Made by a program: the position numbers and the translations under genes
The notes under the pieces: model-generated
Seen by the model: the letters and a program-made list of their open reading frames with translations, nothing else
Told to the model about the DNA's origin: nothing
Databases searched by the model: none
Shown: positions 1 through 64,000 of the stretch, piece by piece
How positions within the stretch are numbered: position 1 is the first letter of the stretch
Layout of the letters: each line of letters begins with the position of its first letter
Source of the DNA: Trichosphaerium sp. ATCC 40318
Taxonomy: Eukaryota; Protista; Tubulinea
Reading direction: 5' to 3'
NCBI GenBank assembly: GCA_038496445.1
Contig: JALMLS010000062.1
Span: 310,001 to 374,000, forward strand
Length of the DNA: 64,000 nucleotides

Positions 1-1542
1 AGAATATTATAATCTCACAGCGTCGTTTGTATTATTTAAAAACATTTTCTTTAAGTTTGATGAAGATTATGATACCTGAAGAGCAAAAACTGCAAACAAG
101 TTAAGTAGTTTCCTTTTTTTGAAAGTTACGTTCTAGAGTCCTTCAAAAATGCTACCAAAAGATATTCACAATGGATTCACTGTTTATTTCGTCTCCTATA
201 AATAATGTTCTACGATACTCATAGATCAAGTCTCGCCGGGTCCACCAAGAAAAAAGCCATTGAAGATTTTGACAGCAAAAATCCTTGCCCCAGAAATATC
301 CAAAAACCCGAGCTCTTATATCCTCTACCCGACCTACAATAGCGCTAGCACATAGAGTAGACTAACAATATTAAAATCTTGATGTTTGGCCAAAAATGGG
401 TTTATTGGTTTATTGAGAATTGTTCTTTGGAGGCACGCTAAAAATGCTCTGATAGACATATTTTTCTCAGACTTCAAAAATTGTACCTACTGCGTCTAGA
501 AATGGTAATCTCGGACGTTGTCATTTTTATTTGTATATTCTGAAGTGTCCATCATTGAGTTTTGGCTACTCTGCTAGCACCAGACCGTATGCGCTGTTAC
601 ATAGATTGTTTTACACTAAGCCGTATTGGCAGAGGATTCACATGCACTTGCTCTATCTTGAGGTATCACCCAATGACAGATGTACCCCTTTTTCCTCCCA
701 AGAACTTCGCCGCTAGTTGTTGTGAATCCATTCTAGCTGTACAACAAGACTTGCGCGAAAGTGTTTTTTTAAAGATCACTTTGTAGTATTTTGGAAACTT
801 TATCGCTGCTGCCTAGGATACGTCCTTTGATTCGTTAGAGTAATATAAGCTAAACTTGTAACGTTATGGTAACCAAGTTACTAATATTCTACTATTAAAC
901 TGACCTGAAATCATTAAACCGTCACGTGATGGATAGGTCTCCTTTGTTGACAGGACTCTAGAACGTTCTTTGAGAAAACACTTTTTGTTCTGTTCAGACG
1001 AGCCAAAGACGCCAAACCTGTAGTGAACATATAAGCTTATAGCATTGTATAAACGTTCATGAGCTAATGATGCAATTTTGTCAAGTTATGGGTAGTCAAG
1101 ACTCATTTGCAAAGCGTCGACAAAGAACAACAAAATCCAGTTTATGCACCGTAGTCGTTTGAAGCATGAAAAAGGTTGTCGTACAGTGTGCGTCTCACTG
1201 TGCTTCTCAAAAGAATAATGTATTTGCATACCTCTGCAATTGCTCACCAAACTACTGTATACGTGAGATACCTATTTAAATAGACCTTAAATAACCTAAC
1301 TGCTAAAACTCCTAGGACGTAAGTTCCACTGTTAGTATCAGTAAAAGGGATTACGTCTATTGGAAACAAAAGCGACATGTGCTGAATGTTTCAAAAGTTG
1401 GACTTGTACTTGATATCGTTTGACATATTACAGCTGACATACTACTGACCCAGGGTACTGAGAGAAAGGGCCACGAAACAAAAAAAACCAAAGAACGCGA
1501 ATAAAAGTCAATAGTTTATTACCGGTTGTTACTTGTAATGTC

Positions 1543-2572
1543 TTATTCCTCAGCATCATCTTGAAATGCCTGATTGAAGCGCATATCAATAAATCTTGCC
1601 ATCGTAGCTGTTGGGCATTCATTCTTAACTTTTAAATCCGTATAAACCTCTACAGGATCCTTATTGCCAGCAACAAACTTGGCATGATAATTTAAAGTAC
1701 CATCAAAAGAATACACTTTTTTTATCCCGACAAGTTCACCCTCAACGTAATTGGACTCTTCATATAGCTGACCATTAACATGCCATTCGCGATGTCTTCC
1801 ATGTTCTATACCATGTTTCCAATTTGTTTCTTCTTCAGGGTTACCATTGACAAACCATCTTTGGTACAATCCATGTATTTTATCTTCAAAATAATTCGCT
1901 CGTACTTCGAATGAACCATTCTCAAGGTACTCAATATACTCACCATGTATCTTTCCGTTTTTGTATTCCAATTCTCCTCTGAGAATACCAAGATCCCAGT
2001 ACATGCATTCACCATGCTTAAGACCGTCTTTGTAATAGGTTGTCTCCTCTATTACTCCATCTTCGTCATGTTCAGTTGAGTAGCCAGTTTTCATCCCATC
2101 TACGCAAGTAGACATCTCTGCCACCTCACCAGTGCTAACGTGAAACGATGTTACTTTACCTTGTCGCTTTCCGTCTTTGTAGTAACACTCGATTGTCACT
2201 TCCTGATCTGAACAGTTACCTACTTTTTTTGATTGATCATTCAATGAAATGTTCTGTTTGAAGAAAAAAAATAACCCGAAAACGGTTGACAAAACGCGGT
2301 AAAATCTTCGTACTGTATCCTTGTTCTATCCATGGACCTTGTTTTTGTAAGTTATCAGTGTAATGGGTACGTGTTGCGGCTGTACGAGAGAGACAGTTGT
2401 ATTTTGCGAAAACATCAATATCAAGAGCGCAAATCTCCCTTTGCAGATCTTTAGGTAGTTCAATGAGCGTCAGGGGACTTTTTGTAGACACCATTCTAAT
2501 TTTTTCTGGCTTAATGAGCGATTCGCTTGTTTTGCCGCTTCTGAATGGCCTGTTTCCGTGGTGGTGCTCCAT
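1543..2572 (-). CDS. F-box-like N-terminal domain + MORN-variant repeat protein (copy 1), probable intron 2313-2220
   Basis: ORF 2237-2572 has LIELPKDLQREICALD...LQKQGPW. ORF 1543-2292 has repeats like WHVNGQLYEESNYVEGELVG. A GTACGA...AAGTAG intron joins them in phase 1 (QGYS-NCSDQEVT). Confidence 0.8.
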
Positions 2573-2936
2573 GCGAGGTATGTTTAAGGTGAAAACGGTT
2601 TTGTGATGTTGTCAAGACAATTCTTGTTCCTCGCAGTCAACAAAACGGTTTTTACATTAGTGAACGTTTCCGCCCTCTCCTCTTGTACAGCCTTTACTTG
2701 CGTAGGTGAGCGAATTGCGAGTATTTGTATGAGTTTAAGGGCGCTATGAGGCAAAAAGCCGAATTTTGTCAATTTTCGGATGACGTCGTTATTGCGTGTT
2801 TACAACAATAGCTGCAAAAGCGGAAGCGTACTAGCTGATGTGAACATACAACAAAGGAGCAGTCAACCGCTCACGGGACTCAAATAAGTCCAACAATTGA
2901 ATTCTTGTCATAATAAATCGGTAGCGTACGTATAGA

Positions 2937-3635
2937 ATGACGACTAAACGCAAGGTACTCTTTTTTACAGAAATAATAAACGTTTATTCGCCCTAACGCA
3001 TATGCGACTAGCTGACTACGCCAAAAAGCGAACCAACCACTAAAACGAACCTTTTGAGCCTTCCAAGTGATTTACACATTGAAATGGCTGAAACAGACCT
3101 CGAGGTATATCTAAAGTGGCCGTTACTGTCAAAACAGATAGCTCAAATGACGAGGTTCGATAATAAGCTAAAAAAACACAGAAAATGGATTCGACAAAAA
3201 GTCAACAAAGAATCATCGAAAAGACAAATTAAATTACACGCACATTGGAGTCATGGTAAACTTCACGGTGAGCTTAAAACATTCCATGGTAGCGGTCAAT
3301 TGAGTCTACAATTCAAGTACGTTAGAGGTAAAAGAGAAGGAGAGTGTAAGAGCTGGAACAAAGAAGGTCAATTGAAATTTAAGAAATATTATGTCAATGC
3401 AAAAAAGGAAGGTGATTACTTTGAGTGGCATGATAATGGTCAGATGTTTAGACATACTTACTATGTTGATGGTAAGAGGGAAGGAGAACAACATACTTGG
3501 CATGCTAATGGAAAACAGCATATTAAAGTATTTTATAAGCATGATGTTAGACATGGAGAGTTCAAACGTTGGAGTGAAGACGGACAATTAATTAAACAAT
3601 GTAATTTTGTCAATGGTACATCGAACAATAAGTAA
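2937..3635 (+). CDS. F-box-like + MORN-variant repeat protein (copy 2), intron 2955-3011
   Basis: Micro-exon MTTKRK, then GTACTC...CCTAAC...CTAG, then LTTPK...LLSLPSDLHIEMAETD..KWPLLSK and about 5 repeats of 24 aa (WHDNGQ...YVDGKREG). Confidence 0.88.
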
Positions 3636-4143
3636 AGTTTACTAACTAAGTTGCCTGTTTTATGCCATATTCTCCTCACACCACTCAAGAGGTATGAACA
3701 ATTGGCTGTCAACAAAAACCTCAACAATATTGTCAACGCTTATAACATTTAGAACTTTGCGACCGTTGTATAAGGTACAGTTGTAGCCAACGGATGCCTA
3801 ATCACTCAAATCTTTCTATTGTTGTCTCTCAGAGAATTTCATCAAATCATCATTAACGCACTAGTATTATACCTCGCTACCGCTGTCTACCAAACTATAA
3901 TAAATATAGAACCTACCAGCCATATTATTAAATAAGATCGCAGATAATGAGTGTAAATGAATGCTCATATGGAACAGAGAGTAAGAGTATGAGTCAACAA
4001 ACCACAATAATTTTACATAGTAGCTGTTTAGTTTTTAAGGCTCATCTCCTTTGTTCAATAGTGAGCTGAGATAAAAAACCAGTGGTGATGGAATGGAAGG
4101 GTGCTTAACCTCCTAAACCTACTACGCTGAGGGAGCCAGCGAT

Positions 4144-4772
4144 ACAGATAAAAAATCTGAAGCTTCTTTCTGGAAAACATCTTCCTACCTCTTTACTCGC
4201 TGTTAAGGGCCAGCGCACCATGCTCTGTCTTGGAGGGTGCCTTTCTATAAAGTCACCATTCAATTATCGCAATTGGCACGAGTTTGTGGACCCATTCTCA
4301 ATGGCTACAGACCACTATCTCAGCTCGTGTTTTGCTCTTTTTATTGAGTTCTATAATCTTAGTTTTAGATTAGAAATGTTCTCATTTGGGTACAAAACCA
4401 GATGTGCGGAGACAATCCGTCGCTCGGATGTGATTCTACCTAGGATGTGATTCTACCGGTAGGACGTTCCCATTTATGGGACAATGTACACGACAATATA
4501 CATTTCAAAACACTTTTTGTACCGGTTGGCAGTGAGCAAGATTGATCACAGTAAAAGTTTTTCTTGCTCATAACCTGTATCTGTTATTCAAAATGGAACC
4601 CTGTGATGCCCTGTGTTGTATTTAAACTAACTTTAACGACTTCAAATACATAGGGGCGTCATGAACCTCAACGAGTTTGATTACGTGATATTTCGATGGC
4701 ACGTGATTAAAAACGTTTTCATCTTCTTCTCTTTTTCAATCGGTAGAAATCACGATATCCATATTACAGTCC
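4144..4772 (+). repeat. Dispersed ~600-bp repeat A, copy 1
   Basis: Colinear high-identity match to 8642-9249 from ACAGATAAAA..ATCTGAAGCTTCTTTCTGG to TTACAGTCC. Internal tandem GGATGTGATTCTACC x2. Confidence 0.9.
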
Positions 4773-4782
4773 TTATTTTCTC

Positions 4783-5548
4783 AATATTGTCTGTTTCATT
4801 CAAGTTTTGAGACAGACTGACATTTAGCAAAAAAAATCCAGTTTCTGCCCGATCTGTCAGAGCTGACAGATTTGACACTTCTGACATATCTTGCAAATTG
4901 TCATTTTTTAAATGTGAGCTACCCTCGCGCCTGTCGAGTGAATCCAACCGTTTCAAACCCACGTGATTTAACAAACCCATAGCAAAAAATTTTATTTACA
5001 TATTTGACCCCTGGTACAAAGCCTACAGCAACGCTGGTGTTTTGGGAGGTTTTAACGTTATTACACTAGCCTTGCTATTTGGATGCTGCCATAGCGCTTT
5101 TGTTAGCGTGGAGTAGGCGCTAGCGTAGCGCTAGTAAGTTATACACGTACGTTGATTTTTTGGAGCAAAACATACAGCAAACAGTGTTTGAGGCATTCAT
5201 ACCGTGTTTGGTAGTAATGCGATAGCTTTGTAGGACATCATACCTTTTTAATTCGCTTTTAGCGCTTTGAACACTTCTGTGGTTTGATCGTACCGTGTAC
5301 AGTTTGCGTAGGTAAAATGCTGCGATCATCTTCATGGTCTGTTGAAACTTACATTGAAAAATTTGCTATCACTTACCGTAAGGTACCTAAGTCATACAAT
5401 GAAGAACAACATTGTGACACAAATAGTTTACATTGTGATAGATCTACACCATTTGACAGAAGTGTCAGATCTTGCTAGATCTGCTAAAAGTGCTAAAAAC
5501 TCACTTTCTAGAAAATATTAGTAAAACATGAATGAAACAGACAATATT
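4783..5548. mobile_element. Non-autonomous TIR element (MITE-like family B), copy 1
   Basis: 26-bp TIR with one mismatch (AATATTGTCTGTTTCATTCAAGTTTT / AAAACATGAATGAAACAGACAATATT), subterminal IR (TGACACTTCTG / CAGAAGTGTCA), and an inverted copy near 14.7-15.4 kb. No clear TSD. Confidence 0.8.
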
Positions 5549-6665
5549 AACAGGTCAAAAGGCCCTTGTGGCATGATAACGGTGTCACTACCCCTACCAG
5601 CTGTTGTAGAGTTGTGTTAGTTAGTATATAATAAAGAAATATACAGGACGTTATCGCTCAGAGCTTTTTTAATATTCTGTCTGTTTTCAAGTAATTGGTT
5701 GGTGGCTGCTAGTTATTTCAACATGTTTAGCACGCTTGTGTTCGCCAATTGAAGGGAACAATGGTTTAGTTGATTATTGGTTAGATTGCAAAGTCTCTAG
5801 CAATTATTAGTAGCCGTAGATGTGAACAATACGCTAGTATAGACACGGTATTCGTATAGTCAATATCTCAACGGTATTTGGCCGTTGTACAATAAGGTTT
5901 CTGGGCACTTGTGATTTGGACTGTTTGGTTTACCAATCTTTGCACTTCAGTCTGCGAAGAGTGGTTTCTCACGTCTTGGTAGAGGTATCAACCTACTAAC
6001 CGCCCTGTATTGTCGGGTACGAGGCATCATTCAAATCACAAAGTTTGACAGTCCATGTAAATTGGAGCTTGCTTAAAGCCAGTGCTTTAGCGTGCCACTC
6101 TGAAGGCGGCAGTCGTTGCTTATCGAATGTTGACAATAAGCAAGTTGGCTTAATTACACGACTCTTCTTCGAATTAAATTCCGAACTCGCGAACGTCCTA
6201 CACTGTGGCAAACCGGTTATTTAATACGATTGCTATTAATTGTGTATGGTACGTACAGCTATATTAAAACGATTAGAGCGTATTTCGTTTTTTTGTACAG
6301 AGAACTTGTTTTTGAAGCTTTTGCTTTGCTTTACTCGCATTTCTTTTAAACGGTTTGGCTCCTTTTTAGAACAAAATCCGCTTCGTTTCCTATCCGCCGT
6401 GCAAGCTATAAAATTATTTTCGGGCCACGTGTAGCTCAGAATTTGGCGCAAAGCCGACTTTTTTTTACCACCTGCGCAAATTTTGTGTATGCTCATTGTA
6501 CAGCTTCTGCACACTTATTTTAAAACTTGTAGCAGCAAATATTGCGCCTTGCATAATTTTTGTTAAAAGGGTTGTTTATTTTGTTAACAAGTGAAACACG
6601 TGAAAAAGTTAAAACATTTAATGTCGATTTTTTGTTCTCCCTTGTGTTTTTGCTAATAGTAGAAT

Positions 6666-7826
6666 TTGTTACAGTCAACTGCAAAGCATAAAAAAATACA
6701 CAGTAAACCAGGCTCCTTGAGTTTACTGGATATACCATGTGAACTCCAAACTTACATTTGTACTTTCAATGCAGAAACATTCACAAAATTCCATACATTA
6801 TCAAAGAGAGCTGCGATTAATACACATTTTGATGAAACACTACAAAAGAAAGGAGTATGGATACAATGGTACAAAAGTGGCAAGGTACAGCTCCATAATT
6901 ACATTGCAAGCGGATTGTATAAACAATGGTATGAGAGCGGACAACTTGAGAGACAGTATACATCAATTGATGGTAAAAAAACTGGACTTAGTTTAGGATG
7001 GTATAAAAATGGTCAACTAGAGAGGCAATGCATGTGGGTTGATGGTAAACAGCATGGCGAAAGCAAATATTGGCATGAGAATGGACAACTTGAGGAGCAA
7101 TGCATGTGGTTTGATGATAAACAACACGGTGAAAGTAAGGGATGGTATAAAAATGGACAGATTTCAGACCACAGCTTGTGGGCTGAGGACAAACAACATG
7201 GTGAAAGTAAGGGATGGCATGAAAATGGACAACTTAAGTACCATAACATGTGGGCCAATGGTAAACAACATGGTGAAACTAACGCATGGTATAAAAATGG
7301 ACAACAACAGAGGCAATGCATGTGGGTTGATGGTAAACCACATGGTGAAAGTACAGGATGGTATGACAATGAGACTGGACAACTAAAGTATCAGTGCATG
7401 TGGACTGATGGTAAGCAACATGGCGAACGGAAATCATGGTATGAAAATGGACAGATTTCAGACCACAGCTTTTGGGTTGAGGATGAAGCACATGGTGAAG
7501 GTAAGGAATGGTATGAGAATGGACAACTTAAATACCAGAACATGTGGGTTGATGGTAAGCAACATGGCGAAGATAAAGGATGGTATGAAAATGGACAACT
7601 TAAATACCAGAACATGTGGGTTGATGGTAAAAAACATGGCAAAAGTAAAGGATGGTATGAAAATGGACAACTTAAGTACCATAACACGTGGGTTGAGGGT
7701 AAAAAACATGGCGAAAGTAAAGGATGGTATGAAAATGGACAACTTAAGTACCATAACATGTGGGTTGAGGGTAAAAAACACGGTGAAAGTAAGAGATGGT
7801 ATATGAATGGACAATTATGTAAATAA
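6666..7826 (+). CDS. F-box-like + MORN-variant repeat protein (copy 3), about 12-13 repeats; a 5' micro-exon probably lies upstream
   Basis: LLDIPCELQTYICTFN..KFHTLSK..THFDETLQKKGVW, then 72-nt tandem units WYENGQLKYQNMWVDGKQHGESKG. The ORF begins at a non-ATG codon just after an acceptor-like CTAATAGTAG. Confidence 0.9.
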   Translation: MLQSTAKHKKIHSKPGSLSLLDIPCELQTYICTFNAETFTKFHTLSKRAAINTHFDETLQKKGVWIQWYKSGKVQLHNYIASGLYKQWYESGQLERQYTSIDGKKTGLSLGWYKNGQLERQCMWVDGKQHGESKYWHENGQLEEQCMWFDDKQHGESKGWYKNGQISDHSLWAEDKQHGESKGWHENGQLKYHNMWANGKQHGETNAWYKNGQQQRQCMWVDGKPHGESTGWYDNETGQLKYQCMWTDGKQHGERKSWYENGQISDHSFWVEDEAHGEGKEWYENGQLKYQNMWVDGKQHGEDKGWYENGQLKYQNMWVDGKKHGKSKGWYENGQLKYHNTWVEGKKHGESKGWYENGQLKYHNMWVEGKKHGESKRWYMNGQLCK

Positions 7827-8641
7827 TAAATTAGTGATTTTGTTTATTTTTTTGGACACTAAAATTACAGTTTTATTTACACAACAAATAGCCTTTTGAG
7901 TCAGCACTGTCTAGCTTAGTAATAGGTTGTATGGTATTACTATACGGTATCAACACAATGTGTAATAGTCGTAGCAGTAAGTCCTACCAAATTGGGTGGT
8001 GATTTGTTACAGAATAGCCAAGTCTTTTACATTATAGTAGTAAGTTGTGCAATACTTAACAACTTTGCTCTATCAGAAGCTGTTGTATCATCCTTATCTT
8101 CACATATATCATCTATCCACTGACTTGATTTTTCCTCCCGAATAGTGCTATGAAGCAAACTGCAGTTGAATAAGAGACAGCACCTAGTAACAAAACAATT
8201 AACTTTTCAACTGGCAATCATTTTTTGCTAATAAGGATAAAGAAGTAAGTGACAACATGTTTGGTATGATGGTGACGTATGATTATACATACCTTCTGAT
8301 GTAAAGTAGGCTACTGAATAGAACAACCTACTGTCCATATAAAATCCAGTTGATCTGAACGAAAATAAAAGTACTCACAGAAGAAAGCATACAACAAATA
8401 CGAGTGTCATCCCAGTGATCTAAAGAAGAAAGCAAGTATCACGTGTTACGTGATAAATTCAAAAAAAGATGTGGGCGTCTTTCACCTTGGCTACATCAAG
8501 TTCATTCAAAAAACGTTTGAATAGATATGGAACCATACCTGAACGAAATGAGCTCAAACGACGTTAAAACAAACTTAGACTCTGAGAGTTTCTTTTTCTT
8601 GCTCGAAGTTCTATTTTTGTAACACGTACATTAAGAACGCC

Positions 8642-9249
8642 ACAGATAAAAATCTGAAGCTTCTTTCTGGAAAACATCTTCCTACCTCTTTACTGCTGTT
8701 AAGGGCCAGTGCACCATGCTCTGTCTTGGAGGGTTCCTTTCTACAAAGTCACGATTTAATTATCGTAATTGGCACGAGTTTGTGGACCCAGTCTCAATGG
8801 CTACAGACCACTATCTCAGCTCGGGTTTTGCACTTTTTATCGATTTCTATAATCTTAGTCTTAGATTAGAATTGTTCCATCTGGCAAAGCAGATGTGCGG
8901 AGACAATGCGTCGCTCGGATGTGATTCTACCTAGGATGTGATTCTACCGGTAGGGTGTTCCCATTTATTGTACAATGTACTACATCACATTTCAATAACT
9001 GTTAAAACACTTTTTGTATCTGGTTTGGCAGTGAGCAAGGTCGACCACAGTAAAAATTGGTTTTGCTTGTATCTTTTTTATTCAAAAATGGAACCCTGTA
9101 TTCAAAAGAAAAAACGCGTATATACAGGTTATCGTCGCTCATTACTTCAATAAAGTATGATTACGTGATATTACGATGGCGGCATGTGATTAATAACGTT
9201 TCATCTTTTTCTCTTCGGAAGAAATCACGTGATAACTAAATTACAGTCC
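8642..9249 (+). repeat. Dispersed ~600-bp repeat A, copy 2
   Basis: Direct repeat of 4144-4772 with scattered substitutions and indels. Confidence 0.9.
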
Positions 9250-9386
9250 CAGACCATGTTCTTCCTAACTAAAGTGATATTGTAGCTCAGGTTACAACTA
9301 GTTTTGTGCAATTCAAGGGTACTTTTACAACAATTCTGTTTTTTTTACTTTATTTCTTAGTTTTTCTAGACTTCCCAACCCTAGGC

Positions 9387-9960
9387 TAGCGATGTTCCAA
9401 ACGGATATATTGCAAAATTCGTATTTGAAAAAAAATTTCTTGGTTTATTCGAATATATTCTTATCGCTTTTGTGGTGAGACAAAACGGCGCAAATTACAT
9501 CCTTATTACTAAAACCATTTCTTTACATCCTCACAACGTCTGAGACTTTTTTAATCCAGCGGCTGCGCTATTTCTACGCGTGGAAAGTACTAAAAAGTGG
9601 TTTTGAGACAGCAAAAAAATAGATCATGTGGCGGGCTCAAGATTGGCTCGAATTGTCAAATAAACGTCACCACTGGCACAATTTCACACAACAAAAGTGT
9701 CGGTTAGGCCTACCGTGACTTAGTTTTACCGCTACAATGTAGATATCTTAAACTCACTCAATATAGGGCTTTCAACCACTCTATGTATAGAACTATGCAT
9801 TTTAAAACATATGAGAGTAGTGGTGATTAAAAAAAAAGCCAACAACTTTCAGTTTCGCAGTCGCTCTTCTCTGAAAACCGAATCGGAATAGAGTCGACTA
9901 TTTCCAACTTTTTACGTTCTGGCGATAGATTCGGTATTCTATTCGTTTGGAACATCGCTA
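9387..9960. mobile_element. hAT-type non-autonomous element (MITE), 574 bp
   Basis: Perfect 17-bp TIR (TAGCGATGTTCCAAACG / CGTTTGGAACATCGCTA) and perfect 8-bp TSD CCCTAGGC (9379-9386, 9961-9968). An 8-bp TSD with TAGnGATG ends is typical of hAT. Confidence 0.93.
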
Positions 9961-10195
9961 CCCTAGGCCTCTTCCTTTCAGTAAAGAAACGTAGCTACTT
10001 AAAAACGGAGAGTGCCAAAGACACAAGTATTTCAAGCAATTTACGTTGAGTAAATAGCGTAACAAAAGTGTTGAGTTCTAGACGTTTCAGAGCAACCCAG
10101 GCAATACAATCAAACGGGAACTTTGGAGTGGATTATATTTTTTATTCGCAAAGATGCTGCGTTCAGGCCAATAGGTGTTAAACTACGTTCCTTCT

Positions 10196-11831
10196 CTAAT
10201 GCCCTGGAGTACCCTCTGCAAGTGCTTTGATACGCCAAACATAGTAAGGTCTATTCTTTACCACGTGACTATTTTTAAAGAACCATAAATATTTGTGCAA
10301 AAACAGAACAATAACTGTACCTTCTGAGCTGCATGATTACATTAGAAAGATCAGAATCCGTGAAATACAACCATTTATCAGGACCAAAGCTTGATTTGAT
10401 ATGTTTAGTTCTTTAAATAGTAGGTTAAGAGTGGTTTACCTGAATCCATCCGGCCAACACCATCGATCGTCTTTTACTAGTGCTGATAATTCTCCTTTGT
10501 TATTCAGTACTGAAATTGCACCATGTTCTACAGCTGTGATGTATACGTTTCCTTCTTTGTCAAGTGTGATACCATCACTTTGAGGTGTTGGACCAAATAA
10601 TTCTACCTAGAAAGAATAAGTATACCTAACAAGTAGTTTACTGAAACGTACTTGTTTATCAAGTTCGTCGTTTGTTAGTTTTTCGTTCAACAAGTGAGAT
10701 ATCTTAATACGGAACATAGATTCATGAGACATTGGAGAGTAGTAAATATACTCTCCGGCATCATCAATACCGATAGAATCAAGCGAAGGGTGCATGCTAA
10801 TGGCATATCAGCACAGAACTTTTAACAGCTGATACTTACTTGTACAATCCGAAAAATTGCATGATATGTCCTTTTGCCTTAAAAAAACACGTGTCAACAT
10901 CACGTGATTATTTTCAAACGTAACAATGTAAGTAATGGGCGTACGTTTATATCATATGGCTTAGCTACTACGGAAGGATGATTTTCAAGAACACGTCTAC
11001 CCTTTTTTGCTTCAATATCATAAACAATAATAGAAGGGCTCAGATTAAATATGCCAATATCAGCGATAAAAATAAACTTTCCGTCATTTGACACTTGGAA
11101 ATCTTGAGTATACGATCCGTACCCAGCAACATCTAAAAGAAAGTTAATCGCGATAAGTAGTAGTCGACATTTGATGATAAGTTTGGTTGGCCGAGTTGAG
11201 ATGATGAAATGATTTCCCAGCTTGTTACCACGAGGGCTTGAATAAACAACTGTAATGTACCTTTTGGAATATCCCAGCGATGTACTAGTTCTTTTGTTTC
11301 ATAATTAAACGCTAAAAGCCTTGGTTGCTTCAATCCATGAAACCCAGTATCTAAGGTCCAAAGTCTATCTTGTCTATCGATACGAAGACTGAAAACGTTA
11401 TCAAAGTAAGGTTCGCCATTACCACGGCTACTCTGCCATTCTTCATTAGGCCAAGGAACAGGCTTGCCATCAATGATTTCAAGCACACGGTGCGTTGGAT
11501 GTCCTAAGAACTCTTGTTAAGGTTTTTTCTCATCTTTTTTGGGCAAAATCAACGAAACTCATTTTGACGCTTCGTGCACGTGATATTTTTAAGACGTACC
11601 TTCTGGGTGGTAGTTAATGAATACTCTACCTTCTTTTGATACAGCAATATTACCAGGCGCTTCGTCAAGTACGGCTACAATCTCTGCTTGTACTTCTTTG
11701 CTTGTTTTTATTGGTTTACCGAGAGGTAACGTAAAAGGCTTCGTAGGGCCTCCATAAATATACTTAAGACCTCCTAACAGTATTGCGAGTGTCAAGAAAA
11801 TAAAACCAATTGTATTCGTTAGGCACGCCAT
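10196..11831 (-). CDS. Yellow / major royal jelly protein family (L-dopachrome tautomerase-related) beta-propeller, multi-exon
   Basis: N-terminal signal/anchor; PGNIAVSKEGRVFINYHP, SLRIDRQDRLWTLDTG, SDGITLDKEGNVYIT, WPDGFSFGPDKWLYFTDSDL; ends PYYVWRIKALAEGTPGH*. Confidence 0.9.
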
Positions 11832-12091
11832 CCTTTAACGTCCAAAGTTTAACAAAACAAGAAAGCCTTAACACAATTTTAAAATCCAAACGGTTGCCTT
11901 AGCCCAACACCTCTAGCGTAAAGAATACACTCAACATAATACATGTCTAACTTTGTAAGATTTTAATTAGCGTAATACAGGACGTACTGGAGTTGGTCTA
12001 TAATTTCTTGTGTTACACTCAAAACGTCTTAGTGTGGTCGGTGAGAGTAGGCTTGAGCCTTTTCTTTTAGTACAAAAAACAAGTTGTCCTG

Positions 12092-12894
12092 TTAATCTAT
12101 GCTATTGTGCTTGATAACGAAACTCTGCTCCAATCGCCCACTACTATCCCATTTCTTGTACTCTCCCTCCATAGTACCTTTAACAACGTGGAAGTATACG
12201 TTCAATGTGCCATTTCGATACCACCTCTTACACACTCCATCGTTTTTGCCTTTTGTAATAGAAGCTGTGCTCTTCCAATTGACCATTGGCGTACCACCTT
12301 TTGTATTCTCCGTGCTGCTCACCGTGAACAAAATAGGATTTTGAAGCTAACTGTCCACTGACGTGCCATGCCTTGTGCACTCCATGAATTTTACCATTGA
12401 CATAATAAAACTGGTTAATCAAGCCACCATCAACATGCCACAGATTGTACTCTCCTTCCATTTGACCATTAATGTAATTAACCGTCCTTAATGGTTTGCC
12501 ATTCATATGAAGCATCTTGTAATCTCCTTCCTGTCTATCATTCATATAATTACACTGAACATTCAAAAGGCCAGTACTGTACCACTTTTTGTACAGCCCA
12601 TGTTTTTTACCATGTCTCCAATTAAACTCTTGATAAACAAATAAAGTACCTTGATTTATTTTTTTTTGTAGCCATTTACCATGTTTGTTTAACTCACTAT
12701 CAAATCTTGTTGTTGTTGCTGTGTATTTCGATAGTAAAGGCCAGTTTTGATAAACAAATTGGTCCATATCCAATAAATATAGGTGTAACTCAACTGGAAG
12801 ATTAAGTAGATGGCAATGCTCGAGGTCCTATTTATTCAAGTGTTAGGCATGAATAATGAGTTTGTATTAGTACCTTATGTATTGATGCCCCCAT
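12092..12894 (-). pseudogene. F-box-like + MORN-variant repeat protein (copy 4), intron 12873-12828 and a +1 frameshift near 12252 (pseudogene or assembly indel)
   Basis: MGASIHK | DLEHCHLLNLPVELHLYLLDMD..NWPLLSK. The repeat register continues SFYYK>GKNDGVCKRWYRNG only if one A of an A4 run is removed. Confidence 0.8.
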
Positions 12895-13002
12895 TTATAT
12901 GTTTGTCGTTCAAAGGTCAATTTACGCTATCTACTCGAGTTTAAGAGTCCTTTAGTAAACAATAAAGCAGGTGTATTTTCTTTCTGTTCAGTTTTGTTTG
13001 AC

Positions 13003-14246
13003 TTAAGTGACCGCTTGTGTTACTGTTCTTGTTTCCCAATCATCTCTGAACTTTGATGTTAATTTTGAGTCCAAACCTGTTCTGGTAGCAAAAGCGTTTT
13101 GAAAAAGTTCTTCTGTAAATGAAGAAATGACAACCTAAGTGGATTAGAACTGAGGATAATGATAGGAGCAAACACATACTGGTTCAAGCTCAATCTTTGC
13201 TTGATTAGGTGTACCAGTCGGAAAATTATAAATGGCGTCACCAGCAAGTTTGAAAAACACTGGAGTATCGGTTGTATCTTGAACAACTGTGCCGGTTTCT
13301 CCTTCCCAGAGTGCACCTCCAGTAGCGACACCCATGGTTAGAACCAAGTGATTGGCAGGGTCAGCGTAATTCCATCCTTTAACTTGGAAGATACTCTCCT
13401 GTAGCGAGAGTCAACACACAGCGGTGTTTCCGAAGAAAATTGTTGTCGTACCATGGTTGTCGGGCTAAGTTGGGTTTCTTGGAGTACAGTTCCTTTTGCG
13501 TCAGACATGAAAAACGCAATAGCGAGTTCACCAACAGGGTCAGGATCAACGATGCTCTTTATGCTTGCCGTGTATGTAGCCCATTTTAGTTGACCTGTTT
13601 CTTCAACGCTTTTGAGTGTGTAATCACTTTCCTAAACAACTTAGTAAGCTTTGGTTTCAAAAAAAAGATCACGTGCGCTTAGTCTGTATCTTTTTACGAC
13701 ACTGTTAGAAGGATTCCGCTCTTCAATTTGGCAGAATGAAATTGCCATGAATCCAGCAGCAAATTCAACATCGAGTTTGAAAGGCTTGAAAAACAAAAAT
13801 GTTAGAAGATTGGTAACGTTTGATTACGCTTTCACAAACTTACGTCATCTTCTGTAGGTTCCTCAAAAGGTTCTTGAGCATTAAAATAAGCAAAGGTTGC
13901 TGATGGGTAAGTGAATCCCTTACCAATAGTAGGAGCTGCAACAGCTAATGAAGAGTATTAGCTGGTTTGAAATTAACTGATAATGGCAAAGTGAGTACAT
14001 ACCTCCAACTATTTTATTCAGTTCTCTTACTGGTTTATCAGCGTTTACTTCAAGTGAAGAGTACCACAGTCCGTTAAAGTATTTTTTTAGCGTGGTAGTG
14101 CGCAATTTACCAGGGTTATCATCAGCCTTCAGAGTAATGCCAGTAAGTAGGCCTAGATTAAATTGTTCTGTTGACGCAAGTGACAAGCAAAAGAACACGG
14201 AAAGGAGGATTAAAGAAACGGCGAGAATACTTTGGGATTTCATCAC
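13003..14246 (-). CDS. Secreted protein of unknown function, about 6 exons
   Basis: Signal peptide MMKSQSILAVSLILLSVFFCLSLA. Phase-consistent exons (GFTYPSATFAYF; FAAGFMAISFCQIEE; ESIFQVKGWNYADPANHLVLTMGVATGG). 3' end uncertain. Confidence 0.75.
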
Positions 14247-14690
14247 GTGATGAGGTGCTTCTGTTGATGAGAGTGTAGATTTTGAATTAATTAATAGTTG
14301 TTTTCGGGTGAAAAGTTAAGACACTTTTTTTTGTGGGTTTTTTTATCGGTTTTTGTGGTGCCAGCGCTAGCCGACCAATTACTCTTATATTGTAAACCTG
14401 TTAGCAGTGCTACAACCAAAGTAAACTCTGAGAATATCATCTTCCCAACAACTTTACGGGTGGGTTTCGTGACCCGAAATTATTGAGCTTTCAATTGTCA
14501 GGTGAGTACTATTTCCGCGCTTGAATGTTGGACACTTGAAGCCTGTGGGCAATGGACCTCACGTGACAAGCATTCAAACGTTTCGGTAGCGTAACTATAT
14601 GTGAAATGTTCACTATATCTTTTGTGAATTTTTTCTAAAACGTTTGCGCTAGCTTGAAAGAAGTAAGTACTTACAATCTGAACAATTCTA

Positions 14691-15375
14691 TTATAGTTTG
14701 TCTCATTCAAGTTTTACTAATATTGTCTAGAAAGTGAGTTTCTAGCACGTTTAGCAAAAAATTGACACTTCTGTCAAGTGGTGTAGATCTATCACTAGGT
14801 GAACTATTTGCGTGATAAAGCTGTCTTTCGTAGTATTCCTACGTACTTAAGTGATAACAAACTTTTCAATTTCGGGTTGGCACATGGCAAGATGATCGCA
14901 GTATTTACCTACATACACAGTACGATCAAACATTATTCTTCAATGAGCTAAAAGCGACTTAAAATGATTCGATTGCCTACAAAGCTATCTCATTACTGCC
15001 GAATGGCGGTATGAATGCCTCGAACACTGTTTGCGGTATGTTTGCTTCACAAAAATGAACGTACGTCTGTAAAACTTACTAGCGCTACACTGGCGGCTAC
15101 CCCATGCTAACAAAAGCACTCTCGCAGCATTCAAACAGAAAAGCAGGGATAACAACATGAAAACTTCCAAAAACACTATCAACTCTGCTGTAGGCTTTGT
15201 GAACGCAGCCAGGTGTCAATTTATAAATATGTAATAAATTTCAGTCTCGGTTTGTTAAATCACGTAATCACGTGGATTCGCAAAAAATTAGCGCCTGACA
15301 GTTAGTCACATTTAAAATATGAGATTTGCAAGTTTTGTCAGATCCGTCAGAAGATCAGAAACTGGTTTTGCTTTC
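14691..15375 (-). mobile_element. TIR element family B, copy 2 (inverted, diverged, one end eroded)
   Basis: Reverse complement aligns with about 4830-5548, e.g. CGGTATGAATGCCTCGAACACTGTTTGC vs GCAAACAGTGTTTGAGGCATTCATACCG. Confidence 0.85.
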
Positions 15376-15719
15376 AATATTATACGGTTGCACGTGATAA
15401 TAAGCGCTTTGCGCACCTGTAAGCCGGTATTGGTACGAATTTTAATGTTATTTGACGCACTAGAGTAAATAATGCCTTCAAAGACCAATATCAGGAGTGT
15501 AAGGTGGGTTATTGCTTTGTCTTCGTATCAGTGTTGTGGACGTCAATTTGTATTGTGATAAAATAATTTAAAACGTGCAGTGCCATAGAGGGTAGCAACA
15601 CAATCACACTTTGAAAAAGTGCAAAGGTGCTGTATTGAAACATTCTACAATGAATTACACCTGAACATTGGTCCACCAATAAACGTCAGTTCTTGAGAGT
15701 TCAAATTTCAATTTGTCTG

Positions 15720-15884
15720 GAATTCGTAGTGACTACCTCCGTAATACAGTGGAGTATCCTGACTTATAAAAAAAATTGCATGCCCTATAAACCTTTACTA
15801 CAGTAGCAAGCGTGACTTTCGAGACTTAATCACAAACTCCTTGACATGTAGTCACTGTATTACGGAGGTAGTCACTACGAATTC
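15720..15884. repeat. Perfect 32-bp inverted repeat with 101-bp spacer (small MITE or hairpin)
   Basis: GAATTCGTAGTGACTACCTCCGTAATACAGTG (15720-15751) and its exact reverse complement (15853-15884). Confidence 0.95.
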
Positions 15885-16236
15885 GCTAAAAATACTATGG
15901 CAAGTCTTTTCTCCGAATAGTTTTCAACAGAGAAAGACACTTTTGATTAGTAGCATTAACTTGTAATTACTTTAACAATTCTTTTGGTGTTACAATGTAC
16001 TTTTGTGCCTGTAGCTTTGTAAAATAAACAAATTAGATATTTCGGATACTATTTTTGGCGGCAACGTTTCGGAGATGTTTTCCACCATTAATATGGAGAC
16101 CTCAGCTATGCTTGAATAGATGACTTTATTTCAAAACCTCATGTACTATCTGAAAATAACGCTCCTATTGTACTTTCTGGTCAACATTGTGAACGAACTC
16201 TGAGGTTTACAAACCAGAAATACAGTTTGTGTCCTT

Positions 16237-17952
16237 ATGAAAACCACGTGTGGGATGTGCCAGACTGCTTTTGTAGTTTGGGTAATACTACACTCTGATT
16301 GTTAGAACAGGCTTAGTAACATTTCATTCCGTAGGTAGTCGCTTTGGTTGTGTTATTACCAGGAGCTTCGACCACCTTAAATTTGCCCAATATTGGATCA
16401 TTTGCTGCGCCTACGTTGACGTACGACAAAAACTAGCAATTACCGTTTATTAAAAATCGTATATATTAGATATCCGGGATCTATATGGCCAGGGGATGGC
16501 GTGAGCGGAACAGTCACGCACTACATGCAGAAAAACACATCTTTTTTCGACAAAATTCTGTTAGTGTCGTTTACAGCTCCAAGAGCTGGCGTTGCTCTGG
16601 AGCCGATAATCGCTTCGTACCAACAATACAGACCCAAAGCTCTAGTTTTTAGAGGGACTTCACTTACGCCTGGTAAGATGTGGTTCGATACCAACAGAGA
16701 CTTTGATAGTGTGAAAACGCCAGTGGCAGTAATTTCAGGTGCCTTGTTTCGGCTTTTTTAGCCAACACTAACTTATTTAGCTGACCACTTCGATTATATT
16801 GTAAATACTCTCATACAAACCAATGGAACCATAGGCAACTCCGTATTATTACGAGGTACTTTAAAAAGTGAGTTTTATTTCGGAGTACTTAGCTGTTTTT
16901 TTTTCCAAATAGAAAGAAATGAATGGGAACACGTCCTTACTGGTAAAGTTGTGATGCTTTGTATACAGCTCCCGTTTATTTTATGGAGTCTATTAAATAT
17001 ATGCTTGTGCTTGAACCGATTCTACAATATAACCGGATCCGGTAGATGCGTTTTGGATGCTAAACACATCATTCTTTGTTTTGAGTTTATTGCAAACTTC
17101 AGTACGTCATAACTAATTGATCACGTGTGAAAAAAAAGATCCAACTTATTAACATGCGTTGTTAGTACGTCTTGTATTCTCAATAGATCTGTATGGCTCT
17201 CATAGACTTTATCCTCCTTGGGCGGCCACAATCTCATTTAAAAGTACACAACCATTTGCACTTGGATCTTTCATTATTATGGCTGTTCAATGGAATGTTA
17301 TTTTAAGAGCACAGAATATAATGGTTAATCACTTCGTTCAAAAAGTAAAGATTCTTTTCTATATATGTGTTACTGCACTTATTATCCTGGAGATAGCATC
17401 TATTATTGCGTTTGTACTAGTACGTATTTCAAAGTTAAGAAACTTTCTCAACTCCTTCTAGGTTGAAAAATCAAACTTGCTTTTCGGAATAACTGGATTC
17501 TACGTCCTATTGATTTTCATCGTTGGTGTGTATTATAATGTAACAGCAATTCGCGTACTTCTCCGTATTAGGAGGATGGAATCTACACGTGCGAAGAGAA
17601 GTATAGCAACGGTAAGAGCAAAGCGACCATAATTTTAGTAGAAATAAGAAGGCTTACACTCGTTTAGGCTATGAATAAGGGCATTGGTGTTGGCGTAACA
17701 ATAATCTTGAGTTCTGTTAGTACTTTCCTGTTCCTTCCTTTTATTATAGGAAGTCCGGTTGGCTATGTATTGGTTCTTTCTTGGTATTCTTGTCTTCTTT
17801 TTCTAGCAAGCACTCTTCAGATCTTACACTTCTATGATACTAGAAATTTACGTAAGAGATACCTTATTGGCCTTGGTTTGATTGAGCCAAATGACGACAA
17901 ACCATCTTGTGAAGAAATGAATACAACAAAACGAACAAATAACATGGCATGA
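16237..17952 (+). CDS. Signal peptide + PA-like ectodomain + ~7TM receptor-like membrane protein (paralog 1)
   Basis: Spliced model: hydrophobic leader, ectodomain (KILLVSF..PKALVFRG..TPVAVIS), then serial TM segments (ILCFEFIANF, QPFALGSFIIMAVQW, ...LASTLQILHF). Confidence 0.75.
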
Positions 17953-18551
17953 CGAAATTGAAGCATCAAGAAACTAGCATTGAATCTGTAAATATCAACG
18001 TGTTTTTTTTTTCTCACTGTTCCTTGTGATGCTAAGTTGTTCCTTCCTTATTTACTCGAATTATGCTAATTCGTATAATTTTGGTAATTACTACATAAGG
18101 TGAACGACATTCCGAAAAGTCTTTACACTCTTCTTGTACATGGTGGCAAACTTGCGGAGTATTAAACGACTTTTATCCAATCACGCCCAGTAGCTGAACT
18201 TATACAGGTTTTTAGGCCGTTCGGACTAAAAGCGTTCCAATGGTCCGACATCTTTAGCAAGGCATTGATCCGCTGCTTAATTGTTGTACATAAATACAAG
18301 TATGTATTAATATAAAAGAAGAATTCCTAAAGAAGGAAGATACTTGCCAAAAAGGTACCCCGAATTTGTGGATTAGAAACATTGCCTAGAAACGTGGACA
18401 TCGACTATTAAATGGGATAGCATTCATGCAACACTATTGCTTCTCAAAACAACTCGGACAATTAGTACAACTTTGTCCAAGCTTTCCTTTTCTGGAGTTA
18501 GTTAATGAATGATAAAAACCTTCAAATTTTACTCTTCCAACAACACCAACA

Positions 18552-18924
18552 ATGCATGTCCTTGTTATAACAATCATATTATCTTGTCTGGCTTATCTAG
18601 CAGCTGCCAGAAACTGTAAAGATCAATGTGACGAGTTTAACACTATGCCTCAGTTCTGGTCTTGACCCTAAACTTTGTAACGCTACATATGTTGCATGCA
18701 ACCCAGCATGTGAGAGCTACGTACCTTCAGAACAACAAGACGCAATGAAGATCATTAGAGCTGAATCAAGACGGAAACAGCTCACGATTGGTGCTGGGTC
18801 TATAGAGCCATGCGAATTGTTATGTTTGTGGCTTGATTGGCCTTGCGAACTGGTTCACTTACCAGAACCTGTATGCCATGCAATTGACGTTGTGTGCTTG
18901 AAAATATCATGTGGTAGTCAATAA
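18552..18924 (+). CDS. Small secreted protein with two 6-Cys repeats; apparent 2-nt deletion near 18640
   Basis: Signal peptide MHVLVITIILSCLAYLAAA, then RNCKDQCDEFN; continues in another frame LCLSSGLDPKLCNATYVACNPAC ... CELLCLWLDWPCELVHLPEPVCHAIDVVCLKISC*. Confidence 0.7.
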
Positions 18925-19840
18925 ATGAACTGTACATGCGTTCTGAACAAAGGTCAAATGAGCCTCTTTAATAAAAAATTGTTTACCTCCATTATTATTT
19001 CCTTTTTTTTGTTTGCGGTGTGATTATTTCACAGCTGTGTATCCCCCCAAGAAGACTTTTTATATCCGCAACAGGGGTATAATCGCTTCGTCATAAGTAC
19101 TAACGTTGGCTAGGGAATCATGTATGTGGTATTTTGACATGCATGTTTCATTTCTATTGCGAAATATGACAATATATTCTAACCTAGTGACTTGTTCAAG
19201 AAACTGTGGGTTCTATACGCTTGTAAATATTTACCAAACAACGAAAGCTGTTGTTTTGGTTGCGCCATTTATACTGGATAGAAATGTTGTTGATTCGGAT
19301 GCTAGATTGTCGTAAATCAGCACAATTGTTTGGTACTACGCTGTCTTGTATTCGGAGGGGCTTGCTAAAGCTTGTTTGAATACAACATAATACCTCCTTT
19401 GTTACCCATTAATGTAACAACAGGTGAGCTAACAGCGTAAAAGTTCTTACAATTTCTATTTCTCAAATGTTGTTGTATTTTTATCGCTATGTAGCACGTG
19501 TTCTTGAGATTATACCACATGACAACATATAAGTTAAAGGTTAAATGCGTATCTGGCTAACGAAAATACAATAGTAACTGCGATAGGAAAAGAAAACTTC
19601 AGAGAATTCAAAGATGTTTGTTGATGTCAGAAAAAAAAAGTGTCTCGCGGTAAACCCGGACATTCTTTACCCATAAATATACTATGGCTATACCCTCAAT
19701 AGTTGTTTTCTTATTTTTGAATACTTCCTTAGTTGTTATCGTCATACAAATACCAAGAGCACTGGAGTTTTTGTGAATTTTCAACTATTCTGCCTTCCTT
19801 AACAAAACACAAAAGAACGCGTATCCAAACAAAACTAACA

Positions 19841-20755
19841 ATGGCTAAACGAGTACATACAGATGATAAAGACATTAATAAGCGTGGTGGGAGCCTAAAA
19901 TACGTAACTACAATACAACATAAAATGGACGCTGCCCGTCAACGCCATAATTGGTCGGCTACTATAGTAGGTGTTCATGAGAGTCATGACGATACTTTCA
20001 TGCCATTTGCTCTTTATCAAATCCGCGTTGACAACCCAAAGTCTGCAAAGGGGTTCATAGCGTTGAAACGATATAACGACTTCGTTATTCTTCAAAAAAA
20101 GGTACAAGGTGGTTTTATTTGACGTCTCTGGTTCTCACTATCGCCGAAGAAAAAACTTTTAATTAAAAAAAAACCTCTCTGTGCACGTGGTGGTTACCCT
20201 TTCGCTGACACGTGGGTTTTAGGTCAAACAAGAATATAAAAAACAGTTTAGCGATATAACATGGACTTCAAGTGATAATTTCCCATTCCCAGCGTACGTC
20301 CACGTGCTACTAAGCGTTCAATTGACTTCGTGATCTTTTGTTAGTTTTTTTCGTACAAAAAACAGTGTGATTCGGTTTTTCTTCTTACTCCGATTAGTAT
20401 GCCACCAAAACGGATTTTACTATCCTCAATAGATCCAATAGTCACAACAGAGCGTACAATAAAGTTCCAAGAGTACATGGACCGGCTTAAAACAATAGAG
20501 GAAATTTTTCAAAAATATATACTTTACGACTGGCTGATGGAGTCTGTACGCGCCAAGAATAACATGAACTGTGATCTTACATTTCCCCAGGTATCTAAAG
20601 TTAATGATATAGCAATTGGAGACGATCCAGGAACCACAAGTGTAAATGAACGCGTGATATCATCACAAGCACAAAGAAAAAGTTTGGAGTTCTTTCCAAG
20701 ATACGAGGACACTTTTACGCCAACTGTAAAGCCACGGCCGCACTCTCTTCTGTAG
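19841..20755 (+). CDS. PX (phox homology) domain protein, multi-exon
   Basis: FALYQIRV...KRYNDFVILQKK | ...FPFP | MPPKRIL....ERTIKFQEYMDRL matches PX motifs. 3' end uncertain. Confidence 0.85.
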
Positions 20756-21077
20756 AATTGAACGCTGTCTACAGAAGGAAGAAAAAAAAAGAACAAAACG
20801 AAAGCCACATGATGTACAAACGGCAAAAAAACAACAAAGCTGAGAAAAAAAACACCAGCAAAAATAATAACTTATTTATCAATCTTGTACTACGTTGAAT
20901 ACGTATAGATCACTACAACGTTGTAGTGGAGTACTGAAATGCACTTCTGTTATTGAGTTCCAAGACTGCGTTCAACCTTGCAATGTCTTGTTTGATTCAC
21001 AGAAAGAATCCTAGCCAAAAGCAAGAAAGTCATAAGTTAGACGTTGCTCATACTAAATCATAGTTGAAAGCGTAGAA

Positions 21078-21968
21078 ATGAACGTTAGAGGTCTACTTCA
21101 GCTTCCAGTTGAGCTTCAACTTGATATTGTAGATCTAGACGCTAGTTTACTGTTAAAATGGCCAATTTTATGTAAGAACGCCGCAATAGCGATTAGGTTC
21201 GATCAAAACTTGAATAGACAAGGCAAGTGGGAGAAATACAGTAAAGGAAATCGTATTTTGATAAGGCAAGCTTATTTCAACAAAGGCGTACTTGTCGGAC
21301 AATACAAGGAGTTTTTTGAAGATGGTCAACTGAGAGTCACGTGCTTTTATGACAATTATGGAGAACTACATGGAGAGGTAACAAGGTGGTTTTCTAATGG
21401 TAATATGAGTGAAAGATATAGCTGTATTAGAGGCGAAATAGAAGGAGAATACAAGAGTTGGTATGAAGATGGTCAAAAGAAAATGTATGGGTGTATTATT
21501 GATGGTAAGAGGGAAGGTGAGTTTATATCTTGGAGGCAGTATACAGGTTATGAGGAAGATGCACAATTAAAGCAAGAGAGTTGCTTTTACGTTAATGGAA
21601 AACTAGAAGGAGATCATTTCAGATGGTTTGTTAGTGGCGCTTTGTGTGAGCACAATGTTTATAAGAATAATAAAAGACATGGAGTTTCAAGGGCTTGGGA
21701 CGATATAGGTGTAGGAAGATATCTTGTTGATGAACGTGTATATGTTGATGGTCTGCTAGAAGGACAACATAAGATGTGGCATAGGGGTGGACAACTAAAA
21801 GGAATGTGTTTTTATGTTAAAGGAAGGAAAGAGGGTGAATATGTCTTCTGGGACGAGCATGGCAATACATCAGATTATTTGCGTGAAATAGGTTCAAACA
21901 GGTACTATGAGTTTCATAGTACATGGTGTAGACAAACTGGTACTCTGGACGTATTTCCTTTCAAGTAA
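21078..21968 (+). CDS. F-box-like + MORN-variant repeat protein (copy 5)
   Basis: LLQLPVELQLDIVDLD..KWPILCK..RFDQNLNRQGKW followed by about 8 diverged repeats. Confidence 0.9.
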   Translation: MNVRGLLQLPVELQLDIVDLDASLLLKWPILCKNAAIAIRFDQNLNRQGKWEKYSKGNRILIRQAYFNKGVLVGQYKEFFEDGQLRVTCFYDNYGELHGEVTRWFSNGNMSERYSCIRGEIEGEYKSWYEDGQKKMYGCIIDGKREGEFISWRQYTGYEEDAQLKQESCFYVNGKLEGDHFRWFVSGALCEHNVYKNNKRHGVSRAWDDIGVGRYLVDERVYVDGLLEGQHKMWHRGGQLKGMCFYVKGRKEGEYVFWDEHGNTSDYLREIGSNRYYEFHSTWCRQTGTLDVFPFK

Positions 21969-22459
21969 GAAGTCGATTTTTGGAATACCACAAGTTTTTG
22001 AAGGCAGCTGGCGAATTGCTTTAAATGTTTGGTCTATCAAGAGACTAGTTAGAACAGACTTGAATTTAAAGTAACGGGGACTGCATCTCATTACACCATG
22101 ACCTTCCCTGTTGATCAAGCGCTATTGTACTACAAGGATTCTTAAAAATGATAAAATGAATAAATATAAACATTTTTGTTGGTTTATTGAGATCTTTTGT
22201 ATTGATATCACAGTGTTTATATTGGTTGACATATTTATATTTACATTGACGGTATCTACAAACCACTTGGCTGTTCGATCCACTTCTTTTAATGCAGTTT
22301 GGTATGTGGAACAACGCTTGGAAGGAATCTATTGAGCAAACAAAGAATAGCTATTTTACTTGGTAAGAAGGGTTGTAGGAGTTTATTTTATTATAGAGTG
22401 CAATAAGTTGATTACAACCAGTACGTGAAATTGTACTTGGCAACCTATTACTCAACCTT

Positions 22460-24070
22460 TTAATAGCCTCCATAGTGTACTTGTTGAGGAGGTGCATAAG
22501 CTTGTGGTGTATTGTACTGTGGTTGACTGTATGGATCAATTGCTCCCGGTGTATGTGATGTGTATGCATTTGTTGGTGTTACAGGTGCTTGATGAGTCGT
22601 TACAGGAGACACAGCAGATGGTGTTGAAATAGTTTTAGATGAGAAATTGTTACCTTTACAAGGACAAAACCTCTATTAAATAATCAGGTAACGTGATAGA
22701 TACTTGGCAAACAAATGACAAAAAAAAGTACACTAAAGCGAAGCGCAGCTGATGCAGCTACGCATAAACACAGTAGCACTATTATTGGTATAGCTATTAG
22801 TGCGAAACTGAAGTCAGAACCTCTTCTGGTTTTTTCTAAGTCAGTCCATTCCACAGCAATCTGAGGAGTATTCTAAAAAAACAATATTAACTTTAGTAAA
22901 CCAGCAGTAAGCTTACATTATCGTATGACCATTGAGCACTTTCAAGTATCTCAGTAAAGTCCTTTGGTCTAAATATTAATACTATGGAGCTTTTCCCTGG
23001 CGTATAACCTATCACAGGATTTAAGTAAAGGCTGGCACTGGCGATGATTGGAAAAGAAAAAAAGCGGAAAGGTATCAAAAACTTGACGGAACGCTATTTC
23101 CTTGTTTTATTTTGATACTTTTCGTACCTGTCCTCTCTGTTAAAGCACTTAATTGACCTGTAGATAGATTCCAAATACTATTTTCATCATCAGAAGTTGT
23201 TAGTCGAAACGTTGATACTAAAACAATCTTAGCGACAACGCATTCCAAAAAAAGTACAGATAAAAATTATGAAAATACACCAAAAAATCAAACACTAACA
23301 TCCACGTGGAAGATCCCAGCTGATGTAATTATAAGACCGACTAGATAAACACTCTCTTTTAGATGGGTTCGGAACAGATACAATCTCCATACGGAATTCT
23401 TTTTTTAATAGTCTAAGAACGAAGGCACTTTTCATCCTAAACTTTACAGATCGAACCTAAAATTTCTTTTTAGAATGTTCACGTGAAAAAAACCCCGACT
23501 AACAAAACCGCTATCTTTGTCAACGTAGTTGCTATGGCAGCCGCTATGGTTACGTACAGGTGATATAAATTTTACATTGTTGAATCTCATGTATATCGAA
23601 GCGTTTGCTGGTATAAACGTGCCTGAGGCACATATAGGCCGTGTTGTACCAGGTAGAATATACATCACTTCGTCAGGGCCTTGAACTGATTTTTCGTCTA
23701 TTTTTGGGTTAAAAACGTGCGCTCGTGTATTTTAATATACGTACTTGCGATTGTCACATGTATTACCGATACCGTTAAAACGATAAATACTGTGAGGACA
23801 TAGCACATTGTAGAGGTATGTATATTCCAAAACTCGATGGTAGAAGTGTGTTGTCTGCTAGTACCTCATATGTGATCTAAAAAAAAAATGCACCATGCAA
23901 ATCCTGACGACTTGAGGTTAACACCAAAATTTCACAAAGGGTCTGGTGGCACAATAGTAGGTTTTAAAAAGTATTGTTTGTCTAAGCTCCTTAATTCTAA
24001 TGCAAATATGATGACTATGCCCGTAACTATTGATGGTAATTTTCCAGCAAGAACAAGCTGAACAACGTAC
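22460..24070 (-). CDS. Multi-exon membrane protein with a Pro/Tyr/Gln-rich cytoplasmic tail, unknown function; 5' end uncertain; one in-frame TGA near 23932
   Basis: Exons YILPGTTRPICASG, SLYLNPVIGYTPGK, TM segment FALIAIPIIVLLCLCVAASAAL, tail PYSQPQYNTPQAYAPPQQVHYGGY*. Confidence 0.55.
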
Positions 24071-25135
24071 TGCAGTGAGCGTATGTAATAAACATTTTTT
24101 TATCTTTCTAAGAATATGGCAAATTAGTACAAACTTGAGTCTTCGAGTAAGGTTGCTAAAGGTATAGGCACAGCTTACAATGTTGTGGTAGTCGGATTGG
24201 AATTGATCATGGGATAGGAGCTGGTGTAAAAGGGTACGCAGGATGACTTCCTGGCACGCAGGCTAAGTTGGACCTTCTATGGAATTCCCAAACTAGCACA
24301 AAGCGAACATCAGCACGTTATGCAGCTTCTGTAGTGAAAATGAGCGTATAGGTACTGGAGCTACACATACGACTGCAAAGACATTCCACAGAGGGGTTAA
24401 AAGATTCGGTAAAGGCCTAGGAATAGGTAAGTGTGCAAAGCGTCTTTGGTTATCAACATTAAGTTTGCTTGTTCTAAGTGCTTCGTTTACTGGAAGAACT
24501 ATTCATCGTGGTGTTGCAAGGAATTCACTGTATAAAGAAAGGAAACTCAAGAAACGCATAGCAAAGTCTAGAGGTCATCCTGTAAATGAGAATCAAGTAG
24601 CTGCTAAACAGATTGGCAGTAGCTCTGTTCACGGAGCTAAAACAGTTATTTAAGCTTTTGGCAAATCAACAAAAATTGCACAAGATACCTGTGATGCACA
24701 TGTGGGATATGTCGAACATATGTACGTCTTTTCTGAACCTGGTTTCGTATCTAAAGACAAGTATTACATAGACAAGTACATGAGAAAGGCGAAATGACAA
24801 GAAAGAACTGGAATTCTGCAGGTCTGTACGTACTAAACCCTTTCGTATCACGTGTATTTTATGCCAGTTTTAAACTACAAATGACTTATATTGACAAATA
24901 CTGGAAAAAGCTTTGCGATTTTTTTTACCTCATGGCTGAAGCAAAAACAGTTAGTGGTTTAACGCGGATCACTAAAATTTAGTTTAAAGCCTAGTGGTGC
25001 GTAGTCTTATCATTTTTCGTATTTTAACTCGAACCCAGGAATAGTATTCGCTTGCGAGACCAGAAGGCCATTGTAGAAAAAAAAGTAGTATTCGCGGCCA
25101 CGAAAAAAAGGTTTTCACAGAAAAAGAAAAGTAAA

Positions 25136-27025
25136 ATGCAAACAAAGAAAAAATTTGACTTTGGCATTTTGTATGATAAACAGCCTCCTACGCTTTCTCT
25201 CCTTGATATTCCTAAGGAGATTCAGCAATATATTTGCTCTTTCAATGCTGAAGCGTTCACAAAGTTCCATATGTTATCAATGAGAGCTGCTGTTAACACA
25301 CATTTCAACAATAGCCTACAACGAAACGGAAAATGGCTGAGGTGGTACAAGACCGGGCAACTTAATCAACAAAATATGTGGGTAAACGGTAAGTTAAACG
25401 GCATTTTTTCAATATGGCACAAAAACAGGCAACTTTCTGCGGAGTCCATGTGGGTAGATGGAAAAATACAAGGTGAAATCAAACAATATTATGAGAATGG
25501 ACAACTTTCAGGGCAATTCATGTGGGTTGATGGTAAACGACAAGGCCATGCCAAAGAATGGTATAAGAATGGTCAACTTAAAGTGATGGGTATGTGGGCT
25601 GATAATAAACCTAACCACGAGTTTAAAATGTGGGACGAGACAGGTCAACTTCGCTCACAGATCATGTGGAATGCTGGTGTAAAAAACGGTACTAACAAAG
25701 AGTGGGATGAGAACGGACAACTAAGAATACTAAGTAAATGGCTTAATGGTAAACAAATTGGTGTGGCCAAAGAATGGTATGACGACGGTCAACTGATGAC
25801 ACAAACAACATGGAAGGATAATAAATTAAATGGTGAAGCAAGAGTGTGGCATAGGAATGGGCAAATTAAAGAACAAACTACGTGGGTTGATGGTAAAGTG
25901 CATGGTGAAGGCAAAACATGGTATCCAAATGGACAGCTTAAGGAACAATACATAAAGATTTATGGTAAGCTAAACAAAGAGGGTAAACAGTGGTATCAGA
26001 ATGGCCAACCTCAAACTCAAACAAGGTGGTTTGATAGTACAAGAAATGGTAATCACAAAGAGTGGTATGAAAGTGGACAAATTCATTTCTTTAGCAAGTG
26101 GGTTGATGATAAACGAAATGGCGAATCTAAAGAATGGTTTGAAAACGGGCAACTTAAGACACTAGCCATGTGGGTTGATGGTAAAGTGCATGGCGAATCC
26201 AAAGAATGGTTTGAAAATGGGCAACTTAAGGAACATTGTATGTGGGTTGATGGTAAACGAAATGGCGCGCTAGCAGAATGGTATGATACTGGAGAACTTT
26301 TTGCTGAATTTATGTTTGTTGATGGTGAGCCAAATGGCGAATATAAGGAGTGGTATAAAAATGGTAAACCCAAGATACAACAGGCATGGGTAATGGGTAA
26401 AAAAACGGGAAAGAGGAAGACATGGTTTGACAATGGACAGATCAAACTTGAATGTAATATGATTGATAGAAAGCTACAAGGTGAAGTCAACGAATGGTAT
26501 GAAAATGGACAACTTAATAAACAAAGTATGTGGGCTGGTGATGAAAAACATGGTGAATGCAAGGCATGGTTTGAGAATGGAAATATTAAGGAGCAAAGTA
26601 TGTGGGCTGGTGGTAAAAGACATGGTGAGTCCAAAACATGGTATCAAAATGGACAACTTGAGTCACAAGCAATGTGGATCAATGGTAAAAAACACGGTCT
26701 GGCCAAAGCGTGGCATGATAATGGACAACTTAGCATAGAATGTATCTGGATTAATGGTAAACGAGAAGGTGAGCTGAAAGCATGGCATGTAAGTGGACAA
26801 CTTGAAGTACAATCAATGTGGGTCAACGGTAAACAACACGGTCAGGCCAAAGCGTGGCATGATAATGGACAACTTGAGACACAATCAATGTGGAGTGATT
26901 CCAAATTAAACGGTGAGGCCATAAGATGGTATGAGAACGGGCAAATTCAAATACAATGTATGTTTAATAATGGTGAAGAAGTTGGAGAGGCAAAAGAGTG
27001 GCACGAAAATGGTGAACGTAAATAG
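25136..27025 (+). CDS. F-box-like + MORN-variant repeat protein (copy 6), about 23 repeats
   Basis: LLDIPKEIQQYICSFNAEAFTKFHMLS.. (closest to copy 3), then uninterrupted 24-aa repeats WYENGQL....WVDGK..GE.KE. Confidence 0.92.
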   Translation: MQTKKKFDFGILYDKQPPTLSLLDIPKEIQQYICSFNAEAFTKFHMLSMRAAVNTHFNNSLQRNGKWLRWYKTGQLNQQNMWVNGKLNGIFSIWHKNRQLSAESMWVDGKIQGEIKQYYENGQLSGQFMWVDGKRQGHAKEWYKNGQLKVMGMWADNKPNHEFKMWDETGQLRSQIMWNAGVKNGTNKEWDENGQLRILSKWLNGKQIGVAKEWYDDGQLMTQTTWKDNKLNGEARVWHRNGQIKEQTTWVDGKVHGEGKTWYPNGQLKEQYIKIYGKLNKEGKQWYQNGQPQTQTRWFDSTRNGNHKEWYESGQIHFFSKWVDDKRNGESKEWFENGQLKTLAMWVDGKVHGESKEWFENGQLKEHCMWVDGKRNGALAEWYDTGELFAEFMFVDGEPNGEYKEWYKNGKPKIQQAWVMGKKTGKRKTWFDNGQIKLECNMIDRKLQGEVNEWYENGQLNKQSMWAGDEKHGECKAWFENGNIKEQSMWAGGKRHGESKTWYQNGQLESQAMWINGKKHGLAKAWHDNGQLSIECIWINGKREGELKAWHVSGQLEVQSMWVNGKQHGQAKAWHDNGQLETQSMWSDSKLNGEAIRWYENGQIQIQCMFNNGEEVGEAKEWHENGERK

Positions 27026-27398
27026 AGTTACACAAAAGACACAAACCCTAATTTCAAGCTACACCAAAAAATAAAGTAAAATAAGAGTGTTACTATTCAG
27101 AATGCAAAAGAATGTCATCTATCACATGACCAATCATAGGATTTATTTACAAATGGTGCTACATACGACCTCCTTTAGTAAGCTTATTTATCCCATTGCA
27201 AATTAAATATTTACTACCATCCAACTTACAGCTAAACCTCATTTTATTAAAGCATTTCAGCAGTCACAAGTCACCACTTTTAGGATTTTATTCGCTCAAG
27301 TAAACAACATAAACCTTTTGGTTTGTGACAAACATAACCCTTTTACTATGTTCAGTAATATCATCAAATATACAGTTAATTCAATAATTAACAGGTAG

Positions 27399-28200
27399 CT
27401 ACGAACTTCTACGTGCCTTTGGGTAAGCCCATTCATCTGCCATATCTTTTCTTCTACAATCTCCTTTGTACTTTCCTATTAAATTCTCGCCTTCATAGAC
27501 CTCTATCTCCATCTTAATGTTATTAAGAATACCACTGATTGGTATATTAATTGTACATGGCTTCCGTCCTTGAAACAAACAGTCAGAGACAAAAAACAAC
27601 AACTGTCACGTGATAAAAAAAAATGAAAAAAAAACATAAAAGCTATCAATCGTAATTTGATGTTTGGTTTTTCTTGAGCGAGACTTTCCATATGGTACAT
27701 CAATGGGCACATATGTACACTCCTTTCCATTCACATGAGTGAAAGATAGCTTGCAGGTACGTTTTAGTGGCTCTACACAACCGTCAAGAACAAATTCATA
27801 GAAAACTCTCACCAACCAAGTTTGTTGATATTTCTTCTGAAAGTTTAATACTTGATGCACATTCAGAGGAAGCGCGTAAAGAGTATACAATGATAATGAG
27901 ACATGGACCATTTCCAAAATCGAAAATACTATCCAAAGAATACAAGGAAAGATTACATAGAATATGTAAAATCATTCGGATTTTAAAATTATGAAATAAA
28001 TCAAGCAACAAAAAAAACCCAAGATGTTCTTGCTTTAATTTAACATATTATTACTATGTACCATCATTTCTAACCGGACTTGTCCCTTATTAAAATAAGA
28101 TTGTCTGATGTCGTCATATTCTTGCTTGATGAAACATAGAGTCTTTGCTAATTTTGTATTGGGTGACGTGAAAAGCAACTGTAAGTTCGCTGCAACATCC
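27399..28200 (-). other. Probable multi-exon gene or gene remnant, unknown product
   Basis: Protein-like ORF segments (27606-27917, 27399-27575) separated by T-rich intron-like DNA. I could not reconcile the phase of the upstream exon. Confidence 0.3.
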
Positions 28201-28543
28201 TTCCTTTTATGATAGAGTTACAACAGATCAAGAAAGCATTGTCCACAACAATGATGCTTTGTTTATCGAAACGGAGCATTTTATTCTTACATCTCACACC
28301 GTGGTTAGGTTTCCTAACACCTCATAAATCAACTTCCACCATTGGTAGGAAACCATCCTTATGGAGTGACCCTTGATTAACTCACATGAGTATTTCAGAG
28401 CTAAGGGTTTTGTTACTATATTAAGTCATAGAATTCACGTGCTAGCAATCCTACTTAGGCCTGAGTAGAGGTAAATTCAAGTTAAGTTATTTACATCACT
28501 GGCATGGTATCCCAAAGTCCGAAACAGTATTGTGAGCTACAAC

Positions 28544-30648
28544 ATGTATCTAACTATTAATACAGGAGCGACGGTCTTATTTTTAGTGTTTACGTCAATA
28601 TTTGTTTACAATGCCGCTGGTCTCCTTGAAATACAAAGCCCTTTGCAGTTAAAGGGAGTATACAAATCAGTTGGTCACGTGATCGGTTCGGTAGAAGAAA
28701 ATTGGGACAAACAAAATATTACACTAGTACGCAGTGAGTTCCATGATGTAGCAGGTGCGCTCGTTTTAGTCGTATACATTTTTGTGGCATAATTTCCGAT
28801 AATTTGTTTTTTAGGTAAAGCAGTAATCATAGAAAGCGACTTGAATGATTTCGAAGAAGAGTACGCGGAGCATCCAAACTTGCAAAGGAACTCGTAAAAG
28901 CGGAGAAATATGAAAATTAATACGTGGCTCGGGCAAAAAAAAAGACCGCCCATTTGTCACGTGTTTTCCACTTTCTTGTTGCAAGACGGGAATTTAATTT
29001 TGTAAATGTTCAATCATTTTTTAATGAGTTTTTAGTGCTCATAGTCTTCAACGAGAGGGTGCTACACTTATTATATATTTAGTTAGAAGCAATTTAAACT
29101 TGGGTAACACAGAGTGTTTTTTTCTTTATACCGTATTCACTCTAAAAGGTCTTGTATCATATCTGCTACGATACCCTCAAAAGAGTAAAGGCTTGAACAT
29201 CCCAGTTGTAACTACATACAAAGACAATTTTGATCCAGCACTGCTAAACAACACTGAAACCGCTTTTGGGACAGTATACCCAGGTACTATAGAATCGTTT
29301 CATACTCGTGGTGCTAATTGTATTTCAAGATTTTAATTCATTTCTACATGTATTTAATCATTGGGGCTACTATCTCACTATTTTCTTACTTATATCATAC
29401 ACAATCTTTTGCTTTGGCGTTGCTGTTTGTATACTATGGCAACATATATTTTTTCGATCTAAAACTAACACATTTCTAACAATACCTGTTGTTTGTTTGG
29501 CGTTTGAAGCAATCGCCAATTTTCGTGAGTTGTGTACCTTTCTTCTTTTTTGCTGACACGGTTTGTTAGTGCGGATTCTATTTTTAGTTGATCCTTTCCA
29601 AGGGTTGCATATATACCCACACCTTCTTCAACAGGCTCTAACTTCAGCTTCGGTACCGTTCTCGTTGGCAAGTGCTCTATTAGTGACTATGTACTGGTAC
29701 AACCTTTTTCAATTCGTTCTGTGTTAAAGTTACTGTCGTCTGTTCCAGTTTTGCCTTACTATTTTGTTGTTCAAGGCATGAGTCTATTTACAACAAAGCA
29801 GTGAAGGTGGCTCCATTTTTACAAAGGACAAAGATTGCTTTTGTTTGCATATTAGTAGCTTTGTACATGTTCTTTATTTTGTCGAGTATGTCAACAACAA
29901 TATTCTCAGATGGCTTATCAACCGCATTTACAGTAATTAATTGGGTACAACTTTACATTTAGCACATCTCGTACTGATTGATGTAGACCATAATTCTTGG
30001 ATCAATTGGTGTTATTGTTGTATATGGCTTAATAGTGTGTCGTACACTGATTGTATTCAGCAAGGATACAACGATTAAATTACATCGATTAAACATGGCA
30101 CGTGAATGAACCTCAAATTCAGTTCTTTTGTTTAAACCTAGCAATACTTTTACCTTTTTCCAGTGACCAAAAGGACAAATCATGTGTCAAAGTTGTTTGT
30201 CTTTCTTACTTTTTATTGTATGTTTGATGCGCATTCAGTCTTTACACTTTTTGTAGATCTCCAAGTATTGTATGACTTTTACGGTCTGTAAGTTGATGTG
30301 GCGGCTGTCAATATGGTACACGACTAATCTTATTTTAATATACCTATTTATGCTTACCTTTTCTTTGCTTAGGTAGCTCTTAAATATGCATTGAAGCCAC
30401 TGGTTAGGTTTGCAACAGTCAGATGTCGATGATATAGTCTTTCCTAATATACATATTTATCCTTGACACTTTCACTAGTCCAGAGTATACCTTTATGGAT
30501 GGCTAATAGACGGAGAGTCCGTACTTCAAAGTATACAAACCATGGAACAGGGCGCGCTGCAAGTCTCAGTACAGTACGGGCTACCAACTCTATTTGTACT
30601 ACCCCAGCAAAAATGTGTGTTCAAACTACACCAAACACCAAACAATAA
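28544..30648 (+). CDS. Signal peptide + PA-like ectodomain + ~7TM receptor-like protein (paralog 2)
   Basis: Leader, LLEIQSPLQLKGVY, LNIPVVT, then TM motifs shared with paralog 1 (CLAFEAIANF, VPFSLASALLVTMYW/HE). Confidence 0.75.
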
Positions 30649-31362
30649 ATAGTGTATAGTAGATTCATCATGTTTATGAAACCCGCTTGAATATGAAAAT
30701 TAGTATTGTAGTCGGAAGCAAGCAGTGCGTTCTTGTTGTAAAATTCAAGTCTTCGTCGCTAGTCATCATGTATTTCGATGGCTTTGATAGATTAATAGTA
30801 TAGTAGTTTGTAGTATACCACTAATTTTATCTGTTTTCGTTTTGATGTAAGCACTTAACTCAATCTGAGATAGTAGTTTCTATTCCTATTTCTCGCTTGC
30901 ACTTTCGTGATTGACTAAAATAGTATTGACGTCAAGAAGGAATAGTCATAAGCTATGGAGGTATCAAGTCGCTTGCAGTGTGATTGCAAACTGTAATGGT
31001 ATATTTGGCAACTCAGACACTATACCACGCTACGCAACAAAGGTTCTAGTTTGGCAACCAAAGGATTAAGCACTTTGGGCCCAAAGCCGGAGGAACTTTT
31101 GGAGATATTGTTGATCTGTAAGCGATTAAACCATGGTGGCGTTAGTGGTCTTTTGCGAGTAAGGAAAAGGCAAATACGGGCAAAATAAAAACACAAACTA
31201 CGCCACGAGCCTGTCCTTGGTTTAAGGCTGAAACTCGTAAGCGTAGTAATTTAGTTTTGGTAGTGTTAAGTGGTCGTATTTTTGACACGTGATTGATAAA
31301 CATTACGTTTTTTTTTCAAACATTGCCTAGTTTGTAGTTTTGTAGTAGTGTTGATAAGAACT

Positions 31363-31461
31363 AACTTGAACGCACCACTAATCACTCGCATATATATGAT
31401 ATGTACTTTTGAGAACGAATTTGTATGTTGTGACGCTACATAAGTTACAATGGTTCAGGTT
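31363..31461 (+). ncRNA. Candidate structured RNA or palindromic cis-element, copy 1
   Basis: Outer stem AACTTGAAC/GTTCAGGTT; hairpins GCATA-N7-TATGT and TTGTGAC-N9-GTTACAA; conserved in 3 copies. Confidence 0.35.
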
Positions 31462-31903
31462 TCGTTAAGTAAACTAAACTTGCCGCTGAAAAAAAAACTC
31501 CGCTTACTTTTGATACTGTCCTTATAAATACGTATTTCTGAACACCTTGTTTGTGGGTTGCACTGGTATTGTTTTGTGAAGAGAGTGCTTTTTGTCGACA
31601 TCTTTTTTTTATTACGGTAATTTAAGAAAGTTCTATAGCGTGGTTTGATAACACGTGACTAGTGTTAGGAAATTGGTTGTTTGTGGTATTTTTACGAGAT
31701 TATTTGAACTCCAGTATTTTAATAATGATATGGCGACATTTATAGCTATAAGCGCCGTAGTGTTACCTATGGATACAATTGCTTTTATGCATCCAAGAGC
31801 GCGCTTTAAGGTGTACAGCACATATTAATATCACGTACACGGACTGACGTGTGATTCGACCAATTGAAGATTGTTTAATTCAAAAATAAACTACAAATAA
31901 CAC

Positions 31904-32332
31904 ATGACCACTACTACCCAATTTCAACTTTATAGAAGACACTGGAAGTGTAATAAACAATCCAGGTGTACATTCAAGCTTTTATCTTGCCTATACACGT
32001 TCGAGATGGTGAGCGGAAAGCTTGAAAACAGACTACCGGACTATGCACTAATCAAGGGAGCGCCTGGTAAACGTCCACAGTACTCTTGCACATATAGAAG
32101 GTACATCGTCTTATACCTCATGTATCGTTGTCTAATAACGTTTAATAGAAAAAGCAATGGTTCTCAACTTCGTCCTAGCACATACAAAGATATTAAAAAC
32201 TATACAAAAGATGTGAGGACAGACTCAGTCAAAATACAATTCAATGCCAGATTAAAGTCTCAACGAGCAACACGTGATCAAAAAAGGCTCCGCCAGATGG
32301 ATATTAGATTTTTAATACACCAACAGAAGTAG
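31904..32332 (+). CDS. Small basic orphan protein, copy 1 of 3 (intron 32101-32148)
   Basis: MTTTTQFQLYRRHWKCNKQSR...RLRQMDIRFLIHQQK*. Phase-2 intron at the same position in all three copies. Confidence 0.85.
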   Translation: MTTTTQFQLYRRHWKCNKQSRCTFKLLSCLYTFEMVSGKLENRLPDYALIKGAPGKRPQYSCTYRRYIVLYLMYRCLITFNRKSNGSQLRPSTYKDIKNYTKDVRTDSVKIQFNARLKSQRATRDQKRLRQMDIRFLIHQQK

Positions 32333-32800
32333 TAATGTACTAATACTTCCAATACAACTTTCACAGTCAATCCCGAAATACTTGTCTATTTTGATATGAA
32401 CAGAAAAGGTAGTACTGTGTCTAGAGGTCTTACTTTTCTGGTTACAAACCGGTTTTCTGAAAGCCTAACCTCGACTTCGTAACGACTACGATAAAGTGAA
32501 ATATAACAGCGCTGGAACAAAGGCAAACTGTAGCAAAAATCAACTCAATAAAAATAGTGTCACTTTCACTCAACTTTGTAGAGCTTTGTTTTAAAGTGCA
32601 TGAAGTTTGGAAGAAAAAAGCGTGACGGAGGCTTATAATGACGCCAACAACTTTCATTTTACCATAACCGAACCAGTAACGAGTTGGCAACTGACTAAGC
32701 CGATAACCGGTTTTCTTAGAGCTCTAACTGTGACTTCAATAAATCTATTGGGGAATTTTACAAAAATAGCGGCATGTATCAAGAAAGCATGTTTTGGGTA

Positions 32801-32970
32801 GAGAGTGCATCCTGAAACTGTCATTGATGATATTAGAACCATTTACGGTATATATTGCTGTATTTGAATATTCATAGCGGAAGAACATTATGATAATCCA
32901 CATGAAATGATAACGTGATACATTTTCAGTGAAGTTAAACTTGAACTTGTTCCATTTTGATATGGCTTGC
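32801..32970 (+). repeat. Duplicated spacer segment (matches about 34637-34764), part of the local segmental duplication
   Basis: Shared AACTGTCATTGAT..ATTAGAACCATTT and TATGATAATCCACATGAAATGATAACGTGATACA..TTTTCAGTGAAGTTAAACTTGAACTTGTT. Confidence 0.85.
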
Positions 32971-33212
32971 ATTTATACGCTTTAAGCCCATACTTTAGGG
33001 AATAGTATAATCTGGAAATGTATGGGAAGAAAAATGGAAGTGGTTTTTCGCACCATTTTAATACAGCAAACACTGCAATATACAAATTCTTTTGTTTGTT
33101 CGTGACTGCTAGTAAAAAGATCTTTTAGCTTACATTGCTTCTCTTTACGTTCATAAACACGAATTTTTCACGCAGTCTGAACCAGTTTGTAGTTTTGTCG
33201 TAAAGCTGAAAA

Positions 33213-33317
33213 GAACTAACTTGAACAAACCATTAATCGCCTACATGCATAAGTTATGTACTTTTGAGAACTAATTGGTTGTGACGCCTCACAAGTCACA
33301 AGATTCAAGTTTTGTTC
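33213..33317 (+). ncRNA. Candidate structured RNA or palindromic cis-element, copy 2
   Basis: AACTTGAA/TTCAAGTT; TACATG-N7-TATGTA; TTGTGAC-N9-GTCACAA. Confidence 0.35.
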
Positions 33318-33532
33318 AGTAAAATAAATCGCCTTACGAAAAAAAAACTACCGCCGCACAACTACTTTATGTGGAGTATGACATTGTTTAGTGAAGAGCC
33401 CGGTTTTGTTTGGTGTTTTTCTGAAATTTCTGTAACATGGCTTTCTTTGATGACACGTGATTAGTAATAGAAAATTTGTTGTGCTATTTTTTTTCCAATT
33501 GAAGATTGTTTAATTCCGTAAAACACTAAAAC

Positions 33533-33966
33533 ATGACAACCACTACTACCCAATTTCAACTTTTTAAAAGACACTGGAAGTGTAATAAACAATCCAGGTA
33601 TACATACAAGCTTTCTTATTGCCTATACACGTTCGAGATGGTGGGAGGAAAGCTTGAAAACAAACTACCAGACTATATAGAAATTAAACGAGCACTTGGC
33701 AAACACCCACAGTACTCTCATACGTATAACAGGTACATATCGCTTTACATCTCATTTTTCTTTGGCTAATACACTTTATTAGAAAAACCAATAGTAAGAA
33801 ACGTCATCCTAACACATGCAAAGATATTAAAAAACGTCCAAAAGATGCGAGGACAGATTCAGTCAAAATACAATTAAATGCCAGATTAAAGTCTCGACGA
33901 GCAACACGTGATCAAAAAAGGCTCCGCCAGATGGATATTAGATTTTTAATACACCAACAGAAGTAG
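33533..33966 (+). CDS. Small basic orphan protein, copy 2 of 3 (intron 33733-33782)
   Basis: Removing the 50-nt GTACAT...CTAAT...TTAG intron restores the frame to ...RLRQMDIRFLIHQQK*. Confidence 0.85.
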
Positions 33967-34983
33967 TAATGTATTAATACTTCCAATACAACTTTCACAG
34001 GCTATCCACTAATACCGCTTGATTTTTTTTTGCAATGAAAAGAAGCAGATTGTAACTTTTCAATAAACCTATTACAGAACTTTTAACAACAATTGAGAGG
34101 GGTAGCTTATATTTACAGCTTTGGTCATCAAAGTTAATTATTATTTAAAGTTTGTCAGTCGAGAACGACATTCTCAATCTGAAAAAGTGATACCAACCTG
34201 TAAATAACAAGACTGCCGGTCTAACAATTCACGTTGGTAGAATACATTGACATGTATACACGTCCAATTTCTTAACTACTACAGCCAATGTTTGTTGGTT
34301 ACTACAAGATAATAGAATGTTCCTTTGCTTGCACGCATAGATGCCAATGCAAACATAGAAACCTAGTGCATTCCTACAGGGTTTGCAGAGGTGACGCCAT
34401 CTTGCAGGCAATTTTTGCTTTTTCTTTATGGATAAGGTGCACTGTTTGCATCAACATCTGATGCTTGAGATTACGCTTACTTACAGAACGAGCACTTGTT
34501 AGGTTAGGCTAAAACTGTAAACACTCGTTGCTGTAGCTCGCTTCGTATATCACACTATTCAGATTTACGGCCCGTGCCATCCACTTGATCACCGCTTACT
34601 CCAATACCTTGTACCAGAATACTTGGCATGGGTACAGAGTTCACCCTGCAACTGTCATTGATATTAGAACCATTTGCGGCGTATGATAATCCACATGAAA
34701 TGATAACGTGATACAACATTTTCAGTGAAGTTAAACTTGAACTTGTTACATCTTGCTATGGCTTTGATATGCTTTAACTTTGTTCAATAAAACAAAAACT
34801 GCAACTATACTTGCGTAGAAACCCGAACAATTTTCCTGGTCGCTAAGACTGTAAAAAGTGCTTTGATTAACTTACGGCTTTTTCTTTACGCTCTTAATCT
34901 CTCTCACGTGATTAGTTTTTATAACAGCGGGTTTTTCATGCGTTAAGAACCATTTTGTAGTTTTTAGTAACCCTAATAGAACT

Positions 34984-35082
34984 AACTTGAACAGACCTTC
35001 AATCACTTGTATAAATATGGTATGCACTTTTAAGAACGAATAGGTATGTTGTGACGCCGCACAAGTCACAACGGTTCAGGTT
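34984..35082 (+). ncRNA. Candidate structured RNA or palindromic cis-element, copy 3
   Basis: AACTTGAAC/GTTCAGGTT; TGTATA-N7-TATGCA; GTTGTGAC-N9-GTCACAAC. Confidence 0.35.
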
Positions 35083-35450
35083 TTGTTAACTAAAATAAAT
35101 CTCAACTTACGAAAAAAAAACTACAATCTTGCCCCTACTCCAAAAAAACCCAGGGCATTTATATTCTGAACAACATTATGGCTCCACCAAGTGCGGTATT
35201 GTTTAGTGAAGAGTGAGCTTTTTTTGGGACTTTATCCGGCGATTTTCCGAAGTTGTTGATCACGTGATCAACAATAGAAAATTTGTTGTGTAAATAGATT
35301 ATTTGAACAACTGCTATGTTGTCGACAACTAGCAAGTGATAAATTGCTTGAATACATTCGAGAACTTGTATTAAGATGTATGCATTCAATGCCAAGTGAC
35401 AGAAGAGATTGTGAGTCGACATATTTCAAAAAAAACTCTACAAATAACAC

Positions 35451-35859
35451 ATGACCACTGCTACCCAATTTCAACTTTTTAAGAGACACTGGAAGTGTAA
35501 CAAACAATCCAGGTATACATACAAGCTTTCTTCTTGCCTATACACGTTCGAGATGGTGAGCGGAAAGCTTGAAAACAAACTAACCGACTATGTACAAATT
35601 AAACAAGTGCTTGGCAAACGTCCACAGTACTCTCATACATATAGCAGGTATACATCTCGCCACAATTTTAGTACATTATCTAATACAATTTAATAGAAGA
35701 AATAGTAGTAAGAAACTTCGTACCACATGCAAAGGTACAAACAACCGGCCAAAACAAGCGAAATATGTACATTCCAGATTAAAATCTCAACGAGCAATAC
35801 GTGATCAAAAAAGGCTCCGCCAGATGGATATTAGATTCCTAATACACCAACAGAATTAA
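35451..35859 (+). CDS. Small basic orphan protein, copy 3 of 3 (intron 35648-35696)
   Basis: A 49-nt intron joins ORFs 35451-35693 and 35590-35859; ends RLRQMDIRFLIHQQN*. Confidence 0.85.
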
Positions 35860-36374
35860 TTATGTAGTAATATAGCCAATTAAAGTTTCACAGTCTATCC
35901 TGAAATGCCACAGCTATTATTATATTTGTCATGAAAATGATTAATTGTAATTGCACTGCTTGTAAATTCTCAGTACTTTTTGTTGTTTAGCCGTTTACAC
36001 CGGCTACTAAACGTTGATGGTTAATATGTAAGCGTCCACTACTAATTGACACCCTTTTTTGCGATTGGTAGCTCAAGCGAAAGACAGTAGATCATTTGGA
36101 ATGTCAAAGAAACCATTTTTATAATATAGAACTTGAAAAAAAGCAGTCATTTTTTAGAGTTTGCATTATACTCTAGAGGTAGGTTTTCAACGGTACATTG
36201 GATATGCAACAAAGCAATTATGGAAACTAACAATACGGGAAAGTAAAATGCATCGCATAAAAGATGTATCAATCAAATAAGTCAAGTTAATTGAATAAAG
36301 CCACGTCATTACTTGCTTTTTTTTTACATCAATCACTTTTTGCAGTATTCATAGTTTGAGAACACTGCGTCTTT

Positions 36375-36714
36375 ATGAACAACAAAACAGAACAAAAACA
36401 CAAGGTAAACCCATTAAAAGATGACTAGCGTCCCAACTAATGGAAGCAAATAGCCTGCTGTAAAATCGGTTTACTGCCGTTTGTTAGGTATTCCTGAGGA
36501 GCTACAGCTTGATATACTAGATCTAGACTTCTCTTTGTATTCAAAGTGGCCTATTTTCTCCAAAAAAACAGCTATGGCAACAAGATTTGATGCTAACTTA
36601 GAAAAACATGGTCTTTGGATAAAATATACAAAAAACGTTTTAGGGGCAGCAGTTGAAATCAAAGAAAATTGGATACATGGTAAACGAGAATACTTAACCT
36701 GGTCATTTGTATAG
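36375..36714 (+). pseudogene. Truncated F-box-like/MORN family member (copy 7), intron 36405-36453
   Basis: MNNKTEQKHK | PAVKSVYCRLLGIPEELQLDILDLD..KWPIFSK..TRFDANLEKHGLW; stops within the first repeat (NWIHGKRE..*). Confidence 0.75.
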
Positions 36715-37076
36715 AGTTCATTCCATTTGGAGTAGTTGTAAATGATTAAAGGTGTCTTGAAGCAACTTATCCACGTGTTTCTCAAAAAGTATTCTCCATA
36801 AACAATCAATCACGTGATTTCTTGTATTGGTTAATGAAGAATAAAAAATGTGATACGATATTTGTCATAACTTCTGTGCTTCACTTCTAGCGTCAAGGTT
36901 AGCCTGAACTCATCTCGCGTGCGAGAGTTGTGCAAATGTTGCAATTGCTTGACTCTAGGACTTTTTTATCCTAATCATTGTAGTATCAAGTAATCGCAAT
37001 AGCCAGTTACTTAGAGCGTGAACTTAACTGAGTTAAGTACATCACATAGCGAAGCTTTTTTTTGAATTTTTTTGGC

Positions 37077-38483
37077 ATGCGTTTATCATCTATACTAAGA
37101 GCCAGAATGGATAAGTTGCCAGTAACGATAGATTGCGAGTTCTACAATACACCTAAGATCGCTGCAGCGTATTTATTGAAAGAGGGCAAATCAGGAGCTT
37201 TTATTGATAATAATACAAATAAAGCAGTACCAATACTTCTCGACGCGTTAAAACACAATGGGCTAACACCTGATCAAGTAAAATATATAATTGTAACGTA
37301 CACGACGTAAATCATCGTTTACCTCTAAGATAACGTAGACATATACATTTAGACCATGCTGGAGCTACAGGAAAACTTGCTCGGCTGTGTAAGAACGCAA
37401 TTGTCTTAGGTACATACCAAACGCTATTTTTAAGCGTCGAAAACACTGTTTGCGCATTTGGTAATTAGTTGAACGTGTTTTGTATTTTTCAATGTTTTTC
37501 TTCGCTTATTCAGGTATTTAGCGCATCCACGAGCTGTTAGACACCTTGTAGATCCTTCTCAAATAATTTCTGGCTCAAAACAAGTGTATGGAGAAGCAGT
37601 ATTTAAGTCTATTTACGGCGATATTGAACCAATAGATGAAGGTTCGTAATTTCCTTAGACTTATATTGAAGTACTGATGCTATATAGCACGTGTTGTTGC
37701 TGTTGAGGATGGAGAAACGAAGAACTTAGGTGAATCACGTGAGCTTCAATTCTGGCACACGAGAGGACATGCAAAGCATCACTTTGTTATTCATGATAAG
37801 GGCTCGAATAGTATATTCACAGGAGACACTTTTGGTATTTCCTACACTGATCTACTACGTAAATATACAAAAAACAAAGGTGCGTCAAGCTTACAATACG
37901 TGAAACTGTTGGCGGAGCCGGACATCACAAACTTTTTTGTAAGTTTTTTTTTTAGGAGATCCAAAGATGGACTTTTTATTTCCAAGTGCAAGTCCTATAG
38001 ACTTTGAAGCAAAAGAAGCACATAAATCAATTGATAAAATTATATGTACAGGTGCCACTCGGGCTTATTTGACACATTTTGGTGCTTGGGAGGATATGAA
38101 AGAAGGTAAAGAACATACCAAAGTATTTTTTGTTAAATTCACTATTAGGCGCTAAACAAATGCACTATGGGATTGATAGATATGCTGAAATGACAGATAT
38201 CGCATCAAGAATGTTAAAAGAAGACGTGGAAGAGAAAGATGTTATACAGGCAATACGTAAAGAGCTTGTCAAGTTCTACAAAGAAGAGTTTTCCAAGCGT
38301 TCAATACCAGGTAAATTAATATCATTCAACACTTTAGTTTATTTGAATAACTCATATTTATTGTCTTTTTTAAAAGATGACATTCAAGAAATATGGCGTA
38401 CTTTTGAGCTTGATATAAAATTAAACTCAGAAGGTATTGTCATTGCTGCAAAACGCATGGCTAAAATTAGATCAAAATTGTAA
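37077..38483 (+). CDS. Metallo-beta-lactamase-fold hydrolase, multi-exon
   Basis: YIIVT|HIHLDHAGATG, AHPRAVRHLVDPS, HTRGHAKHH, FTGDTFG, YLTHFG. Arg-rich N-terminus resembles a mitochondrial presequence. Confidence 0.93.
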
Positions 38484-38538
38484 AATAACAAAAAAAGTCC
38501 AAAAAAAATTATTTTGTCCGCTGTAAGCTGTTTTTTAC

Positions 38539-39140
38539 TTGTTTTTTCAACTTCAAAGGGCAACGACAATCGAAGAAACAGATAATATTCTAGACTTTCC
38601 ATCAGAGGTTTTTGCAAGGATATTAAGTCATACAGAAGAAAGAGAAGTTCTCTGTGGCTCAAACATGTCATTTGATTATTCACGATGTTGTCGGATACAA
38701 AAAAGTGTAGCTATCACGTGTTCCAGATTTTCTACGAATTCGACAATACAAGCGTATCATGAACAATACCTCAGTATAGATAGCATATGACATGGATAGT
38801 ACATTGTATTCTCTAGCTGGTTGTCGGCACATTAGAACATCATACGAATATTAGTACTGGTGATCTAAAGTGAACTAAACTTCGACAGCTAACTTGTTAT
38901 GATTTATGTTTTGCATGGTTATGGAGCCAACGAAGATTACTCAGACTCCTTAACCTAAATAAATCTGTAAACATTCAAAGGGTGGTTTAAAAACTACAAG
39001 AGACAATAGCATTTGAAACTATTGCAAAATATAGGTCAAGTATTGCAAAAGGATATTAGTCTACAAGATGACGCTTCACTTGATTGGGTTGGGATACATA
39101 CAATGAAGAATACCAAAAGAAATAAGAATACGCTTTGAGG
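38539..39140 (+). pseudogene. Degraded F-box gene remnant; 3' part paralogous to about 45230-45375
   Basis: ILDFPSEVFARILSH F-box-like motif. About 38980-39125 aligns with the 3' end of the 44661 gene with frameshifts. Confidence 0.6.
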
Positions 39141-39732
39141 AAAATCTGAGCTATTGGTGTTTTGAAACATTGTCTTTTATTTACGTTCTGCGTATGTACT
39201 GGCGATGTAATTCCATGACAAAACACATATCACAGTGTAGTAAATAAAGCACATTATATTAGTATAGTGTTACACCTACGATATAAAATTAAGCTACGGT
39301 GATGGACAATACCAGCGTATACGCTACAAGGACTTGTAGAAAACAACATTTTGCTCTTTGTCTCAAGATGTACCGTTTTTCCATACTGTGCGTACTAACG
39401 TCTTTGTCTACATTCGTTGTGCTTTCAATGATCCAAATGAATACTAACAGTCTGTAACAACAAAAAAAACAAAATGCTCACATACTGTAACCAAAACTGT
39501 GATCTCATGACTAGCAGTTGTCATATGAATGTTCCAATGATGTTAGAAGTGCGAAAAATATTGAGTAGCGCTAAGAAAGGTAGCAATCTGTTACCTAGTA
39601 TCTATTTTAGTTTCGAAAAGGTGACAAACTTTTACAACCCACAACGGAGGTTTAGGGAAAAGGATAAAACTGTGTGAATCCTAACTTTACTATGTTCGAT
39701 GTAGTTTGACCGGTAGGTGCCAACAAATCGTG

Positions 39733-39945
39733 CCAAGTAGTTGAATACAGCGAAGCCATCAAGTACACAAATGCAGCGTGTACACATACAAAAAGGTTAA
39801 TGTTGTATTGGTAGAGTATATGTACAGCTCTTTAAACATTTACAAAACCGACAAAACCCAAGTAGTTGAATATAGTGTAGCGTCATCAAGTACACAAATA
39901 CAACGTACTCCTGTATTACACTTGTAGAGTACATTAATGGCTCTC
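39733..39945 (+). repeat. Degenerate ~125-bp tandem duplication
   Basis: CCAAGTAGTTGAATA....CATCAAGTACACAAAT occurs at about 39733 and 39858. Confidence 0.75.
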
Positions 39946-40438
39946 AAACTTGAATAAAACTAAAAAAACGTGGACACCAAACGACAACCCATTTTGTTCC
40001 ACCTCACAAGCGCTGTATACTCACAAGGGAAAAAGTTACCACGATAGAAGGTATGTATGAAATACGACTTTCGACATTGTTTATCGCTAGGTACCAATTA
40101 CTCCGTTATCTTTTTATGGTCTGGTGAAATGGTACATGGTTTGAGTATTACAGAAAACAGTAAAAGACGCTTGGAAGATTGTACTGAATACATTAACGCA
40201 AGTTCTCTTGGTAGCGTAAACAGTATTGATTCACACTTCGCTAGTTAGAAAGTACGCCTGTTTTATCACTTTTTCTTAACAATACAACAGCGACAACAAG
40301 TCTACTACTAAGTACGCTATTCTCTATCATTTGTCTTATTTTGAAATCCACCGGCGAAACTTGTTTTACAAAAACAAATCATGTGGGAAATTAGAATACC
40401 GAAATGTTGTTTTAGCCTTTCTAATGTTGTTTGTAGAA

Positions 40439-43400
40439 ATGCGTGGAGCCCTTTTCTTGGCCTCGCTTTACTTGATCTCTCATATTGCGACCGTACACGG
40501 TGCTTCAAGACCAACGGCTTCTGTACCAAACTGCGATGCTGCTTCTCCTGACTGGGGCTGTCCTCCTGCTGAGTACAGAGTATTCCGAAGTGGTAGAATC
40601 GACAGACTTACCTGTAACAAAAGACCAGAACCTCGTATGTCATGGGCTACAAAGGTCGTTCGCCACAATGCTTACAGCACTTGGGCTGGAGCAGAAGATG
40701 CTAAAGAGACCGAATACATTCCTGAAAAAGTTATGGACATTAGCATTCGTGTCAACAACTATGACTTCAAATACCGCGGTATTCTCATCTACGCTCAAGA
40801 CGCTGACGGTAATAGAGTTGGTGAATGGCTTCTACCTGATGAAAAGAACCGTACGTTGCATAAAATAACACAAAAGGTCATTTTTGTTTTCGCTCGTTTA
40901 GTTTTTTTCCGGATGTTGTGATTTGCTTCTTTTAATCGTAACAATTTATTTTCAGACTTTGTTTTTTGCTTTTTTTTGTACTTGATGTTCACGTGTTGAC
41001 TTCTTTTTATAGCATTCTTTCAATTACCTTGGCCTAATTCACATGAGTGTCGCCAAAGCATTACACACAACAGCGCTGAACTCAAGCCTCTCAAGTCAAC
41101 ATGGAAGTGGAAGGCTCCTCCAAGAGGAACCGGTCCAGTAACATTTCATTGCTTAATTAAGCAAGGTGATGCTAATACAGGCGCCTTTTATTGGCCAAAC
41201 AACCGCGGAACGGGACCACTCAAACTCACAGAGTCAACCAAGCGTAAACCACGTCAAACATGGTTTCAATCCAAGGTAAGCCTTCTTTTTTTATTATTGT
41301 TCTGAAACTAATATTTCTTCTTAGAGAGGTCAATCTTGTACCGCTAGATGTGCTGAAGAGAATCTACAGTGCGATGTTGTCCATATGGAGCGTGTAAACA
41401 GCCCAACAAAAATTGAACAGCTCATTATTCCACAAAGTTTCCCTTGCAAACTTCCATATGTCAGTGGTTGTAGCAACAAAGGAGCTACAATGGGTACTGA
41501 TGGCCTTTGCTACTATGATGACACAAGATGTGCCGCACAAGGACGTAATACTGGACGTGTTACTTGTGACTCCAGAAGCGGTGATACAAGAATCGGGTAC
41601 GCTAAATTCAATCACACTTTTTTTTCTATCTTTGTACTTACATTTTTTTAGACTTCGTATGTGCAAATGTCTCGCAAATACTCTCCCTCCAGCCAACCCA
41701 GGTAGAACTGTTATTGCTGCAAGAGGTGCAACTTCACCTGCTACAAAATCAACAACATCTTTCTTGTTCATGGCTCTCGCTGTCCTCGGTTTGACGATGC
41801 GATCTTCTGGAAAGATGACAACTTCAGTCGTCTTGGCTCTCTTCCTCATCGCTTTGGTTTCCTTCCCAACCACTCAAGCCCATAACTGGCAATTTGGAAT
41901 TGGTAGAAGCGCAGATGTTGCACTTACCCAAACACCATGTCCATCAAGAAGACAAGCTTCTCCTCACGTTCAAGTTGGTCCAAACCAAAAATTTGAAATC
42001 GAATGGTCTGTTGGGCATACTTCGCCTTCATACTACGTCATTGTCAAGGCTGAAGATGAAGCAAGACTTAGAGAGGTATCTTTCGACCTTATGGAAGCAT
42101 ATATGAGCGAAGCACCAAACAGCGCTTGCCAGAATCTACCTGTATACCACAGACAATTCAGAGCTCGTGATGCTGGTTTTGATGCGTTCGAACAATACTA
42201 CAGCGGTCCAATCGCTGATACTTCTCCAAACTTTCTTCCGCGGCCAGAAGCTTTCGGTCTATGGGCAGATGACGCTACATTATTCGGATACAGGAACGAT
42301 CTTGAAATCAGAAATTATTGCGAATACACCAACAACAAGCTTGACTTTGTCCTTGGTATCTTCAAGTTCGAACATCATGCGCACAGACCTGCTGATGCTG
42401 ATATGGTAAGACTTTCAATACCAAATGGTGCTGCATTCGGTGACTACGTTATTCAATGGCTATGGAGAGGTTACAGAGATTGCGTTGATGTTAACTACGT
42501 CAACAGACAAGTAACAGATATCTACGGTCTTCCAAACCCTGCTGGTGGATTCAGGTTAGTCAACGTGTTGAACAGTTGTTTTTTTTATTTGCCTCTTTTA
42601 TTTTATATTCATCTTCTGACTTAATTGTTTAGCCGTATTGATCACTGTTACTTCCCTAATCCACGACAAGCATTTGGTAAGTACAACTGGCATTTTTTGA
42701 TTTGTTTTGATCTAAAAACGTGATAATTTGAAGAAAAACACGTGTTTATTTTCGGGGTTTTTTCTATTTGGTTCATCTCGTATCTTACTAAGTTTTTTCT
42801 CTTAGATTGTCACAGAATTTACAACGATGTTGATGTTTGTAAACTTTCTTGTGAGCGAAGAAGTTCATGCGCAGGGTTCATGGTCCTACCTAGACGTCTA
42901 CAACCAAGCATATACAACTATCGTGCCAATCTTACCCATCCGATATGCAAAGACATTGTGAGATCTCTGGGAGAACCATGGGATTCAGTAGACATGTGCA
43001 TCACCATCCAGCCAAGAAGAGTATCAGAGACATTCGGTCCAGAAGAAGTAGTGCACGCAGGTGACCCTGCTTATAACTCAACATGTTGGATGAAGGGATC
43101 AGGACGTCTATTCCCTGGATTCGTTGTTCCGCCACAACATCAAAATATCCCATGGAGACACGGAGATGAATGCATATCTTGTGATGATGTAAACCTAAAC
43201 AAAAATGTTACACGTCAACCAAAGTGGCGAATGACAAACGACTGCAGAAACTGCGACTTGGAACCAAAAACCGATACACCAGCCTTCGATCCACCTAGAC
43301 TCGTCTTGAAGGAAGCTGGTATGGCATGCGACGGTCATTATAATTACCAATACCTTGGCAGAGACAAACCAAGACACCACGATTGCCCCGAAGAAACATG

Positions 43401-43677
43401 GAGGGATTGCAAGAAAGAAGTACTAATCAGAGGACGTATTGCACCTTGGAACGCCCGTCACTTTGCTAACGATTGTGCTGCTGCCGCTCTAAGAGATTCA
43501 CAATGTTCCGATACAGTCTATACTATAAAACGCACCGGTTTGTATTACAGCGGTGGATTTGGATATAGCTGTTATTGTATGACAAAGAAAGCTTGTTGTA
43601 ATGGATGCAGACCAAGAGCAATGACAAACACTCCAGAACTCTGGGATATTCATACTATTCATCGCGGATCGTCATAG
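40439..43677 (+). CDS. Secreted multidomain protein: Reeler domain, Cys-rich module, double hydrophobic segment, LPMO-like His1 domain, PAN/apple-like Cys-rich modules
   Basis: Signal peptide; Reeler motifs YRGILIYAQD..RVGEW, ITHNSAELK, WKAPPRGTGPVTFHCLIK; continuous spliced frame through LALFLIALVSFPTTQA-HNW, EIEWSVGH, YVIQWLWRGYRDCVDV; CKLSCERRSSCAGF. Confidence 0.8.
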
Positions 43678-44660
43678 ACTTCTTTAGCTACCAAAGTAGC
43701 ATTAACACAAATAAATCAGTTACAGCCCAAAATACATCATTTTGTTGTTATTTTTAATTTTCTTTGCATCACGTGCTAAAAGTCTATCAGCCTGAGTTCT
43801 TCCTGCTGGCTTCAGCTTTATTTTAATATGACTTTTGATACTTGAAGTAACCATGCCGCTCTGCTTAGGATGCCTCCAATGATTGAAGATATTGTACTGC
43901 AAGCGAACAATAAAGGGTTTTCAGTATTCATTGGATGAGTTAGAAAAGACAACTTATTTGAATTGTCAAAACCGAATTTTTTTTTGGAACTGAAACGTAT
44001 TTTTAGTAGACAGTGATAGGCAGAAATAGTACACGCGAAGGCACAGCCTTAACCGCCAAGAGGCAGACCTCTGAACCGCAAAGTAGAGATGGAGGAGCGT
44101 AAGCGGGTTGGTAATAGCCGCCAAAAGGAAAGAAAAGGCTCAAAGGAGCAAATTAAGAGGTGCTCAGGCGGAGGGTAGGCGCTAATAAAACAGTGTATTT
44201 TGGAAACGAAATATGCAAAAAGTCAAAGCACGTGATTTTTTCTTTTTTTAATTGTCAATCTTTCATATTGCGCTCATTAATCTTTCATCAATCTCAAATA
44301 CGTAGGGGAGATAGAAACTATTTTAAGTAGAGTTTTTGGTTTTTAGTTTGCATCATTTTTACATTAGTCAGCATTCATTCAGATTGATTAAGGGAGGTGG
44401 GTAGAGGTCGCGGTAGCTGTTTTGTTATGTTGACGCTCTGTTGCGACGTTTGGGAAGTGAGAGAGAAGTACAAAAGTCTCTTGCATTCCGTTACCATCTT
44501 TTCACAGCGTAGAAGTATGTTGACTTCGTCCGCACAGTATAGAAGAACGAAAAAGGTAGAATTTTAGTTGTTATTATAGGGCTAACAGCAAATTGCTTCT
44601 GTTGGATTTCACCATTGAAAAGTGCTCTATTTGCGTCTAGCCTCATTGCCTGTAGAGAAT

Positions 44661-45335
44661 ATGTCATCTTGTTATATTCTACGCGTACCAGACATAATAC
44701 AAGAGATCTTAGACCGTTTAGACGGTAGTTCAGCTGTATCGTTCATAAGTACATGCCAGCTTATGCACAACAGATGGAGAAGTTCAGGACGTGCGTTAAA
44801 ACCTAAATTACAATATTCTATTCTCTGATTTTTTAATTTTCAAGTACTTCGTATGTGCCTTCAAAGGATGAATTACCACAAAGATGCCATTGCATTCTTG
44901 AGCAAAGAAGAACCGTTTGACGTTATACAAATGCTCAACTTTTCAGCTTTTCTTGAGACTTCTTGTCAGTCGTCCAGGTGCTCGCCCTTTAAATATAAAG
45001 GAGCACACATGGAGTTTAAAAGAGGACTTAAAGGTATAAGTGGAACCTTTGAAGTACCTTGGATGGGTGCAGCAAACTACGAGATTGTAAAAATAGAACA
45101 TTCGAGCAGTGGAAGACGATATATTCACTTTAAACTATCCAATCTGGGAAACCTTGACAGCTCTTGGTATTCAGCTCTTCGTGACTCCGGATTTAGCGAG
45201 CATATGGTAATGTATGGAGACAAAGCATCTAAAGGTGGTTTAATAAAAGAGACAATCGTGTTTGAAACTTTTGCAAAATATAGGTCAAGTATTGAAAAAG
45301 GATTTAGTCTACAAGATCACGCTTCACTTGATTGA
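44661..45335 (+). CDS. F-box-like orphan protein (intron 44790-44844); the terminal TGA may be a recent TGG>TGA change
   Basis: ILRVPDIIQEILDRLDGSSAVSFISTCQLMH. The frame continues GWDTYDEECQNK* after the TGA, and the paralog remnant has GATTGG at this site. Confidence 0.65.
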
Positions 45336-46145
45336 GGTTGGGATACATACGATGAAGAATGCCAAAATAAATAAATCAATCAATTTAAGGATAAATCTGA
45401 GGTATATGAGTAAAAGTATTCGTGTGCAAACACTCCAATTGTTTAAACAAAAGAGAAAAAATAGGAATCTGTGTTTATTCTTGTTTATTCTACGTATTTC
45501 GCACATAAGCGTTTTAGTAATACGCATGTTCGAAAAGTATTAGTCTACCATTTAATTAGCACATGGCCCAGAGACTTGAACGCACTGACAATTCTGCAAC
45601 CTTTGTACTCAATAAACTACAACATAACTTGCAATTTAAAAATAAGATTTACTACTTGGTGGCCACAGTACTTCACTGTTTTTGTTCATTTTTACACCCC
45701 TTGTGCCGCGATTTATTAATTCGTTGATCTAAGGTTCCTAGAATAGGCTGTAAAATATTCTTTCTCGTCACGTGATGTTTGTTGTCAAGTTAGAATGAAA
45801 GTCAAAATACGTCAATTTTATCCAAAATATTAATAGCACGTGTTTGTGGAGAAGTATGAAAAAAACTGTAGCTGGCAGGTGGCAAATTTGCTTGCAAGAT
45901 AGGTTAAAGTGAATGATTTATCGTCTTCCACTACTGAATAGTCAACAAGACTTTACATGTTAATCCATACAATTGATCACCAATTCACAAAAAAAAAACA
46001 AGCGAGCGTAATAGGTAACTTTCTAAGTTCGTAATACAAATATACAATTAATAATAAGCTATATCTACAAAGGGGTCGATATGTTGATCGCTAGCGCATG
46101 GGCAATATTTTTATCTTTTTTTTTTCTTTTTTTTTTTCTTTTTTT

Positions 46146-49100
46146 TCAATTTCGTTCAGGGTGGACTAGTAGATGTATCGCAAAGTTAAACTGGGTAGCC
46201 TTATTCTTTAAACTCTCCTTAATAAGTCCTAGAAAGAATTGAGAAGCCTCTTGATCTGTTTTATCAAGTGCAAGGGCTGAACGAAGGTAATTAATGTCTG
46301 ATTCTTGAGACAACTCAGCCATTCCTGTACCGACCATCTAAAAAAATTAGAGTTAATGACACATAACAACAGCAAAATAGGAGTAAAAATTCTGTAAAAT
46401 ATTTGTGCGTTGACTAGTTATCAGGGAGAAATTGCATGAGTGAGAGAAAGATTAGTTTTAAGAAAAGCATGAAATTGATTGTTTCTTTTATGTACCATTG
46501 AGAATAAGTTTATAAATATATGAGCGTTACGTCTTAATATGTTATAAGCTTTACAACATAATGCACAAAATAGCTTATATAGATTAGATTCAGTTCCACC
46601 TAAACGAAAAAAAAATAAGTAAGAAACCCCGAATTTACAGCAATTCTTCATCAACAAACCACATTGAATCATGCTCGTTTCAACGTTGATTATCCTAATT
46701 ATATCTTTTAACGTACCCATTACATATGCCATATCAGGTGTAAATACAAAAGGCGCTCTATCTCTTGAAATACCAGCAAACTTTTCTGAATTTCCCAAAA
46801 ACCGACCAAAATCAATATGAAACATATGACCTTTCTTTGTACACATAATATTATCATTATGTCTATCACCAATACCTAGAACATATGTCGCTACACAATA
46901 TCCAGCACAACTTCTGACAAAGTCCTGAACAGCTAGACGGAAATCTTCCTCTAAAGCAGAAAAAAGTAAGAAAAAAATCGTATGATTTAGGAGCTTGCTC
47001 CAAACACGCTATCAGCTGGCATACCTTTTGGGTTATGTTTAGCAAGCCACCACCGTATAGGTTTTTCGCTAAAAGCACCTGTGACACCACCATACTGTTT
47101 TTGTATATCTGCAGCAGTCTCGGACTCGAGAACAATCTCAATCATACCAACATTATCACCTGTTTCAATACATTGATATGCTGACATTTTCAAGTCCAAT
47201 CCATCTTTAAGCCACAACTAAAACATTATTATCTCAGCTTGTTGTAAACAAAAACAATAAAAGGAGCTTAGTAGATCAAACTCGTTCTTATAACTATTTT
47301 GAAAGTTGAACTGTTTTGGTACCTTATCCATTATACGGAACATTTGTAATGTCAATTGATCTTGAAGCAAATCATCTCCGACCTTAAACAACGCATATAA
47401 CGGTGCGCCCATAGCATCATTATTGGCAAAAACAAGCCACAAAGGAAACTAGGAATAAGTATTAGAAATTCGCTGATTTTTGTGCGCGTGATAACACGTT
47501 GTAAGGAGGCGTACCGTTTTAGAATCTAGGTGCTTGCATTTATCTATTATGAACTCCTTACCTTGCCATGTTGGCTTGACTGGTATTTGGAACTTTGCTG
47601 GCAGCTTCATACGAGTTAATTCATTATTTAGGAATTGTTTTCGTTTAGAGTCTTTGCACTCAATGACACCACTAGCCGCTAAACAACGTCAGAAAACTAG
47701 AAAAAAAAAAGGGAAGAAAAAAAAAGAAAACAATAAGCATCACCAAATAGTACCTCTATATAAACTTGTGTATACTTCAGTCTGAGTCATTAGATCCAAT
47801 AGGTATCCTGAGCAGTATCTACATTGTTTTAGGTAATAGATAAAATACACTAGACAAATACCTCAAAAACATTTCAAGTACAGCAGAAAATCGTTCCCGA
47901 TAAATTTCGTATTTGAGGCAAGAACGCATGTACCAGAAAAAGTAATGGCCAACAGACGTTACGTTCGTAATAGCACGCATGATTAAAAACCTAGCAAGTG
48001 TAGAATCATGGTGCATCTCATGCTTGAGTGCCTTAAAAAAACGTAAACAAAAACGATTGCATAGTTGACAACTCTTACTTGAACAAGCTGCAAAAGAATG
48101 TCTGAAAGCTCTTCATCTGTTATTCTATGAAGCTGTTTCACAGCGTAACTTCTTATATGTTTATCTTTGAATCTATGGTTAAGAAGCTCCAAAGCATTAA
48201 GTGCTGGAATGTCAGGCCATTCATGTATCAAATTGTAGCATTCCTGAAAAAAAAAGTTAGTACTGGAATAAAAAACTGATTGGTTCGTTTGTTATCGCTC
48301 AAAATCATTAAACGTACCTCTATATCACCAGGTCTATGCCAAGGTACACTTGCCATCACTTTAGGAAGAGATATTGGAATGGTCTACATACATTAATATT
48401 AAGAAATAATTGAATGTTGTGGATTTTGTTGAATTCTACCTTGCAATGCTCGCGATAATGCCAAATGAGTTCCTTTTCATCTGCTGACAAATGAAACATT
48501 GGACCTTTATTAATGATTTTTGCAATCTCATCTGTAACATCACGTGGTGGAGTAGAAAGTCTACGATTTGTCCTTCTATGTGCTAAAAAAAATATATTAG
48601 TATGCCAAATCTTTCACAAGTATACACCAACACGTGCCTTTATACGTAAAATTTGGGAAAGCAACTGGACTTTCTAAAATCTCTATTTCAAATACAACAT
48701 CTGGACCATTTCCCGTTTGTAAATGCGATGCTACAATTCAAGTATTAGAATCAACCCTAAAAGGATACAAGAAAAAAACGCGAAAATCTGAAATAGATCT
48801 GTTTATCGTTTTGTTGCTTTACGATGGTGTAGTATAGTACTGCTGTTTTGATGTTATATAAAAACGTACCCATATGATCTGGTGGAGAATCTACAATACA
48901 AGGAATAATATGACAACCACGTCGTATAAATCCTCTAAAGTCATACAAGTTGAAATTGAACCAACCAATAACTACTTCTTTTTTGCCATAAACAGCTAAT
49001 ACTTGGCAATGCAATACAGAAGCCCATGGTACAACATTATAATAACTCAATATTTTCCAACTATTACACTGTATCAATACATAATAACTGGAAGATAAAC

Positions 49101-52100
49101 CACAAAAAAAAATAGAAATAAAAATCACAAACGAAAAAACTTACTTTGGATTCAATGTTGTAGGCTCTGCGTGTTGTGAACTCACTGCATCAAATTCAGC
49201 CTACAAATAAAATAAATACGACTACAACACCACCACAAATGTCAAAAGGAATAGTGAAACACATACGTCAATACAAAGTTGTTCTCCAGCATGTAAAATA
49301 CACATTTTAACTTGTAGTTGAACATCTTTCTTTCGCGGAAGTTTCCACCGTTTATCATCAAAATCAATAGCTGACGCCTCTAGAACTCTCACACTACGAG
49401 AAAAAGCATTAGACACGTGAAACCCTCTACTTACGCTAAAAGAAAAAGGTACCGAAGAGGGTCACCAAGATCCCAAGATCGTATAATATCAGCACGCTCT
49501 AGCTCCTTATTGATTGGCATGTAAAGACTCTCAAGTCTCATCCTATCAAAAGAAAATTTCCTTGCTTGTTCTAAGCTCAATATCTTTTGTTTTATATTAT
49601 CAGGTAATGAGTCCTATACGAATTTACAGGTAAGAACAGAGCGTAAAAAAACTCGAAATACTATTTCTGAAAAAAACGAGAATGTCGAGGTAACGCACCC
49701 TTGTCAATAATAAAAAGTCTATATTTGTTCGTTTGCGTATCCACCCTCTAACGTCTTCATTGGCTGCAAGTTTCATACCATGAACCAAGTATACGTTTTG
49801 ACCACGTAGCTAAAATTATTAGTAAGTTGCTATTACTAAAAGAGCGTATTATGGAGTACCTTGAGAGCGTAATCGTCCGAATCAGAACTTACAAGCTGGG
49901 TAGTTGTTTTTATAATTTGGTCAATAACTTCACGTGCAGTACATGTGACTAAACAATGAATAAGTAGAGTCTCAAAAAATAAATAAAACAATAAACAAAA
50001 GGTATATTCAACTTACGATTAACATTAAGCACATGCCCACTACTCTCTTGAGTGTCTCCAGGGAGGTAATAAAATATTAAGAAAGTTTTTGGTAAGTAAT
50101 CTGATACAGAAGGAGGCAAAGTGTAATAATGTGAAACTCTTGTTCGTCTGTAGTCATAACGCATCATTTCTGCCATAACACTAAAGTTGGAATATTAACA
50201 CGAAGCCATGGATTTCGATTATTTAACCACGACCACGTACTTTGCCATTCTTTTCCTGAAATAAAGAAGCTCTGGTGTTGGTTCAATTCGTATTCCAGAA
50301 ATAGCCGCTGATACCATGTTTTCAACACGTGTATGCTATGAATAATGAGCATACATGAAAAAAAAATAAAAAACAAGGAAAACGTTTATCATAACGTGAT
50401 GACACGTGATTTTTGGAAAAACTCACTAAAATTTTTCTCAAATTTTCTCATCATAACAAGCGTACCTCAACGCCTTGCACAATAAATATTTTTGCTTTGA
50501 TGTTATACTGTCTGCAGAAAATAATATAAGGAACATCCTTTAATTTCATCTTAAGATCAGTCATATAATCATGTTCTTCAGCACGGAACATATATAACGA
50601 GAAATCTTCTTTTAATTTAACATTATGAGGTCCTAAAATCTGTACATCTATCCAAGCTTTCACCTGAACATGTTTTGTAAGAAAAAAAGCCACTCTGATA
50701 AAAATATTGTTTTGAGCGTCAAGACGTACAGCACCAAGCGACTGGTGTGTCTTCAATTGAACCCTGAATGCTCTATTGACCTCAAGAATACTAAACGTAA
50801 CAGTCATAACAGGTGGAACAATCACACAAGCCGAATGTCGCTGTATAAACCGAGGATGTGTATTGTGACGCGCATCATCAGGCTAAATATTATTTTTTGT
50901 TAGGTCACAAAGCTTCGCTGTGGATAGTCTTCAAAAGTTTTTCTATACCTTTTCATTGTCTGCTGTGTTACCTTCGTTAAGTAGAGCAAGACTTTTACCA
51001 TCCTAAACTCCGATTAGGAATCATTTAAAAAGAAAAACATACAGAGTCTGATATCGCCCTTGATTTACGTATACTCTTTCTCCTTGCAGTTACAAGTTTA
51101 TCTATTCCAGATATTAATATATGCCACGCGTTTTATATTATTAAAAAATACCTAGAGAAGCTGTACTAGCCACTGAAAGAAGTCCAGCTCCAGCTCTCGG
51201 TCCAGCAACAACAATATCATCATCTTCCGAACTATCTTCTTCTCCGCAACTACTACCTGATTTACTTAACCTCGTAGGACTCCTATATCCATCTCCCTAT
51301 GAATGACATGAACACGTGATGACAAGAATAGCGGATCTACCTTTTGTAGTCTTTTTTGTCTGACATTTTTAATCTTCAACCTCTTGGCAATATCCTTCGC
51401 ATGTACCATAACATCCGTAATATTCTTCCTGTGGCCACTGGGTACTTGACTCGTATTCTGAGGCTTCTTGCTGCTTGTTTCTGCATGAAATGTTTTTCGA
51501 CTAGGATATTCTCTCAGCGATTTTCCGATATACATAGATATTGAAGAATAATGATGAATAATCAAACACGTGACACCTACTCATTGAAGTAATTATAACT
51601 TGCTGGTTTCCATGTATTTCCGCCGCCATTACGCGCACGGTCCTCAAATTGCTCCTTGAGAGTTTTCACCGAGAGACGGCTCATTATACGAGCGGGAGAA
51701 CTAACAAGCAGCAAAGAGTATTAATCAAAAAAAAAAGGTTTGAAAAAAGATGGTTTAAAAGAAAAGTTTCCTAGCTTTGGATTCCTTACATTCTGTGGGC
51801 GCTGATCCTATACCTTTGTCCTGGCCCTTCAATGGAAAGTCTCTTTACATCTGCATAATCACCAGAGCTCCAAACGGTCCGAAACCTTTTGCAGCCCGTA
51901 GGTAACAACACAAAAACAAACAGTTTGACCAGATATCACGAGTGTGCACGTGTTTGATAGCGGTTTTTGAAATAAAAAAATCGGAAAGAGAAAAAGAAGA
52001 AAATACAGGGAGAAGGTTGTATGGTTTTCTTTATAACTTGATAACCAAAGAAACACAAACGAAAAAAAGAGTGCGTACCTTTTATGCTTTTTGTTTCTTT

Positions 52101-52939
52101 TGAACTTAGAAGGCGAGAGATCACGTATCTTGTACTTTCCAGGAGCCTTCCCAGAGTCACCTTTAGATCCTACTGTTGTTTTCTCTTTATAAGAAGAACT
52201 ATCAGAAGATCCTTCTGTCCTTGCGGGCCTCAATTCGCCATTGACTTTACCTATGGGAAAAAAAAATTACAAAAGTCTGCCAACAAAATAGGTTAAAAAA
52301 GCCTTCACATACACAAGTTTTTTTGTAGTATTTTTATGGTATACTGTATTGTAAAAAAATATGAATTAATCTTTTATCACGTGATATCAAGAGACAAATA
52401 ACAAAAGATGAAAAAAAAAAAAAAAATGTACAACGTGATTAATAAATCCTAAACGGACCTTTGCTTTGGCCTCCGCGCTTCTTGGGTTTATCTAATTTAT
52501 GCGTATTGTTATTGGTTGAGCGTGGTTCAAAAATCCCCATATTCAATATAGTAGGTGGATCCCGTGCATTCGTCTCATCCCACGTGAGTTTTCGTTGTTT
52601 CTCTTCATTGACGGGCAAAGAAGCCTGTAAAGGATTACTGAGCGAACGATGCTTTCTCACAGGTTCTCCTCCATTCTCATCTACTTTTTCTTCTGCAGAT
52701 AAACTGAGGTTGATTAAAAAATCATGGTCTTGGTCTAGTTGTTGTAACAGAGAGTCAATCTCACTTATAGTAGTCTCTGGTGTTATCGTCACATCTTGCG
52801 AAGTACGAACGTGTCCTCTTTTTCTTTTAAATACGTTTGCTAGGTTACTACTTGCATGCCCATTAGCAGACGATGAATCGCCATTTAATTTATTTGTTTC
52901 GTTGTAATTTTTTTCCTTTTGTTGTTTAATATCCGTCAT
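46146..52939 (-). CDS. Class I-type phosphatidylinositol 3-kinase catalytic subunit with a long N-terminal extension, many introns
   Basis: FKVGDDLLQDQLTLQMFRIMD, LGIGDRHNDNIM, FHIDFGRFLGN, RDRAPFVFTPDM, helical domain IRSYAVKQL...LLQLVQAL, and upstream C2 and Ras-binding-like exons. Confidence 0.95.
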
Positions 52940-53838
52940 AGTCTATACCACGTGCGCGCTATTATGACTATCGATAAAGCGGTGTCGACATGGTCTTAAT
53001 GCGAACTAGAACAATAAAATGGGGAGTCAATTATGTTCTAATTAGTTTCGGTTTCCACGCCGTGTTAACGCGATACTTCAATGTACACGTACAAGGCGTG
53101 AAAGTTTTAGAAAAACGTGAAGATAATTTATCGATCACGTGACCTTTGAAACAGCTATCTCCTCTTAGAAGTTAGACAATGTTATTTCAATACCATAAAA
53201 TGCAATGGGGGTCCATACAGACAAGTATAGGAGAATTGCACCTTTATTTTACAAGCGAGTTTTTTTCACGTTTTCGGACTTTTTGAACTTTGTTGGTCAC
53301 GTACTCACATCCATTGCATCTGTGGGTGTAGTAAATTCTTCAAGAGTACGCGTGGCGAGGAGTAAAAAGTCATTGAAACCTGATACGCTCGTGCGCAGCA
53401 TTTTAATGTCATTTGAAACGAATTCGCTGTATATCGTTAGATTAATGCGTAATTCAGCGTAAGGCGTACACTACAAGAGTTGAATTTTCTACTGTTAGCG
53501 TTTTTGATATTTTTTCTTGTTTAAGCTCTTCATCAGGTATCAGAGAGTTTAGAGTGTAAGTTGCCCATGTTGGGGTTGGGTATTCAACACGTAACGTACT
53601 AAAAATCATATTTAATGGTACTGGAGCAATATTTGTGCGTGTTCGTACTATTTATACATTGTATGAGATTCTTCTGTGTCCAAAGCGCGTTTGCTTCCAG
53701 ATACTTCCATGCACCAGCTCAACACTGTCGCTTTATGTTGTTACAGGCGTTAGAACCGTTTAATACAATTTATGCTGACTTGACAGTTAAATGCAAAATA
53801 CTCCAATTTTCATTATTTTTTACAGTAGGATACTAATA

Positions 53839-56800
53839 ATGAAGCGTAAGCGTCAAGCCGCGAAACCGCAACAACAGAAAAAGCAAAGGCGCGAAACAAC
53901 AAAGAACGATCGAAAACCGCTAGAATTGTTGGGGACGCATGGATTTTTGACATTAGATACAAATACAAGGGATTTACGCCGTCATTCGTGTTTTAAAGTC
54001 AAGTTTCCAAAAATCAACGATAAACCCACCACAATAACTATAAAACGAGAAGAATGGCGATTTGAGACATTTGTAATTTTATTTCCACCAAAAGTAGCAA
54101 AATCGAACAAAACTATTAACTGGAGCGATTTATCGTTAGATTGTGGTCAGGTACGGCATTTTGATCTTGACACGCAACTTTTTATGCATTTGATCAATAA
54201 AACCTCCAACAACGCTGACAAACGCATCTGCAGGCGGGTCAAAGGAAAATAGAGCTAGAATCAATTTCTACAGAATCTGTAATTCAAATGCTGGGCGCCC
54301 AAGGCGCTCAAATCACTTCTCAATTGACTCAGTACCGAACGTTATTATTTGACACTACTTTGACGTGTCCATGGACGCAACAGTGGCGTTCAGTGTATTT
54401 TTTTCCAATATATAGACGGTACATAACTTTTTTTTTTGTTGGTCTTGTTCCTTATTACTTTGTTCAGTGGAGAGGATGTATTGTCTCTTCCTCGTTTACT
54501 AGATTATTATAAATCAAATGGTGGTTGCAGTGTATCCGTGGATAGATTATTACAGTCTACAACTAGTAGCAGAGTAAGCCCATTTTTTTGTGTTATGATT
54601 GCATGTTCTTGTTTGTAAATATCACGTGTAGAGTCGGAGTGCTGTCCAAAATAATGATTTCAATGGAATGATTGTGCGACATCCTAGCCGTCCATTACCT
54701 TTTCGTGTAGATTCTATAACGGGTGGAAACGTAAGTCGTCAGTATTAGTATTTGCTATTCAAACAGCAACCTCTTTTTTTGAAAATCTTTTTTGTTAGAA
54801 TACGTGCTGTTATGTCTTACGTTATGTTTAGGGCTCTCTTCATATAATACATAAATCCTATAAATTTGTACGATACATGCCAGCAAAAGAATCACATGCA
54901 CTCAGCGTTGATGGCACAACATTATCAAAAATTTCAAGTTTCGAAAAAGTTACAGAATCAGAAGAAAACGTTGATGAAGACTCAAAGTACCCAACTACTA
55001 CCACAAGTACAACTGGATTCTATGCAAATGTATTACAGGTACGTTAGGCATCATATATATCAATAAAATGTGACCAACATTAACCAAAATTCTTCTGCAA
55101 CAGATGGCGCTTATGATGCCAGTAATTATTTATGAAATGCAAATCTGGATTGCTTTGGGTGATGTTGGTCGTAAGATGTTTAAATCGGTTAATGATAGCG
55201 CTGTAGAACGTTCTGGTCTTAGAAGGATTCTAGCGCATCCGGCATTAACACGTATATACCATCACTATGCCGAGCATGTTCGGATTTTATCTTCTGCTGT
55301 TGGTCATCCACCTTTTTTTTCAAGCGGACAAACAAAGACTAGACGTGTTGGGTATATAAGACAGCTTACTAATGAGCATTTCAGTCCTGTTGATGAGTTT
55401 CTTCAATCTATTGTACTATCAAACCAACGATTAGAGTTTCTTGGTGATGCTGTGTTAAGGTTTGATTCATCTCGTGCTTTTATGAATCTATTCGATGAAA
55501 GTGAAGGTACAGTTGTTTTTTGAAAATCGTTCACTTGTGTCTTTGCACAACGCTCTTTTACTATGATTATTTACATTCAAACAATGTAAATATTTATTTT
55601 ATAGTATTTAAAATTGTGCATATGCCTTTCAGGGGCACTAAAGTTTATAACTTTGAGTTGCAAGTTGATGTTTTTTGTTGTTTTGTTTGTGTTAAATAAT
55701 TTCTTTACAGGGTGGATGACAAAGATGAGGTCGTTTGTTTCAAGTAATATAACACTTGGTGTTCTTGGTCAAGAGAATTTTGATTTATCCAAAATATTAA
55801 TACATAAAGAAGACGACTTGTTCACAAAAGGTAAAAAAAACAAACAAATTTTCTTGTTTTGTTCGTATTGTTGTTATTTTTTATCGTGCACTGAAAACAT
55901 CCATCTTACATCTATGCACTGCCTTTATCCTCGAAAAATCAATATTAGCTTTTATTTTTCTGTGCACTGTACTCTAGAACGAATGACTTTCTTTTTTTTT
56001 TCTTTTTTTTGTCAAGTGTATTTGTACATTAACACAACTCTGTGTAGAATCACGTCATGCTTTTTCTGTTATAGCAGATGTTATAGAAGCTGCTATTGGT
56101 TGTCTATACCTTGAAAAAGGCTTTGATGCTGCTACATTTTTCATTGCAAATCTTTTATTTTACGATGCAAAAGATAAACAACATTACCTTGATTTATGGC
56201 ATAAGTCTCCCGAATCTCTTTTTGATGGCGAATCTGATAGGTACGGATATAACATATTATCCAATAAGTATACACAATACTATTAAACGTCACATAAGCT
56301 AAATGAAAGCGTTCTAAGAAACAAAGAGCACAAAACTTTTTACCATGCCTTAAACAGTTAGTTGTTTAAGTCATAAACTTATTTTGGTGTTTAGGCACAT
56401 GATAGAGGATTCGAATCTTTATCGCCATTTCACATACCTTGAATCTATAACTGGAGTTAAATTTAATCAAATAAAGCTACTTATAGCAGCTTTTACAAAA
56501 CTACCAGGAGCTGACAATGAAACTGATCGTGGTACAGCAAGACAAAGACTTGAATTCTTTGGTGATTCAATACTCGAAATGGCTACATGTAAATACATCT
56601 ATGAGCAGTTTCCTATGGCTACAGAAGGTCAATTAACGGTAAGAACCCATAATCGATATCACGTGTTCACTGTGAACTAACTTTAACTAACAGACGATGA
56701 AGATTACAATTGTAAATAATGATAACTTGGCTGCCTTAGCAAGGTCTCTAGGGTTTTGCCATTTCTTCCGTTCTACTATACTACAATCTTTGAGCGATGG

Positions 56801-57072
56801 AGAGTCTGTATTCAAGCAGATAAGTAAGCTACTTGCTGATACTCTAGAGGCATGGCTAGGCGCTATATTTTATGATCAAGGCTTTGAACGTGCAGGTATG
56901 TTTGTTTCAATTTTTATGTTTTTTTTCAATTTTTATAAAAATCGTCTTTGTCATTGTGCACTACTACTCCGAGCTTGGATTTGCCCGCCGCTTATGTTTA
57001 TATTTAGAACTTGTTATTCGGACAATTCTTGAAGGTAGTAAGCATAAATTGGCTAAGATAGCTGAATATTAA
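53839..57072 (+). CDS. Drosha-like ribonuclease III (central domain + two RNase III domains, no evident dsRBD), multi-exon
   Basis: NQRLEFLGDAVL..ADVIEAAIGCLYLE and RQRLEFFGDSIL..ADTLEAWLGAIFYDQG; bipartite NLS; linker and central-domain segments resemble animal Drosha. Confidence 0.85.
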
Positions 57073-57161
57073 CCTTGAATAAAACCAAAAAACATTGTAC
57101 ACAATTTTTTTACGTTTGCAGTTTCAAAGTTGACTACGAAATGTTTATTAGAGTTGTACTC

Positions 57162-60100
57162 TCAGAGTATGCCATACAATATTGTTAAAAGAGTGAATAA
57201 GAGAGTATAGTATGGTACTCTGTATGATGCACTTTGTGAAAGTTCTGTATCGGTTGCCCGAGAGACAGTATTAGGTTCAGCAATCACAACACCCTAATGT
57301 TAGACAGTTAATTACAGCATCGATTAATACACGTACAGTGACTAGTATATCCTGGTCTGCAAGGGTAGATATTGTTTCCTGTACTGCTGATTGGTCATCT
57401 AAATAAGAACTAACAGTAGGCGCCAAATTTCCATTTACTCCTATTTGTGCAATATATTTAAGAACACATGTTCAAAAAAACCCTCGAAAAAGTTGAAAAT
57501 AGCATTTCAATACCTGTAGTAATTGTAACAGAAACAGTTGTACTTGTTTGTCTCTTAGAAGTTGTACTTGGTCGTTGACTAACTGTAACATCAGTTAAAT
57601 TAACATTTAATACTGTAGCTACTACAGTCCCAATAGCGCTAAGGTCGCTAGCAGGAACAGGGAATGGATCAGAAAGTATAAACTCAATTGTAACCTCTAA
57701 CAATCAAAATGTCAATAAATCACGTGTACAAAAGTAGAGGTTCATACCGTCAGTGACACACTCTGGACTAGTGCTTGAGAATGTTACAACGCCCGCACCA
57801 AGCGTCCAAGAGCTCTGTTGGCCATCAAAATTATATCGGAATGGTTGGTTTGAAGGAAAGAAGGCAGCACTTCCTTCAAATAGGGTTGGTACTATTGAAG
57901 TATCCAAAGGTGTTGGTGTTATACTGTTGCTTGATCCGTAGCAAATGTCTACAGATGACAACTACCATCTTTTAGTTGTTTTTGTATTGTATCTATGAAG
58001 TACGTACAGTTGTATCCCATCCAAGGATGGCGGTATAATTATCTGGTTCATTTATAATGATACAATCCAACCGTGGTTGAATCTTTTGAGATGTAATTAA
58101 TGTCTGGTAGAAAAGAGAATGCCAACGTACATTCGGGATTGTTGCTGGTGGACAATTTTGTGCGATTGGTTCAAGTGTAGGAACAACAGTTGGTGCAGTT
58201 GTAGTTGGAGAAGCAGTTGTTGTTGGCGAAATTGTTGATGGCGACGCTGTTGTTGGAGCAGCTGTTGTTGGTGAAACTGTTGATGGCGACGCTGTTGTTG
58301 GAGCAGTTGTTGTTGGTGAAACTGTTGTTGGCAAAGCTGTTGTTGGAGCAGTTGTTGGTGCGTTTGTTGTTGGTGCAGTTGGTACTATCACAATTAGGAT
58401 CAACAATTTCTTATGTTACACGTACAATCACAAGTAAAAATACCAAAAGAAGGTGTAAAAACACTTGCATAGATAGTATTGCTGCTGTCTTGTGTGACAA
58501 CAATTAATTGACATTGGCTTTTACTAAATAAAGCCTCTATGTTAATAAGATCATTAGTCCCTACAAGTGATTCTGTTATATTTGAATCAGTTGCTCTAAA
58601 ACCGACAACACCAGTATCAAGTGCTTTGCCAACAAGGACAAATTCTGAGATTGTAGAGCTGCCAACACCGACAGGCTTGACTATTGTCAAATTTGTGCTG
58701 ACTAGCCCCAAATTCACAGTAGTGAAGTCAGAAAAGCATGTGAAATTATGTCTTTGTTCTATACTGTCGCCAGTAGTTGTAGCGTATGTATACAAGTTTT
58801 GTGTATCATCGTTGAAAGCAATACTGATAGTTTCAAGCTCAAGAGCAACTATAGACGCTAGTTCATCCAATGGCTAACTCAAAATATCAAAAAACAAACA
58901 AACATGTAGTTCAAATTAGCTCTAACGTACCCTTGAATTATTGCTGTAAAAGAACAACTTAATATCAAAACCTAGCATCTGGGCCTGAACTAAGCACCCT
59001 GGTTCAACTTGTACAAGGGATGAAAACTTTTTGTCATCCAATTCACTATCAGTTACTAACAATAAAAGGATAAGACACAAAGACATCCTATTGTATTTGA
59101 CGGTACCATTAAATGTCTCAACTGGGTCTCTATCACTTGCAATAGAGTAAAGGTAACTAATTGTGGAATTACGAGCATATACAAGGAAGTCACTGCCAAC
59201 TAAAGAAAAAACAAAGTTAAACTTTTGTTGTACTTGGATTGACCTATCACGCGCCTTGAAATGCATTAAATATACCAACAGAATCGCTTAATGTACCCAC
59301 ATCAATAGTAGTAAAATTTTTAACAAAATCCTATCCGTAGCTGGGTTAACATTGGTTGAAACTTGTTTTTCTTTGACAGAAGAAAAAAACAGGAATAATA
59401 AAGTTGAAAGTACATTATCAATTGTAGAAAAGTGATAGAAATTGTATTGCCACTTCTCAGAGAAACTTGAGTAATAAAACGCTGGAAACTCGTCTCCATT
59501 AAACTCGGGAATAACAATCTCTTCAGCGCCTTGAATAAAAATAGGTTCATAAGTGGGGCCTTCAGCAAGCAAGCCTACACAAAAAATGTAAGTATTTAAC
59601 GAACAAGGTCTTGTCTATATGTTGATATCCACCCCCACACGGCCTTTAATTGCATGTTAGCTATGTGCTACTAGTGTATGCGTTTCAGGGCGTTTCTACT
59701 TTGCGGCAAAAGCCGAATATTGTGCGAGTTTCCTGTCATTTTTTGGCGTGTTTACAAAGAAAACGAGGTTTTAGTTGTTTCCTCTCCCTCACAATGCCCT
59801 TGAAACGCATACGAATAGTCACACTTGCCTCTCCTACGCAAGTAAAGGCCATACAGAGCTGAAACGTGAAAGTGTATCTACGTGCCAGCTGGTTCTGTAA
59901 TGAAAATACTCGATCCTGTTGAGATACCTTCACCGGCGAAGAACGCTAGTTCTGGTGAGTAGAACGGCAAATAACGCGCGTACCAGTCTGAACGGTGAGA
60001 ACGTATACTTGTTGCCCGTTTACCGTGGCTTGTATTATATTAGGGTTGGTGTGCGTAGTAGAGCCCCCTGGTAAATCAATAGTGGTAAAAGTATCTAGGT

Positions 60101-60233
60101 CAAAAAACGCGTTCGCAGATGCTCCAGAAGCCACTAAAAAGCGTATTAGCCAAAACCCAGTACCAATAATACGTATACCTTCCAATAGGCCCGAAAACAC
60201 ACACGCAAACATTATAACACGTAAATATTCCAT
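57162..60233 (-). CDS. Cell-surface mucin-like protein: signal peptide, beta-rich N-terminal region, Thr/Pro repeats, small beta-domain, SEA-like region, GPI-type tail
   Basis: (PTTASPSTVS)n at about 58180-58385; QPRLDCIIINEPDNYTAILGW; SKRQ dibasic site; C-terminus SQSASYRVPYYTLLFTLLTILYGIL*. Confidence 0.75.
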
Positions 60234-61273
60234 CTTACACGTTTTTAATTGTGTAGAGTTGCAAACAGTAATTTTTGAGACAACTTTGTAGTAAAAACGT
60301 TGGGCGAAAATCTATTTTCGTAAAAGACAACTAAAACTCCTCACCAATAACAAAGAACAGTATCAATCGATGACACAAATGGCTGACATTTCGTGAGCGA
60401 ATGTAACGGTTCTTGTCCTGAGAAAGGCGGCAGGCGCGACCGAAAGCGAACAGAATAGTTGGTTACATTCGCGTACATTGAACACCAAAAGCCAGAAATG
60501 ACGAAGAATACACTTGTCCGGCGCCGCAGATTTTTTGTGGCGACTCTGTCTTGTGCGAAAATTTATAGCGCTGTAGCTACGATTATTAGCAAGCAGGTAA
60601 CAAAAGCGCTAGAATCAAACCTGTTGTACCTTTTTTGATCAAATATACATGAAAATTAACGTTTCAAAGGCCACGTGTTAATGTTTTGTGAATAAACAAA
60701 CCACACTACCCAGATAGTCGGTTTTAGAGTGTACATTATGTTTCCCTTTATTTGCGTAGTTATTATAATAACACCAATACTGGTTATGTATGGTGCGCTT
60801 TGTATTTTGGACGAAAAGGCTGATGTCCCAAAACCGTAATTGGGTTCTTTTTTTCATAGGTTGTGAACATACACTAAACAAACGAAGTTCAGGAGAAGCG
60901 CCTTTGAATAGCACAGTACTGCTAAACTTGTATTTTGGTGGCGAAACTATTTTTGCATAGATACAAAGTAAAGAAAAAACTGCAAATTTTTTTTTGATTG
61001 TTTGTGTTTACAGAAATTCTGAAATTAGCCGAAAGCTGTATTGTTTTCGCGTCAGTTGTAGCTAATTACCTTATACACACCATCAAATGTCTGACAATAA
61101 ATACCGTTTTTGAGGTCAATCTTCACGTTGAGATATCATCAAACAAGTAGCAATATCCATTAAAAAAACTAGGTAGCTCAGGAGAGTTACAAAATTAGGA
61201 GGAAAACGGGCGAGCTTTAGGTACTCAATGGGCTCTAATAACGCGTCTGTGTTGCCCTTATAGCGTTTTCATA

Positions 61274-62846
61274 TTGTTGGGCGCACTTGGAGCCCGAAGA
61301 AATGTAAAAACAAGGAGTTACAAACTCTGTTGTGATTTTTATGGCTTAATCATGTTTTTAGGTGTTACAACTATCACAAACGCATCTCCTTATGTCTCCT
61401 ATAAACTACGCTATACTATTACTTTGTTTTATCGTATTATCACGTGGCCATGCTTCTTTGCCTATAAACATATGCCCAGCTACCAATGAAACAATATGCA
61501 CAGCGATGTGCACCTCAGTAACGCCATGGTACCGAAAAATCAAGTTTTTGATTTGATTGTTTTTTTTTTTTGGCCTTCTTAACTCTGTCTAGGAACGGTT
61601 TGTTCTTAGGTATGATTCCAACATTTAGAGACGGTTATATACCTGATGCTAACTACACTATCAATTTGTTCTCGTTTCCTACTCAGAAAACAGCAAAGGT
61701 ACCAACTTCTTATTGATTGGTTTTTTTTTCTTTTTTCTTTGATTATTTGTTGATACTTCTTTGATTGTCTTGGATGTATAGGCTATTTTCTGTAATTAAC
61801 GTAGCCTTGTAACATTACTTATATACCACAGTAACGTTCAAGACTTGTCTTAGCCCAAAAACCCGAATTTGAAGAACTTCCTATTCAACTAAAAAATATT
61901 TTCAGGATTTTTTTTTTGATTTATTGATGAATTAGGCTTGGGTGCTCTCTATCTTTACAGGAACTCCTGGTGTAAATGACACGATTGTAGGTGATATATA
62001 CCCCTTGAGCGATGAATTATCTACAAACACAACCTTATTTACAACTCCGGGATGCCACGGGAGCGTCCGTAGCGTGACAGCTACAGAAAAGACGTTTTTT
62101 GACGGTTTCCTGTGGACAGCTCCACCTGCTGGTACAGGAGATATTCAAGTTGTTGTACGATATCCCTCATACCCGTTTATACCCGCCACGCATAGTTAGA
62201 GCGATAGTAACAACCATTTTTCTACAACAAACCAAAAAAGATCAGTATTTTTTTTGTTGGCTTTTTATTCCGGTATCGCTTTGATCGCCCTTTTTTCTCG
62301 TTTTCTCAATAGTTTGGCCGGCAATACCAATCAAATGGATTTTTTTTTTGTCAGTAATTTGTCACGTGATTTTTGTAATTTTGTTTGTCTTATTCTTTTA
62401 TCAAGTCATGGGTTCTTAAAGATAGAAATGCAGGGGACTGTAGTCTAGATATTCAGAGGCTTGTTGTTGAAGAATTTATTCCACCTCCAACAACAATACC
62501 ACCTACTACCATGCCACCAAGCAACACAACAGAACCAACGATGGCACCAAGCAATGGTACAGAACCAACCATGGCACCAAGCAATGGAACAGAACCAACG
62601 ATGGCACCAAGCAATGGTACAGTACCAACAGTACCAACAAACACAACTATGGCGCCAACTATGGCGCCAACGATGGCACCAAATAACGGAACAACGCCAA
62701 CATCTGAAGCGCCAACAGATGAACCTACTGCACCAACCTCTGTAGCGCCAACAGCTGCTCCAAGAGCTCCACCAAGCGCTGGTAGTGTATTACAAACGAG
62801 TATATTTGCCATTTGTGCCTTGTTTTTCTTGCTTGCTGGGGTATAG
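61274..62846 (+). CDS. Reeler-like domain + Thr/Pro stalk + GPI-signal surface protein; start uncertain
   Basis: GYIPDANYTINL, WTAPPAGTGDIQV, PTMAPSNGTE repeats, C-terminal SAGSVLQTSIFAICALFFLLAGV*. Confidence 0.75.
62515..62630 (+). repeat. Coding 30-bp tandem repeat (PTMAPSNGTE), 3-4 units
   Basis: ACAGAACCAACnATGGCACCAAGCAATGG repeated. Confidence 0.9.
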
Positions 62847-63240
62847 CGCAAGAAACTTTGTAGTTAATTTAAATAAATAAAAAAACCCATTAGTAGGCTC
62901 ACATTTTTTATTACTTTCTACTTGGTTTCATTTATTCCCAATAGTTTGCTTGCTAGCGAGAGAAATTATGTACTTAGACTAGATTTATAACCATATAACA
63001 ACGTGCACCACTTAAAGTAATCTCAAGCTCTGTGTACTACCGTTTACTCGTTTTGACATTCACTTTGGATACGAGCTTCTCTGGCTATCTCGTAGAGAGT
63101 AAATAACATTGCACAGAAACTAACCAGTTATAGAATGAAGAAAGTTTGCGGTTCATACGGTTGAAGCAATGCCAAAAAGTAGAAGAAAATATCAAATTTA
63201 TTGATAACATGTTCTTTTTTGGATAAAGTAGACTCAGTAA

Positions 63241-63954
63241 CTAGGTGTTAATAACAACCAAGAGCGTTTTCTCGTTTAAAACGTTGACATTGGCTGCTTT
63301 AAGAGCTTCTATGGCCTCTTCTGTCACTTGGTTACATTCATAGAGATTAATTGTATGTACACCTTTTAGCGCCTGTATGCCCTCGTCTGTTACATTTCTG
63401 CAATAGCTGACGTCAATGGTGTGAACCCCAGCGGCGATTGCTTTGAGCCCTTCATCTGTAACTGCAGTGAATGTTAGATCAATAGTGTGAACACCTTTTA
63501 GGGCTTTGATCCCTTCATCTGTAACTGAAGTAGTAGAAAGGTTAATTGTATGAACACCTTTCAACGCTTTAACACCTTCGTCTGTAACGGAAGTATTATA
63601 AAGATCAATGAAGTGAACACCAGCAAGCGCTTTAATACCTTCATCTGTAATGTTAGTACATAAACGAAGGCTAATTGAGTGAACGCCTTTGAGTGCTTTG
63701 AGGCCTTCATCGGTAACTGTAGTGGACTCAATATCAATAGTGCGAACTCCAGCAAGCGCTTTAAGTCCTTCGTCTGTTACCTTATCTGCATCATAAACAC
63801 TAATGGACTGAACACCCGCAGATGCAATAGCCTTTAGATCATCATCGTCCATTTTAGATGTATAGCCGTATGGTGTTCTAATGTGCTTACAACCAGCTAG
63901 TAGCGAGTGTAGATTTTCCAATTCGAGGCATATCTGGACTACGGTATTGTTCAT
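63241..63954 (-). CDS. Leucine-rich repeat protein (AMN1/F-box-LRR-like, 22-24-aa units); probably the last exon of a gene extending beyond the window
   Basis: About 8 units GVHTIxLxxTxVTDEGxKALx. The frame is open upstream to an acceptor-like TTCCAG near 63985. Confidence 0.9.
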   Translation of the reverse strand: MNNTVVQICLELENLHSLLAGCKHIRTPYGYTSKMDDDDLKAIASAGVQSISVYDADKVTDEGLKALAGVRTIDIESTTVTDEGLKALKGVHSISLRLCTNITDEGIKALAGVHFIDLYNTSVTDEGVKALKGVHTINLSTTSVTDEGIKALKGVHTIDLTFTAVTDEGLKAIAAGVHTIDVSYCRNVTDEGIQALKGVHTINLYECNQVTEEAIEALKAANVNVLNEKTLLVVINT

Positions 63955-64000
63955 GATACCCTTGTAATGTTGAATTCGTAGAATATCTGGAACACGTGAT

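Follow-up and report, generated by a model that had tools for sequence, protein, structure and literature searches.

Gene organization and transcript support

The window analyzed here, a 64,000-nucleotide stretch of DNA from Trichosphaerium sp. ATCC 40318, contains a gene whose six exons, according to the sequence and the splice model, join into a single open frame of 921 codons (Table 1). All five introns are of the GT..AG type, and the sole stop of the frame lies at 43675-43677. The encoded protein is composed of an N-terminal signal peptide, a Reeler domain, a Cys-rich module with its linker, a junction of two hydrophobic segments separated by a short basic loop, a domain referred to here as the HNW domain, and a Cys-rich C-terminal region. 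Signal-peptide, membrane-segment and GPI features were scored by rule-based counts. When each part of the gene was searched against the window by tblastn, no second copy of any part was identified within it.

Table 1. Features of the Reeler-HNW gene, in coordinates of the window.
Feature	Position	Strand	Remarks
Exons	40439-40850, 41013-41275, 41325-41596, 41652-42554, 42633-42676, 42806-43677	+	Splice model
N-terminal signal peptide, aa 1-21, MRGALFLASLYLISHIATVHG	40439-40501	+	Translation; hydrophobic segment aa 3-17
Reeler domain, aa 22-225	40502-41275	+	Intron 40851-41012 splits the domain
Cys-rich module and Ser/Thr/Ala/Pro-rich linker, aa 226-352	41325-41760	+	Interrupted by intron 41597-41651
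Hydrophobic segment 1, FLFMALAVLGL, aa 353-363	41761-41793	+	Stop-transfer or GPI-signal-like
Basic loop TMRSSGK, aa 364-370	41794-41814	+	Predicted cytosolic
Predicted internal signal peptide MTTSVVLALFLIALVSFPTTQA, aa 371-392	41815-41880	+	h-region ~13-17 residues, c-region PTTQA
HNW domain, aa 393-616 (224 aa), from His393	41881-42552	+	Predicted LPMO-like beta-sandwich
Second His, His438 (domain H46), in EIEWSVGH	42016-42018	+	Candidate brace arm; invariant in 78 sequences
Tyr590 (domain Y198), in WLWRGYRDCVDV	42472-42474	+	Candidate axial tyrosine; conserved at >=90%
Cys-rich C-terminal region, aa 617-921 and stop	42553-43677	+	Introns 42555-42632, 42677-42805

All five introns are spliced out in RNA-type contigs (runs X1-X4). 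Record 19 of run X4 (696 nt) joins exon 2, exon 3 and exon 4 as far as 41867 and thereby covers the first hydrophobic segment, the basic loop and the greater part of the second signal peptide. The codon of the His that begins the HNW domain is crossed by record 14 of run X3 (41803-41894, with zero differences) and record 8 of run X2 (41838-42176), while records 3 and 4 of run X1 are spliced contigs that match the C-terminal region exactly. The Reeler part and the HNW part are carried by one mRNA and one ORF. The initial annotation had described a stop-free spliced frame from the signal peptide through the Reeler domain to the HNW domain, and had placed the His codon at 41881, the second His at 42016 and YVIQWLWRGYRDCVDV from 42445; the frame is borne out by its 921 codons and by the spliced contigs, and the three features begin at those positions. 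A separate transcript for the downstream part, which was to be checked, is countered by the overlapping spliced contigs that cross the junction.

It is worth noting that the X4 contig of exons 2-4 has 4-6 times the depth of the contigs downstream, with a drop past ~41867. This difference was considered as a sign of a short isoform and rejected as unreliable, collapsed paralogues being equally likely.

The Reeler portion

The cleavage position of the N-terminal signal peptide was placed by the rule of small residues at -3 (V) and -1 (G). A phmmer search with the Reeler part found 79 of the hit proteins, with E-values down to 5e-48. Because an intron splits the domain, the identity of the Reeler domain in the window was established via its homologues: Pfam gave no match to the window's separate Reeler exon pieces, and Reeler (PF02014) was matched by 25 of the 42 homologous domains in alignment A2 (best E 1.2e-11). 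In the same alignment, the two exon pieces share 41% and 49% identity with the homologue P0032. An AF2 model of P0032 (pLDDT 92.7) matches the reeler domain of F-spondin (3coo) with a Z of 11.9, three units above the next match. The Pfam matches of the homologues and the fold of the P0032 model bear out the Reeler identity that had been proposed for the upstream part from the sequence.

The Cys-rich module that follows is common to 34 homologues and gives repeated sub-threshold matches to the C-terminal end of Pfam Glyco_transf_18. In the homologues, the 25 residues preceding the first hydrophobic segment are enriched 1.9-fold in Ser and 1.6-fold in Ala. An S/A/P-rich stretch leads into a hydrophobic core of ~12 residues, which makes this region a candidate GPI signal, although the hydrophobic tail is not C-terminal here.

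The HNW domain and its candidate copper site

In the alignment of 78 HNW sequences (A1), residues W3, R9, H46 and Y74 of the domain are invariant, and H1, H29, Y198, D200 and D203 are conserved at >=90%. H46 and H29 are both candidates for the His that would face His1. The second His, H46, is located at the end of a strand of the model (residues 38-44), and Y198 lies within a conserved late strand, W.W.GY.DC.DV. Y198 may be the counterpart of the axial Phe/Tyr of AA10 and AA15, judged by the motifs of those families; the HNW family and AA10 also have an N-terminal H-x5-P-(x)-S-R motif in common.

The AF2 model of the HNW domain is of high quality (pLDDT 93.1, pTM 0.90). An exhaustive structural aligner matched it to AA15 (Z 7.5), X325 (Z 7.3-7.7) and AA9/10/11/13/16 (Z 5-6.6), values up to 7.7 being in the range in which the tool warns of a mere common beta-sandwich, so that they show fold class only. 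Of the top 16 matches, 12 are to LPMO or LPMO-like proteins, and in each of these the alignment starts at the protein's own mature His1. By contrast, Foldseek against the PDB returned only weak, mixed beta-sandwich matches. The LPMO/X325 resemblance expected in the initial annotation was thus recovered in the alignments to AA15 and X325 from His1, and was weak in Foldseek by itself. In addition, LPMO_10 is carried by a structural neighbor cluster in the ESM Atlas and by the clusters that lie nearest in language-model features.

At the sequence level, the window's HNW domain matched no Pfam family. No Pfam LPMO family was matched at threshold among the 78 members, the best being a single AA9 match with E 0.0057, and a profile of the HNW family gave 0 matches to PDB sequences. 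One member matched the AA10 structure 5opf weakly (E 0.016). Judged by the predicted structure, the HNW domain belongs to the LPMO-type fold class; no existing Pfam family covers it.

The Cys-rich C-terminal region is common to 40 homologues and contains no further hydrophobic segment. PAN/apple modules had been suggested here, and this suggestion was not upheld: Pfam gave no matches, PAN included, in the window's tail or in 17 full-length homologues. A language-model search of the tail did return PAN clusters at 0.90, with just 127-134 shared features, which we treat as a weak lead only. No recognized carbohydrate-binding module was found in the tail by Pfam.

Conservation of the junction

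The stretch TSFLFMALAVLGL (aa 351-363) ends directly before the basic loop and includes the first hydrophobic segment, whose core in the family has a median of 12 residues, short of a typical membrane helix. The predicted internal signal peptide that follows the loop has T at -3 and A at -1, and His393 (codon 41881-41883) comes next. Read by the usual signal-peptide features, it has n, h and c regions and a (-3,-1) motif, and it lies behind a stop-transfer-like segment.

A total of 364 HNW homologues were found at E<=1e-3, and the junction figures given here are from the best 150. Among these, 120 align from domain residue 1, and 116 of the 120 begin with HNW; the domain is internal in 86 of them and N-terminal in 34. 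Two short hydrophobic segments (median cores 12 and 13) with a net-positive loop are present in ~80 of the 86 internal forms. The loops of the homologues are short, with a net positive charge in 48 of 70 and a negative one in 2. The internal signal peptide has a median h core of 13 residues and a c-region that is mostly 5 residues long. In the clearly internal forms (n=83), -1 is A/G/S in 83/83 (binomial P ~8e-41 vs local composition), -3 is A/V/S/T/C/G in 83/83 (P ~5e-25), and His is at +1 in 81/83, while -2 is variable and P or G occurs at -7..-4 in 65/83. This arrangement, as a feature of the aligned sequences, is far beyond chance. The check that the initial annotation set for homologues, conservation of the hydrophobic pair and of the His behind it, thus comes out in favor of its reading in most of these internal forms.

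In the standalone relatives, the equivalent His directly follows an ordinary N-terminal signal peptide. P0015 is a true standalone form: its 5' UTR contains an in-frame stop, and its N-terminal signal peptide, 15 aa long, ends directly before HNW. Fused forms are present in Amoebozoa and Rhizaria. Complete fused ORFs occur among the Trinity or MMETSP transcripts of five protists (Flabellula, Rhizamoeba, Cavostelium, Mataza and Lotharella), and a 20-kb DNA contig carries one fused form as a 3.7-kb ORF without interruption. No stop codon occurs between the two parts in the window gene or in >80 homologues. Polyproteins with more than two parts were also looked for, and each protein was found to have one HNW domain and one junction.

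Sixteen homologues initially appeared to have one hydrophobic segment; in 13 of them two segments had been merged by the sliding window, and 3 are real. A simple hairpin topology does not account for these three, which have a single hydrophobic segment before the His.

A probable two-part secretory precursor and alternative explanations

Taken together, these features make it probable that the gene encodes a two-part secretory precursor, in which a cut by signal peptidase exposes His393 of the LPMO-like domain. Led by the N-terminal signal peptide, the Reeler domain and the Cys-rich module would enter the ER lumen; the short first hydrophobic segment would then stop translocation and leave the short basic loop in the cytosol. 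The second hydrophobic segment would next act as an internal signal peptide and enter the translocon anew, and signal peptidase would cut after PTTQA (aa 392), making His393 the first residue, with a free alpha-amino group. With the invariant His438, it could complete a copper histidine brace. Because there is no further membrane segment, the downstream product should be secreted. The Reeler product may be held at the membrane by the two hydrophobic segments left on it or, if the GPI-like signal is used, by a GPI anchor. One guess at why the two are made together is that the copper protein would be delivered 1:1 with a surface partner, which might be a redox or metal partner. The gene model, the continuous ORF on RNA, the conserved junction, the fold class and the Reeler identity are results of the analysis; cleavage at PTTQA/His393, copper binding and any oxidative activity are inferred, and the anchoring mode of the Reeler product and the reason for joint production are likewise put forward as conjecture. 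The reading in the initial annotation is thus upheld in part: its core agrees with sequence, comparison and modeling, while an oxidase function, a GPI-anchored Reeler part and a role against prey cell walls are conjectural.

It is also conceivable that no cut takes place and that the junction persists as a permanent membrane hairpin, so that one protein displays both the Reeler and HNW domains outside; His393 would then not be N-terminal, and no brace would form. Such a hairpin would agree with the pair of neighboring hydrophobic segments and the positive loop between them, and cleavage is so far a prediction from sequence. However, the cores (medians 12 and 13) are short for membrane helices, and an uncut hairpin leaves unexplained why -1 is A/G/S and -3 is small in every one of the 83 internal forms, and why His stands at +1 in 81 of them. 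In the standalone relatives the same motif belongs to an ordinary N-terminal signal peptide of the cleaved type. We regard the uncut chain as very improbable. A similar verdict, on different grounds, applies to the view that the HNW protein arises mainly from its own mRNA, or by initiation at Met371, with the read-through frame being incidental. The second signal peptide of the window gene does happen to start with Met371, the fall in X4 contig depth could be read in this way, and some "N-terminal" homologues adjoin fused ones in the tree and may represent shorter transcripts. Against this, summed contig depth is a poor guide where a genome has many paralogues, the spliced contigs join exons 2-4 into the second signal peptide, the reading between the parts is free of stops in this gene and in more than 80 homologues, and complete fused ORFs occur on transcripts of the five named protists and in one genomic ORF. 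Moreover, a Met is present anywhere in the second segment in only 33 of the 83 internal forms, and internal initiation is therefore not a conserved route. A separate origin of the HNW product thus seems very improbable.

The remaining alternative accepts the processing and concerns the function of the released domain: the HNW domain might bind or handle copper in the manner of X325/Bim1, or act as a binding module with no catalytic role, and not be a polysaccharide oxidase. LaX325 ranks first or joint first among the structural matches, the invariant Asp residues D144, D174, D200 and D203 could give an extra ligand as in X325, N2, W3 and R9 are atypical of characterized LPMO families, and the tail lacks a recognized carbohydrate-binding module. 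On the other hand, the AA15 match is equally good, the language-model and Atlas neighbors carry LPMO_10, the weak sequence matches go to AA9 and AA10, and the HNW product of the window gene is without the GPI anchor typical of X325 proteins. A non-oxidase role is, in our assessment, somewhat unlikely, while still deserving serious consideration. Beyond the two-part precursor itself, we tentatively offer a broader proposal, possible rather than probable, for this protist family of Amoebozoa and Rhizaria. The family would meet the His-first constraint via an internal signal peptide and ER signal peptidase, with the hydrophobic region doubling as a GPI or stop-transfer signal for the Reeler protein; a membrane Reeler partner and a secreted enzyme of a new LPMO-like copper class would be made 1:1 and act together at the cell surface, e.g., on prey or cyst-wall polymers.

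Comparison with known systems

In LPMO-type proteins the free amino group of His1 takes part in the copper site, and the catalytic domain is consequently N-terminal; to our knowledge, this holds for every characterized member. Most HNW members, by contrast, have the domain mid-protein behind a predicted internal signal peptide. If the proposed processing is correct, it would change how such genes are to be recognized, as filters for an N-terminal His miss mid-protein domains, and would bring to light a large LPMO-like family of heterotrophic protists that is as yet unclassified. The design would also be a rare cellular case of polyprotein processing by signal peptidase, otherwise known mainly from viruses, and would suggest that Reeler domains are functionally connected with copper proteins. 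Our literature search on LPMO polyproteins, LPMO in amoebae, and internal signal peptides combined with a histidine brace found no description of this design, nor any cellular LPMO-type precedent for an internal signal peptide.

Among known LPMOs, AA15 of Thermobia domestica (5msz) is close to the HNW model, with Z 7.5 and an rmsd of 2.7 A over 118 residues at 20% identity, residue 1 falling on residue 1. The HNW family resembles AA15 and AA10 (Pfam LPMO_10) in the His directly after a signal peptide, in an invariant second His that is a candidate brace arm and in a late W...Y.DC.DV strand with a candidate axial Tyr, and differs from them in its own invariant HNW...R signature, with no Pfam or PDB sequence match at threshold. 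X325 proteins (LaX325, 6ibh; Bim1/Cbi1 of Cryptococcus) align over 125 residues with Z 7.3-7.7 and 13-14% identity, and are likewise an extracellular histidine-brace type outside the classical CAZy LPMO families, the brace of the HNW family being a predicted one. They consist of a single N-terminal domain with its own GPI anchor, whereas here the GPI-like signal is in the Reeler part and the His domain has a Cys-rich tail.

The upstream part is related by homology and fold to the Reeler proteins F-spondin, reelin, FRRS1/SDR2 and insect Noduler. In the known examples, spondin, DOMON or cytochrome b561 modules come after the Reeler domain, whereas here a domain of the predicted histidine-brace type lies downstream; we found no description in the literature of a Reeler protein fused to a histidine-brace domain.

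The layout of the junction can be compared with a DAF-hGH fusion, in which the upstream protein still became GPI-anchored when a GPI signal, or even a signal peptide, stood between two lumenal domains (Caras, 1991; PMC2288913). The Reeler-HNW gene similarly has an S/A-rich linker and a short hydrophobic segment, followed by a second signal peptide. That construct was artificial, and GPI anchoring of the Reeler part is only a possibility here, by analogy of layout. In the precursors of flaviviruses, hepaciviruses and bunyaviruses, an internal signal peptide follows a stop-transfer segment, and a cut by host signal peptidase frees the next ectodomain. The HNW family shares this layout of stop-transfer segment and internal signal peptide with the viral glycoprotein polyproteins, the cut here being a predicted one. 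It differs from them in that its members are cellular protist genes, in which the proposed cut would have a chemical purpose, namely to provide an N-terminal His.

Gene Structure and Transcript Evidence

Reading window positions 40000-44400 with GT..AG splicing yielded six exons (Table), whose spliced frame comprises 921 codons with the sole stop at its end. The sequence elements named in the initial annotation, namely TSFLFMALAVLGL, the loop TMRSSGK, MTTSVVLALFLIALVSFPTTQA, His393, the His of EIEWSVGH, and YVIQWLWRGYRDCVDV, all lie where that annotation had placed them, both on re-reading and in the splice model. The arrangement of a Reeler part, an internal signal peptide, and the His in one frame is confirmed.

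Features of the gene on the forward strand and CACGTG copies within and next to it
Feature	Residues	Window position	Basis
Exon 1		40439-40850	GT..AG splicing
Exon 2		41013-41275	GT..AG splicing
Exon 3		41325-41596	GT..AG splicing
Exon 4		41652-42554	GT..AG splicing
Exon 5		42633-42676	GT..AG splicing
Exon 6		42806-43677	GT..AG splicing
TSFLFMALAVLGL	351-363		Translation of spliced frame
TMRSSGK	364-370		Translation of spliced frame
MTTSVVLALFLIALVSFPTTQA	371-392	41815-41880	Translation of spliced frame
His393		41881 (codon)	
His of EIEWSVGH		42016	
YVIQWLWRGYRDCVDV		42445 (start)	
CACGTG, intron 1		40990-40995	
CACGTG, intron 5		42739-42744	
CACGTG, 3' flank		43770-43775	

Contigs from four public RNA-type runs (X1-X4) were aligned to window 40300-43800, and five of five introns were skipped. 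Run X1 matched exons 4-5-6 with zero differences, and runs X2-X4 contained versions 3-10% diverged from the locus. One 696-nt contig (X4 record 19) links exons 2 and 3 to exon 4 as far as 41867, and so takes in the first hydrophobic segment and the loop along with most of the second signal peptide; two others, X3 record 14 (41803-41894, without a mismatch) and X2 record 8 (41838-42176), cross the His codon. None of the X1-X4 contigs covers the whole gene, and contigs are no proof of a single molecule. In X4, depth over exons 2-4 to 41867 was 4-6x that of downstream contigs, a difference that X2 showed to a lesser degree and X3 not at all (window 41072-43164). A shorter isoform could produce this difference; collapsed paralogues are a likely cause.

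As a separate observation, the window contains 71 copies of the palindrome CACGTG, a count that no shuffle reached; the expectation from shuffles was 10.8.

A Conserved Predicted Cleavage Site Before the Histidine

The 224 residues that begin at His393 were used in an exhaustive HMMER search, which returned 364 representative proteins at E<=1e-3, 167 of these at E<=1e-10. Among the best 150 of the 364 matches, 120 align from query residue 1, starting with HNW (116), DNW (3), or HQW (1); the motif lies at most 60 residues from the protein start in 34 of the 120 and at residues 88-921 in 86. Site statistics cover the 83 forms in which the motif lies after residue 100. His occupies +1 in 81 of them, -1 is Ala (71), Gly (8), or Ser (4), and -3 is Ala (36), Val (22), Ser (9), Thr (7), Cys (6), or Gly (3), with binomial probabilities against local composition of ~8e-41 for the -1 pattern and ~5e-25 for the -3 pattern. 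Position -2 is variable and frequently charged, and Pro or Gly is found at -7 to -4 in 65/83. Judged by its sequence, this conserved -3/-1 pattern before His is a predicted signal-peptidase site of the classical kind.

Two hydrophobic segments lie upstream of the site in ~80 of the 86 internal proteins; 70 such cases were found automatically, and 13 of 16 apparent exceptions proved to be two segments merged by the sliding window. Their cores are short, with median lengths of 12 and 13 residues, most c-regions have five residues, and the intervening loop of 1-35 residues is net positive in 48/70 and negative in 2/70. These counts, with those for +1, bear out the expectation that homologues keep His directly after the second hydrophobic segment. 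Because just 33/83 internal forms have any Met 12-30 residues before His, Met371 of the window gene is not a conserved internal start.

A later membrane segment is possibly present in about half of the homologues. In some family members the downstream product is extended: P0013 (1616 aa) closes with a WW domain at 1581-1608, implying a tail on the cytosolic side, and P0004 (858 aa) carries a Mucin2_WxxW repeat at 675-755.

Occurrence of Fused and Standalone Forms

Full-length fused ORFs are present on assembled transcripts of Flabellula baltica, Rhizamoeba saxonica, and Cavostelium apophysatum (Amoebozoa), of MMETSP0437, and of Mataza sp. and Lotharella globosa (Rhizaria), the Lotharella member being uncharacterised in UniProt. 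In many other members, the ORF fills a metatranscriptome contig of ~3 kb, and the homologue P0033 is a 3.7-kb uninterrupted ORF on a 20.3-kb DNA contig, amid other eukaryote-type genes. The 5' UTR of the standalone P0015, whose cluster includes acantharian members, is 122 nt long and contains an in-frame stop; this protein has an N-terminal signal peptide of 15 residues whose end, ...NVKA, directly abuts HNW. Thus, most proteins carry this His behind an internal signal peptide, and some carry it behind a normal one. In an unrooted maximum likelihood tree of the HNW domain (78 rows, quick search), fused forms fall on either side of the deepest starred split, and standalone forms are dispersed over at least seven places; some of the standalone forms very near fused ones may be truncated contigs.

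The HNW Domain

No Pfam family was found for the HNW domain (residues 393-616) in the window or among 78 members, the top match being one AA9 hit (E 0.0057). In the 78-row alignment, W3, R9, H46, and Y74 are invariant (H1 = His393), and H1, N2, H29, Q31, D144, Y149, D174, W195, G197, Y198, D200, and D203 are >=90% conserved. The AF2 model from this alignment (pLDDT 93.1, pTM 0.90) gave uninformative results with Foldseek. An exhaustive structural aligner ranked AA15 (5msz; Z 7.5, rmsd 2.7 A, 118 residues, 20% identity) and LaX325 (6ibh; Z 7.3, on second look 7.7) at the top, followed by AA11, AA13, AA9, AA10, and AA16, with moderate Z values that, by the tool's own warning, indicate fold class, not function. 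LPMO-type structures make up 12 of the 16 top rows, and every such row pairs model residue 1 with the enzyme's mature His1. Independent hints agree with this: LPMO_10 is carried by an ESM Atlas structural neighbour cluster (TM 0.53) and by the clusters closest in language-model features (0.92, 202/256 features), and the top PDB sequence hit of the homologue P0054 is the AA10 LPMO 5opf (E 0.016).

AA10 enzymes carry the motifs H-G-x4-P-x-S-R, W-x2-T-A-x-H, and a strand ending F-Y-x-x-x-D-V. The family motifs H-N-W-x3-P-S-R-A, W-A-T-G-H, and G-x-Y-I-V-x-W-x-W-x-G-Y-x-D-C-x-D-V presumably resemble these, which we take as a lead. The domain may be an oxidase or an X325-type copper-handling protein.

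The Reeler Part, Cys-Rich Module, and Tail

Of the HNW hit proteins, 79 match residues 1-225 of the window protein (E down to 5e-48), 34 match the Cys-rich module, and 40 match the C-terminal tail. Several full-length homologues have an above-threshold match to Pfam Reeler, as do 25 of the 42 N-terminal domains that were aligned (best E 1.2e-11); the window exon pieces share 41% and 49% identity with the reference row of that alignment, P0032. The AF2 model of P0032:19-215, homologous to window 40502-41275, reached pLDDT 92.7, and its top match was the F-spondin reeler domain (Z 11.9). Next came, as leads, cytochrome f (Z 8.9) and the copper-binding YcnI (Z 8.2), and M41 and H132 are almost invariant in the alignment. 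A metal or redox role of this partner domain is possible.

The Cys-rich module (window 41325-41594) has a sub-threshold match to the final ~85 positions of Pfam Glyco_transf_18 (GnT-V), as do the homologues P0032:213-298 and P0079:212-296 (E 0.0085, 4.5e-4, and 4.1e-4), and it may be kin to the C-terminal small domain of the GnT-V enzyme family. The PAN/apple identity initially given to the tail found no Pfam support in the window or in full-length homologues, and the language-model lead is weak.

Proposed Processing and Relation to Known Systems

The initial annotation proposed that an internal second signal peptide would expose the first His of an LPMO-like copper domain behind a Reeler protein. 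By comparison and modelling, this core interpretation is well supported as a prediction. In the most economical scheme, the Reeler part would enter the ER by way of the first signal peptide, transfer would halt at the first short hydrophobic segment with the basic loop left in the cytosol, the second segment would act as a signal peptide restarting translocation, and signal peptidase would cleave before His393. The downstream product of the window gene lacks any additional hydrophobic segment and should be secreted.

The two-segment topology does not explain P0033 (L005:6001-9738), P0067, and P0068, which are fused but have one hydrophobic segment before the AxA-His site. On the Reeler side, a stretch rich in Ser and Ala precedes a hydrophobic core of ~12 residues, an arrangement that resembles a GPI signal. 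In an engineered fusion, GPI anchoring was directed by an internal GPI signal and even by a signal peptide put in its place (Caras 1991, PMC2288913); there the internal placement was engineered, and here the GPI-like signal lies between the Reeler part and the second signal peptide. By analogy, anchoring of this type may account for the three one-segment homologues.

In the full-text literature, we found no description of an internal signal peptide or a Reeler domain combined with a histidine brace, and searches pairing LPMO with polyprotein/signal peptidase or with amoebae gave nothing on such a design. The design draws on two known kinds of system, an LPMO-like domain and the processing of polyproteins by signal peptidase.

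What the first reader, a model, noticed from the sequence alone, without database searches (positions are those of the whole stretch)
53839..57072. Drosha-type (not Dicer-type) RNase III in a protist-like genome, apparently lacking the C-terminal dsRBD
Seen: two RNase III domains with intact acidic signature residues, a bipartite NLS, no helicase or obvious PAZ, and a stop shortly after the second RNase III domain. From my recollection of animal Drosha, resemblance extends beyond the catalytic cores: KPTTITIKREEWRFETF (cf. RPTVIEYDDHEYIFEGF), MIVRHPSRPLPFRVD (cf. MIVTNPGTKPSSVRID), the insert after AHPA in the first domain, and DRHMIEDSNLYRHFTYLESITGVKFNQIKLLIAAFT (cf. DRQLIETSPVLQKLTEFEEAIGVIFTHVRLLARAFT). 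Established: Drosha/Microprocessor is mainly known from animals and close unicellular relatives. Inference: if the host is not a holozoan, this bears on the age of Microprocessor-type hairpin processing.
Basis: partly seen in the sequence, partly recalled or inferred. Interest (0 to 1): 0.8.

Follow-up and report, generated by a model that had tools for sequence, protein, structure and literature searches.

The report
Drosha-like RNA cutter in an amoeba
This amoeba-type genome has an intact gene for an RNA-cutting enzyme of the Drosha kind (the enzyme that starts microRNA production in animals) without its usual RNA-gripping tail; similar genes in other amoebae suggest the enzyme type is older than animals.

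Summary
An 11-exon, all GT-AG gene at 53839-57072 (+) encodes a 711-aa protein. It has a basic N-terminal NLS-like stretch and two RNase III domains with all eight catalytic acids. It has no helicase, no Pfam-detectable PAZ, and a stop right after the second RNase III domain. No dsRBD is detectable anywhere in the 64-kb window.

It is Drosha-type, not Dicer-type:
- Human Drosha is the best solved-structure match (4e-14, against 2e-5 for Dicer).
- Residues 61-349 match an animal Drosha central-domain profile (HHalign 95%, E 3e-8); Dicer-like controls do not.
- RIIIDa carries the Drosha-specific insertion of about 60 aa (the "Bump helix" region).
- A 406-column tree places it in one clade with animal Drosha and amoebozoan Drosha-like proteins (100/97).

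It is a long branch, so orthologue and old paralogue cannot be told apart.

Acanthamoeba ACA1_291000 and a Nematostelium protein belong to the same clade, the Acanthamoeba hit was tabulated in 2026, and a Drosha-like enzyme was characterised in Plasmodiophora in 2026. What is new here is a dsRBD-less variant.

The host (Trichosphaerium, from earlier scan notes) and expression were not verified. An earlier scan note on other DNA of this genome predicts a Drosha partner; that is untested.

The parts
53839..57072 (+). Whole coding region of the Drosha-like gene. The 11 exons are 53839-54150, 54234-54418, 54468-54573, 54632-54730, 54832-55038, 55104-55506, 55711-55830, 56048-56240, 56395-56638, 56694-56895 and 57008-57072 (including the stop). 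The product is 711 aa.
   Evidence: Frame reading and splice-site assembly, all introns GT-AG, 49-217 nt. The product is colinear with Drosha and Drosha-like proteins across every junction.
53842..53892 (+). Basic N-terminal stretch (residues 2-18) that fits a bipartite nuclear localisation signal
   Evidence: Direct reading: KR, a 10-residue spacer, then KKQRR. Localisation was not tested.
54019..55241 (+). Drosha-type central domain, residues 61-349 (platform, PAZ-like part, connector helix), spread over exons 1-6
   Evidence: HHalign against a profile of 25 animal Drosha central domains: probability 95.2%, E 2.7e-8, 269 columns. PAZ-type Dicer-like and fungal Dicer controls score 2.7% or less, and amoebozoan Drosha-like proteins 98-99.9%. 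BLASTP with animal Droshas aligns from query residue 38-57 onward.
55170..56175 (+). RNase III domain a (residues 326-520, exons 6-8). The signature is at 55422-55454. Catalytic codons: E414 at 55434-55436, D418 at 55446-55448, D488 at 56077-56079, E491 at 56086-56088.
   Evidence: Pfam Ribonuclease_3 and Ribonucleas_3_3 on exon pieces. Residues read.
55245..55421 (+). Drosha-specific insertion in RIIIDa (residues 351-409). It includes a segment at 55338-55382 that aligns with the Bump-helix region of animal Drosha.
   Evidence: Insertion length is 61 aa here. It is 57-97 aa in animal Drosha, 42-77 aa in amoebozoan Drosha-like proteins, 13 aa in PAZ-type Dicer-likes and 8-11 aa in fungal and other Dicers. 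Helical structure was not tested.
56176..56464 (+). Inter-domain linker with the DRH-x-I-E motif shared with Drosha and Drosha-like proteins (residues 521-565)
   Evidence: The PDB phmmer alignment to human Drosha runs through this segment. Multiple alignment.
56465..57069 (+). RNase III domain b (residues 566-711), ending the protein. Catalytic codons: E595 at 56552-56554, D599 at 56564-56566, D672 at 56838-56840, E675 at 56847-56849.
   Evidence: Pfam. Human Drosha scores 4e-14 against 2e-5 for Dicer with exon 9. Residues read.
57073..57457 (.). Short spacer to the convergent Thr/Pro-rich gene on the minus strand. No dsRBD-coding exon was found here.
   Evidence: tblastn with 17 dsRBD-bearing relatives. 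Home-built dsRBD HMMs on all frames. Pfam on the one candidate exon gave nothing.

Best explanation
This is a real, intact gene of the host amoeba for a member of the Drosha / Drosha-like clade of RNase III enzymes.

What the sequence shows:
- a Drosha-type central domain;
- a first RNase III domain carrying the Drosha-specific insertion;
- a second RNase III domain;
- all eight metal-binding acids;
- a basic N-terminus of nuclear-localisation type;
- no double-stranded-RNA-binding domain of its own.

What is inferred from the established mechanism of Drosha and Dicer: the two RNase III domains pair within one chain into a single processing centre. That centre cuts both strands of an RNA stem and leaves a 2-nt 3' overhang. 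The central domain and the insertion would position the cut relative to the base of the stem, as in human Drosha.

A more speculative inference: because the enzyme lacks its own dsRBD, RNA grip would be supplied in trans by a dsRBD partner (DGCR8/Pasha-like or RbdB/HYL1-like), and the enzyme would act in the nucleus on hairpin or other structured transcripts.

My odds: clade membership about 0.85; an active nuclear dsRNA endonuclease about 0.7; partner-dependent hairpin processing about 0.4.

In evolutionary terms it is either a fast-evolving orthologue of the amoebozoan Drosha-like proteins (Acanthamoeba ACA1_291000, Nematostelium) that lost its PAZ signature and dsRBD, or an older paralogue.
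For: - Solved structures: PDB phmmer with exon 9 gives human Drosha 3.7e-14 to 8.6e-14 and the best Dicer 2.1e-5.
- BLASTP: the best hits are Drosha-like or Drosha proteins (P0007 at 1e-57). Alignments to animal Droshas start at query residue 38-57.
- HMM bit scores over central domain to RIIIDb: amoebozoan Drosha-like 245, animal Drosha 224.5, PAZ-type Dicer-like 195, fungal Dicer 85.
- Central domain: HHalign 95.2%, E 2.7e-8 against the animal Drosha profile and E 0.32 against the PAZ-type Dicer-like profile. Controls behave as expected.
- RIIIDa insertion: 61 aa, with shared motifs.
- Trees: sister to (amoebozoan Drosha-like + animal Drosha) with 92/89 on 335 columns. The clade has 100/97 on 406 columns. 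The AU test of grouping with amoebozoan PAZ-type Dicer-likes gives p 0.040.
- Integrity: 11 exons, canonical splice sites and intact catalytic residues.
- Precedents for doing without an own dsRBD: the dsRBD of Dictyostelium DrnB is dispensable when RbdB is present, and Giardia Dicer has none (PMC5056781).
Against: - No RNA evidence: no run was listed, so splicing, the 3' end and expression are unconfirmed.
- The branch is very long (1.5-1.7 changes per column). On RNase III columns alone the AU test does not reject grouping with PAZ-type Dicer-likes (p 0.069), and it weakly rejects a clade with the amoebozoan Drosha-like proteins (p 0.027).
- The C-x3-H zinc motif of the Drosha central domain (the GCPRFH type, kept in Acanthamoeba, Nematostelium and P0007) is not conserved here, and the CxC...H site is absent.
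- Human Drosha needs its own dsRBD (cited in PMC5056781), so a dsRBD-less form may work differently or not at all.
- The tree lacks ichthyosporean Drosha, Plasmodiophora PbDRL, Dictyostelium DrnA/B, animal Dicers and plant DCLs.
- No partner gene is in the window.
Confidence: 0.65

Rival explanations
1. It is a divergent member of the small PAZ-type Dicer-like family of Amoebozoa and Heterolobosea (PAZ, two RNase III domains and a dsRBD, e.g. Nematostelium P0005 and Thecamoeba P0030). It would have lost its PAZ signature and dsRBD. Its Drosha-like traits would then be convergent or retained from a common ancestor.
For: - That family is the next-nearest group on every tree.
- Its HMM still scores 195 bits on the RNase III core.
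- The highest identity in the trimmed RNase III alignment is to P0005, at 34%.
- The AU test on RNase III columns alone does not reject the grouping (p 0.069).
Against: - Members of that family lack the RIIIDa insertion (13 aa against 61 aa here).
- Their N-terminal profile does not match the query (E 0.32), while the Drosha central-domain profile does (E 2.7e-8).
- With the connector included, the query sits in the Drosha/Drosha-like clade at 100/97, and the AU test gives p 0.040 against this rival.
Confidence: 0.08
2. It is a decaying or re-purposed paralogue: either a pseudogene in the making, or a copy that no longer works as a hairpin-measuring nuclease. The loss of the dsRBD, the zinc ligands and the PAZ signature would be marks of relaxed constraint.
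For: - The longest branch in every tree.
- The zinc motif is not conserved.
- No dsRBD.
- No transcript evidence.
- No relative above 48% identity on the 81 residues searched, among 1.84 billion representatives.
- Earlier scan notes list several other RNase III genes in this genome, some half-dead.
Against: - The reading frame stays open through 11 exons, and all ten introns have GT-AG borders.
- All eight catalytic acids are kept.
- Alignment is colinear with relatives over about 650 residues without frame breaks.
Confidence: 0.12
3. The protein is the same, but the job is different. It would not be a Microprocessor-like enzyme. It could work alone as the cell's small-RNA-producing nuclease, as reported for Plasmodiophora PbDRL, or in nuclear pre-rRNA or snoRNA processing, the role of class-2 RNase III (Rnt1) in fungi.
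For: - PbDRL cuts long dsRNA by itself and did not bind the dsRBD proteins that were tested (PMC13547706).
- DGCR8 was not found in Acanthamoeba although it has the Drosha-like gene (PMC13315211).
- No dsRBD gene lies in this window.
Against: - This genome is reported by earlier scan notes to hold several Dicer-type genes, so a stand-in for Dicer is not needed.
- An earlier first-reader note (s1-404459) claims a conserved Drosha-binding tail elsewhere in this genome. That note is untested.
Confidence: 0.3
4. The gene is foreign to the amoeba: contamination from an animal, or a recent transfer from an animal or a giant virus.
For: - The published Trichosphaerium genome is reported to hold many giant-virus-derived genes (PMC10521059).
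- The PAZ-like stretch resembles animal Drosha more than amoebozoan Drosha-like proteins do.
Against: - It shares at most about 33% identity with any Drosha.
- It branches outside both animals and amoebozoan Drosha-like proteins.
- It has ten short introns and the same G+C (about 0.35-0.37) as the rest of the 64-kb window.
- It lies between amoeba-type genes.
Confidence: 0.03

Closest known systems
Animal Drosha (class 3 RNase III, catalytic subunit of the Microprocessor; human structures 5B16, 6V5B, 6LXD)
   Same: - Central-domain homology over about 270 columns.
- The RIIIDa insertion with a Bump-helix-like segment.
- The DRH-x-I-E linker motif and tandem RNase III domains with the same 181-residue spacing of signatures.
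- No helicase and no Pfam-detectable PAZ.
- A basic N-terminus of NLS type.
- The best match among solved structures.
   Different: - No C-terminal dsRBD.
- No proline-rich or RS-rich N-terminal region (711 aa against about 1370 aa).
- Zinc ligands not conserved.
- Aspartate rather than the animal-specific asparagine in the second RIIIDa motif (PMC4791657).
- It branches outside the animal clade.
- No partner and no substrate is known.
Amoebozoan Drosha-like proteins: Acanthamoeba castellanii ACA1_291000 / XP_004368077 (805 aa), Nematostelium gracile EP01118_P017027 (1058 aa), and metatranscriptome proteins P0007, P0016, P0127
   Same: - Same supergroup, if the host is Trichosphaerium.
- The highest HMM score (245 bits) and the best BLAST hit (P0007).
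- The RIIIDa insertion.
- A Drosha-type central domain.
- The same clade, sister to animal Drosha.
   Different: - Those proteins keep a Pfam-detectable PAZ and a dsRBD and the GC-x-RFH zinc motif. The query has none of these.
- The AU test weakly rejects a clade of the query with them (p 0.027), which may be a long-branch effect.
- They are essentially undescribed. The Acanthamoeba protein appears only as a table entry hitting human Drosha at 2e-78 (PMC13315211).
Plasmodiophora brassicae PbDRL (Drosha-like, Rhizaria; PMC13547706)
   Same: A non-holozoan protist enzyme reported to cluster with Drosha and to carry the Bump helix. It shows that Drosha-type enzymes exist outside animals.
   Different: PbDRL has a dsRBD and is the only RNase III of its kind in a genome without Dicer. 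Here several Dicer-type genes are reported in the genome. I could not obtain its sequence, so it is not in my trees.
Dictyostelium DrnB with RbdB (the amoebozoan 'microprocessor'; PMC4894637, PMC5056781)
   Same: A nuclear, helicase-less tandem RNase III enzyme in an amoebozoan that works with a separate dsRBD protein. The enzyme's own dsRBD is dispensable, which is a functional precedent for a dsRBD-less enzyme.
   Different: DrnB has an N-terminal dsRBD and is reported to cluster with Dicers, not Drosha (PMC5056781). It was not among the 150 best representatives for my query and is not in my trees.
Giardia Dicer
   Same: A minimal tandem RNase III enzyme without helicase and without dsRBD that is nevertheless active (cited in PMC5056781).
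   Different: It has a true PAZ ruler and is a Dicer. It scores only E 0.93 against exon 9.

Membership tests
Drosha (class 3 RNase III) | Two RNase III domains in tandem with intact catalytic acids | tested here: met
   Pfam on exon pieces. E414, D418, D488, E491 and E595, D599, D672, E675 are intact.
Drosha (class 3 RNase III) | Drosha-type central domain (platform, PAZ-like, connector) in place of helicase, DUF283 and true PAZ | tested here: met
   HHalign 95.2%, E 2.7e-8 over 269 columns against an animal Drosha profile. Dicer-like controls score 2.7% or less. Fold not tested.
Drosha (class 3 RNase III) | Insertion in RIIIDa that holds the Bump helix | tested here: met
   A 61-aa insertion at the same place, with shared motifs. 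Dicers have 8-13 aa there. Whether it forms the helix was not tested.
Drosha (class 3 RNase III) | C-terminal dsRBD | tested here: not met
   The stop comes 36 residues after the last catalytic glutamate. No dsRBD by Pfam, tblastn or home-built HMMs downstream or anywhere in the window.
Drosha (class 3 RNase III) | Zinc-binding residues of the central domain (CxC...H, and the C-x3-H of the GCPRFH motif) | tested here: not met
   In the alignment, the first site is absent and the second is replaced by TCPW...YFFPIY. The second site is kept in Acanthamoeba, Nematostelium and P0007.
Drosha (class 3 RNase III) | Groups with Drosha to the exclusion of Dicers | tested here: met
   The clade of query, amoebozoan Drosha-like and animal Drosha has 100/97 on 406 columns and 92/89 on 335 columns. 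The query lies outside animal Drosha proper. Ichthyosporean Drosha and canonical animal and plant Dicers were not sampled.
Drosha (class 3 RNase III) | Works with DGCR8/Pasha on pri-miRNA hairpins in the nucleus | not testable with these tools
No dsRBD gene in the window.
Amoebozoan Drosha-like proteins (ACA1_291000 type) | Drosha-type platform together with a Pfam-detectable PAZ | tested here: inconclusive
   The platform matches. No PAZ hit on exon pieces. The amoebozoan HMM aligns only from residue 293. The whole spliced protein could not be submitted to Pfam.
Amoebozoan Drosha-like proteins (ACA1_291000 type) | One clade with the named members | tested here: inconclusive
   It gives the highest HMM score and the best BLAST hit, but the AU test gives p 0.027 against the clade. 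A long-branch artefact is possible.
Dicer / Dicer-like (class 4 RNase III) | Helicase and/or a true PAZ domain upstream of the RNase III pair | tested here: not met
   No helicase or PAZ by Pfam. The protein is only 711 aa. The N-terminal profile of PAZ-type Dicer-likes gives E 0.32.
Dicer / Dicer-like (class 4 RNase III) | Groups with Dicers in RNase III trees | tested here: not met
   Separated from fungal and other Dicers by a 100/99 branch. The fungal Dicer HMM scores 85 bits against 225-245 for Drosha-type HMMs.

The most novel reading that the evidence does not exclude
The amoeba has a complete two-part Microprocessor: this dsRBD-less Drosha-clade nuclease plus a separately encoded DGCR8/Pasha-like partner that supplies all the RNA grip.

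Drosha-like proteins also occur in Acanthamoeba (Discosea) and Nematostelium (Evosea). Together with this one, in what would be a tubulinean amoeba, that would put Microprocessor-type hairpin processing back at least to the common ancestor of Amoebozoa and animals. The PAZ-bearing amoebozoan forms would then be the intermediate between Dicer and Drosha.
Probability: 0.18. Interest if true: 0.85.

Novelty: new variant of a known kind. Interest (0 to 1): 0.58.

Why it matters
The textbook view is that Drosha arose in animals. The 2018 revision (PMC6206976) moved that to early Holozoa and said that an older origin would need Microprocessor proteins in other lineages.

This gene, and the amoebozoan relatives that surfaced while testing it, form a well-supported sister group to animal Drosha. 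They share its central domain and its RIIIDa insertion. Most of them still carry a recognisable PAZ and a dsRBD.

That has two consequences:
- It dates the Drosha lineage to at least the Amoebozoa-Opisthokonta ancestor. It may be older, given the Plasmodiophora enzyme.
- It gives living intermediates for the Dicer-to-Drosha transition.

The Trichosphaerium protein adds a form that has shed the dsRBD altogether. That makes it a natural test of what the central domain and the RNase III pair can do without it.

The question is now directly testable in culturable amoebae. Acanthamoeba has both the gene and reported miRNAs (PMC11014262).

Tried and rejected
1. A possible extra 3' exon (57122-57207) looked to me like the first helix and strand of a dsRBD. 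It would be reachable from an alternative donor inside exon 11. Pfam found nothing and a dsRBD HMM built from 34 relatives scored it below noise, so I rejected it.
2. RNA evidence: the look-up of sequencing runs (kind rna) listed no run. Read laying could therefore not be used, and the single search is spent. A 'dna' query would at least have named the organism.
3. Exon 1 alone against solved structures found no Drosha. The central domain is visible only to profile methods.
4. Host identification through exact look-up of two neighbouring single-exon ORFs found nothing on record. The PI3K-like exon is too short for the length-restricted word search, so I did not search it.
5. A word search with the central domain of the Nematostelium protein found only itself. 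Searches with P0007 and P0016 were swamped by animal Droshas. The breadth of the family among protists therefore remains unmeasured.
6. Structure prediction and fold search of the 711-aa protein were not done. A spliced protein has no reference in these tools, and I did not type it in.
7. The first dsRBD HMM was built from a loose motif and was poor. I rebuilt it and got the same negative result.
Full report
**The gene**

The region is eukaryotic and intron-rich. Reading the three forward frames of 53700-57400 and joining open segments at GT-AG sites gives one consistent model. It has 11 exons, runs from the ATG at 53839 to the stop at 57070-57072, and has introns of 49-217 nt (mean 110). The product is 711 aa.

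The model is colinear with Drosha and Drosha-like proteins across every exon junction, with no frame break or missing block. Upstream lies a divergently oriented ORF (52439-52939, minus strand). Downstream lies a convergent Thr/Pro-rich gene that ends near 57458. The gene therefore fills its intergenic space.

G+C is 0.35-0.37, like the rest of the window.

**The observation**

- Pfam finds RNase III on the pieces of exons 6, 8, 9 and 10, and nothing else.
- The eight catalytic acids are intact: E414, D418, D488, E491 in RIIIDa and E595, D599, D672, E675 in RIIIDb.
- Residues 2-18 fit the classical bipartite NLS pattern (direct reading).
- The protein ends 36 residues after the last catalytic glutamate, where relatives continue into a linker and a dsRBD.

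**Drosha or Dicer?**

Five lines of evidence agree.

1. Solved structures. With exon 9 alone (81 aa), human Drosha scores 3.7e-14 and the best Dicer 2.1e-5. The Drosha alignment runs through the linker that precedes RIIIDb.
2. Exhaustive HMMER search. The same piece, searched against 1.84 billion representatives, found 570 relatives and none above 48% identity. So neither this gene nor a close orthologue is in that library. BLASTP of the whole model against the retrieved proteins puts Drosha-type proteins first (P0007, 1e-57). With several animal Droshas the alignment starts at query residue 38-57, far upstream of the RNase III domains.
3. HMM scores. HMMs built from the central domain to the end of RIIIDb score 245 bits (amoebozoan Drosha-like), 224.5 (animal Drosha), 195 (PAZ-type Dicer-like) and 85 (fungal Dicer).
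4. Central domain. Residues 61-349 match a profile of 25 animal Drosha central domains with HHalign probability 95.2%, E 2.7e-8, over 269 columns. They do not match the N-terminal profile of PAZ-type Dicer-likes (E 0.32). As controls, the same Drosha profile gives 98-99.9% for amoebozoan Drosha-like proteins and at most 2.7% for three Dicer-likes and a fungal Dicer.
5. RIIIDa insertion. Between the THPS-type histidine and the RIIIDa signature the query has 61 residues. Animal Drosha has 57-97 (median 65), amoebozoan Drosha-like proteins 42-77, PAZ-type Dicer-likes 13, and fungal and other Dicers 8-11. The inserted segment shares motifs with the Drosha insertion that holds the Bump helix. My tree alignments did not use this insertion.

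**Phylogeny**

On 335 columns of the RNase III pair (53 proteins, IQ-TREE, LG+C20), the query is sister to a clade of amoebozoan Drosha-like plus animal Drosha. That clade has 100/97 support, and its union with the query has 92/89.

The query's branch is very long, and the AU tests on these columns are weak:
- a clade with the amoebozoan Drosha-like proteins: p 0.027;
- a clade with the amoebozoan PAZ-type Dicer-likes: p 0.069.

Adding the connector helix (406 columns, 49 proteins) gives 100/97 for the clade of query, amoebozoan Drosha-like and animal Drosha. The AU test then gives p 0.040 against the Dicer-like grouping.

The query stays outside both subgroups, so fast-evolving orthologue and old paralogue cannot be separated. 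The trees lack ichthyosporean Drosha, Plasmodiophora PbDRL, Dictyostelium DrnA/B, and animal and plant Dicers, because I had no way to fetch them.

**The dsRBD**

- tblastn with 17 dsRBD-bearing relatives finds the RNase III exons and nothing beyond 57072.
- A dsRBD HMM built from 34 relatives finds nothing in 56850-59500 on either strand, nor in any frame of the whole window.
- One stretch that looked to me like the start of a dsRBD (57122-57207) fails both Pfam and the HMM.

As far as the DNA shows, the enzyme has no dsRBD. This needs transcript confirmation, which I could not get because no RNA run was listed.

**Relatives and host**

Look-ups of the best hits show that the clade nearest to animal Drosha holds:
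- Acanthamoeba castellanii XP_004368077 (ACA1_291000, 805 aa);
- Nematostelium gracile EP01118_P017027 (1058 aa);
- three metatranscriptome proteins.

Two of them scanned with Pfam (Nematostelium P0168 and metatranscriptome P0007) carry a PAZ and a dsRBD. In the family I also see the Drosha platform, the GC-x-RFH zinc motif and the RIIIDa insertion. They look like intermediates between Dicer and Drosha.

The next group out is a family of small PAZ-type Dicer-likes from Amoebozoa (Nematostelium, Soliformovum, Protostelium, Thecamoeba). A related family from Heterolobosea (Pharyngomonas, Willaertia) lies beside it.

Earlier scan notes call the host an amoeba, one of them Trichosphaerium. I did not verify this. 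The window's G+C and short, frequent introns agree with the published Trichosphaerium genome: 37.7% G+C, mean intron 75 bp, 8.7 introns per gene (PMC10521059). That paper does not mention Dicer or Drosha.

If the host is Trichosphaerium (Tubulinea), Drosha-like genes occur in all three main amoebozoan branches.

**What is known**

- Brate et al. 2018 (PMC6206976) found Drosha and Pasha in Ichthyosporea and placed Drosha's origin early in Holozoa. They noted that an older origin would need such proteins elsewhere.
- A 2026 paper characterised PbDRL in Plasmodiophora. It clusters with Drosha and has a Bump helix and a dsRBD. It is required for small RNAs and works without the dsRBD partners that were tested (PMC13547706).
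- A 2026 review table lists ACA1_291000 as hitting human Drosha at 2e-78 against 5e-12 for Dicer, and reports no DGCR8 in Acanthamoeba (PMC13315211).
- Amoebozoan miRNA work counts these genes as Dicers (PMC11014262).
- The dsRBD of Dictyostelium DrnB is dispensable when RbdB is present. Human Drosha needs its dsRBD, and Giardia Dicer has none (PMC5056781).
- I found no paper that describes an amoebozoan Drosha clade or a dsRBD-less Drosha-type enzyme. The library searched is limited to open-access papers and preprints.

**How it most likely works**

- Shown: the parts list given above.
- Inferred from the established mechanism of the family: the two RNase III domains form one processing centre that cuts both strands of a stem, with the central domain and insertion setting the cut site from the stem base.
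- Speculative: RNA binding in trans by a dsRBD partner, and nuclear hairpin substrates. An earlier first-reader note on other DNA of this genome (s1-404459) claims a conserved Drosha-binding tail. If real, it would fit a partner. I could not test it.
- Alternatives on function: stand-alone small-RNA production as in PbDRL, or rRNA/snoRNA processing. Relaxed constraint is a real possibility, given the long branch and the lost zinc ligands.

**Verdict**

The gene is a new, dsRBD-less variant within a Drosha-type lineage that is wider and older than usually stated, but whose presence outside Holozoa has begun to be reported. Interest is moderate to high for small-RNA evolution. It is limited by the lack of transcript, partner and activity data, and by the unverified host.

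Noticed in passing
Proteins P0168, P0284, P0007, P0016, P0127 (not in the window): Amoebozoan Drosha-like proteins (Nematostelium, Acanthamoeba ACA1_291000 and three metatranscriptome proteins) form a 99/90 clade that is sister to animal Drosha (100/97). P0168 and P0007 keep a Pfam PAZ and a dsRBD. In the family I also see the Drosha central domain, the GC-x-RFH zinc motif and the RIIIDa insertion. They look like a Dicer-to-Drosha intermediate, and I found no description of them as a family.
   Followed up: partly
P0284 (Acanthamoeba XP_004368077), residues about 380-440: The public gene model looks mis-spliced just before RIIIDa. An Arg/Gly-rich stretch replaces the connector helix and the insertion, leaving 12 aa where relatives have 42-77 aa.
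   Followed up: no
window 1543-2292(-), 3012-3632(+), 6666-7826(+), 12231-12827(-), 21078-21968(+), 25052-27025(+): A cluster of at least six paralogous ORFs. Pfam finds MORN_2 repeats in the four that I scanned. All six share an N-terminal motif of the type L-x-L-P-x-E-L that resembles an F-box. This looks like a locally expanded family.
   Followed up: partly
window 46712-46957 (-): An exon encoding the catalytic loop of a class I/II-type phosphoinositide 3-kinase (GIGDRHNDNIM... HIDFG). It is part of a larger minus-strand gene at about 44-50 kb.
   Followed up: no
window 57458-58870 (-): A convergent gene with a long Thr/Pro/Ala-rich, mucin-like repeat (PTT/APTT units) and no Pfam match. 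Its 3' end lies about 390 bp from the stop of the Drosha-like gene.
   Followed up: no
window 63241-63954 (-): An ORF with leucine-rich repeats (LRR_6, 2e-22). It also has a weaker match to the catalytic domain of D-isomer 2-hydroxyacid dehydrogenases, which is an odd pairing.
   Followed up: no
window 11136-11516 (-): By eye, this exon resembles the major royal jelly / yellow protein family (motif ...RLWTLDTG...). Not tested.
   Followed up: no
Tree: The small PAZ-type Dicer-likes of Amoebozoa and Heterolobosea sit with the Drosha-type clade, on the opposite side of a 100/99 branch from fungal and other long Dicers. This suggests that the Drosha lineage arose from this kind of minimal Dicer. 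Animal and plant Dicers were not sampled.
   Followed up: no
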